From the NCBI RefSeq assembly GCF_001677475.2, contig NZ_CP015229.1: a DNA stretch of 64,000 nt. One strand, 5' to 3'. Source of the DNA: Escherichia coli. Lineage in GTDB: Bacteria > Pseudomonadota > Gammaproteobacteria > Enterobacterales > Enterobacteriaceae. Both the position numbers and the translations under genes were made by a program. A model generated the notes under the pieces. That model was not told the origin of the DNA and did no database searches. It saw nothing but the letters and a program-made list of their open reading frames with translations. This document shows, piece after piece, positions 1 through 64,000 of the stretch. How positions within the stretch are numbered: position 1 is the stretch's first letter; each line of letters opens with the position of its first letter.

Positions 1-11100: not shown

Positions 11101-12149
11101 CACCGAATCCGACACCAGAGCCGACGCCAGAGCCAACGCCTGTTCCTGACCAGACTCTGGATAATGACCTGCGCCCGGAGGCTGGTGGTTACATCGCGAA
11201 CCTTGCGGCAGCCAACACAATGTTAACCTCCCGACTGCATGAACGTCTGGGGAGCACATACTATACCGATCTGGTCACGGGTGAGCAGAAACAAACCACC
11301 ATGTGGATGCGTCATGAAGGGGGTCACAACAAATGGCGTGATGCAAGTGGCCAGTTGAAAACCCAAAGCAATCGCTATGTTCTGCAACTGGGGGGCGATA
11401 TCGCGCAGTGGAGTATAAGTGGCAACGACCGCTGGCATCTGGGGGTCATGGCTGGTTACGGTAACAGTGACAGCAAGACTATCTCATCGCGCACCGGTTA
11501 TCGAACTAAAGCAAGCGTGAATGGTTACAGCACGGGGTTATATGCGACCTGGTATGCGGATGATGAGTCACATAACGGGGCGTATCTCGACAGTTGGGCG
11601 CAGTACAGCTGGTTTGATAACACAGTGAAAGGGGATGACTTACAAAGTGAATCCTATAAATCAAAAGGATTTACCGCTTCACTGGAAGCTGGATACAAAC
11701 ACAAATTAGCTGAATTTAATGGCAGCCAGGGAACGCGTAATGAATGGTATGTTCAGCCGCAAGCACAGGTTACCTGGATGGGAGTCAAAGCCGATAAGCA
11801 CCGCGAAAGCAACGGAACCCTCGTTCATAGCAACGGTGATGGCAATGTTCAAACCCGACTTGGCGTAAAAACCTGGCTGAATAGCCACCATAAAATGGAT
11901 GACGGTAAATCCCGCGAGTTCCAGCCGTTTGTAGAAGTGAACTGGCTACATAACAGTAAGGATTTCAGCATCAGTATGGATGGCGTGTCCGTCACTCAGG
12001 ATGGAGCCCGAAATATTGCTGAGATAAAAACCGGGGTGGAAGGACAGCTAAATGCCAACCTGAATGTCTGGGGGAATGTGGGCGTTCAGGTTGCCGATAG
12101 GGGATATAATGACACCTCTGCAATGGTTGGCATTAAGTGGCAATTCTGA
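8160..12149 (+). CDS. ehaA: AIDA-I/EhaA-type autotransporter adhesin
   Basis: Extended autotransporter signal peptide (MNKIYRLKWNRSRNCW...), long repetitive beta-helix-like passenger, Pro-rich linker PEPDPMPNPEPNPTPNPTPEPTPEPTPVP, C-terminal beta-barrel ending ...GIKWQF; sits next to betT as ehaA does in O157 genomes (symbol from memory). Confidence 0.75.
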   Translation: MNKIYRLKWNRSRNCWSVCSELGSRVKGKKSRAVLISAISLYSSLVFADDVIVNQDKTIDFGKENQSIDYRITVTDNANLVINATDTSRPRLTLASGGGLDITGGKVTINGPLNFLLKGTGFLNVSNAGSELYADDLYESNSGMRHDRGYFNVSNGGKIHVKGTSRLTYLQGNVSGEGSQVNSKTFFMGVYGSYGGNQYLSVNNGGEVNASEKISLGYYDQVSDTTLAVSEGGKISAPTISLSTNSELALGAQEGSAAKAAGIIDAEKIEFVWAKTSDKKITLNHTDKNATISADIVSGSEGLGYINALNGTTYLTGDNSAFSGKVKIEQNGALGITQNIGTAEITNRGKLHLKAEDSMTFANKISGNGTISIDSGTVELTGNNYAFYGYIDVASDAVAVISEDKNIGRAELDVDGKLQINANKDWVFDNDLEGRGIVEINMGNHEFSFDEFAYTDWFQGSLAFQNTTFNLEKNAEFLQRGGITAGQGSQVTVGKGAHSISSLGFSGGTVDFGALAAGAQMTEGTVNISKTLDLRGEGVIQVSDSDVVRSVSRDIDSALSLTEVDDGNSTIKLVDAQGAEVLGDAGNLQLQDKNGQILSSSAQRDIQQNGQKAAVGTYDYRLTSGVNNDGLYIGYGLTQLDLHATDSDALVLSSNGKSENAADLSAKITGSGDLAFSSQKGQTVSLSNKDNDYTGVTDLRSGTLLLNNDNVLGHTHELRLAAETELDMNGYSQIVGTLNGSADSLLSLNGGSLTVTNGGTSTGSLTGSGELNIQGGTLDIAGDNSNLTANVNIANSANVLVSHAQGLGSANVENNGTLALNNSAEKRAAASVNYTLGGNLTNNGTLMTGMSGQQAGNVLVVKGNYHGNNGQLVMNTVLNGDDSVTDKLVVEGDTSGTTAVTVNNAGGTGAKTLNGIELIHVDGKSEGEFVQAGRIVAGAYDYTLARGQGANSGNWYLTSGSDSPELQPEPDPMPNPEPNPTPNPTPEPTPEPTPVPDQTLDNDLRPEAGGYIANLAAANTMLTSRLHERLGSTYYTDLVTGEQKQTTMWMRHEGGHNKWRDASGQLKTQSNRYVLQLGGDIAQWSISGNDRWHLGVMAGYGNSDSKTISSRTGYRTKASVNGYSTGLYATWYADDESHNGAYLDSWAQYSWFDNTVKGDDLQSESYKSKGFTASLEAGYKHKLAEFNGSQGTRNEWYVQPQAQVTWMGVKADKHRESNGTLVHSNGDGNVQTRLGVKTWLNSHHKMDDGKSREFQPFVEVNWLHNSKDFSISMDGVSVTQDGARNIAEIKTGVEGQLNANLNVWGNVGVQVADRGYNDTSAMVGIKWQF

Positions 12150-12290
12150 TCTGAATAATGAGTAAAAGGAGAGAGAGCCGAACGGGAGATAATTCGGCTC
12201 TCTGTGTCATTTTCTTGCAGCCAGCTTTATCAGTCAGAGTGAAGACTCGCAGATTTAGCTGGCGCACAAGATTTAATCAAGGTGTGTTCA

Positions 12291-13379
12291 ATGGCTTCGC
12301 ATGATTTGAGTGTTTTTTTGGAAGAGTTCGGGGCAACGGTGAATTTGACGTTGCCTGGTATCGTGTCCGAAAAAGAACGGCTTTTACTCAAGCTGCTAAT
12401 GGAGGGAATGTCGGTTACAGAAATCTCACAGTACAGAAATCGCAGTGCAAAGACAATTTCACATCAAAAGAAGCAGCTGTATGAAAAACTAGGCATCCAG
12501 AGTGATATTACCTTCTGGCGGGATATCTTTTTTCAATATCATCCGCAAATCAGCAGTGGCACGGGAAATAAAAATAATTTTTATATCCCTGATAACCGTT
12601 GTCACCATATAGTCACGCCTGAAGCCATCAGTCTGGCGTTGGAAAACCACGAATTCAAACCGTGGATCCAACCGGTTTTCTGCGCGCAGACTGGGGTACT
12701 GACGGGCTGTGAGGTGCTTGTCCGCTGGGAACATCCACAAACGGGAATTATCCCACCGGATCAGTTTATTCCTCTGGCGGAGTCATCTGGTCTTATCGTC
12801 ATAATGACTCGCCAGTTGATGAAACAGACTGCGGATATTCTGATGCCGGTAAAACATTTGCTGCCGGACAATTTCCATATTGGCATCAACGTCTCGGCGG
12901 GTTGTTTTTTGGCTGCGGGATTTGAAAAAGAGTGTCTGAACCTGGTTAAGAAATTAGGTAACGATAAAATCAAACTGGTTCTCGAGCTAACGGAACGTAA
13001 CCCTATTCCGGTAACGCCAGAAGCCAGAGCGATATTTGACAGCCTTCATCAGCACAACATTACCTTTGCGCTGGATGACTTTGGTACGGGTTATGCGACC
13101 TATCGTTACTTGCAGGCGTTTCCGGTCGATTTTATTAAGATCGATAAGTCATTTGTGCAAATGGCGAGCGTGGACGAAATATCCGGTCATATTGTGGACA
13201 ATATTGTCGAACTGGCGCGTAAGCCTGGTCTGAGTATCGTGGCGGAAGGGGTAGAAACCCAGGAGCAGGCGGATTTAATGATCGGCAAAGGCGTTCACTT
13301 TTTGCAGGGCTATTTGTACTCTCCGCCAGTACCGGGTAATAAATTTATCTCTGAATGGGTAATGAAAGCAGGTGGTTGA
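12291..13379 (+). CDS. pdeL: c-di-GMP phosphodiesterase with LuxR-type HTH and EAL domain
   Basis: 362-aa ORF; N-terminal LuxR-like HTH (LLLKLLMEGMSVTEISQYRNRSAKTISHQKK) and C-terminal EAL-domain motifs; conserved position after the bet locus. Confidence 0.85.
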   Translation: MASHDLSVFLEEFGATVNLTLPGIVSEKERLLLKLLMEGMSVTEISQYRNRSAKTISHQKKQLYEKLGIQSDITFWRDIFFQYHPQISSGTGNKNNFYIPDNRCHHIVTPEAISLALENHEFKPWIQPVFCAQTGVLTGCEVLVRWEHPQTGIIPPDQFIPLAESSGLIVIMTRQLMKQTADILMPVKHLLPDNFHIGINVSAGCFLAAGFEKECLNLVKKLGNDKIKLVLELTERNPIPVTPEARAIFDSLHQHNITFALDDFGTGYATYRYLQAFPVDFIKIDKSFVQMASVDEISGHIVDNIVELARKPGLSIVAEGVETQEQADLMIGKGVHFLQGYLYSPPVPGNKFISEWVMKAGG

Positions 13380-13420
13380 TGTAAACCGCTATTCACAGCG
13401 CATCGGGAGGTTGGCAGCGA

Positions 13421-14353
13421 TTAATTCTCCCGATGCAGTAAATCCTGATAGATCCCCGTTAATATGCCATTTGGCGAAAATTGTTTTTTAATCCACTGCG
13501 TCACCTGACCGGTGGCAGAGTGCTGGGTCGCCAGTAACATGCGTGAATCCTGGCGCGGATTATGGATTTGTCGGGTAACCAGCAGGGATTGCGCCATCGC
13601 CTCACGGACCATGTAATCCGGCAAAAAACCAATTCCTTCGCCTAAAATCTGGCACTGACATTTGGTGTTGAAATCTGGCACCAGAATCGACTCCTGCCCA
13701 TGCAGCAACCAGCCCACTTTTTTATTAATCGTATGCGCGGTGTCCTCCACCATGATATTAGGGTAGAGACGCAGCTGGCTTTCGGCGATCGGCTCCGGCA
13801 CAAAGGCTAATGGGTGATCCGGGGCGATAGCAAAAGCCCAGCGAATTGCGCCAATCTCCGTGTAATCAATGCCGCCGCCGTCCAGCAGTGTGTCGGGCGC
13901 GCCGATAGCAATATTCGCCTGATTATTAATAATCGCATCCCAGACGCCGTTATACACTTCGGTCGTCACGGTAATCTGGCAGGTTGGAAACTGCTTTTTC
14001 AGTACCTGTAATAAGCGTGCGGTGTGTTTGGGCGTATAAAGCAGTTGGTTAATACAAATGCGCACCCGTGCTTCTATACCCTGCGAAATAGTATCGATGC
14101 TGCGTTTGATGGCGTGAAAATCATTCAGCAGGTCGGTAGCTTTGCGGAAAAAATAACGCCCGGACTCCGTTAACTCAATGCTTCGGGTACTGCGAGTGAA
14201 CAGCACCACATCCAGCCCCGTCTCCATTCGCTTGATGGTGTAGCTAATGGCGGAAGTGGTTAAACCCAACTCTTCTGCGGCTTTACTGAAACTGCCAAAA
14301 CGCGCAGCGGTAGTAAATGCCAACAGATTCTCTTCGGTAAAAATTGAGTTCAT
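13421..14353 (-). CDS. yahB: LysR-family transcriptional regulator
   Basis: 310 aa; N-terminal LysR HTH (FSKAAEELGLTTSAISYTIKRME) and substrate-binding domain. Confidence 0.8.
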   Translation of the reverse strand: MNSIFTEENLLAFTTAARFGSFSKAAEELGLTTSAISYTIKRMETGLDVVLFTRSTRSIELTESGRYFFRKATDLLNDFHAIKRSIDTISQGIEARVRICINQLLYTPKHTARLLQVLKKQFPTCQITVTTEVYNGVWDAIINNQANIAIGAPDTLLDGGGIDYTEIGAIRWAFAIAPDHPLAFVPEPIAESQLRLYPNIMVEDTAHTINKKVGWLLHGQESILVPDFNTKCQCQILGEGIGFLPDYMVREAMAQSLLVTRQIHNPRQDSRMLLATQHSATGQVTQWIKKQFSPNGILTGIYQDLLHREN

Positions 14354-14444
14354 TAAACCATTCCCGCCATTATCTAATATGAATTTCTCCAGCCATGACT
14401 GTAGAGGTATCGGTTAAAGATAGATAATCATTTTTGAATAACTT

Positions 14445-14942
14445 TTAATACCCGTCGCGTTTAGTCGTCGCTTCGCTTAATTTTTGTCCGCCATATTCTG
14501 AAATTATCCCCACGCAGTTACCCGCCAGATAACCCAGTAATGTCACCGTCCAGTTCATCCCGCTGGCAAAAAATAGCGTCATGCCGAGAAAGCCTCCGGG
14601 AATAAAAGACAATAAACCGAAACGTCCTTGCCAGACCACCACCGCCGAGAAGGGTACAGTCATAATCACGCTCGCCCAGAACGTGGACAATCCACTCACC
14701 GAGGCCAGCCAACCGGCAGCCAGCGCGGCGAAAAACGCCCACACCATCCCGGAATAATTAACCGCCAGGCTTCTGATAAACCCCGATTTACCGCCGCCTG
14801 CGGCATAAAAACTGCAAAAGGCGACGAAGCCAATGGTTCCTAATAATTCCCATCCCTGAGAGAGCCCGACATGTGAAGACACTAACTGCCAAAGCCCTGC
14901 ACAAATACCGACGGTGACACCCGTTGCCGTGAGTCCGTTCAT
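14445..14942 (-). CDS. yahC: small inner-membrane protein
   Basis: 165-aa hydrophobic ORF with several predicted TM helices; K-12 backbone position. Confidence 0.7.
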   Translation of the reverse strand: MNGLTATGVTVGICAGLWQLVSSHVGLSQGWELLGTIGFVAFCSFYAAGGGKSGFIRSLAVNYSGMVWAFFAALAAGWLASVSGLSTFWASVIMTVPFSAVVVWQGRFGLLSFIPGGFLGMTLFFASGMNWTVTLLGYLAGNCVGIISEYGGQKLSEATTKRDGY

Positions 14943-15199
14943 CTTGTTCCCCTCTTGTTAGACATGGACGAAAGCTACTCTTACATGTGCAGACTATAGA
15001 GAAATAAAACCTGATTGAGTGAAAGGGTATCGGGTCAAAGAAACAAATATTGCACTACCGCACACTGCGAAAAGATTGTTGAACATCATTCAACAAAAAG
15101 GCGAAATACGGCGAATTAAATTTAAGCGGGTTCTTTTATCAGATTATCGTTGCTATTCTCAATTCATCGAAAACAGCCACAAAAACCAGGGGAATGTGA

Positions 15200-15805
15200 A
15201 TGACTATAAAAAATCTACCTGCCGACTATTTATTGGCTGCACAACAGGGTGATATCGATAAAGTAAAAACCTGCCTTGCGCTGGGTGTCGATATTAATAC
15301 CTGCGATCGTCAGGGGAAAACGGCAATTACGCTGGCAAGTTTATATCAGCAATATGCTTGCGTTCAGGCATTAATTGACGCCGGAGCGGATATTAATAAA
15401 CAAGATCATACCTGTTTAAATCCTTTTTTAATTAGCTGTCTGAACGATGATTTAACCCTGTTACGGATTATTTTACCGGCTAAACCCGATCTTAATTGCG
15501 TCACCCGTTTTGGCGGTGTCGGCCTGACGCCTGCCTGTGAAAAAGGCCATTTAAGTATTGTAAAAGAGCTTTTGGCGCATACGGAGATTAACGTTAACCA
15601 GACTAACCATGTTGGCTGGACGCCGCTACTGGAAGCAATTGTGCTTAATGATGGCGGGATTAAACAGCAGGCGATTGTCCAGTTATTGCTTGAACACGGT
15701 GCCAGCCCGCACATGACGGATAAATATGGCAAAACGCCGCTGGAACTGGCGCGGGAACGAGGCTTTGAAGAGATTGCGCAGTTACTGATTGCCGCAGGTG
15801 CATAA
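15200..15805 (+). CDS. yahD: ankyrin-repeat protein
   Basis: 201 aa with repeated ankyrin motifs (GKTAITLAS..., GWTPLLEAIVLN..., GKTPLELARERG). Confidence 0.8.
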   Translation: MTIKNLPADYLLAAQQGDIDKVKTCLALGVDINTCDRQGKTAITLASLYQQYACVQALIDAGADINKQDHTCLNPFLISCLNDDLTLLRIILPAKPDLNCVTRFGGVGLTPACEKGHLSIVKELLAHTEINVNQTNHVGWTPLLEAIVLNDGGIKQQAIVQLLLEHGASPHMTDKYGKTPLELARERGFEEIAQLLIAAGA

Positions 15806-15844
15806 ACCGGGAGGCTTGCTATCAACACACCAGAAAGACGGTGT

Positions 15845-16708
15845 GTGTGGGCGCTAACTGCGGATGCTGATTTTCTGGCGCAGCGGGGGCAAGGACAGGT
15901 TGAACAGGTCTTTGCCAGAGCGGTAAATATCGCACTTCCGGCCCGCCAGCAGTTGCTGACGCTGCTTTGTGAAGAGTACGACAATGCGCCAAACAGTTGT
16001 CGGTTGGCACTCACTCACTTTGATGGTCTGTTCCGGCATGGTGATAAGGTTCAGTTTGACGATCAAGGCATTACGGTTGGTCAACATCTTCATATAGAGA
16101 TGAGTCGTTGTCGGCGTTGGCTGTCCCCAACCTTGCAAATGACCGCTGTGAATTTTCACCTTATCGCCTGGCAACAGTGGCATGACATTATTCATCAGCA
16201 CCTGGGGGAAAATGAAACACTGTTTAATTATTGCGGCGATAATCCGTTTTATCAGGCGTTAAATAAAGAATTACATATTAAACGACGGGCAGTTATTCAG
16301 GCCGTAAACGATAAACAAAATATCGCCTCAGCAGTCGCCAGTATGATGGGCTTAGGGATTGGCCTTACGCCATCAGCCGACGATTATTTAACAGGTCTGG
16401 CGCTTATTTTATTTATTTCCGGACATCCGGCGGAAAAATACAAAGAAGAATTTTATCTCGGTCTGCAACGCGGCAGAAATAATACCACGTTATTAAGTGC
16501 CATAACGCTGGAAGCCGCATTACAACAACGCTGCCGGGAAAATATTCATCGTTTTATTCATAACATTATTTATGACATCCCTGGGAACGCAACTCAGGCA
16601 ATAGAAAAAATTAAACATATTGGCTCCAGTTCCGGCTGCGACATGCTGTATGGCATGGCCGATGGTTGTGCGCTGAGCCAAACCTACGGAGGGAATTATG
16701 TCAGTTAA
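15845..16708 (+). CDS. yahE: conserved hypothetical protein
   Basis: 287-aa ORF overlapping the start of yahF by 11 nt; backbone position. Confidence 0.7.
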   Translation: MWALTADADFLAQRGQGQVEQVFARAVNIALPARQQLLTLLCEEYDNAPNSCRLALTHFDGLFRHGDKVQFDDQGITVGQHLHIEMSRCRRWLSPTLQMTAVNFHLIAWQQWHDIIHQHLGENETLFNYCGDNPFYQALNKELHIKRRAVIQAVNDKQNIASAVASMMGLGIGLTPSADDYLTGLALILFISGHPAEKYKEEFYLGLQRGRNNTTLLSAITLEAALQQRCRENIHRFIHNIIYDIPGNATQAIEKIKHIGSSSGCDMLYGMADGCALSQTYGGNYVS

Positions 16709-18245
16709 AATAGTCATTAAACCGAATACCTATTTTGATTCTGTCTCGCTGATGTCTATCTCCACGCGTGCAAATAAACTCGACGGCGTCGAGCAGGCAT
16801 TTGTGGCGATGGCGACCGAAATGAACAAAGGCGTACTGAAGAATTTAGGGCTGCTGACGCCGGAGCTGGAGCAGGCGAAAAACGGCGACCTGATGATTGT
16901 CATCAATGGTAAATCGGGTGCGGACAACGAGCAGTTGCTGGTGGAGATTGAAGAACTGTTCAACACCAAAGCGCAAAGCGGCTCGCACGAGGCGCGTTAC
17001 GCCACTATTGCCAGCGCCAAAAAGCATATCCCGGAAAGTAACCTGGCAGTGATTTCGGTCAACGGCCTGTTTGCCGCTCGTGAAGCGCGTCAGGCGCTGC
17101 AAAATGATCTCAACGTGATGCTGTTTTCCGATAACGTCTCGGTTGAAGATGAACTGGCTCTCAAGCAGCTGGCCCACGAAAAAGGGCTGCTGATGATGGG
17201 GCCAGACTGCGGCACGGCGATCATCAACGGCGCGGCGCTCTGCTTTGGTAACGCCGTGCGTCGCGGCAACATCGGTATTGTTGGCGCATCCGGCACCGGT
17301 AGCCAGGAACTGAGCGTCCGCATTCATGAATTTGGCGGCGGCGTTTCGCAACTGATTGGCACCGGTGGGCGCGACCTGAGCGAGAAAATCGGCGGCCTGA
17401 TGATGCTCGACGCCATCGGGATGCTGGAAAACGATCCGCAAACTGAAATCATTGTGCTTATCTCCAAACCGCCTGCGCCTGCGGTGGCCCGCAAAGTGCT
17501 GGAACGCGCACGTGCCTGCCGCAAGCCGGTGGTGGTCTGCTTCCTCGGTCGTGGCGAAACGCCAGTGGATGAGCAGGGGCTACAGTTTGCTCGCGGCAGC
17601 AAAGAAGCGGCGCTGAAAGCGGTAATGCTCTCCGGCGTGAAACAGGAACATCTCGAGCTGCATACGCTGAACCAGCCGTTGATTGCTGACGTGCGCGCTC
17701 GCCTGCAACCGCAGCAGAAATACATTCGTGGCCTGTTCTGCGGCGGTACGCTGTGTGACGAAACCATGTTCGCGGTGATGGAAAAACACGGCGATGTCTA
17801 CAGCAACATCCAGCCCGATCCTGAATTCCGCCTGAAAGATATCAACCGCAGCGTCAAACATACCTTCCTCGACTTTGGCGATGACGACTTCACCAACGGT
17901 AAGCCGCATCCAATGATTGACCCCACCAACCGTATCAGCCGCTTGATCGAAGAGGCGCGCGATCCAGAAGTGGCGGTGATCGTGATGGATTTTGTGCTCG
18001 GATTTGGATCGCATGAAGATCCGGTTGGTTCCACCATTGAAGCGATCAAAGAAGCGAAAGCGATCGCCGCTGCCGAAGGACGCGAGTTGATCATTCTCGC
18101 CTATGTGCTGGGTACCGATCTTGATACGCCATCGTTAGAACAACAAAGCCAGATGCTGCTTGATGCCGGAGTGATTCTGGCGAGCAGCAGCACCAATACC
18201 GGATTGCTGGCGCGTGAATTTATCTGCAAAGGGGAGGAAGCCTGA
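16698..18245 (+). CDS. yahF: FdrA-like acyl-CoA synthetase (NDP-forming) / succinyl-CoA-ligase-alpha-like protein
   Basis: 515 aa; CoA-ligase-like glycine-rich motifs (IGIVGASGTG, CGGTLCDE); stop overlaps the yahG start. Confidence 0.8.
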   Translation: MSVKIVIKPNTYFDSVSLMSISTRANKLDGVEQAFVAMATEMNKGVLKNLGLLTPELEQAKNGDLMIVINGKSGADNEQLLVEIEELFNTKAQSGSHEARYATIASAKKHIPESNLAVISVNGLFAAREARQALQNDLNVMLFSDNVSVEDELALKQLAHEKGLLMMGPDCGTAIINGAALCFGNAVRRGNIGIVGASGTGSQELSVRIHEFGGGVSQLIGTGGRDLSEKIGGLMMLDAIGMLENDPQTEIIVLISKPPAPAVARKVLERARACRKPVVVCFLGRGETPVDEQGLQFARGSKEAALKAVMLSGVKQEHLELHTLNQPLIADVRARLQPQQKYIRGLFCGGTLCDETMFAVMEKHGDVYSNIQPDPEFRLKDINRSVKHTFLDFGDDDFTNGKPHPMIDPTNRISRLIEEARDPEVAVIVMDFVLGFGSHEDPVGSTIEAIKEAKAIAAAEGRELIILAYVLGTDLDTPSLEQQSQMLLDAGVILASSSTNTGLLAREFICKGEEA

Positions 18246-19663
18246 TGAGCCAGTCACTGTTTAGCCAACCATTGAACGTTATTAACGTCGGCATCGCCAT
18301 GTTTAGCGATGACCTGAAAAAGCAGCATGTAGAAGTGACTCAACTCGACTGGACGCCGCCGGGGCAGGGCAATATGCAGGTGGTGCAGGCGCTGGACAAC
18401 ATTGCCGATTCGCCGCTGGCAGACAAAATCGCCGCCGCTAACCAGCAGGCGCTGGAACGCATTATCCAGTCGCATCCGGTGCTGATTGGTTTTGATCAGG
18501 CGATTAACGTGGTGCCGGGCATGACGCCGAAAACCATTCTTCACGCCGGGCCGCCAGTGACCTGGGAAAAAATGTGCGGCGCGATGAAAGGCGCGGTCAC
18601 CGGGGCGCTGGTGTTCGAAGGGCTGGCGAAAGACCTCGACGAGGCGGCTGAACTGGCGGCTTCCGGGGAGATCACCTTCTCGCCGTGCCACGAACACGAC
18701 TGTGTGGGATCGATGGCGGGTGTTACCTCGGCCTCGATGTTTATGCACATCGTAAAAAACAAAACCTACGGCAACATCGCTTATACCAACATGAGCGAGC
18801 AGATGGCGAAGATTTTGCGTATGGGCGCCAACGACCAGAGCGTGATCGACCGCCTCAACTGGATGCGCGATGTGCAGGGACCAATGCTGCGCGACGCGAT
18901 GAAAATTATCGGTGAGATCGATCTGCGCTTAATGCTGGCGCAGGCGCTGCATATGGGCGATGAGTGTCATAACCGCAATAACGCCGGGACGACGCTGCTG
19001 ATTCAGGCGCTGACGCCGGGGATTATTCAGGCGGGCTATTCCGTCGAGCAACAGCGCGAAGTGTTTGAGTTTGTCGCCAGCAGCGACTACTTCTCCGGCC
19101 CGACGTGGATGGCGATGTGTAAAGCGGCGATGGATGCGGCGCACGGCATCGAATACAGCACCGTGGTCACCACGATGGCGCGTAACGGCGTCGAGTTCGG
19201 TCTGCGGGTCAGCGGATTACCGGGGCAATGGTTTACCGGTCCGGCGCAGCAGGTGATCGGCCCGATGTTTGCCGGTTATAAGCCGGAAGATTCGGGGCTG
19301 GATATCGGCGACAGCGCCATCACCGAAACCTACGGCATTGGCGGATTTGCTATGGCGACCGCGCCCGCTATCGTCGCGCTGGTGGGCGGCACGGTGGAAG
19401 AGGCTATCGATTTCTCCCGTCAGATGCGTGAAATCACTCTCGGCGAAAACCCTAACGTGACCATTCCGCTGCTCGGTTTTATGGGTGTGCCGACGGCAAT
19501 CGACATCACCCGCGTGGGTAGCAGTGGCATTCTGCCGGTGATCAACACCGCCATCGCTCATAAAGATGCGGGCATCGGCATGATTGGCGCGGGCATTGTG
19601 CATCCACCATTCGCCTGCTTCGAAAAAGCCATTCTTGGCTGGTGCGAACGTTACGGCATCTGA
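18245..19663 (+). CDS. yahG: conserved protein of unknown function, partner of yahF
   Basis: 472-aa ORF translationally coupled to yahF (ATGA overlap). Confidence 0.75.
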   Translation: MSQSLFSQPLNVINVGIAMFSDDLKKQHVEVTQLDWTPPGQGNMQVVQALDNIADSPLADKIAAANQQALERIIQSHPVLIGFDQAINVVPGMTPKTILHAGPPVTWEKMCGAMKGAVTGALVFEGLAKDLDEAAELAASGEITFSPCHEHDCVGSMAGVTSASMFMHIVKNKTYGNIAYTNMSEQMAKILRMGANDQSVIDRLNWMRDVQGPMLRDAMKIIGEIDLRLMLAQALHMGDECHNRNNAGTTLLIQALTPGIIQAGYSVEQQREVFEFVASSDYFSGPTWMAMCKAAMDAAHGIEYSTVVTTMARNGVEFGLRVSGLPGQWFTGPAQQVIGPMFAGYKPEDSGLDIGDSAITETYGIGGFAMATAPAIVALVGGTVEEAIDFSRQMREITLGENPNVTIPLLGFMGVPTAIDITRVGSSGILPVINTAIAHKDAGIGMIGAGIVHPPFACFEKAILGWCERYGI

Positions 19664-19669
19664 CATGCA

Positions 19670-19886
19670 AAGTGCGCGTTGTCTCTGCCGGATGCGGCGT
19701 GAACGCCTTATCCGGCCTACGAGTGGCGCAAGAACCTGTAGGCCTGATAAGCGTAGCGCATCAGGCATTTTTCACGATTGCCGGATGCGGCGTGAACGCC
19801 TTATCCGGTCTACGAATGGCACAAGAATCTGTAGGCCTGATAAGCGTAGCGCATCAGGCAATTTGGCGTTGGTCATAACCCCATCA
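19670..19886. repeat. REP/BIME array (two tandem ~105-bp units)
   Basis: Tandem near-identical units containing GCCGGATGCGGCGTGAACGCCTTATCCGG and CTGTAGGCCTGATAAGCGTAGCGCATCAGGC palindromic REP motifs. Confidence 0.75.
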
Positions 19887-19909
19887 CCCTCTGTAGCGGA
19901 CATAACAAT

Positions 19910-20860
19910 ATGAAAGAACTTGTGGTCGTTGCCATTGGTGGCAACAGCATTATCAAAGATAACGCCAGCCAGTCGATTGAGCATCAGGCGGAGGCGGTGA
20001 AGGCCGTCGCCGATACGGTGCTGGAAATGCTGGCTTCCGATTACGACATTGTGCTGACCCACGGCAACGGACCGCAGGTCGGTTTGGATTTACGCCGCGC
20101 GGAGATTGCCCACGAGCGCGAAGGGTTGCCCTTAACGCCGCTGGCGAACTGTGTGGCGGATACGCAAGGTGGCATTGGCTATCTGATCCAACAGGCGCTG
20201 AACAACCGGCTGGCACGCCACGGCGAGAAAAAAGCCGTCACCGTGGTGACTCAGGTGGAAGTGGATAAAAACGATCCGGGTTTTGCTCATCCCACCAAGC
20301 CCATCGGCGCATTCTTCAGTGAATGCCAGCGTGACGAATTACAAAAGGCAAACCCTGAATGGCGTTTTGTTGAAGATGCCGGACGGGGCTATCGCCGCGT
20401 GGTCGCCTCGCCGGAACCGAAACGTATTGTCGAAGCACCGGCCATTGAGGCATTGATCCAACAAGGCTTTGTGGTCATCGGCGCGGGCGGTGGCGGCATT
20501 CCGGTGGTGCGCAGTGAAGCGGGGGATTACCAAAGCGTGGACGCGGTTATCGACAAAGATCTCTCTACCGCGCTACTGGCCCGCGAAATTCACGCCGACA
20601 TTCTGGTGATCACCACTGGCGTGGAAAAAGTGTGCATTCACTTTGGCAAACCCCAGCAGCAGGCGCTCGATCGGGTGGATATTGCCACCATGACCCGCTA
20701 TATGCAGGAAGGGCATTTCCCGCCCGGCAGCATGTTGCCAAAAATCATTGCCAGCCTGACGTTCCTGGAACAGGGCGGCAAAGAAGTGATTATCACCTCG
20801 CCGGAATGCCTGCCTGCGGCGCTGCGCGGTGAAACGGGCACCCATATCATTAAAACGTAA
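19910..20860 (+). CDS. yahI: carbamate kinase-like protein
   Basis: 316 aa; amino-acid-kinase fold motifs (VVAIGGN..., ILVITTGVEKV) typical of carbamate kinases. Confidence 0.85.
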   Translation: MKELVVVAIGGNSIIKDNASQSIEHQAEAVKAVADTVLEMLASDYDIVLTHGNGPQVGLDLRRAEIAHEREGLPLTPLANCVADTQGGIGYLIQQALNNRLARHGEKKAVTVVTQVEVDKNDPGFAHPTKPIGAFFSECQRDELQKANPEWRFVEDAGRGYRRVVASPEPKRIVEAPAIEALIQQGFVVIGAGGGGIPVVRSEAGDYQSVDAVIDKDLSTALLAREIHADILVITTGVEKVCIHFGKPQQQALDRVDIATMTRYMQEGHFPPGSMLPKIIASLTFLEQGGKEVIITSPECLPAALRGETGTHIIKT

Positions 20861-20869
20861 GGACGTAAG

Positions 20870-22252
20870 ATGAAAGAAAGCAATAGCCGCCGTGAGTTTC
20901 TGAGCCAGAGCGGTAAGATGGTCACCGCCGCCGCGCTGTTTGGTACCTCTGTGCCGCTCGCCCATGCGGCAGTCTCTGGCACAACCCACTGCGAGGCAAA
21001 TAACACCATGAAAATCACTGACCCGCACTACTATCTCGACAACGTGCTGCTGGAAACCGGTTTTGACTACGAAAACGGTGTGGCGGTGCAGACCCGCACG
21101 ACACGCCAGACCGTGGAGATTCAGGACGGCAAAATTGTTGCCCTGCGCGAGAATAAGCAGCATCCGGACGCCACGCTGCCGCACTATGACGCTGGCGGTA
21201 AGCTGATGCTGCCCACCACCCGCGACATGCATATTCATCTCGACAAAACCTTCTACGGCGGGCCGTGGCGCTCGCTCAATCGTCCGGCAGGCACCACCAT
21301 CCAGGACATGATCACGCTTGAGCAGAAAATGCTGCCGGAGTTGCAACCGTACACTCAGGAGCGGGCGGAAAAACTGATCGATTTATTGCAGTCGAAAGGC
21401 ACCACCATTGCCCGTAGCCACTGCAATATCGAACCGGTTTCCGGCCTGAAAAATCTGCATAACTTACAGGCGGTGCTGGCACGACGTCAGGCGGGCTTCG
21501 AGTGTGAAATTGTCGCCTTCCCGCAGCACGGTTTACTGCTGTCGAAATCGGAGCCCTTAATGCGTGAAGCGATGCAGGCAGGGGCGCATTACGTCGGCGG
21601 GCTGGACCCGACCAGTGTCGATGGCGCGATGGAAAAATCCCTCGACACCATGTTCCAGATTGCGCTGGACTACGACAAAGGCGTCGATATTCACCTGCAC
21701 GAAACCACTCCGGCGGGCGTGGCAGCCATCAATTATATGGTTGAAACGGTAGAGAAAACGCCGCAGCTTAAAGGCAAGCTGACCATCAGCCACGCCTTTG
21801 CGCTGGCTACGCTCAACGAGCAACAGGTCGTTGAGCTGGCGCACCGGATGGCGGCGCAGCAAATTTCTATCGCCTCGACGGTGCCGATTGGCACGTTGCA
21901 TATGCCGCTCAAACAGCTACACGACAAAGGTGTAAAAGTGATGACCGGCACCGACAGCGTTATCGACCACTGGTCGCCTTACGGCCTGGGCGACATGCTG
22001 GAAAAAGCCAATCTGTATGCGCAGCTCTATATTCGCCCTAACGAACAGAATTTGTCCCGCTCGCTGTTTTTAGCCACTGGTGATGTGTTGCCGCTCAACG
22101 AAAAGGGCGAGCGTGTCTGGCCTAAAGCGCAGGATGACGCCAGCTTTGTGCTGGTGGACGCCTCCTGTTCTGCCGAGGCAGTGGCGCGTATCTCGCCGAG
22201 AGCCGCAACGTTCCATAAAGGGCAACTGGTGTGGGGGAGTGTGGCAGGTTGA
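20870..22252 (+). CDS. yahJ: metal-dependent amidohydrolase/deaminase with Tat-like signal
   Basis: 460 aa; N-terminal SRREFL twin-arginine-like motif and hydrophobic region; amidohydrolase His motifs (HIHLDK, HLHE). Confidence 0.8.
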   Translation: MKESNSRREFLSQSGKMVTAAALFGTSVPLAHAAVSGTTHCEANNTMKITDPHYYLDNVLLETGFDYENGVAVQTRTTRQTVEIQDGKIVALRENKQHPDATLPHYDAGGKLMLPTTRDMHIHLDKTFYGGPWRSLNRPAGTTIQDMITLEQKMLPELQPYTQERAEKLIDLLQSKGTTIARSHCNIEPVSGLKNLHNLQAVLARRQAGFECEIVAFPQHGLLLSKSEPLMREAMQAGAHYVGGLDPTSVDGAMEKSLDTMFQIALDYDKGVDIHLHETTPAGVAAINYMVETVEKTPQLKGKLTISHAFALATLNEQQVVELAHRMAAQQISIASTVPIGTLHMPLKQLHDKGVKVMTGTDSVIDHWSPYGLGDMLEKANLYAQLYIRPNEQNLSRSLFLATGDVLPLNEKGERVWPKAQDDASFVLVDASCSAEAVARISPRAATFHKGQLVWGSVAG

Positions 22253-22549
22253 TACGCATTTAATATGTCTGCAACGGTGAACAGTAAGAGATTTAAGCCC
22301 CAGGGAGTGGGGCGGCAATGGTTGCTAATGAATCATCCTGAACTTTATAATCTCCAGGCATAATTTCCAGGGGATTATTTGAGAGAAATACACAAAAGTG
22401 AGTTTTAACAAAGGTATTTATCAGGCCATAAATGTGACCTGCTTCGGATAAAAAAGATTAAACATAGAAAAACCAATGATACTCTTGCTGATGGTTACCA
22501 ACAGTAATTAAGATGTGATTTGTTTTTCCGTAATCGCGAAAATATTCTC

Positions 22550-22960
22550 ATGACCATAAAAGAAAAAATCTTACAAAAATATCCCCATGCTTCCTTTTGT
22601 ACTTTTGGCGATTCAGCAGCGTTGGCCGATCACCTCGCAACGTTGATTGCGACTGGTGTTAAAACTGCTTCCTGTGGTTCGCTGGCGGGATGTATTGAAG
22701 ACAACGCATTTCCGCTGATTGGTGAGTATAAGATTGTAGAAAATAGCCGTGGTGAGCCTGTCTGTGTTATCAGAGTTATTGGCCTGCATTTACTGCGCTT
22801 TTCTGATGTCACCGCGGAGCTTGCCCGTAAGGAAGGTGAAGGTGACCTCAGTCTTGAATATTGGCGTAATGAACACCGTCGTTTTTTCCAGGCAGAAGGA
22901 AGCTATTCACCAGAAATGGACGTTATCTTTGAAGAATATGCCCTTATTGACGTTGTGTAG
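22550..22960 (+). CDS. hypothetical small protein (possible ASCH-like fold)
   Basis: ORF starting MTIKEKILQKYPHASF; weak SD; absent from the K-12 backbone as I recall it; fold assignment is a guess. Confidence 0.4.
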   Translation: MTIKEKILQKYPHASFCTFGDSAALADHLATLIATGVKTASCGSLAGCIEDNAFPLIGEYKIVENSRGEPVCVIRVIGLHLLRFSDVTAELARKEGEGDLSLEYWRNEHRRFFQAEGSYSPEMDVIFEEYALIDVV

Positions 22961-23210
22961 ATATCTATTTATCTACGTGAAATAAGCTCACAAACATAAA
23001 ATGTCGCTAATTTTGTTTATCTTGCTATTTTTTACGTGATGAATATCACACTTATTGTTGCTGCCCGTTTTGTCCATATTTATAACCATATTTTTAATAG
23101 CTGCCTGAAATAGGGCTGTTTATTCTGCATAAAAATATTCGAAAATTCTTATTCTCTCCAGCGCGCTAATTTGGGCGAACACTTCCTGACTACCCTGCAA
23201 TGAGGCTGAA

Positions 23211-24197
23211 ATGATGAATAAACGTTTTGTTATCAATATGGTGTCTTCGCTGTTATTAGGCGCTGCGCTAATTTCTGCGCCGCTCCAGGCAGCGGAAAAA
23301 GTCGTGGTGAATATCTCTAAAGTCGATGGTATGCCGTGGTTTAATCGCATGGGCGAAGGTGTGGTCGAGGCGGGTAAAGCCTTTGGTGTTAATGCGTCAC
23401 AGGTGGGGCCTTCAAGTACTGATGCTCCGCAACAGGTTAAAATCATTGAGGATTTAATCGCCCGTAAGGTTAATGCAATTACTATTGTGCCAAACGATGC
23501 CAACGTGCTGGAACCGGTATTCAAAAAAGCGCGAGATGCCGGAATTGTGGTTCTGACCAACGAATCCCCCGGTCAGCCAAGTGCTAACTGGGATATCGAA
23601 ATCATTGATAACGAAAAATTTGCCGCTGAATATGTTGAGCATATGGCGAAACGCATGGGTGGCAAGGGCGGTTATGTGATTTACGTGGGTAGTTTGACCG
23701 TGCCGCAGCATAACTTATGGGCTGACTTGCTGGTGAAATACCAGAAAGAGCATTACCCGGATATGCATGAAGTTACCCGCCGCATGCCGGTTGCCGAGAG
23801 TGTGGATGACTCACGTCGTACCACACTGGACCTGATGAAAACCTATCCTGACTTGAAAGCGGTTGTCTCCTTTGGTTCAAACGGTCCGATTGGCGCGGGA
23901 CGTGCGGTGAAAGAGAAACGGGCGAAAAATAAAGTCGCAGTCTATGGCATGATGATCCCTTCACAGGCGGCATCACTGATTAAAAGTGGTGATATCACCG
24001 AAGGGATTACTTACGATCCGGCCTCTGCAGGTTACGCACTCGCAGCCGTCGCCAGCACGTTGCTGAAGGGTGAAGAGATCAAACCTGGATTAGAAATGCA
24101 GAATCTGGGTAAGGCCGACGTAGATATGGATAAGCGAATTATCCGTTTCCATAAGGTATTACTGGTCAACAAAGACAATATCGACTCACTTTATTAA
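23211..24197 (+). CDS. ABC transporter periplasmic sugar-binding protein (LsrB/RbsB-like)
   Basis: 328 aa with signal peptide (…LLLGAALISAPLQAAEK) and type-I periplasmic binding fold; first gene of a 4-gene ABC cluster. Confidence 0.8.
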   Translation: MMNKRFVINMVSSLLLGAALISAPLQAAEKVVVNISKVDGMPWFNRMGEGVVEAGKAFGVNASQVGPSSTDAPQQVKIIEDLIARKVNAITIVPNDANVLEPVFKKARDAGIVVLTNESPGQPSANWDIEIIDNEKFAAEYVEHMAKRMGGKGGYVIYVGSLTVPQHNLWADLLVKYQKEHYPDMHEVTRRMPVAESVDDSRRTTLDLMKTYPDLKAVVSFGSNGPIGAGRAVKEKRAKNKVAVYGMMIPSQAASLIKSGDITEGITYDPASAGYALAAVASTLLKGEEIKPGLEMQNLGKADVDMDKRIIRFHKVLLVNKDNIDSLY

Positions 24198-24245
24198 TCC
24201 ATTTCTTCGGGGCGAAAGCCCCGATTCTTATTGCCAGGGGATGTT

Positions 24246-25730
24246 ATGGAAACCTTCCTTTCCCTTCGTCATATCAACAAAACGTTTCATGCCACGCGAG
24301 CGCTGCGCGATGTTTCTCTCGACTTTATGTCGGGTGAAGTGCACTGCCTTGCCGGGCAAAACGGCTGTGGTAAATCGACGTTGATTAAAATTATGTCCGG
24401 TGTTTATCGCCCGGATGAGGGAGCGGAAATTACGCTTGGTGGAAAAAACTGGTCAAAGCTGACACCCGCCGCTTCGGTGGCGCAGGGGATTCAGGTGATT
24501 TATCAGGACCTCTCTTTATTTCCTAACCTGAGTGTCTGGGAGAATATCGCCGTGAATCACTATCACCACGGTCTGTTTGTTAACCGCCGTCGTCTGCGTG
24601 AGGTGGCGCAGGTGGCAATGACCAGTATTAACGTCACATTGCCACTGGATACGCTCGTTTCTGAGCTTTCAATTGCCCGCTGTCAGCTGGTGGCAATTTG
24701 CCGTGCACTGGCGCAGGACGCACGGTTGATCGTGATGGATGAACCAACCGCTTCGCTGACCCATCAGGAAGTGCAAGGGTTATTACAGGTGGTGCATCAA
24801 TTGCGGGAACGTGGGATCTGCGTGGTTTTCGTCAGTCATCGTCTGGAAGAAGTGATGGAAGTTTCCGACCGTATTTCAGTGCTGAAAGATGGTGAGCTGG
24901 TCGGGACTTTTCCGGCTGCAGAGATGACCACAAAACAACTCGGTTTCCTGATGACCGGCCAGGAGTTTGAATATCAGGTGCGAGAGTTGTGGCAGGGAAA
25001 ATCCAGCACCCCAGTGCTGGAGGTGCGTAATTTAAGTCGTCATGGGGAATATCAAAATATTAACTTGCGGGTGGAAGCGGGCGAAGTGGTGTCGATTGTT
25101 GGCCTGCTTGGTGCGGGGCGCACGGAATTATGTCTGAGTCTGTTTGGTATGACCCGACCGGATGCTGGCGAGATCCTCATCAACGGCCAGCCGGTTACAC
25201 TGCAAAGTAACCAGGACGCCATCCGCCACGGTATTGGTTATGTTTCGGAAGATCGCATGTCGCGCGGTTTGGTGATGGCGCAATCTATTGAAGACAACAT
25301 CATTAGCACTGTTTTTCACAAGGTAAAAGATCGCTTCGGCTTTCTGAGTGAAGCTAAAGTGCGAGACCTGGTGGACAGGCTAATCAAGGCATTGACCATC
25401 AAAGTCTCTGATCCTCATCTCCCGGTGAATACGCTTTCTGGTGGTAACGCGCAGCGAGTATCGATCGCCAAATGGCTGGCGATTGGGCCACGACTGTTGA
25501 TTCTCGATAGCCCGACAGTCGGTGTTGATATCGCCAACAAAGCAGGAATATACGGCATTATCAGCGATCTGGCGGCTCATGGCATTGCGGTATTGATGAT
25601 CTGCGATGAAATTGAAGAAGCGTGGTATCAAAGCCACCGGATTTTGGTAATGCAAAAAGGTCAGATCACCCATAGCTTCCTGCCTGACAGCAGTTCTCAG
25701 GCCAGGATTGCGGAGGTGGTAAATGGCTGA
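24246..25730 (+). CDS. ABC transporter ATPase with duplicated nucleotide-binding domains
   Basis: Two Walker A motifs (GQNGCGKST; GLLGAGRTEL) and two signature/Walker B regions; ~495 aa as in ribose/galactose-type importers. Confidence 0.85.
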   Translation: METFLSLRHINKTFHATRALRDVSLDFMSGEVHCLAGQNGCGKSTLIKIMSGVYRPDEGAEITLGGKNWSKLTPAASVAQGIQVIYQDLSLFPNLSVWENIAVNHYHHGLFVNRRRLREVAQVAMTSINVTLPLDTLVSELSIARCQLVAICRALAQDARLIVMDEPTASLTHQEVQGLLQVVHQLRERGICVVFVSHRLEEVMEVSDRISVLKDGELVGTFPAAEMTTKQLGFLMTGQEFEYQVRELWQGKSSTPVLEVRNLSRHGEYQNINLRVEAGEVVSIVGLLGAGRTELCLSLFGMTRPDAGEILINGQPVTLQSNQDAIRHGIGYVSEDRMSRGLVMAQSIEDNIISTVFHKVKDRFGFLSEAKVRDLVDRLIKALTIKVSDPHLPVNTLSGGNAQRVSIAKWLAIGPRLLILDSPTVGVDIANKAGIYGIISDLAAHGIAVLMICDEIEEAWYQSHRILVMQKGQITHSFLPDSSSQARIAEVVNG

Positions 25731-26694
25731 ACTGAAAAAACGCCATGAATTCTGGCTGGCATTACTGATTGTGGTGCTGTTTGTTGGCCTTGCCTGGCGC
25801 AGCGACGAGTTTCTGACATTCGGTAATTTGTACGATCTCGCCAATAACTATGCCATGTTGACTATTCTCGCCTGTGGTTTGTTTGTGGTGTTAATTTCCG
25901 GTGGGATTGATATTTCGTTTCCGGCAATGACCATCATTGCGCAATACGGCATGGTGCTGTTGCTGCAAAAAATTGGTGGCAACTTTGCTGTCGCGTTTGC
26001 CCTGGCGGGCGGCATCGGCATTTTACTTGGCTTAATAAACGCCTTACTGGTTAATCGCCTACGGGTGCCGTCTATCATCATCACCATTTCGACGCTGAAT
26101 ATTTTCTATGGCCTGCTGTTATGGTTGAGTAAAGGTGTGTGGCTGTACGACTTTCCGCCGTGGTTTGAGCAGGGGGTAATGTTGTTCAAGTACACCGATG
26201 CTGACGGCTATGACTATGGCCTTGGTCTGCCGCTGATCGCCATGATTACGGTGGTGCTGCTGACAGCGTTTATCATGAATTTCACCAGTGTAGGGCGCAA
26301 AATTTATGCCCTTGGCGGGAATCGTGAATCAGCCAGTCGCATCGGCTTTAGTGTGCTGAAACTGCAACTTTTCGTCTACGGCTATATGGGATTGATGTCT
26401 GGTGCTGCGGGTGTAGTGCAGTCGTGGACGGTGATGACTGTCGCCCCCGATTCTCTTCTGGGTTATGAGCTGACAGTACTGGCTGCGGTGGTGCTTGGCG
26501 GCACTAGTTTGCTCGGCGGGCGCGGCACGTTAACCGGTACTTTGCTCGGCGTGGTGTTGTTGGCAGTGATGCAAAACGGGCTAAATTTATTGGGAGTCTC
26601 GTCTTACTGGCAAACATTGATCACAGGCATCATCATCGTTGCCAGCATTAGCGCCACGGCGTGGAGTCAGCATCAGAACCGGAGTCTGCTATGA
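25723..26694 (+). CDS. ABC transporter permease
   Basis: 323-aa polytopic membrane ORF overlapping the ATPase stop. Confidence 0.8.
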   Translation: MAELKKRHEFWLALLIVVLFVGLAWRSDEFLTFGNLYDLANNYAMLTILACGLFVVLISGGIDISFPAMTIIAQYGMVLLLQKIGGNFAVAFALAGGIGILLGLINALLVNRLRVPSIIITISTLNIFYGLLLWLSKGVWLYDFPPWFEQGVMLFKYTDADGYDYGLGLPLIAMITVVLLTAFIMNFTSVGRKIYALGGNRESASRIGFSVLKLQLFVYGYMGLMSGAAGVVQSWTVMTVAPDSLLGYELTVLAAVVLGGTSLLGGRGTLTGTLLGVVLLAVMQNGLNLLGVSSYWQTLITGIIIVASISATAWSQHQNRSLL

Positions 26695-27647
26695 AAAAAT
26701 CGTGGCGTAATAACGTTGAGTTTTACTTGATCGGCCTGCTGGTACTAACTGTTGCCGCCTTCAGCATTACTATGCCGGAGATTTTCTGGTCGATAAGTAA
26801 TTTCCAGTCCGTCGCTTCGCAAATGCCCGTGCTGGGCATTCTGGCGTTGGCTATGGCGGTGACCATGCTTTGCGGTGGCATTAACTTGTCAATTATTGCC
26901 ACTGCTAACGCCTGTTCACTGGTGATGGCGTGGGTGGCGACTCAGTATCCACCGGGTATTGCTACGGTTGTCGCTACGCTGCTGGCGGGCGCTGGCGCGG
27001 CGGTGATAATCGGTTTATGTAACGGCGTATTGATTGCTGGTATTCGAGTGTCGCCAATTCTTGCAACGCTTGGGATGATGACATTGCTCAAAGGGGTAAA
27101 TATTCTGGTGACAGGCGGTAGCGCCATTGCCAATTATCCCTCATGGGTGCTGTGGTTGAATCATGCACAGTGGTTCGGTATTCCGCTACCGATGTGGTTG
27201 TTTACCGCAGTGGCGCTGGGGCTGTGGATATTGCTGGAGAAAACGCCGCTCGGTAAAGCCATTTATCTGATTGGTTCTAACGAACGAGCAACACTTTACT
27301 CCGGTATTAACACTCGTCGGGTGCTGATATGGGTGTATGTCATTTCCGCCTTGCTTTGTGCGGTAGCGGCATTTTTGATGATGTCGAAACTCAACTCGGC
27401 TAAGGCCTCTTATGGCGAATCGTACTTGCTGGTGTCAATCCTCGCGGCAGTACTCGGCGGGGTTAATCCGGACGGCGGCAGCGGGCGGATAATTGGTATG
27501 GTGCTGGCGCTGTTTCTTCTGCAAATTATTGAAAGCGGCTTCAATATTCTCGGTATAAGCCCCTACCTGACGATGGCCTTATGGGGAACGTTGCTGCTCT
27601 GTTTCATTCAGGCTCGCGGCATGTTGGGGCTGGATCGGGTGGTTTAA
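26691..27647 (+). CDS. ABC transporter permease
   Basis: Polytopic membrane ORF; ATG after a GGAG SD overlaps the upstream stop (ATGA coupling). Confidence 0.8.
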   Translation: MKKSWRNNVEFYLIGLLVLTVAAFSITMPEIFWSISNFQSVASQMPVLGILALAMAVTMLCGGINLSIIATANACSLVMAWVATQYPPGIATVVATLLAGAGAAVIIGLCNGVLIAGIRVSPILATLGMMTLLKGVNILVTGGSAIANYPSWVLWLNHAQWFGIPLPMWLFTAVALGLWILLEKTPLGKAIYLIGSNERATLYSGINTRRVLIWVYVISALLCAVAAFLMMSKLNSAKASYGESYLLVSILAAVLGGVNPDGGSGRIIGMVLALFLLQIIESGFNILGISPYLTMALWGTLLLCFIQARGMLGLDRVV

Positions 27648-27733
27648 ATATTGGCTATATTCAATGGACGCGTTTTGCCGCGATGACATATCAGGCATCG
27701 CCAAATACACATAGCTAATCAGGAGTAAACACA

Positions 27734-28783
27734 ATGAAGATCAAAGCTGTTGGTGCATATTCCGCTAAACAACCACTTGAACCGATGGATATCACCCGGC
27801 GTGAACCGGGACCGCATGATGTCAAAATCGAAATCGCTTACTGTGGCGTCTGCCATTCCGATATCCACCAGGTCCGTTCCGAGTGGGCGGGGACGGTTTA
27901 TCCCTGCGTGCCGGGCCATGAAATTGTAGGGCGCGTGGTAGCTGTTGGTGATCAGGTAGAAAAATATGCGCCGGGCGATCTGGTTGGTGTCGGCTGCATT
28001 GTCGATAGTTGTAAACATTGCGAAGAGTGTGAAGACGGGCTGGAAAACTACTGTGATCACATGACCGGCACCTATAACTCGCCGACGCCGGACGAACCGG
28101 GCCATACTCTGGGCGGCTACTCACAACAGATCGTCGTTCATGAGCGATATGTTCTGCGTATTCGTCACCCGCAAGAGCAGCTGGCGGCGGTGGCTCCTTT
28201 GTTGTGTGCAGGGATCACCACATACTCGCCGCTACGTCACTGGCAGGCCGGGCCGGGTAAAAAAGTGGGCGTGGTCGGCATCGGCGGTCTGGGACATATG
28301 GGGATTAAGCTGGCCCACGCGATGGGGGCGCATGTGGTGGCATTTACCACTTCTGAGGCAAAACGCGAAGCGGCAAAAGCCCTGGGGGCCGATGAAGTTG
28401 TTAACTCACGCAATGCCGATGAGATGGCGGCTCATCTCAAGAGTTTCGATTTCATTTTGAATACAGTAGCTGCGCCACATAATCTCGACGATTTTACCAC
28501 CTTGCTGAAGCGTGATGGCACCATGACGCTGGTTGGTGCGCCTGCGACACCGCATAAATCACCGGAAGTTTTCAACCTGATCATGAAACGCCGTGCGATA
28601 GCCGGTTCTATGATTGGCGGCATTCCAGAAACACAGGAGATGCTCGATTTTTGCGCCGAACATGGCATCGTGGCTGATATAGAGATGATTCGGGTCGATC
28701 AAATTAATGAAGCCTATGAGCGAATGCTGCGTGGTGATGTGAAATATCGTTTTGTTATCGATAATCGCACACTAACAGACTGA
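27734..28783 (+). CDS. yahK: Zn-dependent NADPH aldehyde reductase / alcohol dehydrogenase
   Basis: 349 aa; zinc-ADH motifs (GVCHSDIH, GHEIVG) and Rossmann GxGxxG (GIGGLGHMG). Confidence 0.85.
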   Translation: MKIKAVGAYSAKQPLEPMDITRREPGPHDVKIEIAYCGVCHSDIHQVRSEWAGTVYPCVPGHEIVGRVVAVGDQVEKYAPGDLVGVGCIVDSCKHCEECEDGLENYCDHMTGTYNSPTPDEPGHTLGGYSQQIVVHERYVLRIRHPQEQLAAVAPLLCAGITTYSPLRHWQAGPGKKVGVVGIGGLGHMGIKLAHAMGAHVVAFTTSEAKREAAKALGADEVVNSRNADEMAAHLKSFDFILNTVAAPHNLDDFTTLLKRDGTMTLVGAPATPHKSPEVFNLIMKRRAIAGSMIGGIPETQEMLDFCAEHGIVADIEMIRVDQINEAYERMLRGDVKYRFVIDNRTLTD

Positions 28784-28818
28784 AAAAATTAATAAATATC
28801 CTGTGGTTTAACATATTA

Positions 28819-28860
28819 ATTTCGCTCTCCACTTAACTTTTTAGTTAAGGAGAGCGAAAT
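28819..28860. repeat. near-perfect 19-bp-arm inverted repeat downstream of yahK (terminator-like hairpin)
   Basis: ATTTCGCTCTCCACTTAACT / AGTTAAGGAGAGCGAAAT arms around a TTTT loop; no flanking U-run. Confidence 0.45.
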
Positions 28861-29025
28861 AATATCAAAGTAGCAGTAAAACCTATAACGTAAATTCAAA
28901 TTGTTAAATTAACTCCCTCCAGGACACAATACTTCACACGTTAGTTATGAGCGATTTCTGATAGTGCTTGGTTTAATCAGAGCTTTATTATCTGCGACGT
29001 TTATTTTTATTTAAGAGAGATCGCG

Positions 29026-29841
29026 ATGATATCATTAAAAGCTCCGCACAATAATTTGATGCCATATACGCAACAAAGCATACTTAATACGGTTAAAAAC
29101 AATCAGTTACCAGAGGATATCAAAAGCTCCCTGGTTTCCTGTGTCGATATATTCAAGGTTTTGATTAAACAATATTATGATTATCCTTATGATTGTCGTG
29201 ATGATTTAGTCGATGATGACAAACTCATTCATCTCATGGCTGCCGTGCGAGACTGTGAGTGGTCAGACGATAACGCACTCACCATAAATGTGCAGTTTAA
29301 TGATTTCCCTGGGTTTTATGACTGGATGGATTACCCTGATCACCCGGTTAAGTTTGTTTTTCGCATACTTGAAAATCAAAAAGGGACAGTTTGGGTATAT
29401 GACCAGGATGATGCGTTTCTTGATATTAAAGCAAATGTGCAGGCTGGACGCTTTACCGGGCTTAAGAAATTAGTGCAGTTTATCGATTCAGTGCGAACAG
29501 ATTGCAAATGTATTCTTCTTGAACACCATATGCCTTTGCTGAGACTTTTCCCTAAAGGGAAAGAGTGTATGCATGTGGAAAAATGGCTTCGCGAAATGTC
29601 GTCTATTCCGGAGACCGACGCACCCATTAAGCAGGCGCTTGCGCATGGATTATTATTACACTTAAAAAATATCTACCCTGTTTTTCCTGAATCACTGGTG
29701 AGGTTATTGCTCTCTGTTCTGGACGTAAAAACATACAGAGATGATGCGCGATTAAATCAATGGATATCTAATAGAGTGCAGGAATTAGGTGACAGATATT
29801 ATCCTGTAAATAAGCACGTTAAAATCCGCTACACTCTTTAG
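29026..29841 (+). CDS. yahL: hypothetical protein
   Basis: 271-aa ORF in an AT-rich region; backbone position. Confidence 0.7.
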   Translation: MISLKAPHNNLMPYTQQSILNTVKNNQLPEDIKSSLVSCVDIFKVLIKQYYDYPYDCRDDLVDDDKLIHLMAAVRDCEWSDDNALTINVQFNDFPGFYDWMDYPDHPVKFVFRILENQKGTVWVYDQDDAFLDIKANVQAGRFTGLKKLVQFIDSVRTDCKCILLEHHMPLLRLFPKGKECMHVEKWLREMSSIPETDAPIKQALAHGLLLHLKNIYPVFPESLVRLLLSVLDVKTYRDDARLNQWISNRVQELGDRYYPVNKHVKIRYTL

Positions 29842-30252
29842 TTCAGAAAGGGTTCCACCTGTAAGGCGTTATTACACCAGAGAGTGAATCGCAAAGCAGG
29901 TAATCATTTCATCTGTATATCCGTATGCCAAATGGCATTCCACCGCCTTTTTCGCCGATATTTTGTTGTGATCGGCGACGCTTCGCTTAAAAAAGCACCA
30001 GCAGTGGTTTCGCAGCTATGCGGTGTATAAAAAATGATCTCATGCAGATGTTTTGTGAATGTGTGGGTTGACATTCATATGAAAAAAATCATAATTCCAT
30101 CATGTTTGTGTGGGGTCTTTTCTGTACCTTACGCATCGCACTCAAGCCTGACAGAAAATATGCTGTAAGGCTCATATCAAAACCGCCATTAGCTCATCAG
30201 GAAGAGCAGACGACAACCAGGATTGTTGTATGGTACGGGGTTCGAGGCCTCG

Positions 30253-30498
30253 ATGGCGGTCCAACTTTTCAAAACTCTTCTGAATCAGATCCCCTTATTA
30301 TCATCCCTGCAAAGTGGAACATTGCCATTGTTTGGCTATTCAGGACGGGTCAGACCAATGAAAAAAGCCCACACAGGGGAGAGTGGGCTGAAATGGGAAG
30401 CTAAAGACTCAAGTAAACTTATCGGAAATAAGGACCACGCATTACGGGGGCTATCATCGCCGATGGCCGGGATTCGGCAAATCAGGTTGATTACGTAG
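30253..30498 (+). CDS. yahM: small hypothetical protein
   Basis: 81-aa ORF from the second in-frame ATG of the 30223 track ORF; size matches the K-12 gene; weak SD. Confidence 0.4.
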   Translation: MAVQLFKTLLNQIPLLSSLQSGTLPLFGYSGRVRPMKKAHTGESGLKWEAKDSSKLIGNKDHALRGLSSPMAGIRQIRLIT

Positions 30499-30514
30499 AG
30501 AGTAAATTATCTGC

Positions 30515-31186
30515 TCACCGCTGCGTCACCCCTTCGTAAATCAAGCGTAGCGCGAATATACCAATAATTGCACCAATAACCCGACTGGCAACGCGTTGCA
30601 TACGCCCATAAGCACGACGCACTGCGGGCAAAGAAAACGCCTGACTAAGAAAAACTCGCCAGATAATTGATGCGAGCACAATCCCCGCCCAGGCCATTAA
30701 ACGTGCCCATGTTGGTGTTTCGGCATTTAATGTTACTGAGAAAATACTAATAAAAAATAAAACGGTTTGCGGGTTAGAGAGATCGGTAATTAATCCACGG
30801 CGAAAAAAGACATACCAGGGGGCGCTAATCGGTTGTTGTAGTGTGCTCATTTGCGGTGTTGACTGGCGGCGCATGCTGCACCACGCAAACCATAAGAGAT
30901 AAGCGCCGCCGACGATTCTGATAAGCGAAAAAATCTCCTCACACTGCGTAATTAGCGTTGCAAGACCAAACAAACCCAACCCGGAATAAAATGCATCGCC
31001 CAGCGCCACGCCCAGCCCGGTCAGCACCCCTGCGCGTCGACCGGAAGCCAGGCTGGTTTGTACTACCACAAAGAGATTGGCTCCCGGATTAAAAAAAGTA
31101 ATCACGAACAGTCCTACGGTCAGGTAAACGGCGTGCAAAGGATCCATAGTGATTTCATCCATAAATAAGTGAAGTAACTTCATCAT
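30515..31186 (-). CDS. yahN: LysE/RhtB-family amino-acid exporter
   Basis: 223-aa polytopic membrane protein with LysE-type topology. Confidence 0.8.
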   Translation of the reverse strand: MMKLLHLFMDEITMDPLHAVYLTVGLFVITFFNPGANLFVVVQTSLASGRRAGVLTGLGVALGDAFYSGLGLFGLATLITQCEEIFSLIRIVGGAYLLWFAWCSMRRQSTPQMSTLQQPISAPWYVFFRRGLITDLSNPQTVLFFISIFSVTLNAETPTWARLMAWAGIVLASIIWRVFLSQAFSLPAVRRAYGRMQRVASRVIGAIIGIFALRLIYEGVTQR

Positions 31187-31332
31187 ATTTCTACCAAAAA
31201 TAATCGGGTGCGAGAGAGATCACAAAGTGTCTTATTTCCGGTTACTGGCGTTTATGCCCTGACTGAACTAATTATTAATCAACCCAATAATGTGGGTGGG
31301 TGATAGTGTGATAACAACTCTGGAGCCGTAAT

Positions 31333-31608
31333 ATGAAAATAATCTCTAAAATGTTAGTCGGTGCGTTAGCGTTTGCCGTTACCAATGTCTATGCCGCAGA
31401 ATTAATGACCAAAGCGGAATTTGAAAAAGTTGAATCGCAGTATGAAAAAATAGGTGATATTTCAACCAGTAATGAAATGTCGACTGCAGATGCAAAAGAA
31501 GATTTAATCAAAAAAGCCGATGAAAAAGGGGCTGATGTGTTGGTACTGACCTCTGGTCAAACTGACAATAAGATCCACGGCACGGCAAATATTTATAAGA
31601 AGAAGTAA
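31333..31608 (+). CDS. yahO: small periplasmic stress protein (DUF1471-like)
   Basis: 91 aa with signal peptide (…[11 protein letters not shown]). Confidence 0.75.
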
Positions 31609-31708
31609 TTCTGAATCCTATGTAAACATCCCCGATGCGTAAGTTTATCGGTGATCATCATCTATTGAAATTTATGCCGGATAAAGCGTTCGCGCTGCAT
31701 TCGGCAGT

Positions 31709-33295
31709 TCAGCTTTTCAGCCGCCGCCAGAACGTCGTCCGGCTGATACCTAAATAATTCGCCGCTGCTGTTTTATCGCCATTAAATTTCTCCAGTGCCT
31801 GTTGTGGTGTCAGTAAGCGTGGAGCGGGAATTTTCGCCGACTCGCGCGCCAGTTCCGGCAGTAGCAGCTGCAAAAATTGCGGCGTTAAATCCGGCGTCGG
31901 TTCCACACTTAAAAACAGCGCCAGTCGCTCCATCATATTGCGCAGTTCTCGAATATTGCCCGGCCAGTCGTAGTGCACCAGCACGGTTTCGCTTGCCTGT
32001 AATCCCTGGCGTAATGCGGAAGAAAACGGGGCAGCAAGTGCAGCCAGAGACACTTTCAAAAAGCTTTCCGCCAGCGGCAGAATATCCGCCACCCGCTCGC
32101 GCAGTGGTGGCAATTGCAGACGCAAAATACTCAGCCGATAAAACAGATCACGGCGAAAACGCCCTTGCTGCATATCTTCTTCCAGATTGCAGTGAGTGGC
32201 GCTAATGACCCGTACATTTACCGGAACAGGCTGATGCCCGCCGACGCGAGTAACCTCTTTTTCTTCCAGCACCCGTAACAGGCGAGTCTGCAACGGCAGC
32301 GGCATTTCGCCAATCTCATCCAAAAACAGCGTGCCACCGTGGGCGATTTCAAACAGCCCGGCACGACCTCCGCGACGCGAGCCGGTAAACGCCCCTTCCT
32401 CATAGCCAAACAGCTCCGCTTCCAGCAGCGATTCGGCTATCGCCCCGCAGTTGACGGCAACAAACGGATGCGACTTTTTGCCCTGTCGCGCATCGTGACG
32501 GGCAAAATATTCCCGATGAATTGCCTGGGCCGCCAGCTCTTTGCCCGTCCCCGTTTCCCCCTCAATCAACACCGCCGCACTGGAGCGGGCATACAGCAAA
32601 ATAGTCTGCCGCACCTGTTCCATCTGTGGTGATTGACCGAGCATATCGCCCAGCACGTAACGAGTACGCAGGGCGTTACGGGTGGCATCGTGAGTGTTAT
32701 GGCGTAACGACATGCGCGTCATATCCAGCGCATCGCTGAACGCCTGGCGCACGGTGGCGGCGGAATAGATAAAAATTCCGGTCATTCCGGCTTCTTCTGC
32801 CAGATCGGTAATCAGCCCCGCGCCGACCACCGCTTCGGTGCCGTTAGCTTTTAGCTCGTTAATCTGCCCGCGTGCGTCTTCCTCGGTAATGTAGCTACGT
32901 TGGTCGAGGCGCAAATTAAAGGTTTTTTGAAACGCCACCAGCGCTGGAATGGTTTCCTGATAAGTGACAACGCCGATAGAAGAGGTGAGTTTTCCGGCTT
33001 TTGCCAGTGCCTGTAACACATCGTAGCCGCTCGGTTTAATCAAAATAACTGGCACTGACAGGCGGCTTTTCAGATACGCGCCGTTAGAGCCAGCCGCGAT
33101 GATGGCGTCGCAGCGTTCGTTTGCCAGTTTCTTGCGGATATAGGTCACTGCTTTTTCAAAGCCAAGCTGGATAGGGGTAATGTTCGCCAGGTGATCAAAC
33201 TCGAGGCTGATATCGCGAAACAGCTCGAACAGGCGCGTCACCGATACCGTCCAGATAACCGGTTTGTCGTCATTAAGCCGTGGTGGATGTGCCAT
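31709..33295 (-). CDS. prpR: sigma54-dependent activator of the propionate operon
   Basis: 528 aa from [11 protein letters not shown]; AAA+ sigma54-interaction domain ([21 protein letters not shown]) and C-terminal HTH; divergent from prpB. Confidence 0.9.
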
Positions 33296-33472
33296 AGCGC
33301 ACCGCAAAGTTAAGAAACCGAATATTGGGTTTAGTCTTGTTTCATAATTGTTGCAATGAAACGCGGTGAAACATTGCCTGAAACGTTAACTGAAACGCAT
33401 ATTTGCGGATTACTTCATGACTTTATTTATAACAAATTGAAATTAAACATTTAATTTTATTCAGTCAATTGT

Positions 33473-33488
33473 GGCACACCCCTTGCTT
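33473..33488 (+). promoter_or_regulatory. sigma54 (-24/-12) promoter of prpBCDE
   Basis: Exact TGGCAC-N5-TTGC match (TGGCACACCCCTTGCT) ~45 bp upstream of prpB. Confidence 0.7.
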
Positions 33489-33533
33489 TGTCTTTATCAA
33501 CGCAAATAACAAGTTGATAACAAAGGATGGGCT

Positions 33534-34424
33534 ATGTCTCTACACTCTCCAGGTAAAGCGTTTCGCGCTGCACTGTCTAAAGAAAATCCATTGCAGATTG
33601 TTGGCACCATTAACGCCAACCATGCGCTGTTGGCGCAGCGTGCCGGATATCAGGCAATTTATCTCTCCGGCGGTGGCGTGGCGGCAGGGTCGCTGGGGCT
33701 GCCCGATCTCGGTATTTCTACTCTTGATGACGTGCTGACAGATATTCGGCGTATCACCGACGTTTGTTCGCTGCCGCTGCTGGTGGATGCGGATATCGGT
33801 TTTGGTTCTTCTGCTTTTAACGTGGCGCGCACCGTGAAATCGATGATTAAAGCCGGTGCGGCAGGATTGCATATTGAAGATCAGGTTGGTGCGAAACGCT
33901 GCGGTCATCGTCCGAACAAAGCGATCGTCTCGAAAGAGGAGATGGTGGATCGGATCCGCGCGGCGGTGGATGCGAAAACCGATCCTGATTTTGTGATCAT
34001 GGCGCGCACCGATGCGCTGGCGGTAGAGGGGCTGGATGCGGCGATTGAGCGTGCGCAGGCCTATGTTGAAGCGGGTGCCGAGATGTTGTTCCCGGAGGCG
34101 ATTACCGAACTCGCCATGTACCGCCAGTTTGCCGATGCGGTGCAGGTGCCGATCCTCGCCAACATCACCGAATTTGGCGCAACACCGCTGTTTACCACCG
34201 ACGAATTACGCAGCGCCCATGTCGCAATGGCGCTGTACCCACTTTCAGCGTTCCGCGCCATGAACCGCGCCGCTGAGCATGTCTACAACGTCCTGCGTCA
34301 GGAAGGGACGCAGAAAAGCGTCATCGACACCATGCAGACCCGCAACGAGCTGTACGAAAGCATCAACTACTACCAGTACGAAGAGAAGCTCGACGACCTG
34401 TTTGCCCGTAGCCAGGTGAAATAA
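33534..34424 (+). CDS. prpB: 2-methylisocitrate lyase
   Basis: 296 aa; isocitrate-lyase/PEP-mutase family; first gene of the prp operon. Confidence 0.9.
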
Positions 34425-34468
34425 AACACAACGAAAAATATCTCGACCCTACAAATGACGAGGACAAC

Positions 34469-35638
34469 ATGAGCGACACAACGATCCTGCAAAACAGTAC
34501 CCATGTCATTAAACCGAAAAAATCGGTAGCACTTTCTGGCGTTCCGGCGGGCAATACGGCGCTCTGCACCGTGGGTAAAAGTGGCAATGACCTGCATTAC
34601 CGTGGCTACGATATTCTTGATCTGGCGGAACATTGCGAATTTGAAGAAGTGGCGCACCTGCTGATCCACGGCAAACTGCCGACCCGTGACGAACTCGCCG
34701 CTTACAAAACGAAACTAAAAGCCCTACGTGGCTTACCGGCTAACGTGCGTACTGTACTGGAGGCTTTACCTGCGGCGTCACATCCGATGGATGTCATGCG
34801 CACCGGCGTTTCCGCGCTCGGCTGCACACTGCCGGAAAAAGAGGGGCACACCGTCTCTGGTGCGCGGGATATTGCCGACAAACTGTTGGCGTCACTTAGC
34901 TCGATTCTTCTCTATTGGTATCACTATAGCCACAACGGCGAACGCATCCAGCCGGAAACTGATGACGATTCCATCGGCGGTCACTTCCTGCATCTGCTGC
35001 ATGGCGAAAAGCCATCGCAAAGCTGGGAAAAGGCGATGCATATTTCACTGGTGCTGTACGCCGAGCACGAGTTTAACGCCTCCACTTTTACCAGCCGGGT
35101 GATTGCGGGCACCGGCTCTGACATGTATTCAGCCATTATCGGCGCGATTGGCGCACTGCGCGGGCCGAAACACGGTGGGGCGAATGAAGTGTCGCTGGAG
35201 ATCCAACAACGCTACGAAACGCCGGACGAAGCCGAAGCAGATATCCGCAAACGCGTGGAAAACAAAGAAGTGGTCATTGGTTTTGGTCATCCGGTTTATA
35301 CCATCGCCGACCCGCGTCATCAGGTGATCAAACGCGTGGCGAAGCAGCTCTCGCAGGAAGGCGGCTCGCTGAAGATGTACAACATCGCCGATCGTCTGGA
35401 AACGGTGATGTGGGAGAGCAAAAAGATGTTCCCCAATCTCGACTGGTTCTCCGCTGTTTCCTACAACATGATGGGGGTTCCCACCGAGATGTTCACCCCA
35501 CTGTTTGTTATCGCCCGCGTCACTGGCTGGGCGGCGCACATCATTGAACAACGTCAGGACAACAAAATTATCCGTCCTTCCGCCAATTACGTTGGCCCGG
35601 AAGACCGCCAGTTTGTCGCGCTGGATAAGCGCCAGTAA
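34469..35638 (+). CDS. prpC: 2-methylcitrate synthase
   Basis: 389 aa; citrate-synthase family (GFGHPVYT motif). Confidence 0.9.
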
Positions 35639-35671
35639 ACCTCTACGAATAACAATAAGGAAACGTACCCA

Positions 35672-37123
35672 ATGTCAGCTCAAATCAACAACATCCGCCC
35701 GGAATTTGATCGTGAAATCGTTGATATCGTCGATTACGTGATGAACTACGAAATCAGCTCCAAAGTAGCCTACGACACCGCACATTACTGCCTGCTCGAC
35801 ACTCTCGGCTGCGGTCTTGAAGCCCTTGAATACCCGGCCTGTAAAAAACTGCTGGGGCCAATTGTTCCTGGCACCGTCGTACCTAACGGCGTGCGCGTCC
35901 CCGGAACTCAGTTCCAGCTCGACCCCGTCCAGGCGGCATTTAACATCGGCGCGATGATCCGTTGGCTCGATTTCAACGATACCTGGCTGGCGGCGGAGTG
36001 GGGCCATCCTTCCGACAACCTCGGCGGCATTCTGGCAACGGCGGACTGGCTTTCGCGCAACGCGGTCGCCAGCGGCAAAGCGCCGTTGACCATGAAACAG
36101 GTGCTGACCGGAATGATCAAAGCCCATGAAATTCAGGGCTGCATCGCGCTGGAAAACTCCTTTAACCGCGTCGGCCTCGACCACGTTCTGTTAGTGAAAG
36201 TGGCTTCCACCGCCGTGGTCGCCGAAATGCTCGGCCTGACCCGCGAGGAAATTCTCAACGCTGTTTCGCTGGCGTGGGTGGACGGTCAGTCGCTGCGCAC
36301 CTATCGCCATGCGCCGAACACCGGCACGCGTAAATCCTGGGCGGCGGGCGATGCCACTTCCCGCGCGGTACGTCTGGCACTGATGGCGAAAACGGGCGAA
36401 ATGGGTTACCCGTCAGCCCTGACTGCGCCTGTGTGGGGCTTCTACGACGTCTCCTTTAAAGGTGAATCGTTCCGCTTCCAGCGCCCGTACGGTTCTTACG
36501 TCATGGAAAATGTGCTGTTCAAAATCTCCTTCCCAGCGGAGTTCCACTCCCAGACGGCAGTTGAAGCGGCGATGACGCTCTATGAACAGATGCAGGCAGC
36601 AGGCAAAACGGCGGCGGATATCGAAAAAGTGACCATTCGCACCCACGAAGCCTGTATTCGCATCATCGACAAAAAAGGACCGCTCAATAACCCGGCTGAC
36701 CGCGACCACTGCATTCAGTACATGGTGGCGATCCCGCTGCTATTCGGGCGCTTAACGGCGGCAGATTACGAAGACAACGTTGCGCAAGATAAACGCATTG
36801 ACGCCCTGCGCGAGAAGATCAATTGCTTTGAAGATCCGGCATTTACTGCTGACTACCACGACCCGGAAAAACGCGCCATCGCCAATGCCATTACCCTTGA
36901 GTTCACCGACGGCACACGATTTGAAGAAGTGGTGGTGGAGTACCCAATTGGTCATGCTCGCCGCCGTCAGGATGGTATTCCGAAACTGGTCGATAAATTC
37001 AAAATCAATCTCGCGCGCCAGTTCCCGACTCGCCAACAGCAGCGCATTCTGGAGGTTTCTCTCGACAGAACTCGCCTGGAACAGATGCCGGTCAATGAGT
37101 ATCTCGACCTGTACGTCATTTAA
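35672..37123 (+). CDS. prpD: 2-methylcitrate dehydratase
   Basis: 483 aa; MmgE/PrpD family; operon position. Confidence 0.9.
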
Positions 37124-37162
37124 GCAAACAGCGGTAAGGCGTAAGTTCAACAGGAGAGCATT

Positions 37163-39049
37163 ATGTCTTTTAGCGAATTTTATCAGCGTTCGATTAACGA
37201 ACCGGAGAAGTTCTGGGCCGAGCAGGCCCGGCGTATTGACTGGCAGACGCCCTTTACGCAAACGCTCGATCACAGCAATCCGCCGTTTGCCCGTTGGTTT
37301 TGTGAAGGCCGAACCAACTTGTGCCACAACGCTATCGACCGCTGGCTGGAGAAACAGCCAGAGGCGCTGGCGCTGATTGCCGTCTCTTCGGAAACAGAAG
37401 AAGAGCGCACCTTTACCTTCCGCCAGTTACATGACGAAGTGAATGCGGTGGCCTCAATGCTGCGCTCGCTGGGTGTGCAGCGCGGCGATCGGGTGCTGGT
37501 GTATATGCCGATGATTGCCGAAGCACATATTACTCTGCTGGCTTGCGCGCGCATTGGCGCTATTCACTCGGTGGTGTTTGGGGGATTTGCCTCGCACAGC
37601 GTGGCGGCGCGAATTGATGATGCTAAACCGGTGCTGATTGTCTCGGCTGATGCCGGAGCGCGCGGTGGCAAAATCATTCCCTATAAAAAATTGCTCGACG
37701 ATGCGATAAGTCAGGCGCAGCACCAGCCACGCCATGTTTTGCTGGTGGATCGCGGGCTGGCGAAAATGGCACGCGTCAGCGGGCGGGATGTCGATTTCGC
37801 GTCGTTGCGCCATCAACACATCGGCGCGCGGGTACCGGTGGCGTGGCTGGAATCCAATGAAACCTCCTGCATTCTCTACACCTCCGGCACGACCGGCAAA
37901 CCTAAAGGCGTGCAGCGTGACGTTGGCGGATATGCGGTGGCGCTGGCGACCTCGATGGACACCATTTTTGGCGGCAAAGCGGGCGGTGTGTTCTTTTGTG
38001 CTTCGGATATCGGCTGGGTGGTGGGGCATTCGTATATCGTCTACGCGCCGCTGCTGGCGGGGATGGCGACTATCGTTTACGAAGGATTACCGACCTGGCC
38101 GGACTGCGGCGTGTGGTGGAAAATCGTCGAGAAATATCAGGTTAGCCGGATGTTCTCAGCGCCGACCGCCATTCGCGTGCTGAAAAAATTCCCTACCGCT
38201 GAAATTCGCAAACACGATCTTTCGTCGCTGGAAGTGCTCTATCTGGCGGGAGAACCGCTGGACGAGCCGACCGCCAGTTGGGTGAGCAATACGCTGGATG
38301 TGCCGGTCATCGACAACTACTGGCAGACCGAATCCGGCTGGCCGATTATGGCGATTGCTCGTGGTCTGGACGACAGGCCGACGCGGCTGGGAAGCCCCGG
38401 CGTGCCGATGTATGGCTACAACGTGCAGTTGCTCAATGAAGTCACTGGTGAGCCGTGTGGTGTCAATGAGAAAGGGATGCTGGTGGTGGAAGGACCATTG
38501 CCGCCGGGCTGTATTCAGACCATCTGGGGCGATGACGACCGCTTTGTGAAGACTTACTGGTCGCTGTTTTCCCGTCCGGTTTACGCCACGTTTGACTGGG
38601 GTATCCGCGACGCTGACGGTTATCACTTTATTCTCGGGCGTACCGACGATGTGATTAACGTTGCCGGGCATCGGCTGGGAACGCGCGAGATTGAAGAGAG
38701 TATTTCCAGTCATCCGGGCGTTGCCGAAGTGGCGGTGGTTGGGGTGAAAGATGCGCTGAAAGGGCAGGTGGCGGTGGCGTTTGTCATTCCGAAAGAGAGC
38801 GATAGTCTGGAAGACCGCGACGTGGCGCACTCGCAAGAGAAGGCGATTATGGCGCTGGTGGACAGCCAGATTGGCAACTTTGGCCGCCCGGCGCACGTCT
38901 GGTTTGTCTCGCAATTGCCGAAAACGAGATCCGGAAAAATGCTGCGCCGCACGATCCAGGCGATTTGCGAAGGACGCGATCCGGGGGATCTGACAACCAT
39001 TGATGATCCTGCGTCGTTGGATCAGATCCGCCAGGCGATGGAAGAGTAA
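37163..39049 (+). CDS. prpE: propionyl-CoA synthetase
   Basis: 628 aa; acyl-CoA synthetase AMP-binding motif (YTSGTTGKPKG). Confidence 0.9.
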   Translation: MSFSEFYQRSINEPEKFWAEQARRIDWQTPFTQTLDHSNPPFARWFCEGRTNLCHNAIDRWLEKQPEALALIAVSSETEEERTFTFRQLHDEVNAVASMLRSLGVQRGDRVLVYMPMIAEAHITLLACARIGAIHSVVFGGFASHSVAARIDDAKPVLIVSADAGARGGKIIPYKKLLDDAISQAQHQPRHVLLVDRGLAKMARVSGRDVDFASLRHQHIGARVPVAWLESNETSCILYTSGTTGKPKGVQRDVGGYAVALATSMDTIFGGKAGGVFFCASDIGWVVGHSYIVYAPLLAGMATIVYEGLPTWPDCGVWWKIVEKYQVSRMFSAPTAIRVLKKFPTAEIRKHDLSSLEVLYLAGEPLDEPTASWVSNTLDVPVIDNYWQTESGWPIMAIARGLDDRPTRLGSPGVPMYGYNVQLLNEVTGEPCGVNEKGMLVVEGPLPPGCIQTIWGDDDRFVKTYWSLFSRPVYATFDWGIRDADGYHFILGRTDDVINVAGHRLGTREIEESISSHPGVAEVAVVGVKDALKGQVAVAFVIPKESDSLEDRDVAHSQEKAIMALVDSQIGNFGRPAHVWFVSQLPKTRSGKMLRRTIQAICEGRDPGDLTTIDDPASLDQIRQAMEE

Positions 39050-39320
39050 AGTATTGTCGGATGCGTCGCGCGCCGCATCCGACACCATGCGCAGATGCCT
39101 GATGCGACGCTGGCGCGTCTTATCATGCCTACAGGTCTGAACCGTAGGTCGGATAAGGCGCTCGCGCCGCATCCGACACCGTGCGCAGATGCCTGATGCG
39201 ACGCTGGCGCGTCTTATCATGCCTACAAGTCTGAACCGTAGGTCGGATAAGGCGCTCGCGCCGCATCCGACACCGTGCGCAGATGCCTGATGCGACGCTG
39301 GCGCGTCTTATCATGCCTAC
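39050..39320. repeat. REP/BIME array (three tandem ~119-bp units)
   Basis: Three near-identical copies of ...GCCGCATCCGACACCGTGCGCAGATGCCTGATGCGACGCTGGCGCGTCTTATCATGCCTAC... after prpE. Confidence 0.75.
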
Positions 39321-39472
39321 CCACTGTTTTTACACCGATAATTTTTCCCCCACCTTTTTGCGCTCATTCATATAAAAAATATATTTCCCCACGGAAACGA
39401 TTGCTTTTTATTTTCAGATGAATAGAATGCGGCGGATTTTTTGGGTTTCAAACAGCAAAAAGGGGGAATTTC

Positions 39473-39836
39473 GTGTCGCAAGATAACAACTTTAGCCAGG
39501 GGCCAGTCCCGCAGTCGGCGCGGAAAGGGGTATTGGCATTGACGTTCGTCATGCTGGGATTAACCTTCTTTTCCGCCAGTATGTGGACCGGCGGCACTCT
39601 CGGAACCGGTCTTAGCTATCATGATTTCTTCCTCGCAGTTCTCATCGGTAATCTTCTCCTCGGTATTTACACTTCATTTCTTGGTTACATTGGCGCAAAA
39701 ACCGGCCTGACCACTCATCTTCTTGCTCGCTTCTCGTTTGGTGTTAAAGGCTCATGGCTGCCTTCACTGCTGCTGGGCGGCACCCAGGTTGGCTGGTTTG
39801 GCGTTGGCGTGGCGATGTTTGCTATTCCGGTGGGCA
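39473..39836 (+). pseudogene. codB: cytosine permease CodB, 5' fragment (first ~121 codons) cut by element insertion
   Basis: Frame MSQDNNFSQGPVPQSARKG... matches the CodB N-terminus up to ...AIPVG, then diverges into element sequence and stops. Confidence 0.85.
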
Positions 39837-39921
39837 CCACATAGGTCAATACCACCACAATAAAATTTTCCAATAAAAAAGCCCCATCACAAGGACAGGG
39901 CTATAGAATCAATTACTTACA

Positions 39922-40227
39922 TCACTTAATGTCTTTCATTCTACGAATACGCGCGCTTGCTTCGGATAGTTCTTCCAGTGTTACGTGATGTGCAAGCATA
40001 TAGACAGGAGTCGGATCGAATCCCTCGTGAGTATTGATCAGATGACTATTCCCGCCTTTAAACTCATCCTGTCCATCCCATATAGCGTACACGTCATCTT
40101 CTGCTACATAGATAATCAATCCAATAGGGGAGTCAGTAAGCTGGAAGATGCAGCCAGTAGAATCAATGCGATGTTCCCGAACGTCATCAACAGTTTCAAA
40201 GTCAATCTTAATATCTTTAGTCTTCAT
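39922..40227 (-). CDS. hypothetical protein (att-proximal cargo)
   Basis: 101-aa ORF with a GAGGG SD; no recognisable motif. Confidence 0.5.
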   Translation of the reverse strand: MKTKDIKIDFETVDDVREHRIDSTGCIFQLTDSPIGLIIYVAEDDVYAIWDGQDEFKGGNSHLINTHEGFDPTPVYMLAHHVTLEELSEASARIRRMKDIK

Positions 40228-40527
40228 GATTTGCCCTCGCGTGAAAAATATTTTCGATTATTTATAAAAAAAGACTTGACAAAATCAAAAGGTACTGTTC
40301 CACTGGTGAAATAAAGGGAGTTTTCGGCACCCCGGTTTTTGATGTGCGTGTGAGATTTCAAAACAGGTGCAGTGCAGCCCACCAGCGCGGTCGCTACGCG
40401 ACTATTAACACCCGCCAATCCCTTTCCCCGCCTCGATCTTTCATCTCGTTATAAATCGTTTTAGGCGCTCTCCTGAATGCGCAGATCAGATAAATAATTT
40501 TACGCAAATTTAAAGGAGGATAACCGG

Positions 40528-41079
40528 ATGAAAGAAGAATTAACCCTTACAGAAATTTCCCGCTTATACGGCTATACAATTAACGCCGCTAAGAAATGGC
40601 AAGAACGAGGAATGCCATTTAATACCAATACACGACGCGTACCAGCCAAAGAGGGGACCGAGTGGGTATTAAAAAATATCATCAACCCGCTTAAAGAAAC
40701 TACTGTCAAGGAACAAATCGACGTAGAGAAGTTACGCCGTGAGAGAGCATTAGCGGATGCAGCCGAACGAGAGAACCAGGAAGCAATGAATCTCCTGATT
40801 CCGGTCGGTTATGTAGAACAGGAACTAGCGGAATATTGCGGAAAGGTGAAACAGACTATTTTGCAGATCGCCACAATCGATGCTTTAGAAATTCTTGAAT
40901 CTGCCACTGACCAGAAAACATTGAAGAATAAGCTAAGGGAGATCATCGAGCGTCGTTTAAATGAAGTAGGGGACTTGTTCGAAAATGCGGATTTGGGAGA
41001 AGACGAGGAAGAAGAATTACCATTAATCGATGAACCGGAACAAGAACCAGAAGAAGACGATGAATTTGATGTGTCTTAA
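40528..41079 (+). CDS. Nu1-like terminase small subunit candidate (HTH DNA-binding, acidic C-tail)
   Basis: N-terminus LTLTEISRLYGYTINAAKKWQERGMPF resembles the lambda Nu1 winged-HTH region, followed by EKLRRER and a coiled coil; strong AGGAGG SD. Confidence 0.45.
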   Translation: MKEELTLTEISRLYGYTINAAKKWQERGMPFNTNTRRVPAKEGTEWVLKNIINPLKETTVKEQIDVEKLRRERALADAAERENQEAMNLLIPVGYVEQELAEYCGKVKQTILQIATIDALEILESATDQKTLKNKLREIIERRLNEVGDLFENADLGEDEEEELPLIDEPEQEPEEDDEFDVS

Positions 41080-41177
41080 AACGCGTTATAAATAAATGTA
41101 TGAAAGATGTTGAGCTGGTCAACGTCTACGGGGGGAATCACCCCCCGCTAACCTTTTTCTTATTTGAGGATTTACCT

Positions 41178-41279
41178 ATGGTTGAATTTTTGATTTATCT
41201 GGCTGTAGGATTAACTATCGTATATTCACTGGCACATATTGGCATTTCTACTTTGTGTAACGCTTTCAAGTATCATTAA
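41178..41279 (+). CDS. 33-aa hydrophobic peptide
   Basis: ATG after a GAGGA SD; single predicted TM segment (MVEFLIYLAVGLTIVYSLAHIGISTLCNAFKYH); not in the ORF track (under 60 aa). Confidence 0.3.
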   Translation: MVEFLIYLAVGLTIVYSLAHIGISTLCNAFKYH

Positions 41280-41332
41280 TTAAATCGATGAATTGAACTA
41301 TAGATGATGGTCGTTTTCAAAGAGGATTATCT

Positions 41333-41506
41333 ATGGATCTTTTTGTCTATTTCGCTACTCTGCTGTTTTTGACTATCGTCGCTGGCATTAAATTGATTTT
41401 TATCTCGCTGGTGGTGTTTTTCAAATTTCTAATCGGTACGCCTTACGGCTGGGTATGCTTCTTCTTGTTTATTCTTTTTAGTTGCTGTAAATCAGACACT
41501 AAATAA
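41333..41506 (+). CDS. 57-aa two-TM membrane peptide
   Basis: ATG after an AGAGGA SD; MDLFVYFATLLFLTIVAGIKLIFISLVVFFKFLIGTPYGWVCFFLFILFSCCKSDTK. Confidence 0.35.
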   Translation: MDLFVYFATLLFLTIVAGIKLIFISLVVFFKFLIGTPYGWVCFFLFILFSCCKSDTK

Positions 41507-41665
41507 TATTGTAATCTGCCTTTCTCCTACATGGTTATTAACAGGGAATTTTCGAAAGAGAGTTCCCGATTAAAAGCCATAAAACACACTCCAGTACAGT
41601 GTTTTCATAGTCAGTGATCTATACATCATAAAAACATAACAAGTATAGATTGAGTGTTAATCCTC

Positions 41666-41690
41666 CCGCCCTTCGGGGCGGTTATTTTCT
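41666..41690 (+). terminator. intrinsic terminator (UUCG-tetraloop hairpin plus U-run)
   Basis: CCGCCC-TTCG-GGGCGG followed by TTATTTT. Confidence 0.5.
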
Positions 41691-41767
41691 GGCTTTACTA
41701 GATAATGTAGCATCATGTTCATTATAAACCTCATCTTTGTTGTGCAAACCTAACCTTAACCTAAGTA

Positions 41768-41800
41768 TAGGGAGTCTCTTAAATGGGACTCCCTTTTTTT
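41768..41800 (+). terminator. intrinsic terminator
   Basis: GGGAGTC...GACTCCC hairpin followed by TTTTTTT. Confidence 0.55.
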
Positions 41801-41801
41801 A

Positions 41802-42044
41802 TTATGCAACCACTCGAAGTGTAGGTTTCTTATGTTGTGTAGGTTTATTGCCATTTCGCCACTCAGGAAACACCTGATCCATCATAACCGCGTTAGTTTC
41901 ATCAATCAGCTTTAGAGTCTTTCGTAATGCGGCGTTATCAGCTTTAAGCGATTTAATCTCTGAATCCATCTTAGCCATACGCTCTTTCATGTTGGTAATT
42001 TCTAACATCAGATTACCCAGAAATTCTTTGTTTTGATTAATCAT
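41802..42044 (-). CDS. small coiled-coil protein
   Basis: 80 aa; SD AGGGGTAATT upstream; heptad-rich (MKERMAKMDSEIKSLKADNAALRKTLKL). Confidence 0.5.
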   Translation of the reverse strand: MINQNKEFLGNLMLEITNMKERMAKMDSEIKSLKADNAALRKTLKLIDETNAVMMDQVFPEWRNGNKPTQHKKPTLRVVA

Positions 42045-42059
42045 AGAATTACCCCTCTA

Positions 42060-51538: not shown

Positions 51539-53539
51539 ATGCTTAAATTTCGCCGCGATCTTAACGGTTACGGTGGAGTTATTAACGAAGGGCATAACGA
51601 TCAATACGAATTTGAAATTGCTTTCTCCAGTGAACAGCCTTATCAGCGCCAATTCTGGGATGAGCAAAATCAAGAAATGGTGGTATTAGATGAAATTCTG
51701 GTACATACACCGGAAGCGGTTGATCTGTCTCGTCTGAATAATAACGCTCCGTTGCTGTTCAATCACAATTTCGATAATCACATTGGTGTCGTTTGTAACG
51801 CTCGAATCGATGCGGATAACGTAGGTCGTGCTCTGGTTAAATTCTCCAAGCATGGGACTTTGGCTAATGATATTCGTAACAAAGTCATCGAAGGTACGAT
51901 GGAAAAAATTTCTGTCGGCTATGACATTAAAGAGTATCACATCGACTACGCCAAATCGCAACTCATTGTTTCTAAATGGATTCCTCACGAGGTTTCATGG
52001 GTCACGGTACCCGCAGACGACACAGTGGGTCTGAATCGCTCTCTAAATACTATCACAGTTAATTTGGAGGCTAAACGCGATATGACTAAAGAACAAATCG
52101 AAGAAATCAAAAACGAAGAAGCCGCTCCGGTTGAAGAAACTCCGGTAGAAGAAAATAAAGAACCGGAAGTTGAAGAAACTCAAGAGCGCCAAGTTGAAGA
52201 GAATAAAGAAAATGAAAATCTCGAAGACGGAAAAGACGCTGAACATCCTGAAAGTGTTGATGATGATAGTTCAACTGTTCGGGAAGAAGAAATAAAAGAA
52301 GAACGTGAAGCTGCTCCGGTTGAAGAAGAAAAAATTGAAGAAGTGGCTGAACGTTCCGAAGAAGACGAATTAGAAATCCGCGAGATCGCGCGGGAACTAA
52401 ATATTGATGACTCTGAATTAGCACGTGCATTGTCGATTAAAGACATGACGCCGGAAGCATTCCGCACTAAGGCACTAAATAATCTCGTCAATGCTCAACG
52501 TAATAACGAACAACAAATTAAGGACTCTAAAATGGAAAAAACTTTTGACCTGAACAACGTAATTCGCTCTCTGGTAGATGGTGCTGCTCTGGGTGCTAAC
52601 GAAGCTGAATATTCCGCTATGGCTGCTACTGCAACTATGCAGCGTGGTCGTGCTGCTCGTGGTGGCTCCGTATTCGTTCCGGCTGCTGCTCTGCGTGCTG
52701 CTGCTGCTGGTAACACTAAAGCTACTCTGGAAGCTGTAACCGACGAAAAACTGCTGACTGAATCCTACATCGAAATGCTGATGCCTCAGAGTGTTTTAGG
52801 CCGCCTCGGTGTGACCGTTCTGTCTGGTCTGAATAGCCCGATCGCTGTTCCGAAAATGACTGCTTCCAGCGTTGACGCTTTCGGCTTCGTTGATGAAAAC
52901 GGTGCTGCACCGGAAAGCAAAGCTCAGTTTGAAAACGTGAAAATGGCTCCTAAGACTTTCGCAGGTGGCAACCCGATCAGCCGTCAGTCTCTGAAAACCG
53001 TTCCGGGTATCGCTACCCTGATCACTGATCACATTAACAAAGCTGTTCGCATCAAACTGGAACAACTGATTCTGTCTGATAAAGCTAACGACCGTGGTCC
53101 GGCTGGTCTGGTTAAGCAACTGGTAGACGCGGGTCGCGTTACTAAGAAAGCCGCTTTCTCTTACAAAGACTTCCTGAAAGAAATTGCAGCACTGACCGAC
53201 GCTGGCGTTCCTGCTCAGGCGATCAAGTTTGCGATGAGCGGTGCAACTGCTGCTGAACTGGAATCTACCCTGAAAGATAACGGCGTTTCCGGTTATATCA
53301 TCGAAAACGGCAAACTGGCTGGTTACGAAGTAGTTACTTCTGGTGTTATCCCGGCAGACCACATCGTTCTGGGCGCGTTCGACGGTATCACCATTGGTGA
53401 GTGGGGCGGTCTGGAACTGGATATGGACGACACTACCTACCGTGCACAGTCTGCAATCGTTCCGCGTATCTGGGTAGATCTGGATTACGTTGTAACCCAG
53501 CCGGAAGCTCTGAAAGTTCTCCAGATTGGCGGTGAATGA
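51539..53539 (+). CDS. prohead protease - acidic scaffold - major capsid polyprotein (in-frame, with internal start at 52532)
   Basis: N-terminal S78-like protease motifs (APLLFNHNFDNHIGVV, SVGYD, VSWVTVPADD); E-rich linker; C-terminal ~335 aa with optimised codons and capsid-like composition; internal ATG at 52532 with AAGGA SD. Confidence 0.75.
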   Translation: MLKFRRDLNGYGGVINEGHNDQYEFEIAFSSEQPYQRQFWDEQNQEMVVLDEILVHTPEAVDLSRLNNNAPLLFNHNFDNHIGVVCNARIDADNVGRALVKFSKHGTLANDIRNKVIEGTMEKISVGYDIKEYHIDYAKSQLIVSKWIPHEVSWVTVPADDTVGLNRSLNTITVNLEAKRDMTKEQIEEIKNEEAAPVEETPVEENKEPEVEETQERQVEENKENENLEDGKDAEHPESVDDDSSTVREEEIKEEREAAPVEEEKIEEVAERSEEDELEIREIARELNIDDSELARALSIKDMTPEAFRTKALNNLVNAQRNNEQQIKDSKMEKTFDLNNVIRSLVDGAALGANEAEYSAMAATATMQRGRAARGGSVFVPAAALRAAAAGNTKATLEAVTDEKLLTESYIEMLMPQSVLGRLGVTVLSGLNSPIAVPKMTASSVDAFGFVDENGAAPESKAQFENVKMAPKTFAGGNPISRQSLKTVPGIATLITDHINKAVRIKLEQLILSDKANDRGPAGLVKQLVDAGRVTKKAAFSYKDFLKEIAALTDAGVPAQAIKFAMSGATAAELESTLKDNGVSGYIIENGKLAGYEVVTSGVIPADHIVLGAFDGITIGEWGGLELDMDDTTYRAQSAIVPRIWVDLDYVVTQPEALKVLQIGGE

Positions 53540-53672
53540 ACTCCTGTAGAACCATCTGAACCTTCCCCCGATTTGGGGGAAGAAAATCTGATTCCTGAAC
53601 CGGAAGAAGAATCCCAGACGGTTAAGGCGAAAGCCACAGTTAAAAAACAACGTAAAACTAAAGAATAATAAT

Positions 53673-53701
53673 TAGCCCTGCCTAACGGTGGGGCTTTTTT
53701 G
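53673..53701 (+). terminator. intrinsic terminator after the capsid gene
   Basis: GC hairpin (AGCCCTGCCTAACGGTGGGGCT) followed by TTTTTT. Confidence 0.55.
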
Positions 53702-53730
53702 TATGTAAATACTCCATAAAGGGGGTAACT

Positions 53731-54021
53731 ATGTTCAAATTATCAGAATCACAATTATCAAGAATGTTTAAGAGTGCTCCTGTATTTGTGGTGGAAGGTG
53801 GTAAATCAATTCGTGCTTATCATGAAATTACTACTACCGACGAATCAGGGGTAATGACAGAAACAGAATTTCTATTCTGTCGTGAGGGAGACTTAAAGCA
53901 AGGTGATATTGTCACAGTAGAAAACCAGCGTTTCAAAGTTCAATATATTAAGCGCAATGGTGACAATACAACTGATTGCTTTATTACTCTGGCAGGGGGT
54001 ACACATGCTCGCTACCGTTAA
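53731..54021 (+). CDS. small virion protein (head-tail adaptor/connector candidate)
   Basis: 96 aa; AAGGGGGTAAC SD; follows the capsid gene. Confidence 0.45.
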   Translation: MFKLSESQLSRMFKSAPVFVVEGGKSIRAYHEITTTDESGVMTETEFLFCREGDLKQGDIVTVENQRFKVQYIKRNGDNTTDCFITLAGGTHARYR

Positions 54022-54427
54022 TAATATGCCGAGACTGAAAATCAAACGCGCCTTGCAAGATATTATCGAACAAGATTTAGGTCTGGCTTTAAACGTAGAA
54101 CAAACTCAGCAAGGCTTTAGCGATGACGTGGTTTGTTGGATTACTGGCATGAATGAAACTTATACGCGTGTTCGTGGTGGTAATGCAATGCAAGCTGAAT
54201 GTGTTATCGAAATGCAGTTATATTCTCAGATTCATGAAACGAAAATTCATGAGGGTATTTGCGAGATAATCCAGATTCAGCCGGATAACCCACGATTTAA
54301 AGATTTGGGCTTCTCAATTTCAGATATCACTCCAGTAGCTTCTAATACCGATTATGACGATGATTCTAGTGATGGGGGTATCGTTGGGACACTTAGCCTT
54401 AAATTTTCTTATCTAGCGCGTTTTTAA
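54005..54427 (+). CDS. small virion protein (head-tail connector candidate)
   Basis: 141 aa from MLATVNNMP; start overlaps the upstream gene end by 17 nt. Confidence 0.45.
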   Translation: MLATVNNMPRLKIKRALQDIIEQDLGLALNVEQTQQGFSDDVVCWITGMNETYTRVRGGNAMQAECVIEMQLYSQIHETKIHEGICEIIQIQPDNPRFKDLGFSISDITPVASNTDYDDDSSDGGIVGTLSLKFSYLARF

Positions 54428-54436
54428 GGGGTAATA

Positions 54437-55270
54437 ATGAATATTACACAAGATAACTTAGACATTTTCACGGGGTCGCATGTTGAAGTCTCCTTGTCTA
54501 CTATGGTGGATAACCAGCCGGACTTTTTCGATCCTGCATTTAGTCCTATCGAGAACATCGCAGCATTCCCGACGATAACCGAATCCACAGAGATCCAGAC
54601 GTTAGAAGAATATGACCATGATGTTACTGGTAAGTTGGCTGGCTATCGTAAACTTGAATCAACTACGTTAGTAGTAAACCGTGTTCTGGATGATGAACAT
54701 CAAGACATGTTGATGAAAGCGGTGAATGATAAAACTCCTTTACGCTTTCGTATGTTCTATGTTGTGAACTCTGGTTACAGTGCTGCTAACACAGGTTACT
54801 ACGTCATCTTTGACGCTTTCGTCTCGTCACATAAAACAAAATCCGGCGATAACAAAGTTACTACAATCGAGTTTAAATTAGAACCTGATGGCGGGATTCT
54901 GGATCGCGGTATTGCTACCGAAGGCCGGATCTTACGTCAAGGTGATTTTGGTCTGGGTGCTGGTGTAAATCCATTCACGGGTCCGATTGATAGCGAAGCA
55001 TTAGCCGGAAACCGTTTCGTAACCTATCAGGGATCGAGCGCATCTAACCCATTTAGTGCTGATACTTCACTAATTCACGTTCAACCTAATGAAGATGGAG
55101 GATGGCAATTAACTTGCACCGCCTCCGGCGCACCACGTTTACGAGTTCGCACAGTCCAGAAAGATGGTAATTCTGGATGGGTGAAAGTGTATTCCACAGA
55201 AGAAAAACCGACACCAGCCGAGATTGAAGCCGTTTCTATCCATGACAGGATCGATTTCGGGGAATACTGA
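54437..55270 (+). CDS. virion protein (neck/tail-tube-like candidate)
   Basis: 277 aa; AAGGGGTAATA SD; Gly/Ser-rich beta-type composition. Confidence 0.5.
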   Translation: MNITQDNLDIFTGSHVEVSLSTMVDNQPDFFDPAFSPIENIAAFPTITESTEIQTLEEYDHDVTGKLAGYRKLESTTLVVNRVLDDEHQDMLMKAVNDKTPLRFRMFYVVNSGYSAANTGYYVIFDAFVSSHKTKSGDNKVTTIEFKLEPDGGILDRGIATEGRILRQGDFGLGAGVNPFTGPIDSEALAGNRFVTYQGSSASNPFSADTSLIHVQPNEDGGWQLTCTASGAPRLRVRTVQKDGNSGWVKVYSTEEKPTPAEIEAVSIHDRIDFGEY

Positions 55271-55346
55271 TTGCTTCTCTAAATAAAAACATGACGCGGG
55301 GAGGTTAACGCCTCCCTTATTCCTGTTTTTATAGTGAGGTGATTAG

Positions 55347-58274
55347 ATGCAATCAATCCAATTTAAACGAACTAGTGTTTCTGGCAAAAAACCTACGCCG
55401 GAACAATTACAGGTCGGTGAGGTAGCAATCAACCTTAAAGACCATGTTATTTTCACCAAAGACCGAGATAATGCCGTAGTTCAAATCTCTGTTTCTCCTG
55501 AAACTCACACTGCATTAGAAACTAAAGTTAATGCGAATAAGAAAGAATTAGACGGCAAGATTACTACAAATCACAACAATATTAACGCTAAAGTAGATGA
55601 AATTAAACAAACTACTGATGCAACTATCGCAGCAAATCACGCAGAAATTAACAATAAAGTTGATGTGATTAAGCGCGAAACCGATGCGACAATCACGGCT
55701 AATAAAAATAAAGCTGCTTCCGACCTTGCTGGCGTTAAAGCTGAATTGTCCGATACCATCACCGCTAATAAAAATGCGGCTGCTGTAGCAACTCAGGAAC
55801 TGGACACCCGCATCAATAAAAAAGTTGATGATAACAAAGCTAAAACTGATGCAACTATCGCCAGCAATCACAAAGCAATCAATGACAAAGTTGATTTGAT
55901 TAAGGCCGAGACTGACCGCACTATCGCAGCAAATAAAACATATGCTGATACTCAGCTAACTAATGCTACTAATGATCTGAATACTGTCATTGCTGCAAAT
56001 AAAAAAGAAGCTGCTGATAGCGTGGCTGCATTAACTAAGACTGTAAACACTAAAGATACAGCGATTCATAGAAAAGTTGACGAGAATAAAGCACTGACCG
56101 ACGCGGAATTATCCCGTTTGTCTGGACGACTTGAAGATGTTGCTAGTATTGGTCAAAACCGAGGCGAATTGCCAGTAGATGCTAATCTTGATCACTATGG
56201 TCCACGTTCAGAATTTGCTGGTATTTGGGGTAAATCGACTTCAACGAATGCACAACCAAGTCACAATTTCCCAGAAGAAAATGCTGTAGGTGTTCTGGAA
56301 GTTTTCACAGGCGGTCAATTCTCTGGGACTCAGCGTTATACAACACGCTACGGTAATATCTACATTCGTTCTCTTACCGCTACATGGAATGGTACTGATG
56401 GTCCGTGGTCGCCGTGGCGCAATATTCAGATGGGTACACGTCCGCTTTCGTCAACCATCGATCTTAATGATTTGGGTGGAGTTGAGCATTTTGGTTTATG
56501 GCGCAATAGCTCTAACTCAATTGCGGCTCTAGAAAGGAATTTCCCAGAAGCTGGGGCGATGGCACAAGGTCTTTTAGAAGTCTTTGAGGGTGGCAACTAC
56601 TCCCGCACTCAGCGTTATACGACCAGAATGGGCGTTGTATATGTTCGCTGTCTTGCTGCTGCATGGGATGCTAGTGCTCCTAAATGGGGTCCGTGGCAAC
56701 AAGTAGGTAATGTAACACCGTCTACTTTCTATGACGGAAACCTGAACAACTTCAAAACACCTGGTTTATATAACATTTTAGGCACTGACAAAGTTACTAA
56801 CCGTCCTGTTGCAGAAGGTGTTCCGGTTGAGATGACCGCATTGCTTGAGGTTAAACAGCGTGCTTCCGGTGGCGCTATTTTCCAACGTTTCACTACCGCA
56901 GGAACGGGAACTACTACCCGTGGTCGTGTTTTTGAACGTGCAATGACAAATAATATCTGGGGAGATTGGCACGAAGTACATACATCATATTCTATGCCAA
57001 TTACTTTAGGTATCGGTGGGATTAAAACACAATTAGAATCTTTAGATTGGCAAACTTTTGATTTTGTTCCTGGTAGCATGTTTAGCGTGCCATTGAATAA
57101 AATTACCAATATGCCAGCAAAAATGGATTGGGGAACAATTGACGGAAACCTGATCATGTTTTCCGTTGGTCCTAGTGAACACACTAGCACAGGGCGTACT
57201 GTTCAGGTTTGGCGTGGTACTGTGTCTCAAGCAAACTACCGTTATTTTGTTGTTCGTGTATTTGGTAATTCAGGAGAGAGAACTTGCACCGTTCGCCGTG
57301 TTGCTCTTGAGGATGGTCGCCATACATGGACAGCACAACAAGATTTTAACGGCGCGGTTAACTTCGGTGGGTCTGTTGTTAACTTTAAAACAGCCACTAA
57401 CTTTAATAACACTACCAGTTTTAAAACAGAAGCTAAATTTCTTTCATCTAATGCATTCCGTATGTATGGCGGTAATTTTGGTGCATTCTTGCGTAATGAT
57501 GGTGAAAGTGTTTATCTTCTTTCCACCAATGAAAATGATAAAGATGGAAACTATAATACAAATAGACCTTTCCGGTATCAGTTAAAAACTGGTGATGTTA
57601 CTTTGGGTGGAACTAGCGGTGCTGATATTTTAAGATTAAAAAGTAGTTCTCTTGCTGCTACCTTTGGCGGTGATGTTAATTTAAGTAAAGGCGTATTGAC
57701 GTTTGAAGCTGGCGGTAAGCAATCTCGCGATTATTTCCGGTTTAATCATTGGGGTGATAGCAATAAAGCTCGCGATAACATCATTCAGTTAGAAGATAGT
57801 AAAGGTGCTCATTTTTCCACTGAACGCACACTGGCAACGGGTGCAATCAAAACTAAGTTCTTTGGTGAAGTTGAATCCGATGGTCGATTAACTATTAAAC
57901 GTCCGGGTGATGCTATTGTATTATCGACTACAGCTAGCAACTCGTTGCATATTCGTGGTGATGTTGGTGGAAGCAATAACTGGTATATTGGTAAAGGTGG
58001 TGCTGATAATTCACTAGCATTTTATAGCTACGCAACTAAAGCGGGTATACACATCACAAATAATGGTGAGATATCATTTGCCCCGCAAAATTTTGCTGGT
58101 ATTAACATTAACAAAGACCGTATCTATATCAATGCTACACAATGGATTGCTAATCATTCCGGTTCATGGGATGGACAGTGGAGAGAAGAAGCACCCATCT
58201 TTATTGATCAGGGTAGTGTTGGACAAGATAGCTATTATCCTCTTATTAAAGGACATAGCCAGATCACAGGTTGA
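55347..58274 (+). CDS. long fibre / receptor-binding-like protein, 3' end interrupted by an IS3-family element
   Basis: 975 aa: N-terminal alpha-helical repeats (TDATIAANH..., TDATITANKN..., TDATIASNHK...), then three ~55-aa tandem domains (…TQRYTTRYGNIYIRSL…, …TQRYTTRMGVVYVRCL…, …FQRFTTAGTGTTTRGRVFERAM…); stop codon TGA is the first 3 nt of the IS. Confidence 0.6.
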   Translation: MQSIQFKRTSVSGKKPTPEQLQVGEVAINLKDHVIFTKDRDNAVVQISVSPETHTALETKVNANKKELDGKITTNHNNINAKVDEIKQTTDATIAANHAEINNKVDVIKRETDATITANKNKAASDLAGVKAELSDTITANKNAAAVATQELDTRINKKVDDNKAKTDATIASNHKAINDKVDLIKAETDRTIAANKTYADTQLTNATNDLNTVIAANKKEAADSVAALTKTVNTKDTAIHRKVDENKALTDAELSRLSGRLEDVASIGQNRGELPVDANLDHYGPRSEFAGIWGKSTSTNAQPSHNFPEENAVGVLEVFTGGQFSGTQRYTTRYGNIYIRSLTATWNGTDGPWSPWRNIQMGTRPLSSTIDLNDLGGVEHFGLWRNSSNSIAALERNFPEAGAMAQGLLEVFEGGNYSRTQRYTTRMGVVYVRCLAAAWDASAPKWGPWQQVGNVTPSTFYDGNLNNFKTPGLYNILGTDKVTNRPVAEGVPVEMTALLEVKQRASGGAIFQRFTTAGTGTTTRGRVFERAMTNNIWGDWHEVHTSYSMPITLGIGGIKTQLESLDWQTFDFVPGSMFSVPLNKITNMPAKMDWGTIDGNLIMFSVGPSEHTSTGRTVQVWRGTVSQANYRYFVVRVFGNSGERTCTVRRVALEDGRHTWTAQQDFNGAVNFGGSVVNFKTATNFNNTTSFKTEAKFLSSNAFRMYGGNFGAFLRNDGESVYLLSTNENDKDGNYNTNRPFRYQLKTGDVTLGGTSGADILRLKSSSLAATFGGDVNLSKGVLTFEAGGKQSRDYFRFNHWGDSNKARDNIIQLEDSKGAHFSTERTLATGAIKTKFFGEVESDGRLTIKRPGDAIVLSTTASNSLHIRGDVGGSNNWYIGKGGADNSLAFYSYATKAGIHITNNGEISFAPQNFAGININKDRIYINATQWIANHSGSWDGQWREEAPIFIDQGSVGQDSYYPLIKGHSQITG

Positions 58275-58334
58275 ATCGCCACGGGTTTAACAGACACCTC
58301 AGAGTCATTTAAGATGGCTTAAAGAGAGGTGCCC

Positions 58335-58613
58335 ATGAGCGGTAAGCGTTATCCCGAAGAGTTTAAAATTGAAGCAGTCAAACAGGTTGTTGATCGCGGT
58401 TATTCTGTTGCCAGCGTTGCAACACGTCTCGATATCACCACCCACAGCCTTTACGCCTGGATAAAGAAGTACGGTCCGGATTCTTCCGCTAATAAAGAAC
58501 AGTCAGATGCTCAGGCCGAGATCCGCCGTCTCCAGAAAGAGCTGAAGCGGGTTACCGACGAACGGGACATATTAAAAAAAGCCGCGGCGTACTTCGCAAA
58601 GCTGTCCGACTGA
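58335..58613 (+). CDS. IS3-family transposase OrfA (HTH)
   Basis: MSGKRYPEEFKIEAVKQVV... HTH and leucine-zipper region ending ...ILKKAAAYFAKLSD. Confidence 0.85.
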   Translation: MSGKRYPEEFKIEAVKQVVDRGYSVASVATRLDITTHSLYAWIKKYGPDSSANKEQSDAQAEIRRLQKELKRVTDERDILKKAAAYFAKLSD

Positions 58614-58669
58614 GGTACGCCTTTATCCGTGACAACACCTGTTGCTGGCCTGTTCGCCTGCTCTGTCGG

Positions 58670-59482
58670 GTGCTGGATGTTCATCCCAGTGGTTTTTACG
58701 CCTGGCTTCAGCAGCCGCATTCACAACGCCATCAGGCAGACCTGAGGCTGACAGGGCAGATTAAACAGTTCTGGCTGGAATCGGGATGCGTCTATGGTTA
58801 TCGCAAAATCCATCTGGATCTGCGGGACAGCGGGCAACAGTGCGGAGTGAACAGAGTCTGGCGACTGATGAAACGTGTCGGGATAAAGGCTCAGGTCGGA
58901 TACCGGAGCCCGCGGGCACGTAAAGGCGAGGCCAGTATCGTGTCGCCCAACAGGCTCCAGCGACAGTTCAATCCGGATGCTCCGGATAAGCGTTGGGTAA
59001 CGGACATAACCTACATCAGGACCCACGAAGGCTGGCTGTATCTTGCCGTGGTTGTTGATCTGTTCTCACGCAAAATTATCGGCTGGTCCATGCAATCCCG
59101 GATGACAAAGGACATTGTCCTGAACGCACTGCTGATGGCTGTATGGCGCCGTAATCCCCAAAAACAGGTGCTGGTTCATTCGGATCAGGGCAGTCAGTAC
59201 ACAAGCCATGAGTGGCAGTCGTTCCTGAAATCACACGGCCTGGAGGGCAGCATGAGCCGTCGCGGTAACTGCCATGATAATGCGGTTGCAGAAAGCTTTT
59301 TCCAGTTGTTGAAACGCGAACGGATAAAGAAAAAGATCTACGGAACGCGGGAAGAAGCCCGCAGCGATATTTTTGATTACATCGAAATGTTTTATAACAG
59401 TAAGCGTCGGCATGGTTCCAGCGATCAGATGTCACCGACAGAATATGAAAACCAGTATTATCAACGGCTCGGAAGTGTCTAG
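58670..59482 (+). CDS. IS3-family transposase OrfB (DDE catalytic domain; made as OrfAB by -1 frameshift)
   Basis: DDE integrase-core motifs (…WVTDITYI…, HSDQGSQYTS, …RGNCHDNAVAESFF…). Confidence 0.85.
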   Translation: MLDVHPSGFYAWLQQPHSQRHQADLRLTGQIKQFWLESGCVYGYRKIHLDLRDSGQQCGVNRVWRLMKRVGIKAQVGYRSPRARKGEASIVSPNRLQRQFNPDAPDKRWVTDITYIRTHEGWLYLAVVVDLFSRKIIGWSMQSRMTKDIVLNALLMAVWRRNPQKQVLVHSDQGSQYTSHEWQSFLKSHGLEGSMSRRGNCHDNAVAESFFQLLKRERIKKKIYGTREEARSDIFDYIEMFYNSKRRHGSSDQMSPTEYENQYYQRLGSV

Positions 59483-59500
59483 ATTATCCGTGGCGATTCA

Positions 59501-59938
59501 GACAAATTTATTAAATTTGGAATCACTACCCGAAAACCAGAAGAACGAATGAGAGAGCAAACCAGAAAGAGCAACTTCACTCACCGATTAATCTTTACTC
59601 ATGAGTTTGAGGATGGTTGGAAAGCTGCCGATTTAGAGCATGAAGTAAAACAACGCTTCAAGACTCATGCCGCACCCTACAAAGATTTCAAGGATGGATG
59701 GTCGGAAACTCTGACTATCGATGAGTTGCCACACTTACAGCAACTGGTTTATGACTACCTAACCAATCAACCGGACGAGGCTAATATGTGGGTATCCCCG
59801 AAAGATGTATTTGATGACGATACATTCAAGCTACATACTCACTTCTACGGCATCAATAAACCGGAATTTTTCTGTATTGATGACGATAGTCCTGATTTAA
59901 TGGATGAATACTTTAATTCTCTCTTAGACGCTGCCTAA
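59501..59938 (+). pseudogene. T5orf172/GIY-YIG-like domain remnant, in frame with the fibre gene across the IS
   Basis: Frame DKFIKFGITTRKPEERMREQ... is open from the IS edge with no start of its own and is in frame with 55347-58271 once the IS is removed; motif resemblance is from memory. Confidence 0.4.
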
Positions 59939-59953
59939 CGCAATTAAATTAAA

Positions 59954-59977
59954 AAGGGGTACATCTGTACCCCTTAA
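59954..59977 (-). terminator. intrinsic terminator downstream of the recombinase gene
   Basis: AAGGGGTACA...TGTACCCCTT hairpin flanked by an A-run on + (U-run on the - strand). Confidence 0.45.
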
Positions 59978-60011
59978 AGCGTTTATCTCGTTATACGTCG
60001 ATTTAGGCCGC

Positions 60012-64000: not shown

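Follow-up and report, generated by a model that had tools for sequence, protein, structure and literature searches.

The closest described relative of the locus analysed here is the Accessory L-arabinose Uptake system (Aau) of EHEC O157:H7, the subject of two papers by Cottam et al. (Nat Commun 2024, PMC11127945, and 2025, PMC12307932). In the first, a reporter carrying about 300 bp from upstream of the EHEC aau operon was induced by L-arabinose and lost its activity in an araC deletion mutant, while a mutant lacking aau was outcompeted 10-100-fold in mice (PMC11127945). The second revealed that the binding protein AauA has a Kd of 1.98 uM for D-ribulose versus 598 uM for L-arabinose, that binding of D-ribulose can be followed by ITC and that, in the crystal structure (PDB 9I1M), the ligand is alpha-D-ribulofuranose, contacted by Lys37, Trp43, Glu118, His167, Glu196 and Ser223 (PMC12307932). 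It also showed that growth on D-ribulose depends on AraB, which phosphorylates the imported sugar (PMC12307932). A second system, the Rbl locus of Citrobacter rodentium (ROD_24811-61), is likewise of CUT2 architecture and handles the same sugar, with about 60% identity between its subunits and those of Aau. However, loci of the Rbl type respond to D-ribulose and encode, downstream, an FGGY pentulose kinase of their own (TIGR01315, 695 bits) as well as a protein with a SIS domain.

The window, a stretch of 64,000 nucleotides from Escherichia coli (contig NZ_CP015229.1), contains a locus lying, as in O157:H7, between yahJ (ending at 22252) and yahK (starting at 27734), with the same gene order and 98.2% nucleotide identity over 5480 nt. 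The ORF list places five same-strand reading frames at 22520-27650, namely a small ASCH-domain gene and a four-gene ABC importer:

22550..22960 (ORF 22520-22960), plus strand: ASCH-domain gene, 136 aa; Pfam ASCH 79 bits against a cut-off of 21
23211..24197, plus strand: aauA, periplasmic D-ribulose-binding protein, 328 aa; near-identical to PDB 9I1M, Peripla_BP_4 214 bits
24207..24224, plus strand: G+C-rich hairpin followed by a T-rich tract in the aauA-aauB gap; terminator-like scan, 7 pairs, 6 of them G-C
24246..25730 (ORF 24231-25730), plus strand: aauB, fused two-domain ABC ATPase, 494 aa from the RefSeq-equivalent ATG; two ABC_tran domains
25723..26694, plus strand: aauC, permease 1, 323 aa; BPD_transp_2 118 bits
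26691..27647 (ORF 26661-27647), plus strand: aauD, permease 2, 318 aa from the RefSeq ATG; BPD_transp_2 110 bits

The original prediction had described a compact operon with overlapping stops and starts, made of a binding protein, a double-domain ATPase and two permeases and accompanied by a small extra gene between yahJ and yahK. The ORF list and the Pfam matches over the block (ASCH, Peripla_BP_4, two ABC_tran and two BPD_transp_2, all far above their cut-offs) bear this out, the small gene being the one with the ASCH domain, and the predicted binding-protein C-terminus (...NKDNIDSLY) is that of ORF 23211-24197. aauB and aauC overlap by 8 nt, aauC and aauD are joined by an ATGA overlap (given the RefSeq-equivalent ATG at 26691), and 86 nt separate the end of aauD from yahK. 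The proteins display the CUT2 architecture, that is, a Peripla_BP_4 binding protein, a fused ATPase of about 500 aa and BPD_transp_2 permeases. The hairpin at 24207..24224 would probably act as an intra-operon attenuator or stabiliser, to the benefit of binding-protein expression. The operon includes no regulator gene, and an Rfam search of 21800-28200 returned no ncRNA or riboswitch at E <= 0.1. The host lineage differs from EHEC: the yahD-yahJ flank of the window is at most 97.0% identical to that of any complete E. coli genome. Elsewhere in the window, positions 36000-48000 hold a divergent prophage.

The AauA encoded in the window, whose signal peptide ends in ...PLQA immediately before AEK, is identical to PDB 9I1M at 327 of 328 residues (E = 3.8e-214 in a PDB sequence search), the sole difference being D200 instead of V200, and it retains all six ligand-contacting residues (K37, W43, E118, H167, E196 and S223). 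Relative to the O157 copies, AauC carries one and AauD three residue differences. AauB matches ABC_tran with 186 bits over two stretches, with Walker A at residue 37 and Walker B at residues 161 and 417; the canonical Walker A is found in the first half only and the LSGG signature in the second half only, an asymmetry between the halves that is typical of CUT2 ATPases. Its gene runs through 494 continuous codons without an internal stop. In contrast, O157 strains of the TUV93-0/EDL933 type carry a premature stop at nucleotide 259 of aauB (PMC11127945), which in O157:H7 TT12A corresponds to a CAG to TAG change at codon 87 (Q87*). Because AauA is near-identical to the crystallised protein and keeps its six ligand residues, the gene order and flanks are the same and the ATPase is intact, we identify the four transporter genes as aauABCD of E. 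coli O-island 17, which encode the Accessory L-arabinose Uptake system, with a probability of roughly 0.9. The block is the previously characterised importer (AauABCD, Z0415-Z0419 in OI-17 of O157), and thus a real and already known system rather than a new one.

This identity settles much of the question of substrate, which the original prediction had called unknown while suggesting an AI-2-like compound, a furanose or a pentose. The reading of the transporter family was right, and the furanose or pentose part of the guess agrees with alpha-D-ribulofuranose and its Kd of about 2 uM; the substrate is not unknown, since AauA corresponds to 9I1M, a published D-ribulose binder, and the homology of the binding protein therefore does not lead to a non-sugar substrate class. 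The AI-2-like part fails. RefSeq names the product of aauA "autoinducer 2 ABC transporter substrate-binding protein", and LsrB structures are among the distant PDB matches (E about 1e-21 to 1e-24), but none of the NCBIfam Lsr equivalogs comes close to its cut-off (LsrB 111 bits versus 384, LsrA 385 versus 586, LsrC 115 versus 388, LsrD 146 versus 500), lsrK, lsrR, lsrF and lsrG are all missing from the neighbourhood, and both the crystal structure and ITC point to D-ribulose (PMC12307932). An importer of autoinducer-2 is effectively refuted by the Lsr scores and by the absence of the lsr partner genes. The RefSeq name, unsupported given the LsrB score, is misleading and should be read with caution. 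The rhamnose-binding protein RhaS was likewise rejected: it is the best named model, yet it reaches 137 bits against a cut-off of 342. LsrACDB and RhaSTPQ share with Aau the CUT2 family and the Peripla_BP_4 fold class, and RhaS and LsrB are the top named models, but their equivalog cut-offs are far off and their ligands and genomic partners differ.

A different role was put forward in 2024, according to which Aau would primarily be a high-capacity or scavenging L-arabinose importer, with D-ribulose binding as a side activity. It is in accord with this proposal that aau is induced by L-arabinose only, through AraC, and that its overexpression partly rescues an araE deletion mutant on L-arabinose (PMC11127945); in addition, the PBAD-like promoter is conserved and, in other genera, the orthologous operon adjoins araC, araB and araFGH, so that a role in L-arabinose metabolism itself would also fit. 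However, the affinity of AauA for L-arabinose is about 300-fold lower than that for D-ribulose, the sugar with which the protein was crystallised (PMC12307932), deletion of aau does not impair growth on L-arabinose (PMC11127945), and the related unit of Pasteurellaceae has neither araA nor araD next to it. Taken together, these observations make a primary role in L-arabinose import quite improbable.

The ASCH-domain gene shares the accessory segment with the transporter but is probably no component of it, and is most likely an unrelated passenger. Its protein ("ASCH domain-containing protein" in RefSeq) has relatives in PDB entries 1T62 and 3S9X, and the ASCH family is tied to RNA or nucleoside chemistry, not to sugars. 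It might nonetheless be imagined as a functional fifth component, for instance an enzyme that acts on the sugar once it has reached the cytoplasm, as the gene lies on the same strand in the same accessory segment and accompanies aau in all the full-length E. coli matches listed. Against this, the 250-nt spacer before aauA holds a promoter module belonging to aau, the ASCH gene is itself preceded by a promoter-like site (22322-22351), tblastn found no such gene in any of the 78 non-E. coli loci, and one locus (L031) pairs aau with an ASCH remnant. Moreover, plasmid-borne aauABCD alone provides the published function (PMC11127945). A fifth component of this kind is thus very improbable.

The spacer between the ASCH gene and aauA contains a set of predicted regulatory elements, all on the strand of the operon:

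23035..23050, plus strand: predicted CRP site cGTGAtgaataTCACA; 9 of 10 core positions match, read from the sequence
23062..23099, plus strand: predicted AraC site, made of I1-like TGCCCGTTTTGTCCATA (23062-23078), a 4-nt spacer and I2-like TAACCATATTTTTAATA (23083-23099)
23073-23078, plus strand: TCCATA box of I1
23121..23126, plus strand: candidate -10 TATTCT, with a weak -35 overlapping the end of I2; placed by reading the sequence and by comparison with the geometry of PBAD

The two predicted AraC half-sites are 17-bp direct repeats 21 bp apart, with the proximal one abutting the -35 and the CRP site just upstream of the pair. This is the layout of K-12 PBAD (TAGCATTTTTATCCATA-AGAT-TAGCGGATCCTACCTGA), where CRP is likewise followed by I1 and, after a 4-nt spacer, by an I2 that abuts the -35, although the offset from CRP to I1 is 29 nt there and 27 nt in the window. 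The half-sites were judged against those of PBAD, verified from the sequence. Since the I1 box of the window reads TGCC where the consensus has TAGC, and three core positions of I2 are mismatched, these assignments rest mainly on conservation across species. Fifty-three unique orthologous promoters yield the consensus taGCnnntTTnTCCATa-4nt-TAgCannaAntTAcaTa, and the combined CRP-AraC module is present in 55 of 61 Aau-type loci, with its offset from CRP to the AraC half-site fixed at 27-28 nt, versus none of 20 Rbl-type loci (recovered at 58-61% binding-protein identity) and 13 of 12200 shuffled sequences (0.1%). In the other six Aau-type loci (two from Providencia, one from Serratia and three from Vibrio), no CRP-AraC pair was detected within 400 nt at the thresholds used. 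The predicted AraC site falls inside the fragment of about 300 bp whose activity depends on AraC and L-arabinose (PMC11127945), and AraC and CRP would be expected to bind at the sites mapped here. Because neither PMC11127945 nor PMC12307932 reports direct binding of AraC to the aau promoter, control by AraC could also be indirect. Induction by AraC and L-arabinose, experimentally documented for Aau (PMC11127945), is a trait shared with the transporters of the AraC regulon (AraFGH, AraE and YtfQRT-YjfF), from which Aau differs in preferring D-ribulose over L-arabinose.

The original prediction also held that the block is absent from K-12, and this is indeed the case: the yahJ-yahK spacer of MG1655 measures 374 nt, matches only 5% of the block and does not contain these genes. 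What it does contain are the 3'-terminal 50 nt of the ASCH gene, a diverged version of the ASCH-aauA spacer that extends as far as the right half of the CRP site, and the 3'-terminal 72 nt of aauD, annotated as a gene fragment. Read from these sequences, the block is not an insertion relative to K-12; it is K-12 that has lost it and carries the deletion scars. Among 5426 complete E. coli genomes, 2211 hold the block at a coverage of at least 80% and 2759 hold the scar allele. As the scar copies in these 2759 genomes vary from 94.7 to 100% identity to that of K-12, the loss is old.

The opposite scenario, in which the block would be a recent horizontal insertion in the window strain and K-12 would represent the ancestral empty site, is unlikely on this evidence. 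It would agree with the designation of the block as O-island 17 and its description as "horizontally acquired" (PMC11127945), with a G+C content of 0.39-0.53 versus about 0.57 in the yahG-yahJ flank, and with the distribution of relatives: the nearest binding proteins outside Escherichia come from Klebsiella, Franconibacter and Mangrovibacter (90-92% identity), and no other named Escherichia species appears among the 80 loci kept. However, a K-12 spacer with remnants of ASCH, of the ASCH-aauA spacer and of aauD arises solely by deletion, the same scar is widespread and diversified, and the L031 lineage carries at the same site a copy that is merely 91.7% identical. Neither the ORF list nor the sequence of the ASCH-aauA spacer shows integrase or repeat features. 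An ancient acquisition by the ancestor of E. coli is compatible with the scar, the identity values and the L031 copy.

The neighbourhoods of the orthologous operons bear on the age of the regulation. An AraC equivalog (384-491 bits, cut-off 208) adjoins the operon in 26 loci, with araB and araFGH also alongside in Limnobaculum, Budvicia and Leminorella; this linkage makes control by AraC look ancestral. We lean towards the view that such control would be an inherited trait and not a recent "hijack" by EHEC, with the Aau type being an old member of the AraC/CRP regulon in Enterobacterales and Pasteurellaceae, the E. coli version a reduced one that depends on AraC and AraB of the core genome, and about half of the species, K-12 among them, having lost it through two old deletions. 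The unit of Pasteurellaceae consists of araC, the transporter and an FGGY kinase that corresponds to no NCBIfam equivalog and gave no match at 1e-10 in a PDB sequence search. As araA and araD are not adjacent, this set of genes is enough for the use of a ketopentose, though not of L-arabinose, and it may plausibly be a self-contained ketopentose module, as part of the same ancestral picture. In the window, the dedicated FGGY D-ribulokinase and the SIS gene are absent downstream of the permeases, where yahK comes next; this pair of genes occurs only at the loci whose binding proteins are 58-61% identical.

The genes in the window match the characterised ones exactly or almost exactly, and they form an intact operon with a conserved promoter module. 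By analogy with EHEC, from which come the affinity, the structure, the dependence on AraC and L-arabinose, the dependence on AraB and the fitness in mice, the copy of the window strain would behave like the EHEC one. Briefly, AauA, once exported to the periplasm, would capture alpha-D-ribulofuranose between Trp43 and His167 and dock on the AauC/AauD permease heterodimer, and AauB, with two nucleotide-binding domains in a single polypeptide, would power import by ATP hydrolysis. In the cytoplasm, D-ribulose would be phosphorylated by the L-ribulokinase AraB and enter the pentose phosphate pathway. In the presence of L-arabinose, AraC, an activator encoded in the core genome, would turn the operon on at a PBAD-like promoter located 112-176 nt upstream of aauA and made of the CRP site, the two direct-repeat AraC half-sites and a weak -35. 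As the flanks are at most about 97% identical to those of complete genomes, the account given for regulation in this lineage is an extrapolation from EHEC.

The published work has established that Aau gives EHEC a 10-100-fold competitive edge in the mouse gut and ties dietary L-arabinose to the use of D-ribulose. The additions made here are of modest value: a map of AraC and CRP sites, which is concrete and testable and would explain the reported AraC dependence; a deletion in K-12; AraC control and araC linkage that would predate E. coli; and a warning about the misnamed binding protein. For the species, they mean that K-12 and about half of E. coli would have undergone a deletion, rather than the carriers a recent gain. 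For the family, a corollary of ancestral AraC control is that these transporters may also import L-ribulose, the natural substrate of AraB.

The segment between yahJ (ending at 22252) and yahK (starting at 27734) carries, at 22520-27650, five ORFs, all co-oriented, as follows from the ORF listing of the window:

22550 (ATG) to 22960, + strand: ASCH-domain gene, 136 codons (ORF open from 22520); Pfam ASCH, 79 bits
23211-24197, + strand: aauA, binding protein, 328 codons; Pfam Peripla_BP_4
24246-25730, + strand: aauB, ATPase, 494 codons (ORF open from 24231); two Pfam ABC_tran domains
25723-26694, + strand: aauC, permease 1; Pfam BPD_transp_2
26691-27647, + strand: aauD, permease 2; Pfam BPD_transp_2

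All these Pfam assignments (ASCH, Peripla_BP_4, two ABC_tran and two BPD_transp_2) lie far over threshold and, together with the ORF listing, they bear out the importer-plus-small-gene arrangement proposed in the original prediction, down to the binding-protein C-terminus (...NKDNIDSLY), which was found in the ORF at 23211-24197. There is an 8-nt overlap between the ATPase gene and that of permease 1, and one of 4 nt (ATGA) between the two permease genes. The block has a G+C content of 0.39-0.53, lower than the ~0.57 of the yahG-yahJ flank, and an Rfam search of the region detected no RNA family. The ASCH gene, whose protein has 1T62 and 3S9X as PDB relatives, is preceded by a promoter-like site at 22322-22351 and is separated from aauA by a 250-nt spacer; among 80 loci, no copy of it adjoins the transporter in those from other species than E. 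coli, and it is regarded as a passenger.

The binding protein encoded in the window differs by a single residue (D200 here, V200 in the structure) from PDB 9I1M, that is, AauA (Cottam et al., Nat Commun 2025, PMC12307932), while its AauC and AauD differ from those of the O157:H7 Aau at one and three residues, respectively. These sequences identify the locus as Aau (‘Accessory L-arabinose Uptake’; Z0415-Z0419 on EHEC O-island 17), which was first described in Nat Commun in 2024 (PMC11127945). These authors showed that L-arabinose was the sole inducer of a ~300 bp EHEC promoter fragment, that promoter activity was lost in an araC deletion mutant and regained with araC in trans, and that an aau deletion mutant was outcompeted 10-100-fold in streptomycin-treated mice (PMC11127945). 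Subsequent work put the Kd of AauA at 1.98 uM for D-ribulose, against 598 uM for L-arabinose; in the crystal structure, alpha-D-ribulose is stacked between Trp43 and His167 and hydrogen-bonded by Lys37, Glu118, Glu196 and Ser223; D-ribulose was consumed only with L-arabinose present as the Aau inducer, and its use required the ribulokinase AraB (PMC12307932). All six ligand-contact residues are kept in the window copy. The reading of the block as an accessory sugar ABC importer is thus supported by the Aau identity and the near-identical AauA, and the suggestion of a furanose or pentose substrate was right, since AauA binds D-ribulose; the system itself is not new, having already been characterized genetically, biochemically and structurally. 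The alternative suggestion of an AI-2-like substrate, which is echoed by the RefSeq product name of the binding protein (‘autoinducer 2 ABC transporter substrate-binding protein’), did not hold: the NCBIfam equivalogs for LsrB (111 bits, cut-off 384), LsrA, LsrC and LsrD all scored below their cut-offs, and no lsr partner genes are present at the window locus. RhaS was the best named NCBIfam model, yet it reached 137 bits against a cut-off of 342 and was likewise rejected.

No binding site upstream of aau was mapped in either Aau paper (PMC11127945, PMC12307932). Reading the sequence upstream of aauA, the following elements are predicted:

23035-23050, + strand: CRP-like site, cGTGAtgaataTCACA, followed by an 11-nt spacer
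23062-23078, + strand: AraC I1-like half-site, TGCCCGTTTTGTCCATA, with a TCCATA box at 23073-23078, followed by a 4-nt spacer
23083-23099, + strand: AraC I2-like half-site, TAACCATATTTTTAATA
23121-23126, + strand: candidate -10 hexamer, TATTCT, with the transcription start predicted near 23133

This order is that of the K-12 araBAD promoter, in which the CRP site is followed by TAGCATTTTTATCCATA, AGAT, TAGCGGATCCTACCTGA and the -35 element, and the predicted module sits within the ~300 bp fragment of the published reporter. In 61 Aau-type loci from GTDB representative genomes, the 400-nt stretch preceding the binding-protein gene was scanned for a CRP-like site 27-29 nt ahead of an AraC-like half-site. 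Such a pair was present in 55 of them, the two sites being offset by 27 or 28 nt every time, as compared with 13 of 12200 shuffled upstream regions; scanned in the same manner, none of the 20 loci of the Rbl type (the D-ribulose locus type of Citrobacter rodentium) had it. The half-site consensus derived from 53 unique sequences was taGCnnntTTnTCCATa, 4 nt, TAgCannaAntTAcaTa, and flanking positions were not conserved.

As originally proposed, the block is missing between yahJ and yahK in K-12, where the spacer in MG1655 is just 374 nt. By megablast against 5426 complete E. coli genomes, the block was found at ≥80% coverage in 2211, while K-12 and many others matched just 5% of it. Aligned to the window, the K-12 spacer falls into four pieces: window 22245-22313, directly past yahJ; 22911-22982, with the 50 nt at the 3' end of the ASCH gene and another 22 nt; then, in diverged form, the sequence up to ~23055, ending in the right half of the predicted CRP site; and 27576-27743, with the final 72 nt of aauD (annotated by RefSeq as a partial gene without N-terminus) and the spacer up to yahK. 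Hence, the K-12 state derives from two deletions, of ~0.6 kb and ~4.5 kb. Used as a query, this scar gave a one-piece match in 2759 of the 5426 genomes, with 94.7-100% identity to the K-12 copy, so the loss is old and shared. The two deletions are separable events, because L031, an orthologous locus from a divergent record labelled ‘E. coli’ (NZ_JAATUR010000022.1, locus 1-8000; block only 91.7% identical to that of the window), has aau intact and the ASCH gene reduced to a 3'-end remnant. Upstream in L031, aldo-keto reductase-like genes and others occupy the place of yahG-yahJ.

The core flank yahD-yahJ (14000-22250) reaches ≤97.0% identity to any of the 5426 genomes and the block (22253-27733) up to 98.7%; therefore, the window seems to represent a divergent lineage of E. 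coli or Escherichia, its accessory block being more E. coli-like than its core flank. The prp operon (prpD, prpE) is followed, at ~40000-48000, by prophage-like genes, many of them hypothetical, including a Rha family regulator and a terminase gpA endonuclease subunit, with just 89-92% identity to complete E. coli genomes; among these genomes, no record matched 36000-48000 at ≥80% coverage. The yahG-yahI spacer (~19584-19913) contains tandem REP/BIME-like repeats that give rise to two spurious ORFs, whose translations repeat ‘CRMRRERLIR...TSG...RICRPDKRSASG’, and RefSeq annotates its K-12 equivalent as the small gene yahH. A 4748-bp contig labelled ‘MAG: Bacteroidales bacterium’ (SFEK01000152.1) matches the window aau operon over its full length at 98.4% identity and is, almost certainly, mis-binned E. 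coli sequence.

The window aauB is intact. In O157:H7 TT12A, the ATPase gene (locus 5993-7477) is a pseudogene in which codon 87 is changed from CAG to TAG (Q87*) at nucleotide 259, the position of the inactivating SNP of TUV93-0 (PMC11127945). As the two coincide, many O157:H7 isolates probably have a non-functional Aau.

The ORFs of 80 loci were clustered and scored against NCBIfam. An AraC equivalog (384-491 bits, cut-off 208) adjoins the operon in 26 loci, mostly directly upstream on the same strand, being downstream and divergent in two Providencia loci; in Limnobaculum, Budvicia and Leminorella, the Aau-type operon comes after araB, araF, araG, araH and araC, in that order. In Pasteurellaceae (among them Mannheimia, Histophilus, Actinobacillus and Rodentibacter), araC and the transporter form a unit with an FGGY kinase of ~531 aa, always 3' of the operon (L051 and L061, among other orthologous loci; locus ~12350-13945). 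This kinase fell short of every NCBIfam equivalog (for XylB, 103 bits where 380 are required) and had no PDB sequence relative at 1e-10; the transporter-plus-kinase unit would, we infer, fit a ketopentose substrate. Where the binding protein is 58-61% identical, the loci have a pentulose kinase of the FGGY family (TIGR01315, 695 bits) together with a SIS-domain gene, matching the published Rbl type. The closest non-Escherichia binding proteins, from Klebsiella, Franconibacter and Mangrovibacter, are 90-92% identical, and the label ‘horizontally acquired’ given to the block (PMC11127945) may hold for an older acquisition. The presence of araC next to the operon in other genera makes AraC control of this transporter family look ancestral. 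We would give somewhat better than even odds, about 55%, to Aau being an old member of the AraC regulon, as opposed to having hijacked AraC after a recent acquisition by EHEC.

Follow-up and report, generated by a model that had tools for sequence, protein, structure and literature searches.

The yahK-yahL spacer and its palindrome

The locus described here lies in a stretch of Escherichia coli DNA of 64,000 nt (hereafter the window, whose coordinates are used throughout), in which yahK, coding for an NADPH-dependent aldehyde reductase, occupies positions 27734-28783 of the plus strand, as given by the list of open reading frames and by the RefSeq annotation of matching E. coli records. The gene ends with a TGA codon at 28781-28783 and is followed by an AT-rich 3' UTR spacer of 35 nt (28784-28818, plus strand; 17% GC), after which a long palindrome begins, at the distance from the stop codon that an earlier note on this DNA had given. 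The palindrome (28819-28860) reads ATTTCGCTCTCC-AC-TTAACT / TTTT / AGTTAAGGAGAGCGAAAT and, from its sequence, forms 18 Watson-Crick pairs between a left (5') arm of 20 nt (28819-28838, plus strand), in which A28831 and C28832 are bulged out, and a right (3') arm of 18 nt (28843-28860, plus strand); sequence and fold both place the TTTT loop at 28839-28842 (plus strand). The palindrome reported in the earlier note is thus real, but its arms of ~19 bp and 1-nt bulge were a miscount, one G having been counted twice. Upon folding, the last 6 nt of the spacer (28813-28818) can pair with 28861-28866 and so lengthen the stem by weak A-U pairs. No U-run is found 3' of the palindrome, where the sequence is AATAATATCAAAG, and a promoter/terminator scan returned no terminator-like site at the palindrome and nothing else of relevance, in agreement with what the earlier note had said of a missing U-run.

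On the 3' side, the hairpin is followed by an unstructured spacer (28861-28940, plus strand) that is C-rich and G-poor (18 C and 8 G, with 9 YC dimers, and a C:G ratio of 2.25 as against 0.81 in yahK) and that is a candidate rut-like site for the loading of Rho and for termination. The downstream gene, yahL (29026-29841, plus strand; from the list of open reading frames and genome comparison), is AT-rich (39% GC), and the hairpin sits between yahK, with 53% GC, and an AT-rich segment that is variably present in the species. Indeed, yahL is present or absent across E. coli: about 1,080 complete genomes, of the B2 type, are without an 835-bp segment that corresponds to positions 29020-29854 of the window and starts 6 nt 5' of the yahL ATG, and these genomes often have a frameshifted yahM. 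The B2-type genomes without yahL retain the hairpin beside yahK, which ties the hairpin to yahK rather than to the gene that follows.

Other features of the neighborhood were recorded along the way. Several genomes carry, between yahJ and yahK, a pseudogene fragment of 75 nt, annotated in RefSeq as "hypothetical protein, missing N-terminus" (locus L001, 2874-2948; ~90-160 nt 5' of yahK, or window ~27570-27650). Two strains have IS1 junctions in the region of the palindrome, at sites corresponding to ~28770 of the window (locus L003, 4098-4795) and to ~28837 (locus L088, 2292-3000). In strain 21964, IS1 links the 3' end of yahK with lacY; in SCAID WND1-2022, the end of IS1 adjoins the loop of the palindrome, and the left arm, yahK and the genes upstream are deleted. 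IS1-mediated deletions seem to be recurrent in this AT-rich spacer. Further downstream, 81 nt (30183-30263, plus strand; 3' end ...ATGGCGGTCCA) that overlap the annotated start of yahM are called by ARAGORN as a gene resembling tRNA-Ser(GGA), for which there is no RefSeq annotation and no Rfam tRNA match at E <= 1. A 3' end mapped by Term-seq in K-12, at 345390 on the plus strand (window ~30240), lies within the T-arm of this sequence, which is also found in the B2 genomes without yahL and could be either the relic of a tRNA-like gene or a site where an island once integrated. On the opposite strand of the palindrome itself, an antisense reading frame of 19 codons (ATG at 28816, minus strand), with a Shine-Dalgarno sequence in the hairpin, was considered and rejected, as an indel in an A-run breaks the frame in B2 genomes.

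The palindrome is more than a chance feature. When the window was scanned for hairpins, with Watson-Crick pairs only, one bulge permitted and a loop of 3-8 nt, the palindrome was the longest found (18 bp, against 12 bp for the runner-up) and the only one of at least 14 bp, and the longest hairpin in 30 block-wise, composition-preserving shuffles was of 13 bp. Moreover, the RNA of the plus strand from 28784 to 28900 folds at -28.5 kcal/mol, compared to a mean of -12.1 kcal/mol for shuffled sequences (z-score -5.7; none of 200 shuffles was equally good), with the core stem contributing -22.3 kcal/mol in the form found in the window. Being AT-rich, the palindrome does not rank with the 50-nt stretches of highest absolute stability, which are REP elements and coding hairpins rich in GC. 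First in that ranking within the window is a hairpin at 11065-11114 (minus strand; -30.8 kcal/mol), a 22-bp, G-U-rich stem in which units like GGATTCGG / GGGTTTGG are repeated. REP/BIME-type palindromes, ordinary multi-copy elements similar to GCCGGATGCGGCG, cluster on both strands at 39055-39300.

Conservation and left-arm variants in E. coli

Among the 5,426 complete genomes of E. coli, 5,088 (~94%) matched a query of 67 nt containing the palindrome, the median number of places per genome being one; conservation across strains, a check that the earlier note had proposed, is therefore borne out. The 67-nt block around the palindrome is equally invariant, however, and this conservation is not specific to the stem.

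Outside E. coli the picture is different. The palindrome is absent near the close relatives of YahK listed from other genera, where the gene neighborhoods differ, and the loci of a 91%-identical relative and of Salmonella bongori are both non-syntenic and without the palindrome. Among the matches listed, identity to YahK outside E. coli does not exceed 91%, and relatives at 78-88% identity are listed from Enterobacter, Betaproteobacteria, Pseudomonas and Alphaproteobacteria, also in non-syntenic contexts (loci L004-L083 and L084-L086); comparison of these sequences suggests horizontal movement of yahK. In Enterobacter sp. BIGb0383, the corresponding place after the yahK relative is taken by a hairpin-plus-U terminator of canonical form, and some structure at the 3' end of the message is thus to be expected there.

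Within E. coli, five haplotypes account for 5,063 of the about 5,090 matching records. They differ in the left arm only, the sole polymorphic part of the palindrome, and share one and the same right arm. The most common, the K-12 type (left arm ACTTCGCTCTCCACTTAACT), is found in 3,947 records and has a core stem of -21.3 kcal/mol; it is followed by the Nissle/SF-166 type (ACTTCGCTCCACTTAACT; 547 records, -19.6 kcal/mol), by a perfect palindrome of 18 bp (ATTTCGCTCTCCTTAACT; 404 records, -27.7 kcal/mol), by the AVS0536 type (ACTTCGCTCTCCTTAACT; 133 records, -26.7 kcal/mol) and by the type found in the window (ATTTCGCTCTCCACTTAACT; 32 records, -22.3 kcal/mol). All five thus keep a strong stem, with a core of -19.6 to -27.7 kcal/mol. 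Three of the other haplotypes can be reached from the K-12 type in a single step each, namely a C-to-T change, the loss of AC, or the loss of CT in a CTCT repeat. Compensatory double changes are not found among the five haplotypes, so that covariation speaks neither for nor against the structure.

Two of these three kinds of change bring the palindrome nearer to perfection. Moreover, all four combinations of the base at arm position 2 with the presence or absence of AC occur, and T at position 2 is found on both K-12-like and B2-like flanks, from which it follows that at least one of the changes is recurrent, or else that a very short recombination tract was exchanged. Quasi-palindromes of the kind described by Lovett (QP sites) are hotspots of template-switch mutation. 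As at QP sites, the palindrome is imperfect and has variants that are more perfect (by loss of the AC bulge, or by C to T at position 2); unlike at those sites, the evidence at yahK is a population pattern only. The pattern is the one that quasi-palindrome template switching would be expected to leave, provided that the changes ran toward the more perfect forms.

RNA 3' ends and a candidate Rho-dependent region in K-12

The mapping of 3' ends, by Term-seq or otherwise, was another check proposed in the earlier note, and published data for MG1655 provide it. A 3' end is reported at 344013 on the plus strand for cells grown in LB to an OD of 2.0 (mean of 1,132 reads), and another at 344011 (plus strand) in the sheet for M63 (745 reads), whereas none was called at the palindrome at an OD of 0.4 in LB (Adams et al., 2021, eLife; PMC7815308, Supplementary file 1). 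The flanking sequences printed for both entries contain the palindrome. In the printed 61-mers it is base 51 that represents the 3' end, as calibrated on the entries for thrL, and positions were transferred by alignment of the K-12 sequence (reference U00096.3) to the window. The K-12 RNAs end ...GAGAGCGAAAUAAU (344013) and ...GAGAGCGAAAUA (344011), and the homologous sites in the window are 28863 and 28861 (28861-28863, plus strand), that is, +3 and +1 from the right arm. It should be kept in mind that the transcript data are from K-12, the stem of which differs by one base from that of the window, and that the counts at the palindrome are low, about 740-1,130 reads. Both ends were classed as "orphan" and entered as located 5' of yahL, at a distance of 163-165 nt (Adams et al., 2021; PMC7815308, Supplementary file 3), a label that reflects position only.

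The same study lists regions of Rho-dependent termination, obtained by DirectRNA-seq with and without bicyclomycin, one of which peaks at 344049 on the plus strand (Rho score 3.6, p = 1.8e-5; Adams et al., 2021; PMC7815308, Supplementary file 2). This position is equivalent to 28899 in the window, 39 nt past the stem and 36 nt past the distal 3' end. Coverage there is low, with 32 and 24 reads upstream and downstream in untreated cells and 83 and 225 reads in the presence of bicyclomycin (PMC7815308). Since, in treated cells, the signal downstream exceeds the signal upstream, part of it could come from transcription de-repressed in or near the AT-rich yahL, and not from read-through out of yahK.

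The properties of the hairpin agree with those of a described class of transcript ends. In E. coli, transcripts terminated by Rho have precise steady-state 3' ends located directly after stable stem-loops, which have no uridines after them, shield the RNA against PNPase and RNase II, and have rut sites just downstream (Dar and Sorek, 2018; PMC6061677). At yahK, the stem-loop of the 3' UTR is stable (18 bp, -22.3 kcal/mol, z-score -5.7), no uridine-rich tract comes after the stem (the sequence is AAUAAUAUCAAAG), a steady-state 3' end lies directly after it in the K-12 data, and the RNA downstream is unstructured, C-rich and G-poor, and rut-like (C:G 2.25). The bicyclomycin-sensitive signal recorded downstream is of low coverage and ambiguous. 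In contrast with the members of the class, the yahK stem is unusually long, nearly perfect (18 bp, and perfect in 404 genomes) and AT-rich.

We conclude that the palindrome is probably a terminal, protective RNA stem-loop in the 3' UTR of the yahK mRNA, a message that Rho would terminate. RNA polymerase would pass through the hairpin, because there is no U-tract for release; Rho would then load just 3' of it, where the RNA is unstructured, C-rich and G-poor, and would end transcription in the AT-rich spacer between yahK and yahL. The heterogeneous ends so produced would be trimmed by the 3'-to-5' exonucleases PNPase and RNase II back to the 18-bp stem, which would block them and leave a defined and stabilized 3' end 1-3 nt beyond the stem. 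We infer this order of events, the trimming by exonucleases and any stabilizing effect on the yahK mRNA. The earlier note had offered an RNA stability element as one of two options, and the K-12 3' ends, the Rho termination region listed downstream and the retention of the palindrome in ~94% of the genomes all support it. Unprocessed read-through of a palindrome that is not conserved, the outcome that the note held to speak against its proposal, is not what the data show.

Alternative readings and significance

It could be argued that the hairpin has no selected function. The quasi-palindrome would have arisen by mutation, for instance through template-switch "correction", and would persist owing to the low divergence within the species, and the Term-seq ends would be incidental to a stem that happens to block exonucleases. 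Several observations agree with this: covariation is absent, the palindrome was encountered in E. coli alone, a species of low overall divergence, the 67-nt block around it is just as invariant, the perfecting changes recur (T at position 2 on two flanks, and each base at position 2 both with and without AC), and the Term-seq counts are low. On the other hand, the five haplotypes all have stems at least as stable as -19.6 kcal/mol in spite of three independent changes in the left arm, and ~94% of genomes, those that have lost yahL included, retain the hairpin. Moreover, in a transcribed RNA the hairpin sets the 3' end whether selected or not, so that this explanation disputes selection and not the mechanism. 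Altogether, we regard it as unlikely. We are equally reserved about a reading that joins both views, in which the palindrome would be a quasi-palindrome mutation hotspot and its haplotypes would tune, lineage by lineage, the stability of the yahK mRNA or the read-through into a silenced yahL-yahM. By template switching, the left arm would be "perfected" time and again to match the invariant right arm, either by loss of the AC bulge or by C to T at arm position 2 on two unrelated flanks. We mention this as a tentative idea, and a rather improbable one.

That the hairpin is a non-canonical Rho-independent terminator, which releases polymerase directly without a U-tract and possibly with the help of NusA or NusG, we consider very unlikely. 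The location of a long and stable stem 35 nt after the stop codon, the precise 3' ends adjoining it and the A/U-rich sequence 3' of the stem would all suit such a terminator, and the hairpin shares with canonical intrinsic terminators its position soon after a stop codon, where it marks the end of a transcript. Intrinsic terminators of E. coli release the RNA ~7-9 nt after the stem, inside the U-tract. In contrast, there is no T run after the yahK hairpin, the scan did not find a terminator-like site, the ends lie at +1 and +3 and not at about +7 to +9, and a Rho-sensitive region is recorded just downstream. The literature on yahK in connection with terminators or Term-seq contained nothing specific that we could find, and yahK does not appear in the supplements of TERMITe and SMRT-Cappable-seq. 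We also considered a site for RNase III, with cleavage within a duplex of ~20 bp or longer, and rejected it, the mapped 3' ends being outside the stem; a literature search returned no paper tying yahK to RNase III.

The palindrome could, alternatively, act as DNA, whether as an operator through which a dimeric regulator controls yahL or yahK, as a cruciform site, or as a boundary for the silencing of the AT-rich yahL-yahM segment by H-NS. Its near-perfect symmetry, complete in 404 genomes, and its place in an AT-rich spacer 5' of yahL would suit such a site. Known operators, however, are far shorter, about half of the 40 bp of this palindrome. In addition, the left half-site bears 2-nt indels that shift its register while the stability of the hairpin is kept, the palindrome persists where yahL is deleted, no second copy of the half-site is found within the 64-kb window and no further copies in the genome, and no report of binding was found in the literature. 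A peak for a sigma factor in genomic SELEX, labeled "yahK > yahL > yahM", does not correspond to the palindrome, as it is at 343660, inside yahL and away from it. For its length and for the indels in its left half-site, the palindrome gives no support to the other option of the earlier note, a protein-binding site, and we hold a role at the DNA level to be highly improbable.

It is scarcely credible, lastly, that the palindrome was left behind by a mobile element or belongs to a family of intergenic repeats (REP/BIME, the end of a MITE, an IS200/IS605-type hairpin or an integration site). The location at the junction between yahK, at 53% GC, and an AT-rich variable segment, as well as the IS1 junctions nearby in two strains, could be taken to favor it. 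However, repeat families such as REP/BIME, ERIC and MITE or IS ends are recognized by multiple copies or by an adjacent transposase gene, and here neither is found, the palindrome being present at a median of one place per E. coli genome. A phage collection had no match to it, the matches in plasmids are F' plasmids or mis-filed records of chromosome size that carry the same lac-proximal locus, and a search of Rfam with positions 28000-30000 at E <= 10 returned chance matches only, far under the gathering scores. In metagenomes, a scan with the loop and right arm retrieved 120 stretches, and in all those that could be examined the sequence lies directly 3' of yahK. The palindrome does share with the REP/BIME elements that stabilize mRNA 3' ends an intergenic location after an upstream gene and the capacity to block 3'-to-5' exonucleases; unlike those elements, which are multi-copy and conform to a consensus, it is single-copy and of unrelated sequence.

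As a protective stem-loop at the end of a Rho-terminated message, the yahK hairpin would be a routine, if unannotated, example of a well-described class, and the general understanding of this class is unchanged by it. For the locus itself, an unannotated structure gains a probable mechanism, and two "orphan" Term-seq ends, which were already in a published table but had been left uninterpreted, can be re-read as marking where the yahK message ends. Moreover, the five natural variants of the stem form a series that could be used for measuring how the strength of a stem relates to the protection of an RNA 3' end.

Follow-up and report, generated by a model that had tools for sequence, protein, structure and literature searches.

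REP/BIME hairpin clusters of strain-dependent copy number downstream of prpE and yahG in Escherichia coli

What occupies the spacers behind prpE and yahG in the chromosome of Escherichia coli, and what might its presence mean for the neighboring genes? The question is raised by a stretch of 64,000 nucleotides (NCBI RefSeq assembly GCF_001677475.2, contig NZ_CP015229.1; hereafter, the window), in which a first-pass annotation, made from the sequence alone, described tandem arrays of palindromic units in both intergenic regions. The window is a piece of Escherichia chromosome, ~96-97.6% identical to most complete E. coli genomes, with the gene order betA-betB-betI-betT, ehaA, pdeL, yahB to yahJ, prpR-prpBCDE and codB. 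Both are clusters of REP/BIME hairpins of a kind that is ordinary and well known in E. coli, and their copy number depends on the strain; published definitions class the one at prpE-codB as a BIME-2 and the one at yahG-yahI as an atypical BIME. The joint explanation, which combines this identity with probable roles as hairpins of 3' untranslated regions and as gyrase sites, is highly probable. The REPs and BIMEs, their variable copy number, the phantom ORFs that they create and their targeting by IS621 are all textbook or published knowledge, so that nothing new is claimed for the arrays as such.

The arrays proved real in both intergenic regions and far beyond chance; Tandem Repeats Finder and a separate repeat search agree on their registers, and the latter also detects nested inverted repeats. 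Run on the whole window, Tandem Repeats Finder reports a repeat at 39069-39320 (period 94, 2.7 copies, 98% matches, score 490) in the prpE-codB spacer and another at 19686-19864 (period 93, 1.9 copies, 94% matches, score 323) in the yahG-yahI spacer, which confirms the repeat structure; a scan for REP head and foot motifs located two REP clusters only in the 64-kb window. The prpE-codB array consists of three y/z2 REP pairs in alternating orientation, and its 94-bp period is the sum 35+12+36+11 (y, head-to-head linker, z2 and tail-to-tail linker). The yahG-yahI array comprises two y/z1 pairs in the order y(+), z1(-), y(+), z1(-), and its 93-bp period decomposes into 35+17+29+12 (y, 17-nt linker, z1 and 12-nt linker). 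These periods replace the unit length of ~105-119 bp that had been given initially, whereas the initial counts of three units after prpE and two after yahG are right if a unit is taken to be a pair of oppositely oriented REPs. The ranges first assigned to the arrays, 39050-39320 and 19670-19886, do enclose them, but the true limits are 39055-39320 and 19686-19859. Both arrays are extragenic, lying between a stop codon and the next start, and each lies in the 3' untranslated region of its upstream gene, the next gene being co-directional (Table 1).

Table 1. Positions of the arrays, their components and the neighboring features in the window.
Feature	Position	Strand	Remarks
betT fragments	4177-5811 and 7187-7586		
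IS110-family element, 1375 bp, inside betT	5812-7186	-	by comparison with intact betT
Transposase gene of the betT element	6982-5996		
Predicted guide loop of the betT element	around 7123-7076		
yahG	18245-19663	+	stop 22 nt before the first REP
78-aa ORF	19642-19878	+	corresponds to K-12 'YahH'; reads through the 93-bp repeat in frame
y REP no. 1 (yahG array), TGCCGGATGCGGCGTGAACGCCTTATCCGGCCTAC	19686-19720	+	hairpin -21.3 kcal/mol, z -5.0
Tail-to-tail linker, 17 nt, GAGTGGCGCAAGAACCT	19721-19737; also 19814-19830		
z1 REP no. 1	19738-19766	-	exact IS621 target ATCAGGCCTAC at 19738-19748 (-)
naRNA4 (RF02564) match	19741-19810	-	
Head-to-head linker, 12 nt, ATTTTTCACGAT	19767-19778		
y REP no. 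2 (yahG array)	19779-19813	+	foot GGTCTAC
z1 REP no. 2	19831-19859	-	exact IS621 target at 19831-19841 (-)
yahI (carbamate kinase family)	19910-20860	+	
prpE (propionate--CoA ligase)	37163-39049	+	last gene of prpBCDE; from the ORF and annotation of syntenic records
Degenerate y-type REP, left array end	39055-39084		near-perfect palindrome TGTCGGATGCGTCGC/GCGCCGCATCCGACA, without GTAG/CTAC foot
Head-to-head linker, 12 nt, CCATGCGCAGAT	39085-39096; also 39179-39190, 39273-39284		
z2 REP no. 1, GCCTGATGCGACGCTGGCGCGTCTTATCATGCCTAC	39097-39132	+	foot ATCATGCCTAC; hairpin -14.8 kcal/mol
Tail-to-tail linker, 11 nt, AGGTCTGAACC	39133-39143; also 39227-39237		
y REP no. 1 (prpE array), GTCGGAT...ATCCGAC variant	39144-39178	-	GTAG foot on the + strand; hairpin -18.8 kcal/mol
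naRNA4 (RF02564) match	39147-39223	+	
z2 REP no. 2	39191-39226	+	identical to z2 nos. 1 and 3
y REP no. 2 (prpE array)	39238-39272	-	identical to y REP no. 1 of the prpE array
naRNA4 (RF02564) match	39241-39317	+	
z2 REP no. 3, right array end	39285-39320	+	
Conserved codBA upstream region	39321-39472		directly after the last z2 REP
codB 5' fragment, codons 1-121	39473-39836	+	cut by prophage; from the ORF

The types of REPs were called with regular-expression patterns built on the y, z1 and z2 consensus, and all ten elements of the two arrays fit these patterns at every fixed position. The matched REPs are also identical or nearly identical to the three REPs that Durrant et al. (PMC11208160) give as queries in their methods, and the CTAC foot is found at the end of 9 of the 10 elements, the exception being the leftmost palindrome of the prpE array. 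This degenerate y is an inverted repeat with 93% complementarity (hairpin -19.5 kcal/mol, z -3.74), and it was found in every strain compared by alignment. The elements are dispersed rather than specific to these loci, with medians of at least 15 and at least 33 places per E. coli genome among the matches listed in BLAST searches with the spacers. The consensus, the CTAC/GTAG foot, the alternating orientation and the extragenic position together bear out the original naming of the arrays as REP/BIME. Curated REP features were looked for in the K-12 RefSeq record, and none are present there.

Three kinds of BIMEs have been distinguished (Ton-Hoang et al. 2012, PMC3333891): BIME-1, composed of z1 and y, which occurs singly and has a long L linker often containing an IHF site; BIME-2, composed of z2 and y, which forms tandem copies with short linkers; and atypical BIMEs, which are chimeric combinations in multiple copies. 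According to the same source, the number of BIMEs per locus differs between strains. The prpE-codB array is a BIME-2 because it joins y and z2 in opposite orientation, in tandem and with short linkers (12 and 11 nt, likened to those of BIME-2 by length alone). It shares with the BIME-2 of the Gilson/Bachellier classification the alternation of y and z2, the short linkers, the well-conserved tandem copies and the strain-variable number, and differs in the foot-less degenerate y at its left end and in the feet of z2, all three of which read CATGCCTAC in place of CAGGCCTAC; this G-to-T change adds a mismatch to the stem and weakens the hairpin to -14.8 kcal/mol. For the yahG-yahI array, the content of y and z1 suggested BIME-1, an assignment rejected on copy number and linker length: instead of a single copy with a long L linker, the array has tandem units, two in the window and as many as four in K-12, joined across a 17-nt linker (GAGTGGCGCAAGAACCT) in which no IHF consensus is visible. 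This array is an atypical BIME because it contains the BIME-1 pair of REPs in multiple copies but without the long L linker, that is, z1 and y in tandem with short, BIME-2-like linkers. Neither array belongs to a REPtron, given that the flanking genes are prpE/codB and yahG/yahI, with no gene for a Y1 transposase beside the arrays.

The capacity to form hairpins extends to the individual elements. Single REPs fold at -12.9 to -21.3 kcal/mol, with z between -2.7 and -5.0 against dinucleotide shuffles, and the whole arrays fold with z of -4.85 and -3.17. The y variants of the two arrays (GCCGGAT...ATCCGGC after yahG versus GTCGGAT...ATCCGAC after prpE) are related by one compensatory change of C-G to U-A, and across nine y copies, 98.6% of the cells are paired, compared with 33-44% when the pairing is slid. 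The covariation amounts to this one compensatory pair, and the observed score was reached by 33 of the 500 shuffles; it is consistent with the hairpin, with modest and statistically weak support. A scan for terminators and promoters detected no intrinsic (Rho-independent) terminator and no relevant promoter on the + strand of either spacer.

The first-pass annotation had proposed to compare the copy number across strains, and this number does differ, with 1, 2, 3 or 8 units at prpE-codB and 0 to 4 at yahG-yahI. The prpE-codB spacer is 236 bp long with one unit (2014C-4587), 329 bp with two (K-12 and 39EVA), 423 bp with three (this window and NCTC9080) and 893 and 900 bp with eight (F3398 and S1-CAM-04-C). 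The yahG-yahI spacer measures 95 bp with no unit (LR-60), 142 or 153 bp with one (ARS-C301 and XYEH3783), 246 bp with two (this window and 20Ec-P-124), 329 bp with three (ATCC 25922) and 421 bp with four (K-12). In the alignments, the differences between spacers are whole units in register, and the flanks are invariant. Judging from an evenly spaced sample of 40-45 BLAST rows per locus, which gives rough frequencies and not a census, the commonest state at prpE-codB is two units, followed by one unit, and the commonest states at yahG-yahI are one unit and the K-12-like long form. The prpE units of the window are 97.9-100% identical among themselves, compared with 86-94% among the units of NCTC9080, and are 88-95% identical to the units at the same positions in NCTC9080, the flanks being 96-98% identical. 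These comparisons indicate a recent duplication or conversion inside the prpE array of the window.

Several local features emerged from the same alignments. In several strains, homology stops exactly at 39320, which suggested an insertion sequence in a REP; the break was traced to an eight-unit array left unjoined by BLAST. In S1-CAM-04-C, the last z2 foot of the eight-unit array is immediately followed by a 7-bp direct duplication, CCCACTA CCCACTG (retrieved locus 4290-4310), which is absent in the window and in the other strains. The stop codon of prpE (within 39047-39055) is TAA in the window and in 2014C-4587 and TAG in three other aligned strains, and the first palindrome starts 5 nt further on. 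Liang, Rudd and Deutscher are said to have reported in 2015 that REPs located less than ~15 nt from a stop codon lower the translation upstream via ribosome stalling and tmRNA. Beyond the array, codB is split by a prophage-like insert of ~23.1 kb (39837-62918), so that bases 1-364 of the gene lie at 39473-39836 and bases 361-1260 at 62919-63818. The insert encodes the small and large terminases, a portal, a major head protein, a tail fibre, an Ant-like anti-repressor and, near its right end, a 565-aa large serine recombinase (60012-61709, - strand); in strain 39EVA, codB is interrupted at the same point. At the other end of the window, the ~6-kb hyxR-hyxA-hyxB-ipbA island, found between ykgH and betA in ARS-C301 and 20Ec-P-124, is apparently lacking (window 1-272 versus positions 1-6275 and 1-6084, respectively, of the loci from these strains), and a 22-kb query from the window spans 26.4-27.9 kb in both.

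A near counterpart of these arrays is REP325, a BIME of six units located between yjdM and yjdN, one unit of which is naRNA4 (Qian et al. 2015, PMC4550694). A scan of the window at the Rfam gathering thresholds returned three matches only, all to naRNA4 (RF02564), with scores of 72.2, 72.2 and 66.9 bits against a gathering threshold of 59.5. Both arrays resemble REP325 in the architecture of y hairpin, short linker and z2 or z1 hairpin, in the covariance-model scores above gathering and in the 3' position within a co-directional gene pair; they differ in being located at other loci and in having fewer units, and the role of REP325 itself in the nucleoid is disputed. The matches could be taken to mean that the units are genes for nucleoid sRNAs of the naRNA4 kind, which bind HU, bridge cruciform DNA and condense the chromosome, as in the model originally put forward by Qian et al. 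(2015, PMC4550694). This is very unlikely. The naRNA4 model was built on a single y+z2 unit of REP325, so that any BIME unit scores by virtue of shared sequence, not shared function, and the 77-nt unit folds no better than shuffles (z -1.56). Furthermore, Harris et al. (2026, bioRxiv 10.64898/2026.03.23.713779), among them the senior author of the original model, saw nucleoid volume unaffected by REP325 or the naRNAs, and their Hi-C showed no contacts between REPs. The Rfam matches therefore restate the resemblance of the BIME units to REP325.

The same preprint (10.64898/2026.03.23.713779) offers a different role, in which REP325 is both a partly Rho-dependent terminator and a stabilizer of the upstream mRNA, and tandem gene pairs that contain REPs are biased genome-wide toward upstream expression. 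Applied to both loci, the published mechanisms most likely translate as follows. The row of hairpins, once transcribed, would most likely block 3'-to-5' exonucleases and thereby stabilize the prpE and yahG messages, and the arrays would probably act as leaky, partly Rho-dependent terminators that limit read-through into codBA and yahI. At the level of DNA, the y REPs of the BIME-2 are likely gyrase sites; cleavage by gyrase is enriched in BIME-2, mainly at y REPs, and is known for some BIME-2, among which the prpE-codB locus is not named (PMC6379681). The number of units would change when units recombine unequally, slip or undergo gene conversion, and/or through cleavage and strand exchange by the REP-associated Y1 transposase TnpA(REP), an enzyme with in vitro cleavage and recombination activity on BIMEs (Ton-Hoang et al. 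2012, PMC3333891). Any effect of the arrays is probably modest because strains with no unit or one unit seem to do well.

How much of this bears on the neighboring genes is the point at which a competing explanation departs. The arrays might be selfish or neutral DNA with no function, which the REP-associated transposase has spread, recombination has expanded and the genome tolerates as harmless intergenic sequence. This explanation agrees with the preferred one on the origin of the arrays and differs only on their effect on the neighbors. It is a real possibility, although clearly the less probable of the two. Natural copy numbers of 0-4 and 1-8 with no visible constraint are what it would predict, as is the existence of one strain without REPs at yahG-yahI, and the effects of REPs are reported to be variable and dependent on context, with half-lives not uniformly lengthened (10.64898/2026.03.23.713779). 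Set against this are the preservation of hairpin potential through a compensatory change and the drop of more than 160-fold in upstream mRNA upon deletion of REP325 from a plasmid construct (10.64898/2026.03.23.713779). The REP-less strain itself points the same way: in LR-60, the yahG-yahI spacer contains a different hairpin in its predicted fold, with a 10-bp stem (CCUUCUCCCU / GGGGAGAAGG; retrieved locus 365-459), which suggests that one 3' hairpin may have been replaced by another and hence that some 3' hairpin may be useful there. A bolder extension of the role in mRNA stability and termination, that array length (1-8 units after prpE and 0-4 after yahG) is a heritable, fast-mutating dial of expression, is doubtful. 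If it were true, more hairpins would mean more stable prpBCDE and yahDEFG messages and less read-through into codBA and yahI, and the freshly homogenized three-unit prpE array of the window would represent a recent adjustment of the lineage, not neutral drift.

As the first-pass annotation noted, the arrays generate spurious ORFs on both strands. On the + strand, the prpE array is crossed by three ORFs (33, 33 and 46 aa); on the - strand, there are ORFs of 61, 34 and 33 aa and one of 354 aa, which begins within the array and extends through prpE in antisense; the yahG array gives ORFs of 109 and 78 aa (+) and of 183 and 96 aa (-). A 93-bp unit is exactly 31 codons long, which leaves one frame open across all units of the yahG array, whereas a period of 94 bp interrupts the frame with every unit, so that the prpE array yields only short ORFs. 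The K-12 gene yahH (b0322, 106 aa) lies wholly inside the four-unit array of that strain and reads as repeats of a 31-residue peptide, and hypothetical proteins annotated by PGAP are found in the yahG-yahI spacers of 20Ec-P-124 and ATCC 25922. These annotations, together with the 84-91% identity of the 78-aa ORF of the window to K-12 YahH, would be expected if real small proteins were encoded here, which is nevertheless scarcely credible. The YahH 'protein' is the 31-residue peptide, which recurs with each 93-bp unit; its length tracks the copy number of the REPs, and arrays of 0-1 units lack it; the prpE-codB array contains ORFs of only 33-61 aa owing to the broken frame; and the conserved features of the arrays are the hairpins and the GTAG foot, not the reading frame. 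The ORFs that cross the arrays are best read as translations of repeats, not as genes.

The remaining claim about the arrays concerned insertion sequences, as the yahG array was said to contain a target of the IS621 class. The natural target of IS621 is the 11-nt ATCAGGCCTAC, and in a genomic assay, 144 of the 173 insertion sites of this element were in REPs, a mismatch at position 4 being tolerated (Durrant et al. 2024, PMC11208160). The search for the 11-nt ATCAGGCCTAC (or ATCGGGCCTAC) with its CT core found exact ATCAGGCCTAC in only two places in the window, which are the two z1 REPs of the yahG array, both on the minus strand; the claim was thus correct. A single mismatch separates the target from the three z2 feet (ATCATGCCTAC) and from one y foot (ATCCGGCCTAC), which brings the matches with at most one mismatch to 6 in the window, against 0.78 expected from shuffles. 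The z1 REPs are potential landing sites for IS621, yet no insertion is present in either array, the spacing of 93 and 94 bp being regular. It is very unlikely, despite the two exact targets and the preference of IS621 for REPs, that the main significance of the arrays is to provide landing pads for IS110-family elements that target REPs, such as IS621. Both arrays are uninterrupted, the long spacers of other strains are longer arrays and not insertions, the element behind the sole IS110-family gene of the window has another guide and another target, and serving as a target characterizes REPs without amounting to a function. IS621 itself is absent from the window, the IS110-family element of which differs in its donor junction, ACTAAACACGGTAG-CT-TGTATGTAATC, and, unlike IS621, targets CCCCATCAT-CT-GTTGA beside plasmid ssb genes.

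The position of this element in betT rather than in a REP had been implied to be a puzzle. The transposase gene does lie inside betT; it encodes 328 aa with both IS110 Pfam domains and is, by tblastn, the only gene of the IS110 type in the window, and a CT dinucleotide flanks the element on each side in the orientation of the transposase. Another ORF of 328 aa (42060-43046, -) was considered as a second IS110 copy and dismissed, as it has neither similarity nor a Pfam domain. Across 5,426 complete E. coli genomes, the element occupies 298 places, of which 292 are plasmid sites, typically beside ssb, and six plasmid copies have the common target CCCCATCAT-CT-GTTGAGT, or CT-TTTGAGT at a second site. 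At the left end of the element, ACCUACCCCAUCAUCU is followed by a small hairpin, AAGGU-AAUA-ACCUU, and then by CGUCAACAGCUAUAG; in the minimum-energy fold, both stretches face each other across one internal loop (ACCUACCCCAUCAUCU / CGUCAACAG), and this predicted loop has the same layout as the target-binding loop of the IS621 bridge RNA (PMC11208160). The left stretch of the predicted guide equals the left plasmid target plus the core at 11 of 11 positions, and the right stretch is complementary to the core plus GTTGA at 7 of 7. The betT site, ctCCATCAT-CT-GTTtA, agrees with the guide at 10 of 11 and 6 of 7 positions and has two mismatches to the plasmid target. The same relation of guide to target is seen in other chromosomal copies, which are located in a gene for an APC permease and at a yifB junction.

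The site in betT is occupied in the window and in ARS-C301 by a 99.9% variant, which is also present on two plasmids of ARS-C301, and in the unrelated strain AH19B041 by a 97.1% variant; because two variants of the insertion sequence are found in unrelated strains, the site has probably been hit twice. In the chromosome of GPEC1258 (NZ_CM142782.1 2360587-2362262), found in two places in the record, a copy of the element is bordered by plasmid ssb DNA to the left and by yifB to the right and looks like a fusion or rearrangement of plasmid and chromosome at the insertion sequence. The junction of a circular form of the betT element is predicted to create a promoter, TTGACT-17 nt-TGTAAT. A literature search for a paper on an IS110-family element beside plasmid ssb found none, whereas the supplementary data of Durrant et al. 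(2024, PMC11208160) list the donor junction of the element and its natural targets, including the betT site ACCGTCTCCATCATCTGTTTAGTGTAACGCG. The element is an RNA-guided, mainly plasmid-borne member of the IS110 family, with a predicted guide loop; it is not IS621-class in its choice of target, occupies a site that nearly matches its own guide, and is already catalogued. The puzzle of its position dissolves because the element is not IS621 and betT is a near-cognate of its plasmid target.

The practical value of identifying the arrays as REP/BIME clusters is for annotation: calls similar to yahH and the antisense ORFs of 354 and 183 aa that start inside the arrays should not be annotated as genes, and a match to naRNA4 in Rfam should be read as 'BIME unit' and not as a functional sRNA. 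Strains with 0-4 and 1-8 units at fixed loci constitute a natural allelic series for testing the model of BIMEs as terminators and stabilizers.

Follow-up and report, generated by a model that had tools for sequence, protein, structure and literature searches.

A probable Nu1-type small terminase gene set apart from its large terminase gene in an IS-damaged codB prophage of Escherichia coli

Introduction

The terminases closest to the system described here are those of the lambda type, in which the small subunit gpNu1 (PF07471), a protein of about 180 aa, carries a winged helix-turn-helix (HTH) domain followed by a helical region and has a gpA-type large terminase as its partner; the two genes abut one another, and cosN and cosB lie upstream of Nu1. 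A different arrangement is found in P2, a cos phage in which the small and large terminase genes (terS and terL), M and P, are set apart by about 2-3 kb of head genes, namely N for the capsid and O for the scaffold. M codes for the small terminase gpM and P for the large terminase gpP (PMC13100340). A Nu1-like N-terminal DNA-binding domain is also present in RppC of the E. coli PICIs (6hlk, 6hn7), and Rpp is a satellite protein that hijacks the TerS of its helper and comes from islands that have no terL, portal or capsid genes. The cf-PICIs of Proteobacteria have the order hnh-terS-terL and are devoid of tail and lysis genes by design (10.1101/2022.09.08.507074).

Here we describe a locus on contig NZ_CP015229.1 of E. 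coli (GCF_001677475.2), where a stretch of 64,000 nucleotides, referred to as the window, was analysed as a whole. Its candidate TerS has in common with lambda gpNu1 (1j9i) and the Nu1-type domain 6hn7_B the W-QE-G-MP motif of the winged HTH, and with the former also the size, the helical region after the HTH, a gpA-type presumed partner and a candidate recognition block upstream of the gene, as cosN/cosB lie upstream of Nu1. It differs from gpNu1 in its very low identity, which leaves it below the Pfam gathering score, in a strongly acidic C-terminal tail and in the 6.4 kb that lie between terS and terL. Compared with P2, the terminase proteins belong to unrelated families and the genes are separated by an early/regulatory region rather than by head genes. 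Unlike the Rpp islands, the element in the window has terL, portal and protease-capsid fusion genes, to which its complete relatives add tails and lysis genes. Unlike the cf-PICIs, it has no HNH gene beside terL, its terS is not adjacent to terL, and its collinear relatives have tail, baseplate hub, tail-tip and endolysin genes, which the element itself lost through an IS-associated deletion. Neither the prophage lineage nor the separation of its terminase genes was described in the literature that was searched.

Results and Discussion

The coordinates of the element and its modules are given in Table 1.

Table 1. Features of the codB element in the window (a slash marks the junction point in the att sequences)
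Feature	Coordinates	Strand	Evidence or remark
attL, codB 5' part to prophage junction	39826..39846	.	…ccggtggGC/accacatagg
Conserved non-coding block, candidate cos/TerS recognition site	40290..40406	+	upstream of terS
terS, probable Nu1-type small terminase subunit	40528..41079	+	ORF, phrog_57, A1 profile, AF2, hhalign, dN/dS
Intervening early/regulatory region	41100..47408	both strands	
Two small strongly hydrophobic ORFs, 59 and 57 aa	41100-41279, 41333-41506	+	directly 3' of terS, without family match
Coiled-coil genes	41802-43046	-	
Rha-family gene	45463-46305		ends plus-strand block
Two genes diverging from terL	46546-46803, 46806-47408	-	
terL, gpA-type large terminase, presumed TerS partner	47497..49404	+	PF05876 E 2.8e-55, PF20454 E 2.7e-44, phrog_15 E 2.1e-135
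Head module	49477..53539	+	
Head-tail joining protein	49477-49971	+	
Lambda-type portal	49982-51493	+	
Prohead protease/major capsid fusion	51539-53539	+	
Tail module remnant	54437..58274	+	
Major-tail-protein-like gene	54437-55270	+	phrog_158
T-even gp37-like tail fibre gene, 3'-truncated	55347-58274	+	phrog_1699, profile 92-822 of 1000
IS3-family transposase ORFs	58329..59482	+	orfA 58329-58613, orfB 58670-59482; phrog_157 E 1.6e-114
Large serine recombinase (integrase), 565 aa	60012..61709	-	phrog_95 E 1.5e-55; XisF-like match
attR, prophage to codB 3' part junction	62911..62931	.	gatatgttagGC/aaggcaacc

Identity of the putative small terminase subunit

The first-pass annotation of the window had singled out a 183-aa ORF as a Nu1-like small terminase candidate, and our sequence analysis supports both the ORF and the proposal. 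The ORF is intact, starts with ATG, runs for 183 codons and is preceded at 7 nt by an AAGGAGG Shine-Dalgarno sequence. Comparison with four relatives gave a dN/dS of about 0.10, indicating purifying selection and therefore no chance ORF. In PHROGs the product matched phrog_57 'terminase small subunit' (E 2.6e-15) with residues 1-164 against positions 9-186 of a profile of 199. The match of the protein itself to Pfam Phage_Nu1 (PF07471) covered the HTH region only (residues 10-31; 15.4 bits, E 0.015) and fell short of the curated gathering cut-off of 30 bits, and an NCBIfam search of the protein matched no model. A subfamily profile built from 12 sequences (A1) was then compared with the PDB, revealing matches to 6hn7_B, a TerS N-terminal domain (E 2.7e-4), to 1j9i, lambda gpNu1 (E 1.6e-3), and to 7lw0 (E 7.9e-3), with the KKWQERGMPF segment that had been read as Nu1-like aligned to QNWQEQGMPV of 6hn7_B. 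Among 1.84 billion representative proteins A1 found 627 relatives at E <= 0.001, mostly 150-200 aa in length and aligned end to end; all 60 relatives that were sampled matched phrog_57, and 36 of the 60 matched PF07471 at E <= 0.001. With the protein below the PF07471 cut-off but 36 of its 60 sampled homologues matching that family, it would thus be a divergent relative of Nu1, connected by transitive homology, rather than a direct Pfam member. None of the profile searches, which had been proposed as a check, assigned it to a non-terminase HTH family.

Close homologues (54-99% identity) are confined to E. coli and Salmonella and are mostly unnamed, a few being labelled terminase small subunit; the protein P0001 is 99% identical, and the nearest copy among complete E. 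coli genomes has 96.7% DNA identity. The gene is carried by 62 of 5426 complete E. coli genomes, and nearly all of these 62 have it in RefSeq as a 'hypothetical protein', an annotation that the present assignment would correct to TerS. Matches to UDP-sugar epimerases (phmmer with the single sequence against the PDB, E 0.019, and weakly with A1) were rejected as noise from the helical region.

The AF2 model, which is of moderate quality (pLDDT 68, pTM 0.28), predicts a winged HTH at residues 4-39 (strand-helix-helix-strand), helices at 40-88, 93-125 and 129-153 and a disordered acidic tail at 155-183, and this predicted layout is the usual one for TerS. The acidic tail had been pointed out in the first pass, and is borne out by the last 30 residues, of which 17 are D/E and none K/R. 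Structure prediction, also suggested as a check, was consistent with the winged HTH, the helices and the tail; the fold searches gave no significant match, Foldseek against the PDB and BFVD returning nothing at E <= 0.001 (best 6hn7_B, E 0.64). Being an extended helical monomer with a pTM of 0.28, the model is unsuitable for fold search.

Genomic context of the homologues

In locus L013 (GCA_051222925.1), a related serine-integrase prophage, the TerS homologue (P0089; phrog_57, homologous over about 145 residues at 27-28% identity) extends into the start of a gpA terL sharing 38% identity with that of the window, and the genes that follow (a protein of about 165 aa, portal, protease-capsid fusion) come in the same order as in the window. 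Alignment of A1 with this TerS by hhalign gave a probability of 99.15% (E 3.8e-19) over 144 columns. A more distant homologue (P0103, in L014) also abuts a gpA gene, and therefore the family occupies the canonical terS slot. The terL of the window codes for both the gpA ATPase and nuclease domains, and Pfam, PHROGs and NCBIfam searches of the ORFs of the element revealed no second terS candidate. The two ORFs just upstream of terL, of which the 46546-46776 product had been put forward as an alternative TerS, lie on the opposite strand, have no family match and appear unrelated to the TerS family by hhalign (probabilities of 2.3% and 0.1% for 46546-46803 and 46806-47408, respectively). At the level of sequence comparison, we regard the context of the homologues as the decisive evidence for the identity of TerS.

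The protein might otherwise be a DNA-binding regulator of the Nu1/MerR fold, or the recombination directionality factor of the serine integrase, and no packaging subunit. Winged HTHs are common to excisionases and MerR/BldC/RacA regulators, and 19 of the 60 members sampled from the wider family touch phrog_66 'excisionase and transcriptional regulator'. The position of the gene, 0.7 kb from attL, within about 2.5 kb of the integrase gene on the circular map and not contiguous and co-oriented with the late operon, would also suit such a role. However, proteins of the excisionase/MerR-like single-domain kind have about 50-130 aa and are essentially a winged HTH (50-100 aa for the Xis type), whereas the 183-aa protein has a helical oligomerisation-type region in which some 115 residues after the HTH are homologous to TerS, the matches to phrog_57 and to the TerS of L013 taking in the HTH and the remainder alike. 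The homologues that abut terL also speak against a regulator or directionality factor, as do the lack of any other TerS in the phage and the position of terS relative to the early region, which is kept in L007 despite a different integrase arrangement. The suggestion of a regulator rather than TerS, already raised in the first pass, fails because the homology extends beyond the HTH, and we consider it distinctly unlikely. With a probability of about 0.78, the gene codes for a TerS of the gpNu1 type of lambda, belonging to a siphophage-like temperate prophage that a large serine recombinase integrated into codB. This TerS is an ordinary member of a known family with an unusual but lineage-typical gene order.

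Separation of terS and terL

The terS stop and the terL start are 6417 bases apart in the window, and terL begins, as the first-pass annotation had stated, beyond divergent regulatory genes (divergent small genes and a Rha-family gene). A 60-aa HTH-like gene is also present in the intervening region. The gpA terL belongs to the same element as terS, and adjacency of the two was seen in the more distant homologues of L013 and L014. Comparable distances were found in L001 (6544 bases), L015 (6419 bases; TerS about 71% identical to that of the window), L016 (7412 bases; 58%), L007 (6278 bases; 41%), L009 (5322 bases; 35%) and L011 (5456 bases; 33%), so that terS, 5.3-7.4 kb of early/regulatory genes and terL follow one another in seven lineages with TerS identities down to 33%. 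Similar divergent early-type genes lie between terS and terL in these six relatives, all closer relatives examined have terS as their first gene on the plus strand near the left junction of the prophage, and the split-order loci include a complete prophage (L001/L003). In L005, terS is placed after the tail and lysis genes. Three positions of terS were thereby seen, i.e. upstream of the early region, abutting terL and downstream of the lysis genes, and terS is consequently not always to be found by searching beside terL.

The recurrence of the split order in the relatives means that it is an old and stable gene order of the sub-lineage. From these comparisons, the separation of terS and terL appears to be the normal order of the lineage and no sign of a satellite; the early region lies between the two genes in the lineage of the window and upstream of both in L013. 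The split would be a peculiarity of gene order rather than a changed mechanism, and the current view of how terminases work is unchanged by this result.

An IS-damaged prophage in codB

The element has a length of about 23 kb (about 39836-62921) and splits codB, the frame of which breaks after …AIPVG (~39836) and resumes with GKATGLD… (~62921); both junctions have the dinucleotide GC in common. It is flanked by prpE of the prp operon and codB, and the G+C content changes from ~0.57 outside to ~0.42 between the codB junctions. As had been noted previously, terS is located at the left end of the element; its distance from the codB junction is 0.7 kb. A full-length relative in E. coli PRO_A-1412-6M-A_ESBL (NZ_CM136169.1, 176.6-213.9 kb) of about 37 kb is collinear with it and inserted in hicB, and has after the fibre gene tail, tape-measure-sized, baseplate hub, tail-tip and endolysin genes, followed by the recombinase. 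By BLAST, collinearity with L001/L003 is lost at ~57875 and taken up again at 59935 (17046 in L003). An IS3-family element lies directly 3' of the truncated fibre gene, and next to it about 13 kb of the tail and lysis genes of the relative are missing. Collinearity with a complete relative, minus these ~13 kb, therefore identifies the element as an IS-damaged defective prophage and no autonomous island, and by the same comparison it would be a decayed phage rather than a satellite.

The separation of terS from terL had initially been taken as a possible sign of satellite-style redirection of packaging, in which the Nu1-like protein, in the manner of Rpp or SaPI TerS, would divert the terminase or capsids of a helper. 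The small size of the element (~23 kb), which has no tail-tube completion, tape measure, baseplate or lysis genes, the fibre gene resembling those of T-even phages and the weak match to RppC with its Nu1-like N-terminal domain (A1 E 0.021; A2 E 8.8e-9) may all be cited in its favour. However, with a gpA terL, portal and capsid of its own, the element need not redirect the terminase of a helper. The genes that it lacks are present in collinear relatives and were lost beside the IS3 insertion, the order terS, early region, terL is the same in complete prophages, and the traits of cf-PICIs (hnh-terS-terL; tail and lysis genes absent by design) do not apply to the lineage. Since full-length relatives have head, tail and lysis genes and the window copy lost its own by an IS-associated deletion, the redirection proposal fails and is highly improbable. 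Where a tool calls a small element a satellite because its terS is an orphan or its tail module is missing, decayed members of this prophage lineage could be misclassified.

It is also conceivable, if unlikely, that the gene is an intact but functionless relic, a former TerS now unexpressed or unused in a decayed prophage. The prophage is defective (IS3 insertion, truncated fibre gene, ~13 kb of tail and lysis genes lost) and no strong sigma-70 promoter was found upstream of terS on the + strand; against this, neither the ORF nor its Shine-Dalgarno sequence nor the upstream block is damaged, and identities reach 99% (protein, P0001) and 96.7% (DNA, closest copy among complete E. coli genomes). 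The possibility of a relic concerns present activity and not identity, and is compatible with the gene being TerS. With the tail and lysis genes gone, the packaging system in the window probably no longer yields particles.

At the nucleotide level, the tail fibre gene is about 82% identical to the gp37 distal fibre genes of T-even (T4-like) phages, and is thus a T-even-like gene in an otherwise siphophage-like prophage. An endonuclease family (phrog_681) is represented by a C-terminal fragment, the 129-aa ORF at 59549-59938. In a tblastn search of 50,697 phage records the only match was PQ671644 'DCP80', i.e. PQ671644.1 'Escherichia phage DCP80, complete genome' (loci L002, L004 and L018), a record of 141 kb filed under Tevenvirinae, which has at 1.7-26.3 kb a gpA-type terL, portal, capsid fusion and siphophage-like tail module with the TerS homologue last, and in addition a T4-type terL fragment, a tail sheath gene and two ndd copies. 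A reading of the record as a lytic relative of 141 kb, in which terS would follow the lysis genes, was rejected, because the T4-type terL fragment and the two ndd copies make it probably a chimeric assembly of two phages, and the record was used as weak support only.

A conserved non-coding block beside terS

The DNA upstream of terS contains a conserved non-coding block with a GC-rich core, CGGCACCCCGG, that has T runs on both sides and is followed by CGTGTGA, TTTNAAAAC, GTGCAGTGCAG and then the palindrome GTCGCTACGCGAC. An alignment of the DNA upstream of terS from eight lineages has 22 invariant columns, and this non-coding DNA is still alignable despite saturation of synonymous sites in terS itself (dS 1.7 or more between the window and L015, L016 and L017; dN/dS about 0.1). 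An nhmmer model built from the five closest loci only, and searched against 170 kb of independent loci, had its best match in each of six independent loci beside terS and on the same strand. The matches were upstream of terS in L011 (E 5.8e-10), L009 (E 7e-6), L007 (E 2.7e-4), L012 (E 3.6e-3, about 0.9 kb away) and L013 (E 0.027, about 90-120 bp away, with terS abutting terL), and about 50 bp downstream of it in L005 (E 0.21), the two weakest (E 0.027 and 0.21) being convincing solely through their location. In L013 the conserved core is a weak copy, GTTTCGGCCCCCCGATGTTTT. The block was next to terS in every locus examined, including the one in which terS abuts terL; the copy of L005 lies downstream of the gene and that of L012 about 0.9 kb before it, so that the position of the block varies.

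The distance from the block to the terS start is 120-240 bp, which the spacing from cos to Nu1 in lambda matches. We infer that the block is the candidate cos/TerS recognition region, in agreement with an earlier guess that placed a cos or pac site in 40240-40527. It could instead be a promoter or regulatory region, given a conserved TTGACA at the start of the block; a sigma-70 scan upstream of terS found no strong promoter on the + strand. An IHF-consensus scan between the block and terS found no site. The block was rejected as an RNA, since RNAalifold gave no consensus structure (-0.09 kcal/mol) and Rfam had no match for the block and none within the element. The short repeats at 40451-40466 and 40490-40505 were considered as TerS binding sites and discarded, as a single two-copy family is too weak. 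For this uncharacterised group of enterobacterial prophages with a serine integrase, the block beside terS offers a concrete candidate for cos.

TerS would oligomerise via its long helices and bind the block, which would thereby be cos or cosB, with its N-terminal winged HTH, and its C-terminal region would recruit the gpA-type TerL. This would then nick cos and package the DNA rightwards, terS entering first and the early genes, terL and the late genes after it. The 'cos-terS' unit would in that case form the left end of the virion chromosome, with the early region between the unit and terL.

A more speculative extension is that 'cos-terS' forms a self-contained cassette for packaging specificity, moving independently of terL in this phage group, and that the decayed element in the window is a capsid-forming satellite. 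The element keeps cos-terS, terL, portal and capsid and could therefore fill heads with its own DNA, and if this were true, the filled heads could be completed by the tails of a co-resident or infecting phage and a capsid-forming satellite would arise through prophage decay. We rate this as very unlikely.

Other features of the element and its surroundings

Three genes on the minus strand of the early region (43164-43346, 46546-46803 and 46806-47408) have in common a small HTH-like domain, …GI(D/S)xxTFYKxLKKYxIK…, with BLASTP E values of 8e-7 and 1e-3 and no match in Pfam, PHROG or NCBIfam; from their sequences, they look like a paralogous family of putative regulators flanking the early region. 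Between the divergent gene blocks, in an AT-rich and ORF-poor gap of 1.3 kb (43347-44629), lies an array of eight direct copies of CCTACACT on the + strand that occupies 164 bp (43827-43990), the whole window having 11 copies compared with 0.78 expected. By its appearance it may be an iteron/origin or serve for the binding of a regulator; among the genes of the element, none was recognised as a replication gene. Sites that resemble the IHF consensus and are nearly identical, AATCAAnnACTTA, occur three times on the + strand of the element (39907-39919, 46376-46388 and 47448-47460), one of them beside attL and one in the 88-bp gap just upstream of terL.

In the host DNA between prpE and codB there are two tandem Rfam matches to naRNA4, which is REP-derived (39147-39223 and 39241-39317). 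Among the relatives, the cargo in the slot from the left junction to terS, or immediately behind terS, varies (L007, 8747-9643; L011, 11137-12033; L001, 9044-10108), examples being a CAP12/TIR-domain protein, an AbiJ/Abi_C protein and a GIY-YIG nuclease. In the window the slot holds an unrelated 101-aa ORF (39922-40227, - strand), and this place beside terS looks like a defence/moron hotspot.

Follow-up and report, generated by a model that had tools for sequence, protein, structure and literature searches.

Two small membrane-protein genes within conserved structured RNA of an Escherichia coli prophage family, and a possible fold-back control of their translation

The mRNAs of type I toxins are characterized by 5' stem-loops, by anti-Shine-Dalgarno (anti-SD) elements that sequester the Shine-Dalgarno (SD) sequence, and by closure between the 5' and 3' ends near the terminator (PMC8594479), and aapA1 provides a precedent for fold-back control of such a toxin mRNA (PMC5416894). 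In hok/sok of plasmid R1 and in aapA1/IsoA1 of Helicobacter pylori, a free-standing unit encodes a single peptide of <60 aa that is accompanied by an antisense or trans antitoxin RNA. Holins of class I (lambda S) and class II (S21) are small phage proteins that cross the membrane by two or three helices, those of class I being comparable in size and helix count with a protein of 92-95 aa and three helices, and RNA structure close to the start site serves to hold holin translation at a low level. HK97 gp15 and T4 Imm are small inner-membrane exclusion proteins, and DicF of Qin is a prophage-encoded sRNA with an anti-SD seed.

Here we describe a prophage unit found in a stretch of 64,000 nt of E. 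coli DNA (GCF_001677475.2, contig NZ_CP015229.1), the whole of which we refer to as the window. The unit resembles hok/sok and aapA1/IsoA1 in combining small hydrophobic ORFs with a 5' stem-loop, in carrying an anti-SD beside a 3' terminator, here predicted to close the mRNA on the SD, and in having local SD-sequestering hairpins within an RNA whose structure is kept better than the peptide. Unlike those systems, it is fixed beside a terminase gene, it encodes either two cistrons or one 92-95-aa three-helix protein, and a search of the unit found no antisense or trans antitoxin RNA. Small membrane proteins that fall under annotation cut-offs are systematically missed, and this locus is an example that is backed by conservation.

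The small open reading frames and the slot they occupy

The unit lies near the attL end of an element (~39845-62900) that is inserted in codB and is a deletion remnant. The host prophages constitute a previously uncharacterized E. coli family that integrates by a large serine recombinase; a search of 50,697 deposited phage genomes returned no DNA relative and one weak match to TerS only, and a search of the literature for hicB-integrating prophages yielded an unrelated paper alone. The coding features of the unit are these:

40528-41079, + strand: terminase small subunit gene (TerS, 183 aa), immediately upstream of and co-oriented with the small ORFs
41178-41279, + strand: ORF1, 33 aa, one transmembrane helix, MVEFLIYLAVGLTIVYSLAHIGISTLCNAFKYH
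41333-41506, + strand: ORF2, 57 aa, two hydrophobic segments, C-terminus CCKSDTK

TerS matched the terminase small subunit family phrog_57 (E=2.6e-15, residues 1-164) and, weakly, the Nu1 helix-turn-helix, and in every relative its gene is likewise followed by the membrane-protein cassette. ORF1 and ORF2 were located where an initial annotation, made from the sequence of the window, had placed two tiny hydrophobic peptides. The canonical SDs that it had assigned to them are present, GAGGAT at 41166-41171 lying 6 nt before the ATG of ORF1 (41178) and GAGGAT at 41322-41327 lying 5 nt before that of ORF2 (41333), and GRAVY values of 1.21 (ORF1) and 1.61 (ORF2) bear out the hydrophobic character of the proteins, ORF1 having a single hydrophobic segment and ORF2 having two.

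Conservation in related elements, on which the initial proposal had hinged, was evident: both ORFs were intact and of constant length in 21 of 22 related loci, the single exception being a remnant in which ORF1 is frameshifted. The variants within ORF1 (13 synonymous, 7 nonsynonymous) and within ORF2 (25 synonymous, 33 nonsynonymous) showed a synonymous excess in the proposed frames (P=1e-4 and P=5e-4, respectively), and no such excess was found in the other frames (P>0.2). Values of pN/pS were mostly ~0.1-0.3, within a range of 0.09-0.92 whose extremes occur where few changes exist. ORF2 proteins fall into seven clusters, and one homologue that is 68% identical occupies the same genomic context. 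Because the synonymous excess is confined to the proposed frames, we conclude from these substitution patterns that ORF1 and ORF2 are real genes for small membrane proteins, in agreement with the original view of them as such genes in a terminated unit of a phage element. Of the 29 complete E. coli genomes in RefSeq that have the two genes, none has them annotated by PGAP.

Other frames in the unit were rejected. The extension that would give a longer ORF1 (59 aa, ATG 41100) has a 2-nt indel in relatives, a 28-aa ORF on the + strand (41531-41617) is not a conserved frame, relatives having a 1-nt indel just past its start codon, and a 25-aa ORF on the - strand (41657-41734) is broken by indels in the loop of the terminator T1.

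About half of the related E. coli prophages carry, between unchanged flanks, one 94-aa membrane protein in place of ORF1 and ORF2; an AlphaFold2 model of this protein has three helices (pLDDT 84). Homology of the window to 8 IMG/VR loci stops exactly at 41157-41498, where those loci have a single 94-aa ORF. Across 5426 complete E. coli genomes, the split cassette was present in 29, the single-ORF cassette in 31 and the 3' RNA region in 62, and the copies of the flanks in E. coli (62) all had one cassette or the other (29 + 31), as did all distant lineages. The distant 92-95-aa homologues lie in a context identical to that of the 94-aa allele. The slot thus holds protein sequences that are strongly divergent or replaced between conserved flanks, and the replacement allele is likewise a hydrophobic ORF.

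The idea that ORF1 and ORF2 are a split version of the 94-aa gene was not borne out. The hhalign probability of homology was just 0.4-2%, the family HMM gave the ORFs scores no higher than shuffles, and DNA global alignment gave z=0.1-2.9, compared with 4-17 for true homologues. The sole favorable test was whole-protein alignment of ORF1+ORF2 with the 94-aa gene against composition shuffles (z up to 6), which probably reflects a common layout of hydrophobic segments. On the outcome of the hhalign, HMM and DNA comparisons, we therefore term the split and single cassettes a positional replacement, their homology being unproven. Scans of IMG/VR with the distant homologues P0017 and P0020 gave no match, and when one genome per species was scanned for the pattern, the lone match was due to chance.

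Neither ORF1, ORF2 nor the 94-aa allele could be assigned to a family in Pfam and NCBIfam (E<=0.1 to 1) or matched in PHROGs and PADLOC, and a Foldseek comparison of the AF2 model with BFVD returned nothing below E=1. In Pfam and NCBIfam they showed no membership of Hok/Gef, Ldr, TisB, Ibs, ShoB, Zor, DinQ or GhoT/OrtT, and the cassette proteins are without sequence homology to the AapA family.

RNA structure around the cassette

The flanks of ORF1 and ORF2 are better conserved than the ORFs, where conservation within the unit is at its lowest. The elements that we recognize in the RNA, together with candidate promoter sites, are as follows:

41087-41093, + strand: TATAAAT box, putative -10 of the small-ORF unit
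41105-41127, + strand: leader stem-loop SL0, AGAUGUUGA / UCAACGUCU, containing a U-G pair
41129-41147, + strand: G-rich leader hairpin, CGGGGGG-AAUCA-CCCCCCG
41166-41171, + strand: GAGGAU, the SD of ORF1, 5' partner in a predicted long-range pairing
41280-41332, + strand: ORF1-ORF2 spacer, containing the ORF2 SD GAGGAU (41322-41327)
41531-41580, + strand: 3'-UTR stem-loop SL1, with outer, middle and 10-bp inner helices and a CA/GA internal loop
41617-41650, + strand: 3'-UTR stem-loop SL2, with an 8-bp stem and an 18-nt loop with conserved AUAACAAG
41660-41665, + strand: anti-SD motif AUCCUC, directly 5' of T1, predicted partner of 41166-41171
41666-41689, + strand: terminator T1, CCGCCC-UUCG-GGGCGG followed by a U-run
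41721-41748, - strand: promoter-like site TTTGCA-16-TATAAT (10/12 matches), a doubtful candidate for an antisense-RNA promoter
41729-41732, + strand: second CCUC motif, in the T1-T2 spacer
41769-41801, + strand: terminator T2, 10-bp stem, loop UUAAAU in the window, then U7

In the leader, SL0 and the G-rich hairpin jointly (alignment A7) had 98.6% of cells paired, compared with 42-62% in slid controls, and 5 of their pairs showed compensatory changes; in 9 lineages the pairing of the G-rich hairpin was 100%, and 3 of its pairs were altered on both sides. The U-G pair in the SL0 stem indicates that SL0 acts as + strand RNA. Farther downstream, all but 2 of the 53 bases of the ORF1-ORF2 spacer were identical in four aligned sequences that included the divergent L026, in which the adjoining ORFs differ, and the ORF2 SD within the spacer is predicted to pair locally (probability 0.95 in the read-through fold).

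Between the ORF2 stop and T1 lies a conserved structured RNA of ~160 nt that the initial annotation had missed. SL1 is an RNAalifold consensus structure in which 14 of 14 pairs were 100% paired in an alignment that included four distant lineages (A6), 7 of them with compensatory changes, and its invariant U-G pair identifies it as + strand RNA. SL2 was 98.9% paired, with 7 of 8 pairs altered on both sides and four stem sequences across lineages. For SL1 and SL2 combined, 99.6% of cells were paired (34-50% in slid controls) and 14 of 22 pairs were compensatory; the fold z was -4.2 for the + strand and -2.5 for the - strand. In addition, every lineage retains ACTAAATAATAKTGT, which straddles the stop codon, and the unit is preceded by a box resembling it. 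No match at E<=1 to an Rfam 15 covariance model was obtained in 40000-42300, 39000-45000 contained no toxin-leader or antitoxin family of Rfam, and the sole significant Rfam matches in the searched stretch were naRNA4/REP repeats (39055-39317). The strongly covarying SL1-SL2 region is an undescribed structured RNA, borne by a prophage family without a characterized relative among the deposited phage genomes.

The unit ends, as had been described, in two tandem terminators, T1 and T2, both intrinsic and on the + strand. The further description of the ORFs as bracketed by UUCG-hairpin terminators holds for the loop of T1 but not for that of T2, which is UUAAAU in the window, relatives having the hairpin GGGACUC-UUCG-GAGUCCC; nor does it hold upstream, where the hairpin at 41129-41147 (G6-AAUCA-C6) is without a UUCG loop and its U-run begins 8 nt past the stem. 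In the window this upstream hairpin was not flagged and falls short of a canonical terminator; it was called terminator-like solely in relatives in which the T-run is closer to the stem. T1 has UUCG, GAAA or GAAG loops across relatives, with 6-7 bp and with pairing kept; its stem in L037 is different. Terminator-like sites in the region numbered 5, against 1.6 expected. In L031 the T2 hairpin was called on both strands, and T2 is probably bidirectional, also serving a convergent 80-aa gene (41802-42044, - strand).

The AUCCUC motif next to T1 is invariant in all lineages, even those with different SL2 and T1 stems, and so is the GAGGAU of the ORF1 SD, with which it is predicted to pair across ~490 nt. 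This predicted pairing had a mean pair probability of 0.83 in the window and of 0.35-0.98 in six other lineages, closed the MFE structure in 6 of 7 lineages, and ranked top or near-top among all complementary 6-mers >300 nt apart. The core of the pairing is invariant and hence without covariation, so that the case for it consists of conservation and of thermodynamic prediction for a 600-nt RNA. An AAUCCU(C/U) motif precedes T2 in all lineages, and in read-through transcripts the predicted partners shift, with the second CCUC pairing with the leader GAGGAU in L012 (0.99) and L031 (0.87). In the distant 92-95-aa alleles, the true SD is predicted to pair locally, with a probability of 0.86-0.99, in 3 of 4 lineages (L031, L036 and L037); in L033 a compensatory variant of the local SD hairpin can be discerned by eye, and the prediction folds it differently. 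The folds of the single-ORF alleles suggest that AUCCUC pairs there with a conserved pseudo-SD, the true SD being held in its own local hairpin.

The TATAAAT box is kept in the window, L026, L001, L031, L036 and L037 amid varying surroundings; it is without a consensus -35 and was not called by the promoter scan, and + strand scans of the window and relatives detected no promoter for the unit and none that is conserved upstream of the 3' region. A search for antisense RNA, which the initial annotation had suggested, found none as a conserved feature, promoter-like sites being limited to close relatives. The site at 41748-41721 is absent from distant lineages and its spacer varies (15 bp in most close relatives, 17 bp in L012), and we rejected it as a conserved antisense promoter; a second - strand promoter-like site lies at 41660-41633, and no - strand terminator for an antisense RNA was found.

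What the unit may do

We tentatively propose that the ORF unit is a small protein module, active at the membrane and locked in its translation, that is throttled by its own structured mRNA, a reading that we regard as quite possible without calling it probable. ORF1 and ORF2, taken as genes for inner-membrane proteins, occupy a fixed slot just downstream of the small terminase gene, in which other members of the family place a 92-95-aa three-helix protein. According to this model, they would be carried on an mRNA of ~590-700 nt, the non-coding parts of which show greater conservation than the encoded proteins. The AUCCUC by the UUCG terminator would fold back ~490 nt onto the ORF1 SD, such that the completed transcript would be closed and poorly translatable, and only little of a potentially harmful membrane-active protein would be made unless the 3' end were removed or remodeled. 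The logic would be that of hok, aapA1 and similar type I toxin mRNAs, and the module might serve prophage maintenance, abortive killing or the timing of lysis.

The initial annotation had offered three options for the peptides, namely holin-like lysis factors, type I toxins and exclusion factors. It is the type I toxin option that gains most support, because the 5' stem-loops, the anti-SD elements and the predicted 5'-3' closure match the published descriptors of such mRNAs (PMC8594479). ORF1 (33 aa) and ORF2 (57 aa) conform to the size expected of a type I toxin (<60 aa, hydrophobic), SL0 and the G-rich hairpin together with T1 and T2 provide the 5' stem-loop and 3' terminator, and sequestration of the SD by a local or long-distance anti-SD is present by prediction only. 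In its most specific form, the proposal would be that of a new prophage toxin module of the type I kind, with a three-helix toxin or one split into one- and two-helix parts, a 5'-3' SD/anti-SD lock, and an SL1-SL2-CCUC-terminator region that acts as a processing platform or as the antitoxin itself, the whole serving prophage maintenance or abortive killing; taken together in this form, we find it rather unlikely. If the fold-back lock is real, control in the style of hok and aapA1 would extend to a membrane protein, larger and multi-helix or else made from two cistrons, that is encoded beside a phage packaging gene, and there would be a testable link between mRNA architecture and prophage retention or lysis control; if it is not, the locus still provides a well-supported pair of new small-protein genes.

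Several observations speak against this reading. The search for an antitoxin RNA found none, the predicted pairing partners shift in read-through transcripts, and no toxin family matched. The allelic 92-95-aa three-helix protein exceeds the typical size of a type I toxin, and the presence of the gene in every family member would fit a core phage function such as that of a holin equally well.

The peptides had been singled out as the only lysis candidates on the ground that no other lysis genes are visible. Within the window this is true (no endolysin was found there by tblastn), but the reason lies solely in the deletion that reduced the element to a remnant: the window prophage is without ~15 kb found in intact relatives, and among the genes of that stretch is one for an M15 endolysin (phrog_894, E=1.7e-45), near which 92-aa and 56-aa TM proteins are encoded. 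The argument from exclusivity thus fails, and ORF1 and ORF2 are probably not the missing lysis genes of the phage. In an intact relative, the endolysin (L030:17503-17856) lies at the far prophage end from the TerS-linked cassette, separated from it by ~30 kb of the prophage map or, measured through attP, by ~6 kb that include opposite-strand genes. This position outside the lysis cassette weighs against a holin or antiholin, as do the 92-aa and 56-aa TM proteins, which are more conventional candidates. We consider it unlikely that the three-helix protein, here split into one- and two-helix proteins, is a class I-like holin or lysis-timing partner made late with TerS at a low level of translation set by the RNA. 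Its 92-95 aa and three helices do fit class I holins, the gene is core-like in being present in all family members, and it adjoins the co-oriented late gene TerS, much as the holin gene of T7 adjoins the small terminase gene. No holin family matched ORF1, ORF2 or the 94-aa allele (NCBIfam holin_1, 13.5 bits vs a cutoff of 150; PHROGs, none), a lack that is shared by the proteins beside the endolysin in intact relatives. Unlike lambda S and S21, the cassette is without a dual-start motif and its C-terminal tail is very short and weakly charged (just KSDTK or KQTK); moreover, control by 3' anti-SD closure is, to our knowledge, not a described feature of holins.

Alternatively, the cassette might encode an inner-membrane protein for lysogenic conversion or superinfection exclusion that shields the lysogen by barring the entry of DNA or by other means, its alleles being products of an arms race. 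The unit lies near attL and is closed by its own terminators, as is seen for the small inner-membrane proteins HK97 gp15 and T4 Imm, which likewise vary between related phages, and divergent or replaced proteins between conserved flanks are a pattern typical of diversifying pressure. Within alleles, however, selection is purifying rather than diversifying, the gene is never missing from family members, unlike the sporadic classical morons, and the elaborate sequestration of the SD suggests expression that is minimized rather than steady. Given also that promoter scans identified none active in lysogens and that PHROGs and PADLOC gave no match, a role in exclusion seems to us improbable.

The 3' region might instead be the source of one or two independent small RNAs, derived from the 3' UTR or made from a promoter of their own, whose CCUC seed acts in trans on SD regions of ORF1 and ORF2 or of the host, the peptides being secondary. 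A CCUC-type motif beside a U-tailed terminator hairpin is the layout of a 3'-UTR-derived sRNA, and the unit resembles DicF-like sRNAs in ending in a terminator and in having a CCUC able to pair with ribosome-binding sites. The single-stranded CCUC beside the terminator hairpin is conserved, as is ACTAAATAATAKTGT at the stop codon in all lineages with its similar box upstream, the non-coding region is better conserved than the ORFs, and SL1 and SL2 covary strongly. Nevertheless, the structured region is, unlike DicF-like sRNAs, always linked in cis to a membrane-protein cassette (62 E. coli genomes), it has no Rfam family, and no conserved + strand promoter was found upstream of it. As an alternative we hold this to be decidedly unlikely; it is compatible with the translational-lock model and not exclusive of it.

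Finally, that ORF1 and ORF2 are non-functional and stay open only through the constraint of RNA structure on the DNA is very improbable and largely refuted, for while the surrounding RNA is clearly constrained and PGAP leaves the ORFs unannotated in RefSeq genomes, stops and frameshifts never arise in this least conserved part of the unit save in ORF1 of one remnant, the synonymous excess is confined to the proposed frames, and the allele that replaces them is a hydrophobic ORF as well.

Two small membrane-protein genes beside the small terminase gene

The two hydrophobic ORFs lie where the initial annotation had placed them, each with a good Shine-Dalgarno sequence (SD; GAGGAT), and the unit is closed by two + strand intrinsic terminators.

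Features of the ORF1/ORF2 unit
40528-41079: small terminase gene (TerS; phrog_57, E=2.6e-15)
41105-41127, + strand: SL0, leader stem-loop
41129-41147, + strand: G-hairpin, leader
41178-41279, + strand: ORF1, 33 aa; GAGGAT 6 nt before the ATG; GRAVY 1.21; one hydrophobic segment
41333-41506, + strand: ORF2, 57 aa; GAGGAT 5 nt before the ATG; GRAVY 1.61; two hydrophobic segments
41531-41580, + strand: SL1, 3' UTR stem-loop kept in 11 sequences including four distant lineages
41617-41650, + strand: SL2, 3' UTR stem-loop kept in the same number of sequences, including four distant lineages
41666-41689, + strand: T1, intrinsic terminator, CCGCCC-TTCG-GGGCGG then a T-run
41769-41801, + strand: T2, terminator with a 10-bp stem then T7; loop UUAAAU in the window, UUCG in relatives

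The earlier description of the unit as bracketed by UUCG hairpins is accurate for the T1 loop, but not for the T2 loop of the window or for the hairpin upstream of ORF1 (41129-41147), whose loop is AAUCA and which lacks an adjacent U-run.

Sequence comparisons argue that ORF1 and ORF2 are real, conserved small membrane-protein genes, as first proposed. Conservation in related elements, a check that the initial annotation had suggested, was borne out: both ORFs keep their exact length across 22 loci, the sole damaged copy being an ORF1 from a remnant that an IS has cut. Pairwise pN/pS values lie mostly at 0.1-0.3 (0.15 for ORF1 against a divergent lineage), and in frame tests the variants of ORF1 (13 synonymous, 7 non-synonymous; P=1e-4) and ORF2 (25 synonymous, 33 non-synonymous; P=5e-4) show a synonymous excess confined to the proposed frames (P>0.2 in the remaining two). 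ORF2 forms seven protein clusters in public data, among them a 68%-identical version whose metagenome contigs keep the gene order TerS, 33-aa ORF, 57-aa ORF. A 59-aa extension of ORF1 from the ATG at 41100 was rejected, as a 2-nt indel in relatives breaks the frame.

At 8 of 23 IMG/VR loci, homology to the window ends at 41157 and returns at 41498, and the gap is filled by a single 94-aa ORF, which has an SD of its own and codes for three hydrophobic helices (three helices also by AlphaFold2, pLDDT 84). A full-library profile search yielded four further distant homologues (92-95 aa, 31-42% identity), all in the identical location, between TerS and a convergent operon. Among 5426 complete E. 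coli genomes, the split cassette (ORF1 plus ORF2) occurs in 29 and is annotated in none, the single-ORF cassette occurs in 31, and the downstream RNA region in 62. ORF1/ORF2 is one allele of a cassette that all members of the prophage family have beside the small terminase gene. The split pair and the single protein share their position, their number of helices and their last two codons, and they are alike in total length (90 versus 94 aa). Profile alignment, a family HMM and global DNA alignment did not demonstrate homology between them, and gene fission as the origin of the pair is therefore no more than a possibility. Pfam, PHROG, PADLOC and NCBIfam had no family for ORF1, ORF2 or the single-ORF proteins, Foldseek against BFVD gave no match below E=1, and Rfam had no family for the leader, 3' UTR or terminator structures; the locus falls in none of the protein or RNA families described in these databases.

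At one distant locus (L033), a 17-nt direct repeat, GATACTAAATAATAGTG, stands on both sides of the membrane-protein cassette (~3877-3893 and ~4268-4284), and the window has a weaker form of it (41087-41100 versus 41498-41513). The downstream copy overlaps the stop codon and is kept in all lineages. The repeat may serve for cassette exchange, or its two copies may be -10-like boxes.

A structured mRNA and its predicted closure

Conservation in the unit is higher in the non-coding parts than in the ORFs, which prompted a test for RNA structure. In SL1 and SL2, 99.6% of cells are paired across 11 sequences, with compensatory changes in 14 of 22 pairs and four different SL2 stem sequences among lineages; when the 3' partners were slid by 1-3 columns as a control, only 34-50% of cells paired. 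The 3' UTR structure is placed on the + strand RNA by an invariant U-G pair together with several G-U variants, and the fold z-score is -4.2 on the + strand versus -2.5 on the - strand. In SL0 and the G-hairpin, 98.6% of cells are paired and 5 pairs show compensation, and T1 pairing is maintained despite loop and stem changes among relatives. The conserved AAACCUAA part of the AAACCUAA..CCUAA tract next to T2 (41750-41801) corresponds on the - strand to a U-rich tail, so T2 is probably bidirectional, also terminating a convergent 80-aa gene (41802-42044); at L031, a distant locus, the T2 hairpin is called on both strands.

Two loops are flipped between relatives, that of the G-hairpin (L001:12054-12070 and L008:612-628; one has GAACA, the other TGTTC) and that of T1 (L023 and L025; one has UUCG, the other GAAG), which looks as if whole hairpins had been inverted, for example by template switching.

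Directly 5' of T1, AUCCUC (41660-41665) is invariant even in lineages with other SL2 and T1 stems, and it is complementary to the invariant leader GAGGAU, the ORF1 SD in the window. The two pair in minimum-energy folds of T1-terminated transcripts from six of seven lineages, with partition-function probabilities of 0.83 in the window and 0.93, 0.98, 0.35, 0.44, 0.65 and 0.95 in the others. Each RNA has 10-23 complementary 6-mer pairs separated by >300 nt; this pairing ranks first or nearly so among them, and most of its competitors have probabilities near 0. From these folds we infer a 5'-3' closure, bearing in mind that long-range folding predictions are fallible and that, its core being invariant, the closure has no covariation support. 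In some read-through transcripts a second CCU(C/U) motif, 5' of T2, is predicted to pair instead. Distant single-ORF alleles have the true SD inside a local hairpin, UUAUCUC/GAGGUAA, with a predicted probability of 0.86-0.99 in L031, L036 and L037; L033 has, by eye, a compensatory variant.

Possible roles in a defective prophage

The conserved structured mRNA appears built to limit translation of ORF1 and ORF2, and for this reason we tentatively favor fold-back control of a membrane-active, toxin-like product. The unit combines stem-loops at the 5' end, predicted anti-SD elements (local as well as 3'-terminal) and terminator stem-loops, the set of descriptors by which type I toxin mRNAs are recognized (PMC8594479). 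Its predicted features also mirror the mechanism of aapA1, in which the 3' end must be processed before the full-length transcript can be translated (PMC5416894). Of the options raised initially, a type I toxin is the best supported, but scans for promoter-like sites and terminators in the window and relatives found no antitoxin RNA. Nor was the suggested antisense RNA found as a conserved feature of the opposite strand, where one promoter-like site (41748..41721, - strand; 10/12 matches in the window) has a 15-bp spacer in most close relatives and is absent from distant lineages. Some lineages also have a second - strand site, which lies in the SL2 loop (41660..41633) and lacks a terminator. 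The T1-T2 spacer shows no evident promoter on the + strand.

The initial annotation had also called the ORFs the only lysis candidates in the element, a prophage-like insertion of ~23 kb that separates the 5' part of codB (39473-39844) from a remainder resuming at ~62913 (62913-63818).

Further features of the element
inside the element: lambda-gpA-type large terminase, portal and capsid genes
55347-58274: tail-fibre gene; homology to relatives stops at 56089
58329-59482: IS3-family element, orfA/orfB, 3' of the tail-fibre gene
60012-61709, - strand: large serine recombinase, at the right end

Homology to an intact 35-kb relative (strain FDAARGOS_946) spans 40275-56089 and begins again at 59925, and ~15 kb of the intact relatives' sequence, comprising tail and lysis genes, is missing from the window. 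In the relative this stretch holds tail genes and an M15 endolysin gene (phrog_894, E=1.7e-45), with 92-aa and 56-aa TM proteins encoded nearby. The element is a defective remnant, which explains why lysis genes are not visible in the window, and the main reason for favoring a lysis role thereby falls away. A holin or antiholin is nevertheless a live alternative, though less likely than the toxin-like reading, and an exclusion protein, also raised initially, is about as likely as a holin. That the 3' region is an independent sRNA, which could coexist with a toxin-like, holin or exclusion role, seems slightly less likely again.

Other observations on the element

Relatives of the element are inserted in hicB in other E. 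coli and, for distant ones, in a PHP-domain gene; such varied targets (codB among them) are expected of a large serine recombinase that integrates inside genes. The small (40528-41079) and large (47497-49404) terminase genes lie 6.4 kb apart, separated by an early/regulatory region that includes a Rha-family gene (45463-46305), a spacing unusual for a lambda-gpA-type packaging system. Within the conserved region upstream of TerS, a GC-rich stretch in AT-rich surroundings (40330-40440) could be a cos site or another RNA. At the attL end, a 101-aa ORF (39922-40227, - strand) is unlike the relatives' cargo, an LprI-family protein; over 105 nt it matches hypothetical genes of JSE and other T4-like phages at 74% of nucleotides. 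Just upstream of codB, 39055-39317 holds three REP-type repeats corresponding to Rfam naRNA4 (RF02564), two of them above the gathering score.

Follow-up and report, generated by a model that had tools for sequence, protein, structure and literature searches.

Nested genes for head assembly are known in phage lambda (C/Nu3), and also in Mu (I/Z) and in the herpesviruses (UL26/UL26.5). In lambda, an in-frame internal start lies inside a head-assembly ORF that contains a protease of the S49 type, and the shorter C-terminal product, which is needed in larger amounts, is the scaffold, while the capsid protein E is encoded by a separate gene. Phage HK97 has its protease (gp4, S78 family) and its capsid protein (gp5) in two genes, and the HK97-fold capsid protein carries an N-terminal helical propeptide, the delta domain of 102 residues, which serves as an in-built scaffold until the protease removes it.

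In other phages, protease and capsid protein are encoded together. Such fused genes are common, being found in E. coli prophages, marine roseophages, cyanophages, actinophages and therapeutic candidates like ep3, and they are annotated as one protein. The genes represented by NF045541, by PHROG 617 and 4523, by the SEA-PHAGES term 'capsid and protease fusion', by PAJU2 and by gp6 of roseophage R4C all have the same order of S78-type protease, linker and HK97-fold capsid protein in one ORF as the gene considered here. On the face of it, a fused gene allows only equal amounts (1:1) of enzyme and shell protein, quite unlike what is known of lambda, HK97 and the herpesviruses. According to the published descriptions, each known fusion gene makes one polyprotein, which then undergoes autocatalytic cleavage, and for PAJU2 this 'capsid polyprotein' model is the one cited in PMC8306868.

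In the present work, we have analysed a gene of this kind in a window of 64,000 nucleotides from Escherichia coli (contig NZ_CP015229.1). While the fused architecture is already known (NCBIfam NF045541, PHROG 4523), the new element is comparative sequence evidence for a functional internal start. The gene differs from the published descriptions of fusion genes by this internal start and by an intragenic step in codon usage. Neither feature was found for such fusions in the literature searched, an absence that carries little weight with most subscription journals outside reach.

Results and Discussion

The ORF (51539..53539, + strand) has 666 codons and is intact, the sole stop being the terminal TGA at codon 667. 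Its start is preceded by the Shine-Dalgarno (SD) sequence AGGTGAT (51529..51535, +), with a duplex energy of −10.8 kcal/mol with the 16S 3' tail, and the encoded protein of 73.2 kDa consists of a protease, an acidic linker, a helical propeptide and an HK97-fold capsid protein. The neighbouring genes recall those of lambda, with a gpA-type terminase, a W-like protein and a portal, and an intrinsic-terminator-like hairpin with a T-run is located 3' of the capsid gene (53674..53695, +).

The prohead serine protease domain comprises residues ~20–160 (51596..52018, +). Pfam Peptidase_S78 (PF04586) matches residues 40–162 (2e-9), and the AF2 model has a confident fold for residues 20–159 (pLDDT 70–92), in agreement with the protease-like N-terminal part expected from the original prediction. 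TIGR01543 scores 33 bits on this part, under its cut-off of 59, and a PDB sequence search with the protease domain as query gave no match. His76 and Ser125, which fall in family-invariant columns, constitute a candidate catalytic dyad. The domain is followed by the anticipated Glu-rich low-complexity linker, residues 161–273 (52019..52357, +), which has 30% Glu and a pI of 4.15 and is disordered in the AF2 model.

According to the AF2 secondary structure, residues 274–396 (52358..52726, +) form a helical segment that resembles a scaffold or delta domain. It leads to the predicted mature HK97-fold major capsid protein of ~28.6 kDa, residues ~397–666 (52727..53536, +), the N-terminus of which is placed by homology only. 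Pfam Phage_capsid (PF05065) matches residues 407–662 (1e-26). A comparison of the C-terminal part with HK97-fold capsids had been proposed beforehand as a check, and it was successful: for the capsid core, Foldseek finds 8gta at 1.5e-19 and also the capsids of HK97, D3, GTA and SaPI1, the E-values for 8gta, HK97, D3 and GTA ranging from 1e-19 to 1e-12.

For the gene as a whole, PHROG 617 (major head protein, fused type) gives a full-length profile match of 4.7e-92, in which residues 21–661 are aligned with positions 24–621 of the 626 in the model. Together with the ORF and the Pfam matches, this bears out the earlier claim that protease, acidic scaffold-like part and capsid protein share one 666-codon frame. 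The score against NF045541 (scaf_prot_MCP2) is 128.8 bits compared to a curated cut-off of 525, and only residues 22–349 align, with model positions 5–287 of 634. Since the protein is far under this cut-off, it has the same architecture but belongs to a different sequence family. Another ORF in the window, at 42060..43046, has a high codon adaptation index (CAI) and was considered as a separate scaffold gene. It was rejected, as its Pfam match is at the level of a coiled coil (0.009) and it is present in 17 genomes, compared to ~54 with the capsid gene.

Inside the fused frame, the ATG at 52532–52534 (codon 332) is preceded by AAGGA (52520..52524, +; positions −12..−8) at a spacing of 7 nt. 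This internal start had been pointed out in the original prediction, and it is both present in the sequence and conserved in relatives. It opens a nested in-frame ORF of codons 332–666 (52532..53539, +), which would encode a pro-capsid protein of 335 aa and 35.1 kDa, presumably the abundant product. The RNA near the ATG belongs to the least-structured 2% of the ORF, with a P(unpaired) of 0.71 (97.9th percentile), and in the AF2 model the start sits at the end of helix 305–334. A shorter mRNA made from an internal sigma-70 promoter was also considered, and it was rejected because no such promoter-like site was found on the + strand of the ORF, in a search confined to sigma-70 sites. The translation start would be unchanged with an internal promoter of any kind, including a phage-specific one.

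The extent of the nested product can be compared with the R4C homologue, whose mature capsid protein of 268 aa (PDB 8gta) derives from a 629-aa gene. The R4C virion holds only the C-terminal part, which supports the nested reading, in a homologue. A phmmer search matches 8gta_A at 1.6e-24 and pairs residue 12 of that chain with residue 408 of the window protein, and by this alignment the mature R4C chain begins at about residue 397. For this reason, the product starting at Met332 probably still carries a helical propeptide of ~65 residues, like a short HK97 delta domain. In the AF2 model, this region has helices 338–347, 353–368 and 382–389 and a disordered segment 391–407 before the core.

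The claim of nested expression can thereby be refined. An internal start that gives more of the capsid part is backed by the comparative data discussed below, but its product probably comprises more than the capsid subunit, contrary to what had been proposed. The suggested likeness to lambda C/Nu3 stands with regard to the in-frame start with its own ribosome-binding site (AAGGA-N7-ATG, 52520–52534), which comes with synonymous-site covariation and open RNA. It does not extend to the nested product, which in lambda is the scaffold, whereas here the frame runs through the capsid protein and the nested ORF encodes the 65-residue propeptide and the capsid protein; the gene is therefore a variant of this arrangement and not a C/Nu3 homologue. 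The protease is moreover of the S78 and not the S49 type, and the codon step is weak in lambda. With HK97 the gene shares the S78-family protease and the HK97-fold capsid protein, for which a helical propeptide is predicted here as well, but there is no stop between the two parts and the predicted propeptide would be shorter (65 residues). Judging from the model, the Met332 product with its propeptide and core would resemble gp5, and the nested product of a sister clade, consisting of linker and capsid protein, would do so more closely.

The codon usage changes markedly within the gene. The CAI for E. coli is 0.365 for codons 1–331 and 0.755 for codons 332–666; the underlying w-values are those of Sharp and Li, and the reference-free tests agree. 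An abrupt shift near 52532 had been predicted, and the codon-adaptation profile suggested as a check puts the best change-point at codon 329, three codons from the ATG, with 0 of 2000 permutations reaching the observed statistic. A reference-free Dirichlet-multinomial test splits the gene after codon 327 (log BF 13.6), and the effective number of codons is 47.4 before and 31.6 after the internal start. In the protease, linker and capsid part, respectively, CTG is used for 6/14, 0/7 and 27/30 of the Leu residues, and GGT or GGC for 7/10, 0/1 and 31/31 of the Gly residues. Across residues 182–331 the codon usage is unoptimised, with CAG for 0/6 Gln and CTG for 0/7 Leu. When Glu and Lys codons are left out, the CAI values of the three parts are 0.30, 0.26 and 0.74.

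The codons preferred in the capsid part (GGT, GCT, CGT, CTG, ACT/ACC, TCT/TCC) are those of highly expressed E. coli genes and not merely GC-richer ones. The CAI values of the remaining phage ORFs of the window lie at 0.20–0.47, with one exception at 0.71, and the portal, a 12-copy protein, has 0.369, matching the value of the N-terminal part. The codon usage is thus consistent with the proposal that the full polyprotein is made at a low level, but the first ribosome-binding site looks strong by its duplex energy, and the argument for a low level therefore comes from codon usage alone. The change-point method is no general detector, because in the lambda C/Nu3 positive control the CAI goes in the right direction (0.285 vs 0.402) while the change-point is misplaced (codon 187 vs 239) and not significant, being reached by 78 of 1000 permutations. 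The Dirichlet change-point has low power on distant homologues from hosts other than E. coli, where it gives splits near codon 56–58.

The gene is carried by 54–60 of the 5426 complete E. coli genomes, and an identical copy is present in an independent IMG/VR contig (L013). One intact ORF of 565–672 codons is retained in 78 of 80 related viral contigs, the other two (L044 and L058) being frameshifted, and in all 11 of the copies examined from complete E. coli genomes. Among 50 diverse homologues, 35 have the junction ATG together with AAGGA at −12..−8, down to ~30% identity, and the AAGGA is kept in relatives with three different flanking contexts. Although AAA dominates the Lys codons of these genes, AAG is used for the Lys within the SD in 34 of the 35 genes with the junction ATG, a type of count that overstates the number of independent events because the homologues are phylogenetically related. 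In a monophyletic clade with Leu (CTN/TTA) at the junction codon, the same Lys is encoded by AAA in 13/13 genes.

This Leu clade, the sister clade mentioned above, has an SD and ATG ('R|MKR') directly after the protease, and the CAI change-point is found 1–6 codons away, at codons 178–190. A further relative, L047, has its own AAAGGA and ATG at codon 309, its codon usage splitting at 306, and in an independent lineage, formed by the cultured E. coli phage ep3 and the Klebsiella phage KA2-1, GAGGA and ATG occur at codons 216 and 212 with a CAI split at codon 218. In L049 and L057, the splits are 30–40 codons from the SD and ATG. We estimate that a random position would be as near to an SD and ATG as the observed change-point with p ~0.02–0.05 in each of ~5 independent lineages. 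A homologue search with residues 332–666 returned mostly partial or fragmentary entries and no clean stand-alone genes starting at the homologous Met.

On the basis of these results, we consider it probable that this capsid-assembly gene, which belongs to a lambda-like E. coli prophage, is nested and has two products, possibly more. Initiation at 51539 would yield the complete 73-kDa polyprotein, from the S78 prohead protease through the acidic linker and the helical propeptide to the HK97-fold capsid protein, while initiation at the internal AAGGA-N7-ATG (52532) would yield the 35-kDa pro-capsid protein as the bulk species. The two products would co-assemble via their identical capsid domains, and with every full-length copy a protease and a scaffold-like segment would reach the inside of the procapsid. 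Once the particle is assembled, cleavage of both products by the protease, near residue ~397, would leave a mature shell protein of ~270 residues. The logic would be that of UL26 versus UL26.5, or of Gag versus Gag-Pol in retroviruses and the yeast L-A virus, where a minor enzyme-capsid fusion co-assembles with the major capsid protein and thereby ensures that the enzyme is packaged in a low and constant proportion. In the latter systems, however, this proportion depends on frameshifting or read-through, which take place at the 3' end of gag, whereas here it would depend on alternative initiation on the 5' side, and the proteins are not homologous.

The main alternative to two products is that all of the capsid protein comes from the 666-residue precursor by autoproteolysis. 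The codon step would then reflect selection for accuracy or folding of the shell domain, and AAGGA-ATG would merely be a conserved Lys-Asp...Met peptide. This is the model assumed in the literature for such genes (PAJU2, cited in PMC8306868); it also agrees with the single product annotated by PGAP, with the strong first ribosome-binding site and with the capsid part being more codon-biased than the N-terminal part in 49/50 homologues, whatever their start type. Nevertheless, the protease, which is also folded and would be expected at 1:1 with the capsid protein, has ordinary codons (CAI 0.30–0.34), the step shifts together with the SD and ATG between clades, the synonymous AAG/AAA choice covaries with the presence of the ATG, and the RNA is unusually open at 52532. 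We therefore regard a single polyprotein as unlikely. A variant of the two-product model, in which a scaffold-capsid protein is also made from Met182, giving three nested products in the window clade, is rather unlikely as well. Here, GGAGG (52066–52070) is followed by an 11-nt spacer and the ATG of codon 182 (52066..52084, +); by pairing, its SD is the strongest (−9.3 kcal/mol), the local MFE is among the top 5.4% least-structured windows, and in the sister clade the homologous position probably serves as the principal internal start. Against it stand the 11-nt spacer, a P(unpaired) at only the 60th percentile and a linker no better optimised than the protease (CAI without Glu and Lys codons 0.26 vs 0.30). 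As a major start in this clade, Met182 was rejected, since there is no codon step at 182 and neither the SD (GGGGG in L004, L006 and L008) nor the Met (absent from L010 and L011) is conserved; it is probably minor or unused.

It could also be imagined that the capsid part is a relic, either of a high-expression gene that was separate until recently or of another phage, and that its ribosome-binding site and codon bias still persist from that origin. Modules are indeed exchanged in this gene, as in L010 and L011, where another protease module is attached near codon ~185, but this joint is at the protease/linker boundary, away from the codon step, which led us to discard a mosaic origin of the capsid part. 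The fusion is furthermore old, being common to lineages at 27–30% identity that include an alphaproteobacterial phage, and the SD, the ATG and the step remain although synonymous sites are saturated at that depth. The preferred codons being the high-expression set of E. coli itself also speaks against a relic, and we judge this explanation very improbable. Finally, a sequencing or assembly error hiding a stop between protease and capsid genes, which had been named in advance as a refuting scenario, has nothing in its favour apart from the two frameshifted contigs; with the identical gene in L013 and one ORF kept in 78/80 viral contigs and 11/11 complete E. coli copies, a hidden stop is excluded and an artefact has a negligible probability.

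A separate feature is found at the 3' end of the gene. Beyond the TGA stop, the frame stays open for 42 sense codons (TPVEPSEPSPDLGEENLIPEPEEESQTVKAKATVKKQRKTKE) up to TAA TAA (53537..53671, +), which makes this a candidate read-through extension. In each of the 38 unique relatives, TGA-A precedes an open stretch of 28–45 codons with TAATAA at its end, while the other two frames are closed. Indels in the extension are multiples of 3 only, and its pN/pS of 0.73 points to weak purifying selection. The candidate junction peptide would be ...VLQIGGE-X-TPVEPSEPSPDLGEENLIPEPEEESQTVK, with X expected to be Trp. Rfam gave no match on 51300–53800, and consequently no SECIS-like or other known element is seen after the TGA. 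A hairpin at 53562–53582 is stable but not exceptional (z −1.6), and it is deleted in a short extension variant. By analogy with T7 10A/10B, the Listeria phages PSA and A118 and Qbeta A1, its translation would produce a minor form of the capsid subunit with a longer C-terminus. Such forms arise by frameshifting in T7 and the Listeria phages and by UGA read-through in the RNA phage Qbeta. Read-through in a capsid gene of a dsDNA phage was not encountered in the literature searched, and as most subscription journals were outside reach, this absence is weak.

Conclusion

One can speculate, with somewhat less than even confidence, that the fusion genes of tailed phages are generally nested genes with several products. 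The enzyme:shell ratio would be set by a conserved internal ribosome-binding site. In some lineages this site would follow the protease and yield a scaffold-capsid product, in others it would lie at the scaffold/capsid junction and yield a pro-capsid product, and lineages would have switched between the two. The E. coli prophage clade would in addition have a leaky TGA leading to a C-terminally extended variant, and thus up to four primary products.

If the nested reading is true, the conserved internal start resolves the puzzle of the 1:1 ratio, as it would allow little enzyme and much shell protein to be made from one gene, and it would be a phage counterpart of the Gag/Gag-Pol principle acting from the 5' side. 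The annotation should then list two CDSs, the product sizes to be expected in proteomics and cryo-EM would change, and capsid engineering would be affected, including display on the possible read-through tail. The codon change-point and the covariation of SD and ATG may also serve as a general signal for hidden nested genes.

Results and Discussion

The fusion gene (window 51539–53539, + strand) comprises 666 codons in one frame whose sole stop is the terminal TGA, so that protease, scaffold and capsid parts are indeed encoded without interruption, as had been predicted. Pfam places Peptidase_S78 at residues 40–162 (2e-9), which supports the prohead-protease-like assignment of the N-terminal part, and Phage_capsid at residues 407–662 (1e-26). 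The protein fits the PHROG 617 profile from end to end (4.7e-92), and its N-terminal half fits PHROG 4523 ('major head and protease protein'); the match to NCBIfam NF045541 ('prohead protease/major capsid protein fusion protein') is partial and far under the cut-off. In an AlphaFold2 model built from a 50-sequence alignment (mean pLDDT 72.7), the protease domain (20–159) and the HK97-type core (408–666) are modelled confidently. Between them lie a disordered acidic segment (160–270), helices across 274–389 and a short disordered stretch (391–407). The expected Glu-rich, low-complexity linker is found at 161–273 (30% Glu, pI 4.15). The best Foldseek match in the PDB was the capsid protein of roseophage R4C (8gta, 1.5e-19), followed by HK97, D3, GTA, SaPI1 and other HK97-fold capsids.

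It was recognized beforehand that a sequencing error might hide a stop between the protease and capsid parts. This can be ruled out, since an intact single ORF of 565–670 codons was found in 78 of 80 IMG/VR loci, with identities from 100% down to 29% (the other two, L044 and L058, are frameshifted), and in all 11 copies from complete E. coli genomes. Related prophages, with 80–95% DNA identity, are carried by 54–60 of 5426 complete E. coli genomes, in which PGAP gives the gene a single label, 'phage major capsid (family) protein', and a length of 666–672 residues. Copies broken by IS1A or IS903B occur in NZ_CP195866.1 (H58) and NZ_OW848980.1 (H43); in each case the annotation splits the gene in two, an 'HK97 family phage prohead protease' and a 'phage major capsid protein', which could be a trap in comparisons. 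In two further E. coli loci (L010, OkiPb01713; L011, ETEC1718) a divergent protease module has been swapped in over codons 1–185, the rest being ~88% identical; the DNA match begins only at query position 692 (codon ~185), which shows that modules have recombined precisely where protease and linker meet. Finally, PQ671644.1 (L002, Escherichia phage DCP80) is classed as a 141-kb Straboviridae (T4-like) phage, and its left end (1–13777) is a lambda-like head module with large terminase, portal and a protease-capsid fusion 45% identical to the window gene. This record is probably a chimeric assembly or misclassified.

The surroundings consist of E. coli-like chromosome (betABIT, prpBCDE) and, from near 39 kb, a prophage with a lambda-like head module: small terminase, gpA-type large terminase, W-like protein, portal, fusion gene, small head-completion genes, a weak match to 'major tail' and a tail-fibre gene of 975 residues. 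Next, directly, comes an IS transposase gene (58670–59482) and a serine recombinase/integrase gene (60012–61709, − strand). The prophage (~39–62 kb) looks shorter than its ~35–38 kb IMG/VR relatives and may be truncated. A GC-rich stem-loop, CGGGGGCGCAATGCCCCCA (51501–51519), lies within the 45 nt that separate the portal stop codon from the fusion-gene RBS. It lacks a T-run on the + strand and could influence how the mRNA is processed, how stable it is or how accessible the first start is. Besides the fusion gene, the prophage has a second ORF of ribosomal-protein-like codon choice (CAI 0.706, 328 aa; 42060–43046), which runs against the head genes, on the − strand. Its product is an acidic coiled-coil protein with no match in PHROG or PADLOC and none of significance in Pfam (a weak Phage_scaffold match, 0.009); 17 complete E. 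coli genomes have the ORF beside the prophage, annotated as hypothetical.

We now consider the codon usage within the fusion gene. The in-frame ATG at 52532 is codon 332, and the AAGGA noted upstream of it is located at 52520–52524, with a 7-nt spacer. Using the Sharp and Li E. coli table, the CAI is 0.365 over codons 1–331 and 0.755 over codons 332–666. The least-squares change-point is codon 329, three codons from the ATG, and its statistic was reached by none of 2000 permutations, which confirms the abrupt shift anticipated in the original prediction. A Dirichlet-multinomial change-point (split after codon 327, log BF 13.6) and the effective number of codons (47.4 in the N-terminal part, 31.6 in the capsid part) agree, and the step is therefore independent of the table. 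Nor is it due to the Glu/Lys-rich composition, since it persists without Glu and Lys codons (protease 0.30, linker 0.26, capsid part 0.74). In the same order, CTG is used for 6/14, 0/7 and 27/30 Leu, and GGT/GGC for 7/10, 0/1 and 31/31 Gly. The portal gene (0.369) is at the level of the N-terminal part; the other phage genes lie at 0.20–0.47 and the host bet and prp operons at 0.19–0.42. For lambda C/Nu3, a known nested pair, the step is weak and non-significant (0.285 vs 0.402).

The core of the argument for a putative nested start is the comparative test. Close relatives keep the junction ATG, with AAGGA at −12 to −8 in all three flanking contexts (caacaaattAAGGActctaaaATG, caaattaatAAGGAacaaatcATG, caaattaatAAGGAatccatcATG). 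Met is found at the junction in 35 genes of the 50-sequence alignment, and a nearly invariant Lys 4–6 codons upstream is encoded by AAG, yielding AAGGA, in 34 of these, although AAA prevails among their Lys codons (typically 20–35 AAA vs 4–8 AAG). In the only exception, L088, AAAGGA is formed by Lys-Gly codons. In a monophyletic sister clade, which includes phage DCP80, L045–L059 and the E. coli prophage L012 (with the annotation 'HK97 family phage prohead protease'), the junction codon is Leu (CTN/TTA) and the upstream Lys is AAA in 13/13 genes. Here a Shine-Dalgarno motif (AAGGA or AAAGG at −12 to −8) with an ATG ('R|MKR') is located directly downstream of the protease domain.

The codon-adaptation change-point follows the position of the candidate start between the clades. 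It falls at codons 329–333 in most of the window clade, and at codons 178–190 in the sister clade, 1–6 codons from that clade's ATG. L047 splits at codon 306 and has an AAAGGA and ATG of its own at codon 309; in L061, L067 and L074 the change-point lies at codons 301–307, with junction ATGs at 296–307. The fit is poorer for L049 and L057, where the split comes ~30–40 codons past the ATG. Linker codons match the general pattern: they are unoptimised in genes with the start at the junction and partly optimised in genes with the start at the protease end (non-Glu/Lys CAI 0.35–0.51 vs 0.17–0.29 for their own proteases).

The fusions of the cultured phages vB_EcoM-ep3 (E. coli, 682 codons) and KA2-1 (Klebsiella, 677 codons) show the same pattern in an independent lineage: GAGGA and ATG at codons 216 and 212, respectively, with the CAI rising from about 0.40 to about 0.60 at a split placed at codon 218. 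The ep3 statistic exceeds all 500 permutations; that of KA2-1 is just under the permutation maximum (20.0 vs 21.5), so that this step is non-significant by itself. R4C, an alphaproteobacterial phage, has GGAGG-N5-ATG at codon 189, just downstream of its protease. As a rough estimate, the chance of a random position being as near to such a motif and ATG is p about 0.02–0.05 per lineage, over about five independent lineages. The 50 nt around 52532 have a fold energy of −0.9 kcal/mol (only 2.2% of ORF windows are as weakly structured), and the mean unpaired probability over −18 to +10 is 0.71 (97.9th percentile).

The internal start had been suggested to yield the capsid subunit alone, and this needs to be modified. 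The R4C chain in the PDB has 268 residues, compared to 629 encoded, and starts at Gly362 of the precursor; as this is no Met, it marks a processed N-terminus or, failing that, the beginning of the ordered part. Since chain residue 12 aligns to window residue 408, the mature N-terminus is expected near residue 397. The product from Met332 (335 aa, 35.1 kDa) would then carry a ~65-residue propeptide, helical, Ala/Arg-rich and basic (pI 9.7), ahead of a ~270-residue core; the propeptide would be a smaller counterpart of the HK97 delta domain. The predicted product is therefore more than the bare subunit.

It is also worth considering the other end of the gene. The ORF ends in TGA-A and the frame stays open for 42 more codons (TPVEPSEPSPDLGEENLIPEPEEESQTVKAKATVKKQRKTKE; 53540–53665) before TAATAA, the whole candidate read-through extension spanning 53537–53671 (+ strand). 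It would encode a spacer rich in Pro and Glu and a tail rich in Lys, and a terminator-like hairpin lies just downstream of the tandem stops. TGA-A and an open extension, of 28, 42, 43, 44 or 45 codons, are shared by each of the 38 unique relatives in the window clade, with indels only in multiples of three, TAATAA at the end and both alternative frames closed by stops; in other clades the capsid ORF stops with TAA and no open extension follows. Substitutions indicate weak constraint (pN/pS 0.73), and no Rfam element was found in the region. The extension is a candidate for UGA read-through to a minor, C-terminally extended capsid subunit, for which T7 10B and Qbeta A1 would be functional counterparts. 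A stable 8-bp hairpin (CTTCCCCC-GATTT-GGGGGAAG, 53562–53582) lies within it, 22 nt downstream of the TGA. Its fold z-score is only −1.6, and it is deleted in the short variant, and is hence dispensable for whatever the extension does.

Conclusion

Nested in-frame protease/scaffold genes are known from lambda (C/Nu3), Mu (I/Z) and herpesviruses (UL26/UL26.5). The fused protease-capsid architecture is also already known, from the 'fused major capsid and protease' of Rhodobacter phages (PMC8601537), from the PAJU2 'capsid polyprotein', for which autocatalytic cleavage has been proposed (cited in PMC8306868), and from NCBIfam NF045541, PHROG 4523 and SEA-PHAGES 'capsid and protease fusion' annotations. 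A full-text literature search returned no account of translation starting inside such a fusion, nor of a codon-usage step within the gene; as most subscription journals were outside its reach, this is weak evidence of novelty.

In the mechanism we propose, the full-length protein would be made in small amounts and the nested Met332 product in abundance. The first RBS (AGGTGAT, −10.8 kcal/mol) is not weak, and this ratio is predicted from codon usage. The capsid domain of the full-length protein would co-polymerise with the nested product, which would bring a protease and an acidic scaffold-like arm into every procapsid. Subsequently, both species would lose everything upstream of residue ~397 to the protease.

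Follow-up and report, generated by a model that had tools for sequence, protein, structure and literature searches.

An IS3-family insertion sequence at the probable junction of a 14.7-kb prophage deletion in Escherichia coli

In the stretch of 64,000 nucleotides of an Escherichia coli chromosome that was analysed here (the window), a reading frame of 975 codons resembling a phage tail fibre runs into an insertion sequence (IS), and a second open frame, which resembles a GIY-YIG-type nuclease, begins directly at the other end of the IS. The locus raises the question of whether these frames are the two parts of one gene interrupted by a simple insertion, or the remains of two genes brought together by a rearrangement. 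The evidence presented below argues strongly for the latter: very probably, a prophage has lost about 14.7 kb, and one IS3-family copy marks the precise point at which two unrelated gene stumps were joined.

The IS is intact and occupies positions 58272–59500 on the plus strand (1229 bp). Its ends are imperfect 38-nt terminal inverted repeats (left, 58272–58309; right, 59463–59500), which are 74% complementary and of the form TG...CA (TGAATCGCC...GGCGATTCA). On the same strand, orfA (58335–58613) overlaps orfB, which runs to 59482 in the -1 frame relative to orfA, and an A7 slippery run (58574–58580) lies within the overlap; such a programmed -1 frameshift arrangement is typical of the IS3 family. 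The orfB product scores 338.7 bits against NF033516 (NCBIfam IS3; cut-off 160), and the N-terminal part of this model also matches the orfA product. Copies that are 100% identical are found in many E. coli genomes, at up to 21 places per genome, and carry the PGAP label 'IS3 family transposase, programmed frameshift'. By its sequence features, the element belongs to the IS3 family, in agreement with the initial annotation. A literature search with the candidate names ISEhe3 and IS1222 and the transposase accession tied no name to the sequence, and the 64-kb window contains no second copy.

Upstream of the IS, the 5' remnant of a prophage tail-fibre gene occupies 55347–58271 (plus strand, 975 codons), as identified by tblastn, Pfam, and phrog_1699. 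With its stop codon the frame extends to 58274, and, as had been pointed out initially, the left inverted repeat of the IS supplies this TGA (58272–58274) with its first three bases. In the product, a prophage-type anchor with coiled-coil repeats forms the N-terminal part, and the distal-fibre part behind it is T4 gp37-like; the product matches Gp34_trimer (2.7e-14), gp37_trimer (2.3e-3), and phrog_1699 (1.1e-102, positions 92–822 of 1000). In tblastn it maps to residues 1–972 of the 1153-aa fibre of E. coli Z0117EC0005, and it ends with G975, the counterpart of residue 968 in the fibre P0002 (1232 aa) and roughly of residue 750 in gp37 of phage UPWr_E1 (1014 aa). The latter gp37 is identical through ...CAGATCACAGGT and then goes on CAAGGATATTC..., and in the gp37 homologues the fibre reads '...SQITG|QGYSTKADFGLRR...' across the breakpoint. 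The sequence that continues the fibre beyond the breakpoint is GGTCAAGG...; in the window the right end of the IS meets the nuclease stump instead. The full-length fibres of IS-free relatives are about 1150–1230 aa long, related to T4 gp37, and end in an S74 domain. PF13884 (Peptidase_S74) is C-terminal in every full-length homologue listed (988–1232 aa), and no Pfam match to it was obtained in the 975-aa product, which lacks about 264 C-terminal residues including this intramolecular-chaperone/peptidase domain. An NCBIfam scan of the full-length P0002 returned no family. Judged by homology, the fibre gene in the window is a truncated pseudogene of the gp37-type S74 fibre family; the earlier proposal that the IS inactivates the fibre is in keeping with the truncation at codon 975 and the loss of PF13884.

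Downstream of the IS, positions 59501–59938 (plus strand, 145 codons and a stop) hold the 3' remnant of a gene whose 391-aa product is annotated as a GIY-YIG nuclease family protein (MUG113/T5orf172-like), corresponding to residues 247–391. The remnant is identical to residues 247–391 of WP_250777660.1 at 143 of its 145 positions, and the DNA alignment of the nuclease gene is unbroken from the first base 3' of the IS. The earliest start codon in the frame is the ATG at 59549, and the initial description of an open frame continuing in phase is correct in this respect. Deleted are the N-terminal 246 residues, and with them two domains of CapR homology and the initial strand of the nuclease core. 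The intact protein reads '...ASFYIQLLD|DKFIKFGITT...' across the breakpoint (DNA, ...TTATTAGAT|GACAAATTT...), and the gene sequence right before the breakpoint, ...TTAGATGAC, is lost from the window. The first strand ahead of KFGIT is FYIQLLD, and the IS stands in its place.

This protein owes its name solely to profile similarity and to PGAP, where the intact homologue is called a 'GIY-YIG nuclease family protein'. The Pfam matches of the intact homologue are weak (MUG113, 1.1e-4; T5orf172, 0.089), and phrog_681 ('endonuclease') matches the intact protein at E=6e-43 and the remnant at 1e-22, the latter match covering only positions 452–548 of 576. No family was found for either in an NCBIfam scan, and PADLOC gave no match for the intact nuclease, for the 185-aa protein next to it, or for the ORF of 137 aa at 61758–62171.

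The initial annotation considered that a simple insertion of the IS might have split one fibre gene, about 1120 codons long, whose product ended in a T5orf172/GIY-YIG-like domain. This reading draws on two observations. When the IS is removed, 59501–59938 is in phase with the fibre frame (1229 mod 3 = 2), and the joined product gives weak Pfam matches to MUG113 (E=4.9e-5, residues 70–126) and T5orf172 (E=0.01, residues 65–120, model positions 13–69). The shared phase, however, is a one-in-three coincidence and carries no weight, and the Pfam alignments begin at the first residue after the junction and use zero residues derived from the fibre. Since YYPLIKGHSQITG at the end of the fibre stump is conserved gp37 sequence, the apparent motif across the junction is a coincidence. 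The assignment of the downstream frame to a GIY-YIG/T5orf172-type gene is supported (PGAP, MUG113, phrog_681); the motif spanning the junction is not. The residues ahead of the junction in the nuclease are ...ASFYIQLLD, not fibre sequence, and the gp37 homologues run for about 264 more fibre residues past the breakpoint. Moreover, because the IS lies between the two stumps, no fusion protein is possible.

The comparison with IS-free genomes, E. coli Z0117EC0005 (L002 coordinates) and KSC64, bears on the same reading. In Z0117EC0005 the fibre (L002 7086–10547) and the nuclease gene (L002 23937–25112) are separate genes, the former with its own stop at 10547 and the latter with its own start at 23937, and 15 genes in about 13.4 kb lie between them; in KSC64 the gene order is the same and the two are likewise apart. 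The nuclease gene is not, as had been supposed, directly 3' of the fibre gene, and the distance between the two breakpoints is about 14.7 kb. Together with the absence of a target-site duplication next to an IS that makes 3-bp ones (see below), this arrangement leaves the single-gene reading with almost no probability.

In the blastn map, window positions 48271–58253 correspond to L002 1–9986 and positions 59501–61743 to L002 24675–26914, and about 14,670 bp of L002 have no counterpart in the window. The distance from the fibre start to the nuclease fragment is 17.6–20.0 kb in seven genomes matching both flanks, versus 4.15 kb in the window, or 2.9 kb once the IS is subtracted. A tblastn match (E<=1e-3) in the 64-kb window was obtained with none of the 15 intervening L002 proteins, and no relocated tail genes were found within it. 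Relative to the relatives, the window has lost the tail tube, a 2.4-kb tape-measure-sized gene, the tail tip protein, and small genes of the lysis region, as well as a D-Ala-D-Ala carboxypeptidase-type gene, a DEAD/DEAH helicase, and others. The PADLOC matches of this helicase are generic and at the helicase level only (PbeA, type IV restriction enzyme, HamB; best E about 5e-12), and it is not read as a defence system. An inversion in place of a deletion was considered and rejected: the flanks are collinear with the relatives and in the same orientation, and the missing segment adjoins neither side. Among 5,426 complete E. coli genomes no pre-deletion intermediate of the same lineage was found, the best fibre match having 85.6% nucleotide identity. 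Because the nearest full-length fibres are only 83–86% identical to that of the window, what was lost, and how much, can be estimated only from relatives, among which the segment varies (14.7–17 kb).

The flanks of the IS provide a further indication. The bases GGT on the left and GAC on the right form no target-site duplication, as had been noted initially, although IS3-family copies typically have a short one of 3–4 bp. Among six other identical copies of the IS, four have 3-bp duplications (CCG, CGC, AAG, and TTA), and the two without a duplication both lie between unrelated truncated genes. Since four of the six are duplicated, the missing duplication in the window fits either an IS-adjacent deletion or recombination between two copies, the two causes to which such absence has been ascribed (PMC11708052). 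It should not be taken as an argument against membership in the IS3 family, because the deletion would account for it. The initial suggestion that it marks an IS-associated rearrangement agrees with the roughly 14.7 kb that is gone relative to the relatives.

Both breakpoints coincide to the base with the ends of the IS. The proposed deletion of about 14.7 kb would have taken the last 264 or so codons of the fibre gene, all genes up to the nuclease gene, and the first 246 of the 391 codons of the latter. It may have arisen by insertion of the IS into the fibre or the nuclease gene followed by an IS-promoted adjacent deletion, or by two insertions in the same orientation followed by homologous recombination between the copies. 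One sequence cannot fix the order of events: either gene may have been the first to be hit, and one IS or two may have taken part. In either case the fibre stump would end at the IS-borne TGA, and the nuclease stump would have no promoter or start before the internal ATG at 59549 and would lack part of its catalytic core.

Of 83 IS movements in the E. coli long-term evolution experiment, 14, every one involving IS150 (also of the IS3 family), were accompanied by deletions of 14 bp to 48.9 kb and had no duplication, and all 14 were explained as insertion followed by adjacent deletion (PMC11708052). The window resembles these cases in having an IS3-family element with orfA/orfB and a -1 frameshift, a single copy at the junction, no duplication, and a deletion (about 14.7 kb) that falls inside their size range. 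It differs from them in that the IS is another one (1229 bp), the host is a natural isolate, the event lies inside a prophage, and there is no earlier time point showing an intermediate.

Two other explanations differ in how the junction came about. A deletion in the making might have taken up the IS at its double-strand break in a single step, without any prior normal insertion, according to the IS-deletion model proposed from laboratory evolution (PMC11708052). A single IS centred in a duplication-free deletion is the very signature described there; however, the same study reads all of its 14 IS150 cases as insertion and then adjacent deletion, and nothing in the window tells the models apart. 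One-step capture appears very improbable here. Also very unlikely is an assembly artefact, in which two IS copies, one in the fibre gene and one in the nuclease gene, with the tail module of about 14.7 kb between them, were collapsed into one. In E. coli this IS is repeated in many copies, and the short-read contigs with each junction end within it. These contigs, and the recurrence of both the fibre/IS and the IS/nuclease junctions in independent assemblies, confirm each junction separately and not their linkage through the same copy. The exact 975-aa product is carried by assemblies such as GCA_002516285.1. Against an artefact, the whole 1229-bp IS lies inside a continuous stretch of 64 kb, which suggests that the repeat was resolved; two unrecombined insertions in one prophage would be less stable than the recombined product, and duplication-free deletion junctions are common for this IS (two of the six other copies). 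There is also a small probability that the locus represents one-step IS capture in a natural isolate or, in a weaker variant, that the tail-less remnant keeps an activity (excision, capsid formation).

The deletion preferred here affects a prophage that lies inside codB and, from the blastn map against E. coli 39EVA and L002, extends approximately from 39866 to 62915 (about 23 kb including the IS). The same-site prophage of 39EVA has about 35.8 kb between the codB halves; other members of the prophage family adjoin ycdY. The prophage keeps regulatory, terminase, portal, and protease-capsid genes, three small genes, both stumps, and a large serine recombinase (60012–61709, minus strand, 565 aa), which is apparently intact and converges on the nuclease remnant. 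The recombinase is 73% identical to that of L002 along all 559 aa of the latter (tblastn) and matches the Pfam families Resolvase, Recombinase, and Zn_ribbon_recom. Absent are the tail tube, the tape-measure-sized gene, the tail tip, the lysis genes, and the helicase. The window holds a decayed member of an E. coli siphovirus-like prophage family that uses a serine recombinase and, since tail and lysis genes are gone, this prophage presumably cannot make infectious particles.

For annotation, the 975-aa 'fibre' and the downstream ORF of 129/145 aa are to be treated as pseudogene fragments of two genes and not as a fusion or a new architecture, and the prophage is to be scored as defective, without tail or lysis genes. 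The locus illustrates neatly that the lack of a target-site duplication can reveal an IS-associated deletion; to IS and phage biology it contributes nothing new, the IS-linked loss being ordinary prophage decay, an event of a kind already known.

The components of the locus compare with known systems as follows. The window fibre shares with gp37 of Krischvirus (UPWr_E1, vB_EcoM_G2248) about 82% nucleotide identity over 2.1 kb, the Gp34_trimer and gp37_trimer domains, and the phrog_1699 match. In contrast to that gp37, its N-terminal 270 or so residues are of the prophage type, with coiled-coil repeats common to other E. coli prophage fibres; its gene belongs to a temperate phage that has a tail tube and no annotated sheath gene; and the C-terminal 264 or so residues including the S74 domain are missing. 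The nuclease remnant, which compares with the phage GIY-YIG-superfamily (MUG113/T5orf172-like) endonucleases of phrog_681, has the KFGIT strand and is 99% identical to the last 145 residues of a 391-aa protein that PGAP assigns to the GIY-YIG nuclease family. Only 37% of that protein is kept; the CapR-homology domains are missing, as is the initial core strand. As a whole, the prophage resembles the defective (cryptic) prophages of E. coli that result from IS insertion and deletion, in which recombinase and head genes are kept and the genes for virion assembly and lysis are gone; mechanistically it differs in nothing from these, and it lies in codB.

The fibre ORF of 975 codons (55347-58274, + strand, from the ORF list of the raw sequence) ends at a TGA (58272-58274) formed by the first three bases of an IS3-family element, which the repeat search places at 58272-59500 (1229 bp, + strand). 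The element has TG...CA termini and 38-nt imperfect terminal inverted repeats. It contains, on the + strand, orfA (58335-58613, starting with ATG) and orfB (which stays open as far as 59482), which stand in a -1 relationship and overlap at an A7 run (58574-58580). With the NCBIfam IS3 transposase model (cut-off 160 bits), the orfB product reaches 338.7 bits. Many E. coli chromosomes and plasmids hold copies that are 100% identical across all 1229 bp, which PGAP names 'IS3 family transposase, programmed frameshift'. The orfA/orfB arrangement, the model score and the identical copies show an intact IS that has been active recently; no second copy lies within the 64-kb window. The element belongs to the IS3 family, as the defining features tested are all present save a target-site duplication at the window copy, which is missing because of the deletion described below.

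On the left flank, the stretch of the fibre ORF that begins at nucleotide 814 and ends with the last sense codon has about 82% DNA identity to gene 37 of Krischvirus phages, which are lytic. The gene 37 product is the distal long-tail-fibre subunit. In the Krischvirus phage UPWr_E1, gene 37 encodes 1014 aa and the match ends at about codon 750; the junction alignment is near-identical through ...GGACATAGCCAGATCACAGGT, past which the phage gene reads on as CAAGGATATTCTACTAAGGCTGAC... (QGYSTKADFGLRR...) and the window enters the IS instead. Besides the truncated protein P0001 ('partial', E. coli), the protein search returned only longer proteins (988-1232 aa), and PF13884 (Peptidase_S74, an intramolecular chaperone) is C-terminal in every longer fibre homologue found. 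The closest full-length fibre is P0002 (1232 aa, 86% identity); because the last residue of the window fibre aligns at its position 968, approximately 264 C-terminal residues are missing. A Pfam scan of the 975-aa product found Gp34_trimer and gp37_trimer and no S74 domain, while phrog_1699 is matched over positions 92-822 of 1000. The left stump belongs to the gp37 + S74 fibre family and is truncated.

The right flank (59501-59938) consists of 145 open codons and a stop directly 3' of the IS right end, the first start codon being an internal ATG at 59549. The 511 bases after the IS have full-length matches (96-97%) in 12 complete E. coli genomes, in a gene named 'GIY-YIG nuclease family protein' in ten of them and 'hypothetical protein' in two. 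An intact gene (391 aa) lies at 23937-25112 of L002, the locus of an IS-free relative prophage in E. coli Z0117EC0005, where the translation across the breakpoint reads ...RTYQGKASFYIQLLD/DKFIKFGITTRKPEERMRE... and the DNA alignment is unbroken from the first base past the IS; 143 of the 145 window residues are identical to nuclease residues 247-391. In the intact nuclease, Pfam finds two CapR-homology domains followed by MUG113 (E=1.1e-4, 251-307) and T5orf172 (E=0.089, 247-301), and phrog_681 'endonuclease' matches at 6e-43; the remnant covers only profile positions 452-548 of 576. The right stump is a fragment of a protein that the profiles place, weakly in Pfam and strongly in PHROGs, among the phage endonucleases in the GIY-YIG superfamily. 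Between this stump and the convergent recombinase gene lies a GC-rich hairpin (59949-59978; GGGGTACA-TC-TGTACCCC) with A and T runs on its sides, which is probably a bidirectional terminator.

The two flanks belong to genes that are far apart in the relatives. L002 has a full fibre gene with its own stop (7086-10547, 1153 aa, 'pyocin knob domain-containing S74 family peptidase'), and 15 genes separate it from the nuclease gene: a tail tube gene, two small genes, a 2.4-kb gene of tape-measure size, two small genes, a DUF6950 gene, a 3.65-kb tail tip gene, four small genes, a D-Ala-D-Ala carboxypeptidase-type gene and, on the other strand, a DEAD/DEAH helicase and a 185-aa gene. The nuclease and serine recombinase genes come after all of these. 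By blastn, window 48271-58253 is collinear with L002 1-9986 (89.7% identity) and window 59501-61743 with L002 24675-26914, leaving about 14,670 bp of L002 without a counterpart. None of the 15 intervening proteins has a tblastn match (E<=1e-3) anywhere in the window. The L002 fibre matches with residues 1-972 only, and the nuclease with a reported 224-391, of which, by the residue alignment given above, 247-391 is the true remnant and the remainder runs into the IS. The distance from fibre start to nuclease fragment is 17.6-20.0 kb in seven genomes matching both flanks, and 4.15 kb in the window, 1.23 kb of it IS. The window thus shows a deletion junction occupied by a single IS, whose two ends are exactly the breakpoints.

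All the factual statements of the initial annotation (ORF, IS limits, in-phase frame, absent duplication) were correct on rechecking, and its GIY-YIG/T5orf172-like sequence downstream of the IS is borne out by the intact homologue, annotated GIY-YIG and matched weakly by MUG113 and T5orf172 and strongly by phrog_681. The proposed motif spanning the junction does not hold: the native strand before KFGIT is FYIQLLD, the fibre's YYPLIKGHSQITG is conserved gp37 sequence, and on the hypothetical joined product the Pfam alignments start precisely with the first residue past the junction, leaving out the fibre part altogether. Nor was there a fused fibre with a C-terminal domain of this type. The comparison with IS-free homologues, a check set beforehand, revealed the separate fibre stop, the 15 genes and the separate nuclease gene in Z0117EC0005, and the same gene order in KSC64, a second IS-free relative; these and the junction alignments of both flanks rule out a fused gene interrupted by simple IS insertion. 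Since 1229 mod 3 = 2, removing the IS puts the nuclease frame and the fibre ORF in the same phase; the shared phase is a one-in-three coincidence without consequence.

Several other features of the prophage may be mentioned. It lies in the E. coli chromosome between prpE and codA, splitting codB (5' part ~39473-39844, 3' part 62913-63818), presumably integrated by its large serine recombinase (60012-61709, - strand). A relative at the same codB site in E. coli 39EVA occupies ~35.8 kb, vs ~23 kb in the window. The relatives in Z0117EC0005 and KSC64 adjoin ycdY and their recombinase is 73% identical to that of the window, so that the choice of integration site appears to track recombinase divergence. 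Between recombinase and prophage end, a 137-aa ORF (61758-62171, - strand) with a hydrophobic, signal-peptide-like N-terminus is possibly strain-specific cargo; it has no PADLOC match, and blastn finds no DNA counterpart of 61743-62113 in the relatives L002 and L003. The 666-aa head protein (51539-53539, + strand) is a fusion of a prohead protease domain (Peptidase_S78) and a major capsid domain (Phage_capsid; both by Pfam) and has an acidic low-complexity linker. In this phage family the fibre gene is upstream of the tail tube gene. L002 21724-25112, absent from the window, places the DEAD/DEAH helicase (PADLOC matches at the generic helicase level only), the 185-aa protein and the CapR-domain/GIY-YIG nuclease between lysis genes and recombinase; 39EVA has different genes and an IS1 there, and the segment resembles an accessory region of variable content. 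The ~82% identity to T-even-like Krischvirus gene 37 covers the distal two thirds (56160-58271) of a temperate-prophage fibre gene, and the three small genes that follow the KSC64 fibre share 89% identity with the three behind UPWr_E1 gene 37 (compared loci L001 3001-5088 and 5824-6823; L012 4599-5601). A whole fibre module was swapped fairly recently between this siphovirus-like prophage family and virulent Straboviridae.

The window IS is flanked by ...ACAGGT/IS/GACAAA..., without duplication. Six other 100%-identical copies were retrieved with their flanks, and four have perfect 3-bp duplications (CCG, CGC, AAG, TTA), which upholds the earlier suggestion that the missing duplication hints at IS-mediated rearrangement: a 3-bp duplication is the norm for this IS, and its absence in the window marks a rearrangement. 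The other two (L007 and L008, in E. coli G4/9 and 2018-05-2CC; ygeH/IS/arsH and IS/LRR-protein fragment) lack it and, each being flanked by unrelated truncated genes, are likewise rearrangement junctions; this suggests that the IS often ends up at such junctions.

An assembly collapse, in which two IS copies with the tail module between them were merged into one, would gain from the short-read contigs with either junction, which do not bridge the IS, but the window itself does, and we consider a collapse very unlikely. The exact 975-aa product is found on nine contigs (the one shown, from assembly GCA_002516285.1, breaks off after 57 nt of the IS) and a 129-aa nuclease stump on six (the one shown takes in the last 29 nt of the IS); both junctions, taken singly, are thus reproducible. 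That a break captured the IS in one step is also very unlikely. For the route to the deletion, which we infer, one sequence alone fits several starting points. The IS may have entered the fibre gene at ACAGGT/CAAGG, giving a GGT duplication, or the nuclease gene at GAT/GACAAA, giving a GAC duplication, either being followed by an adjacent deletion; or two insertions may have been followed by recombination between the copies. The fibre stump ends at the IS-borne TGA.

A routine IS-associated deletion has made the prophage a cryptic remnant; this is known biology, and the useful output is the corrected annotation. IS copies without duplication have been ascribed to adjacent deletions or recombination between two copies (PMC11708052). 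Of 83 IS movements in the E. coli long-term evolution experiment, 14 were accompanied by deletions (14 bp to 48.9 kb) and show no duplication; every one of these was of IS150, also of the IS3 family, and every one is explicable as insertion and then adjacent deletion (PMC11708052). The duplication is absent from those IS150 deletions, just as it is at the window IS.
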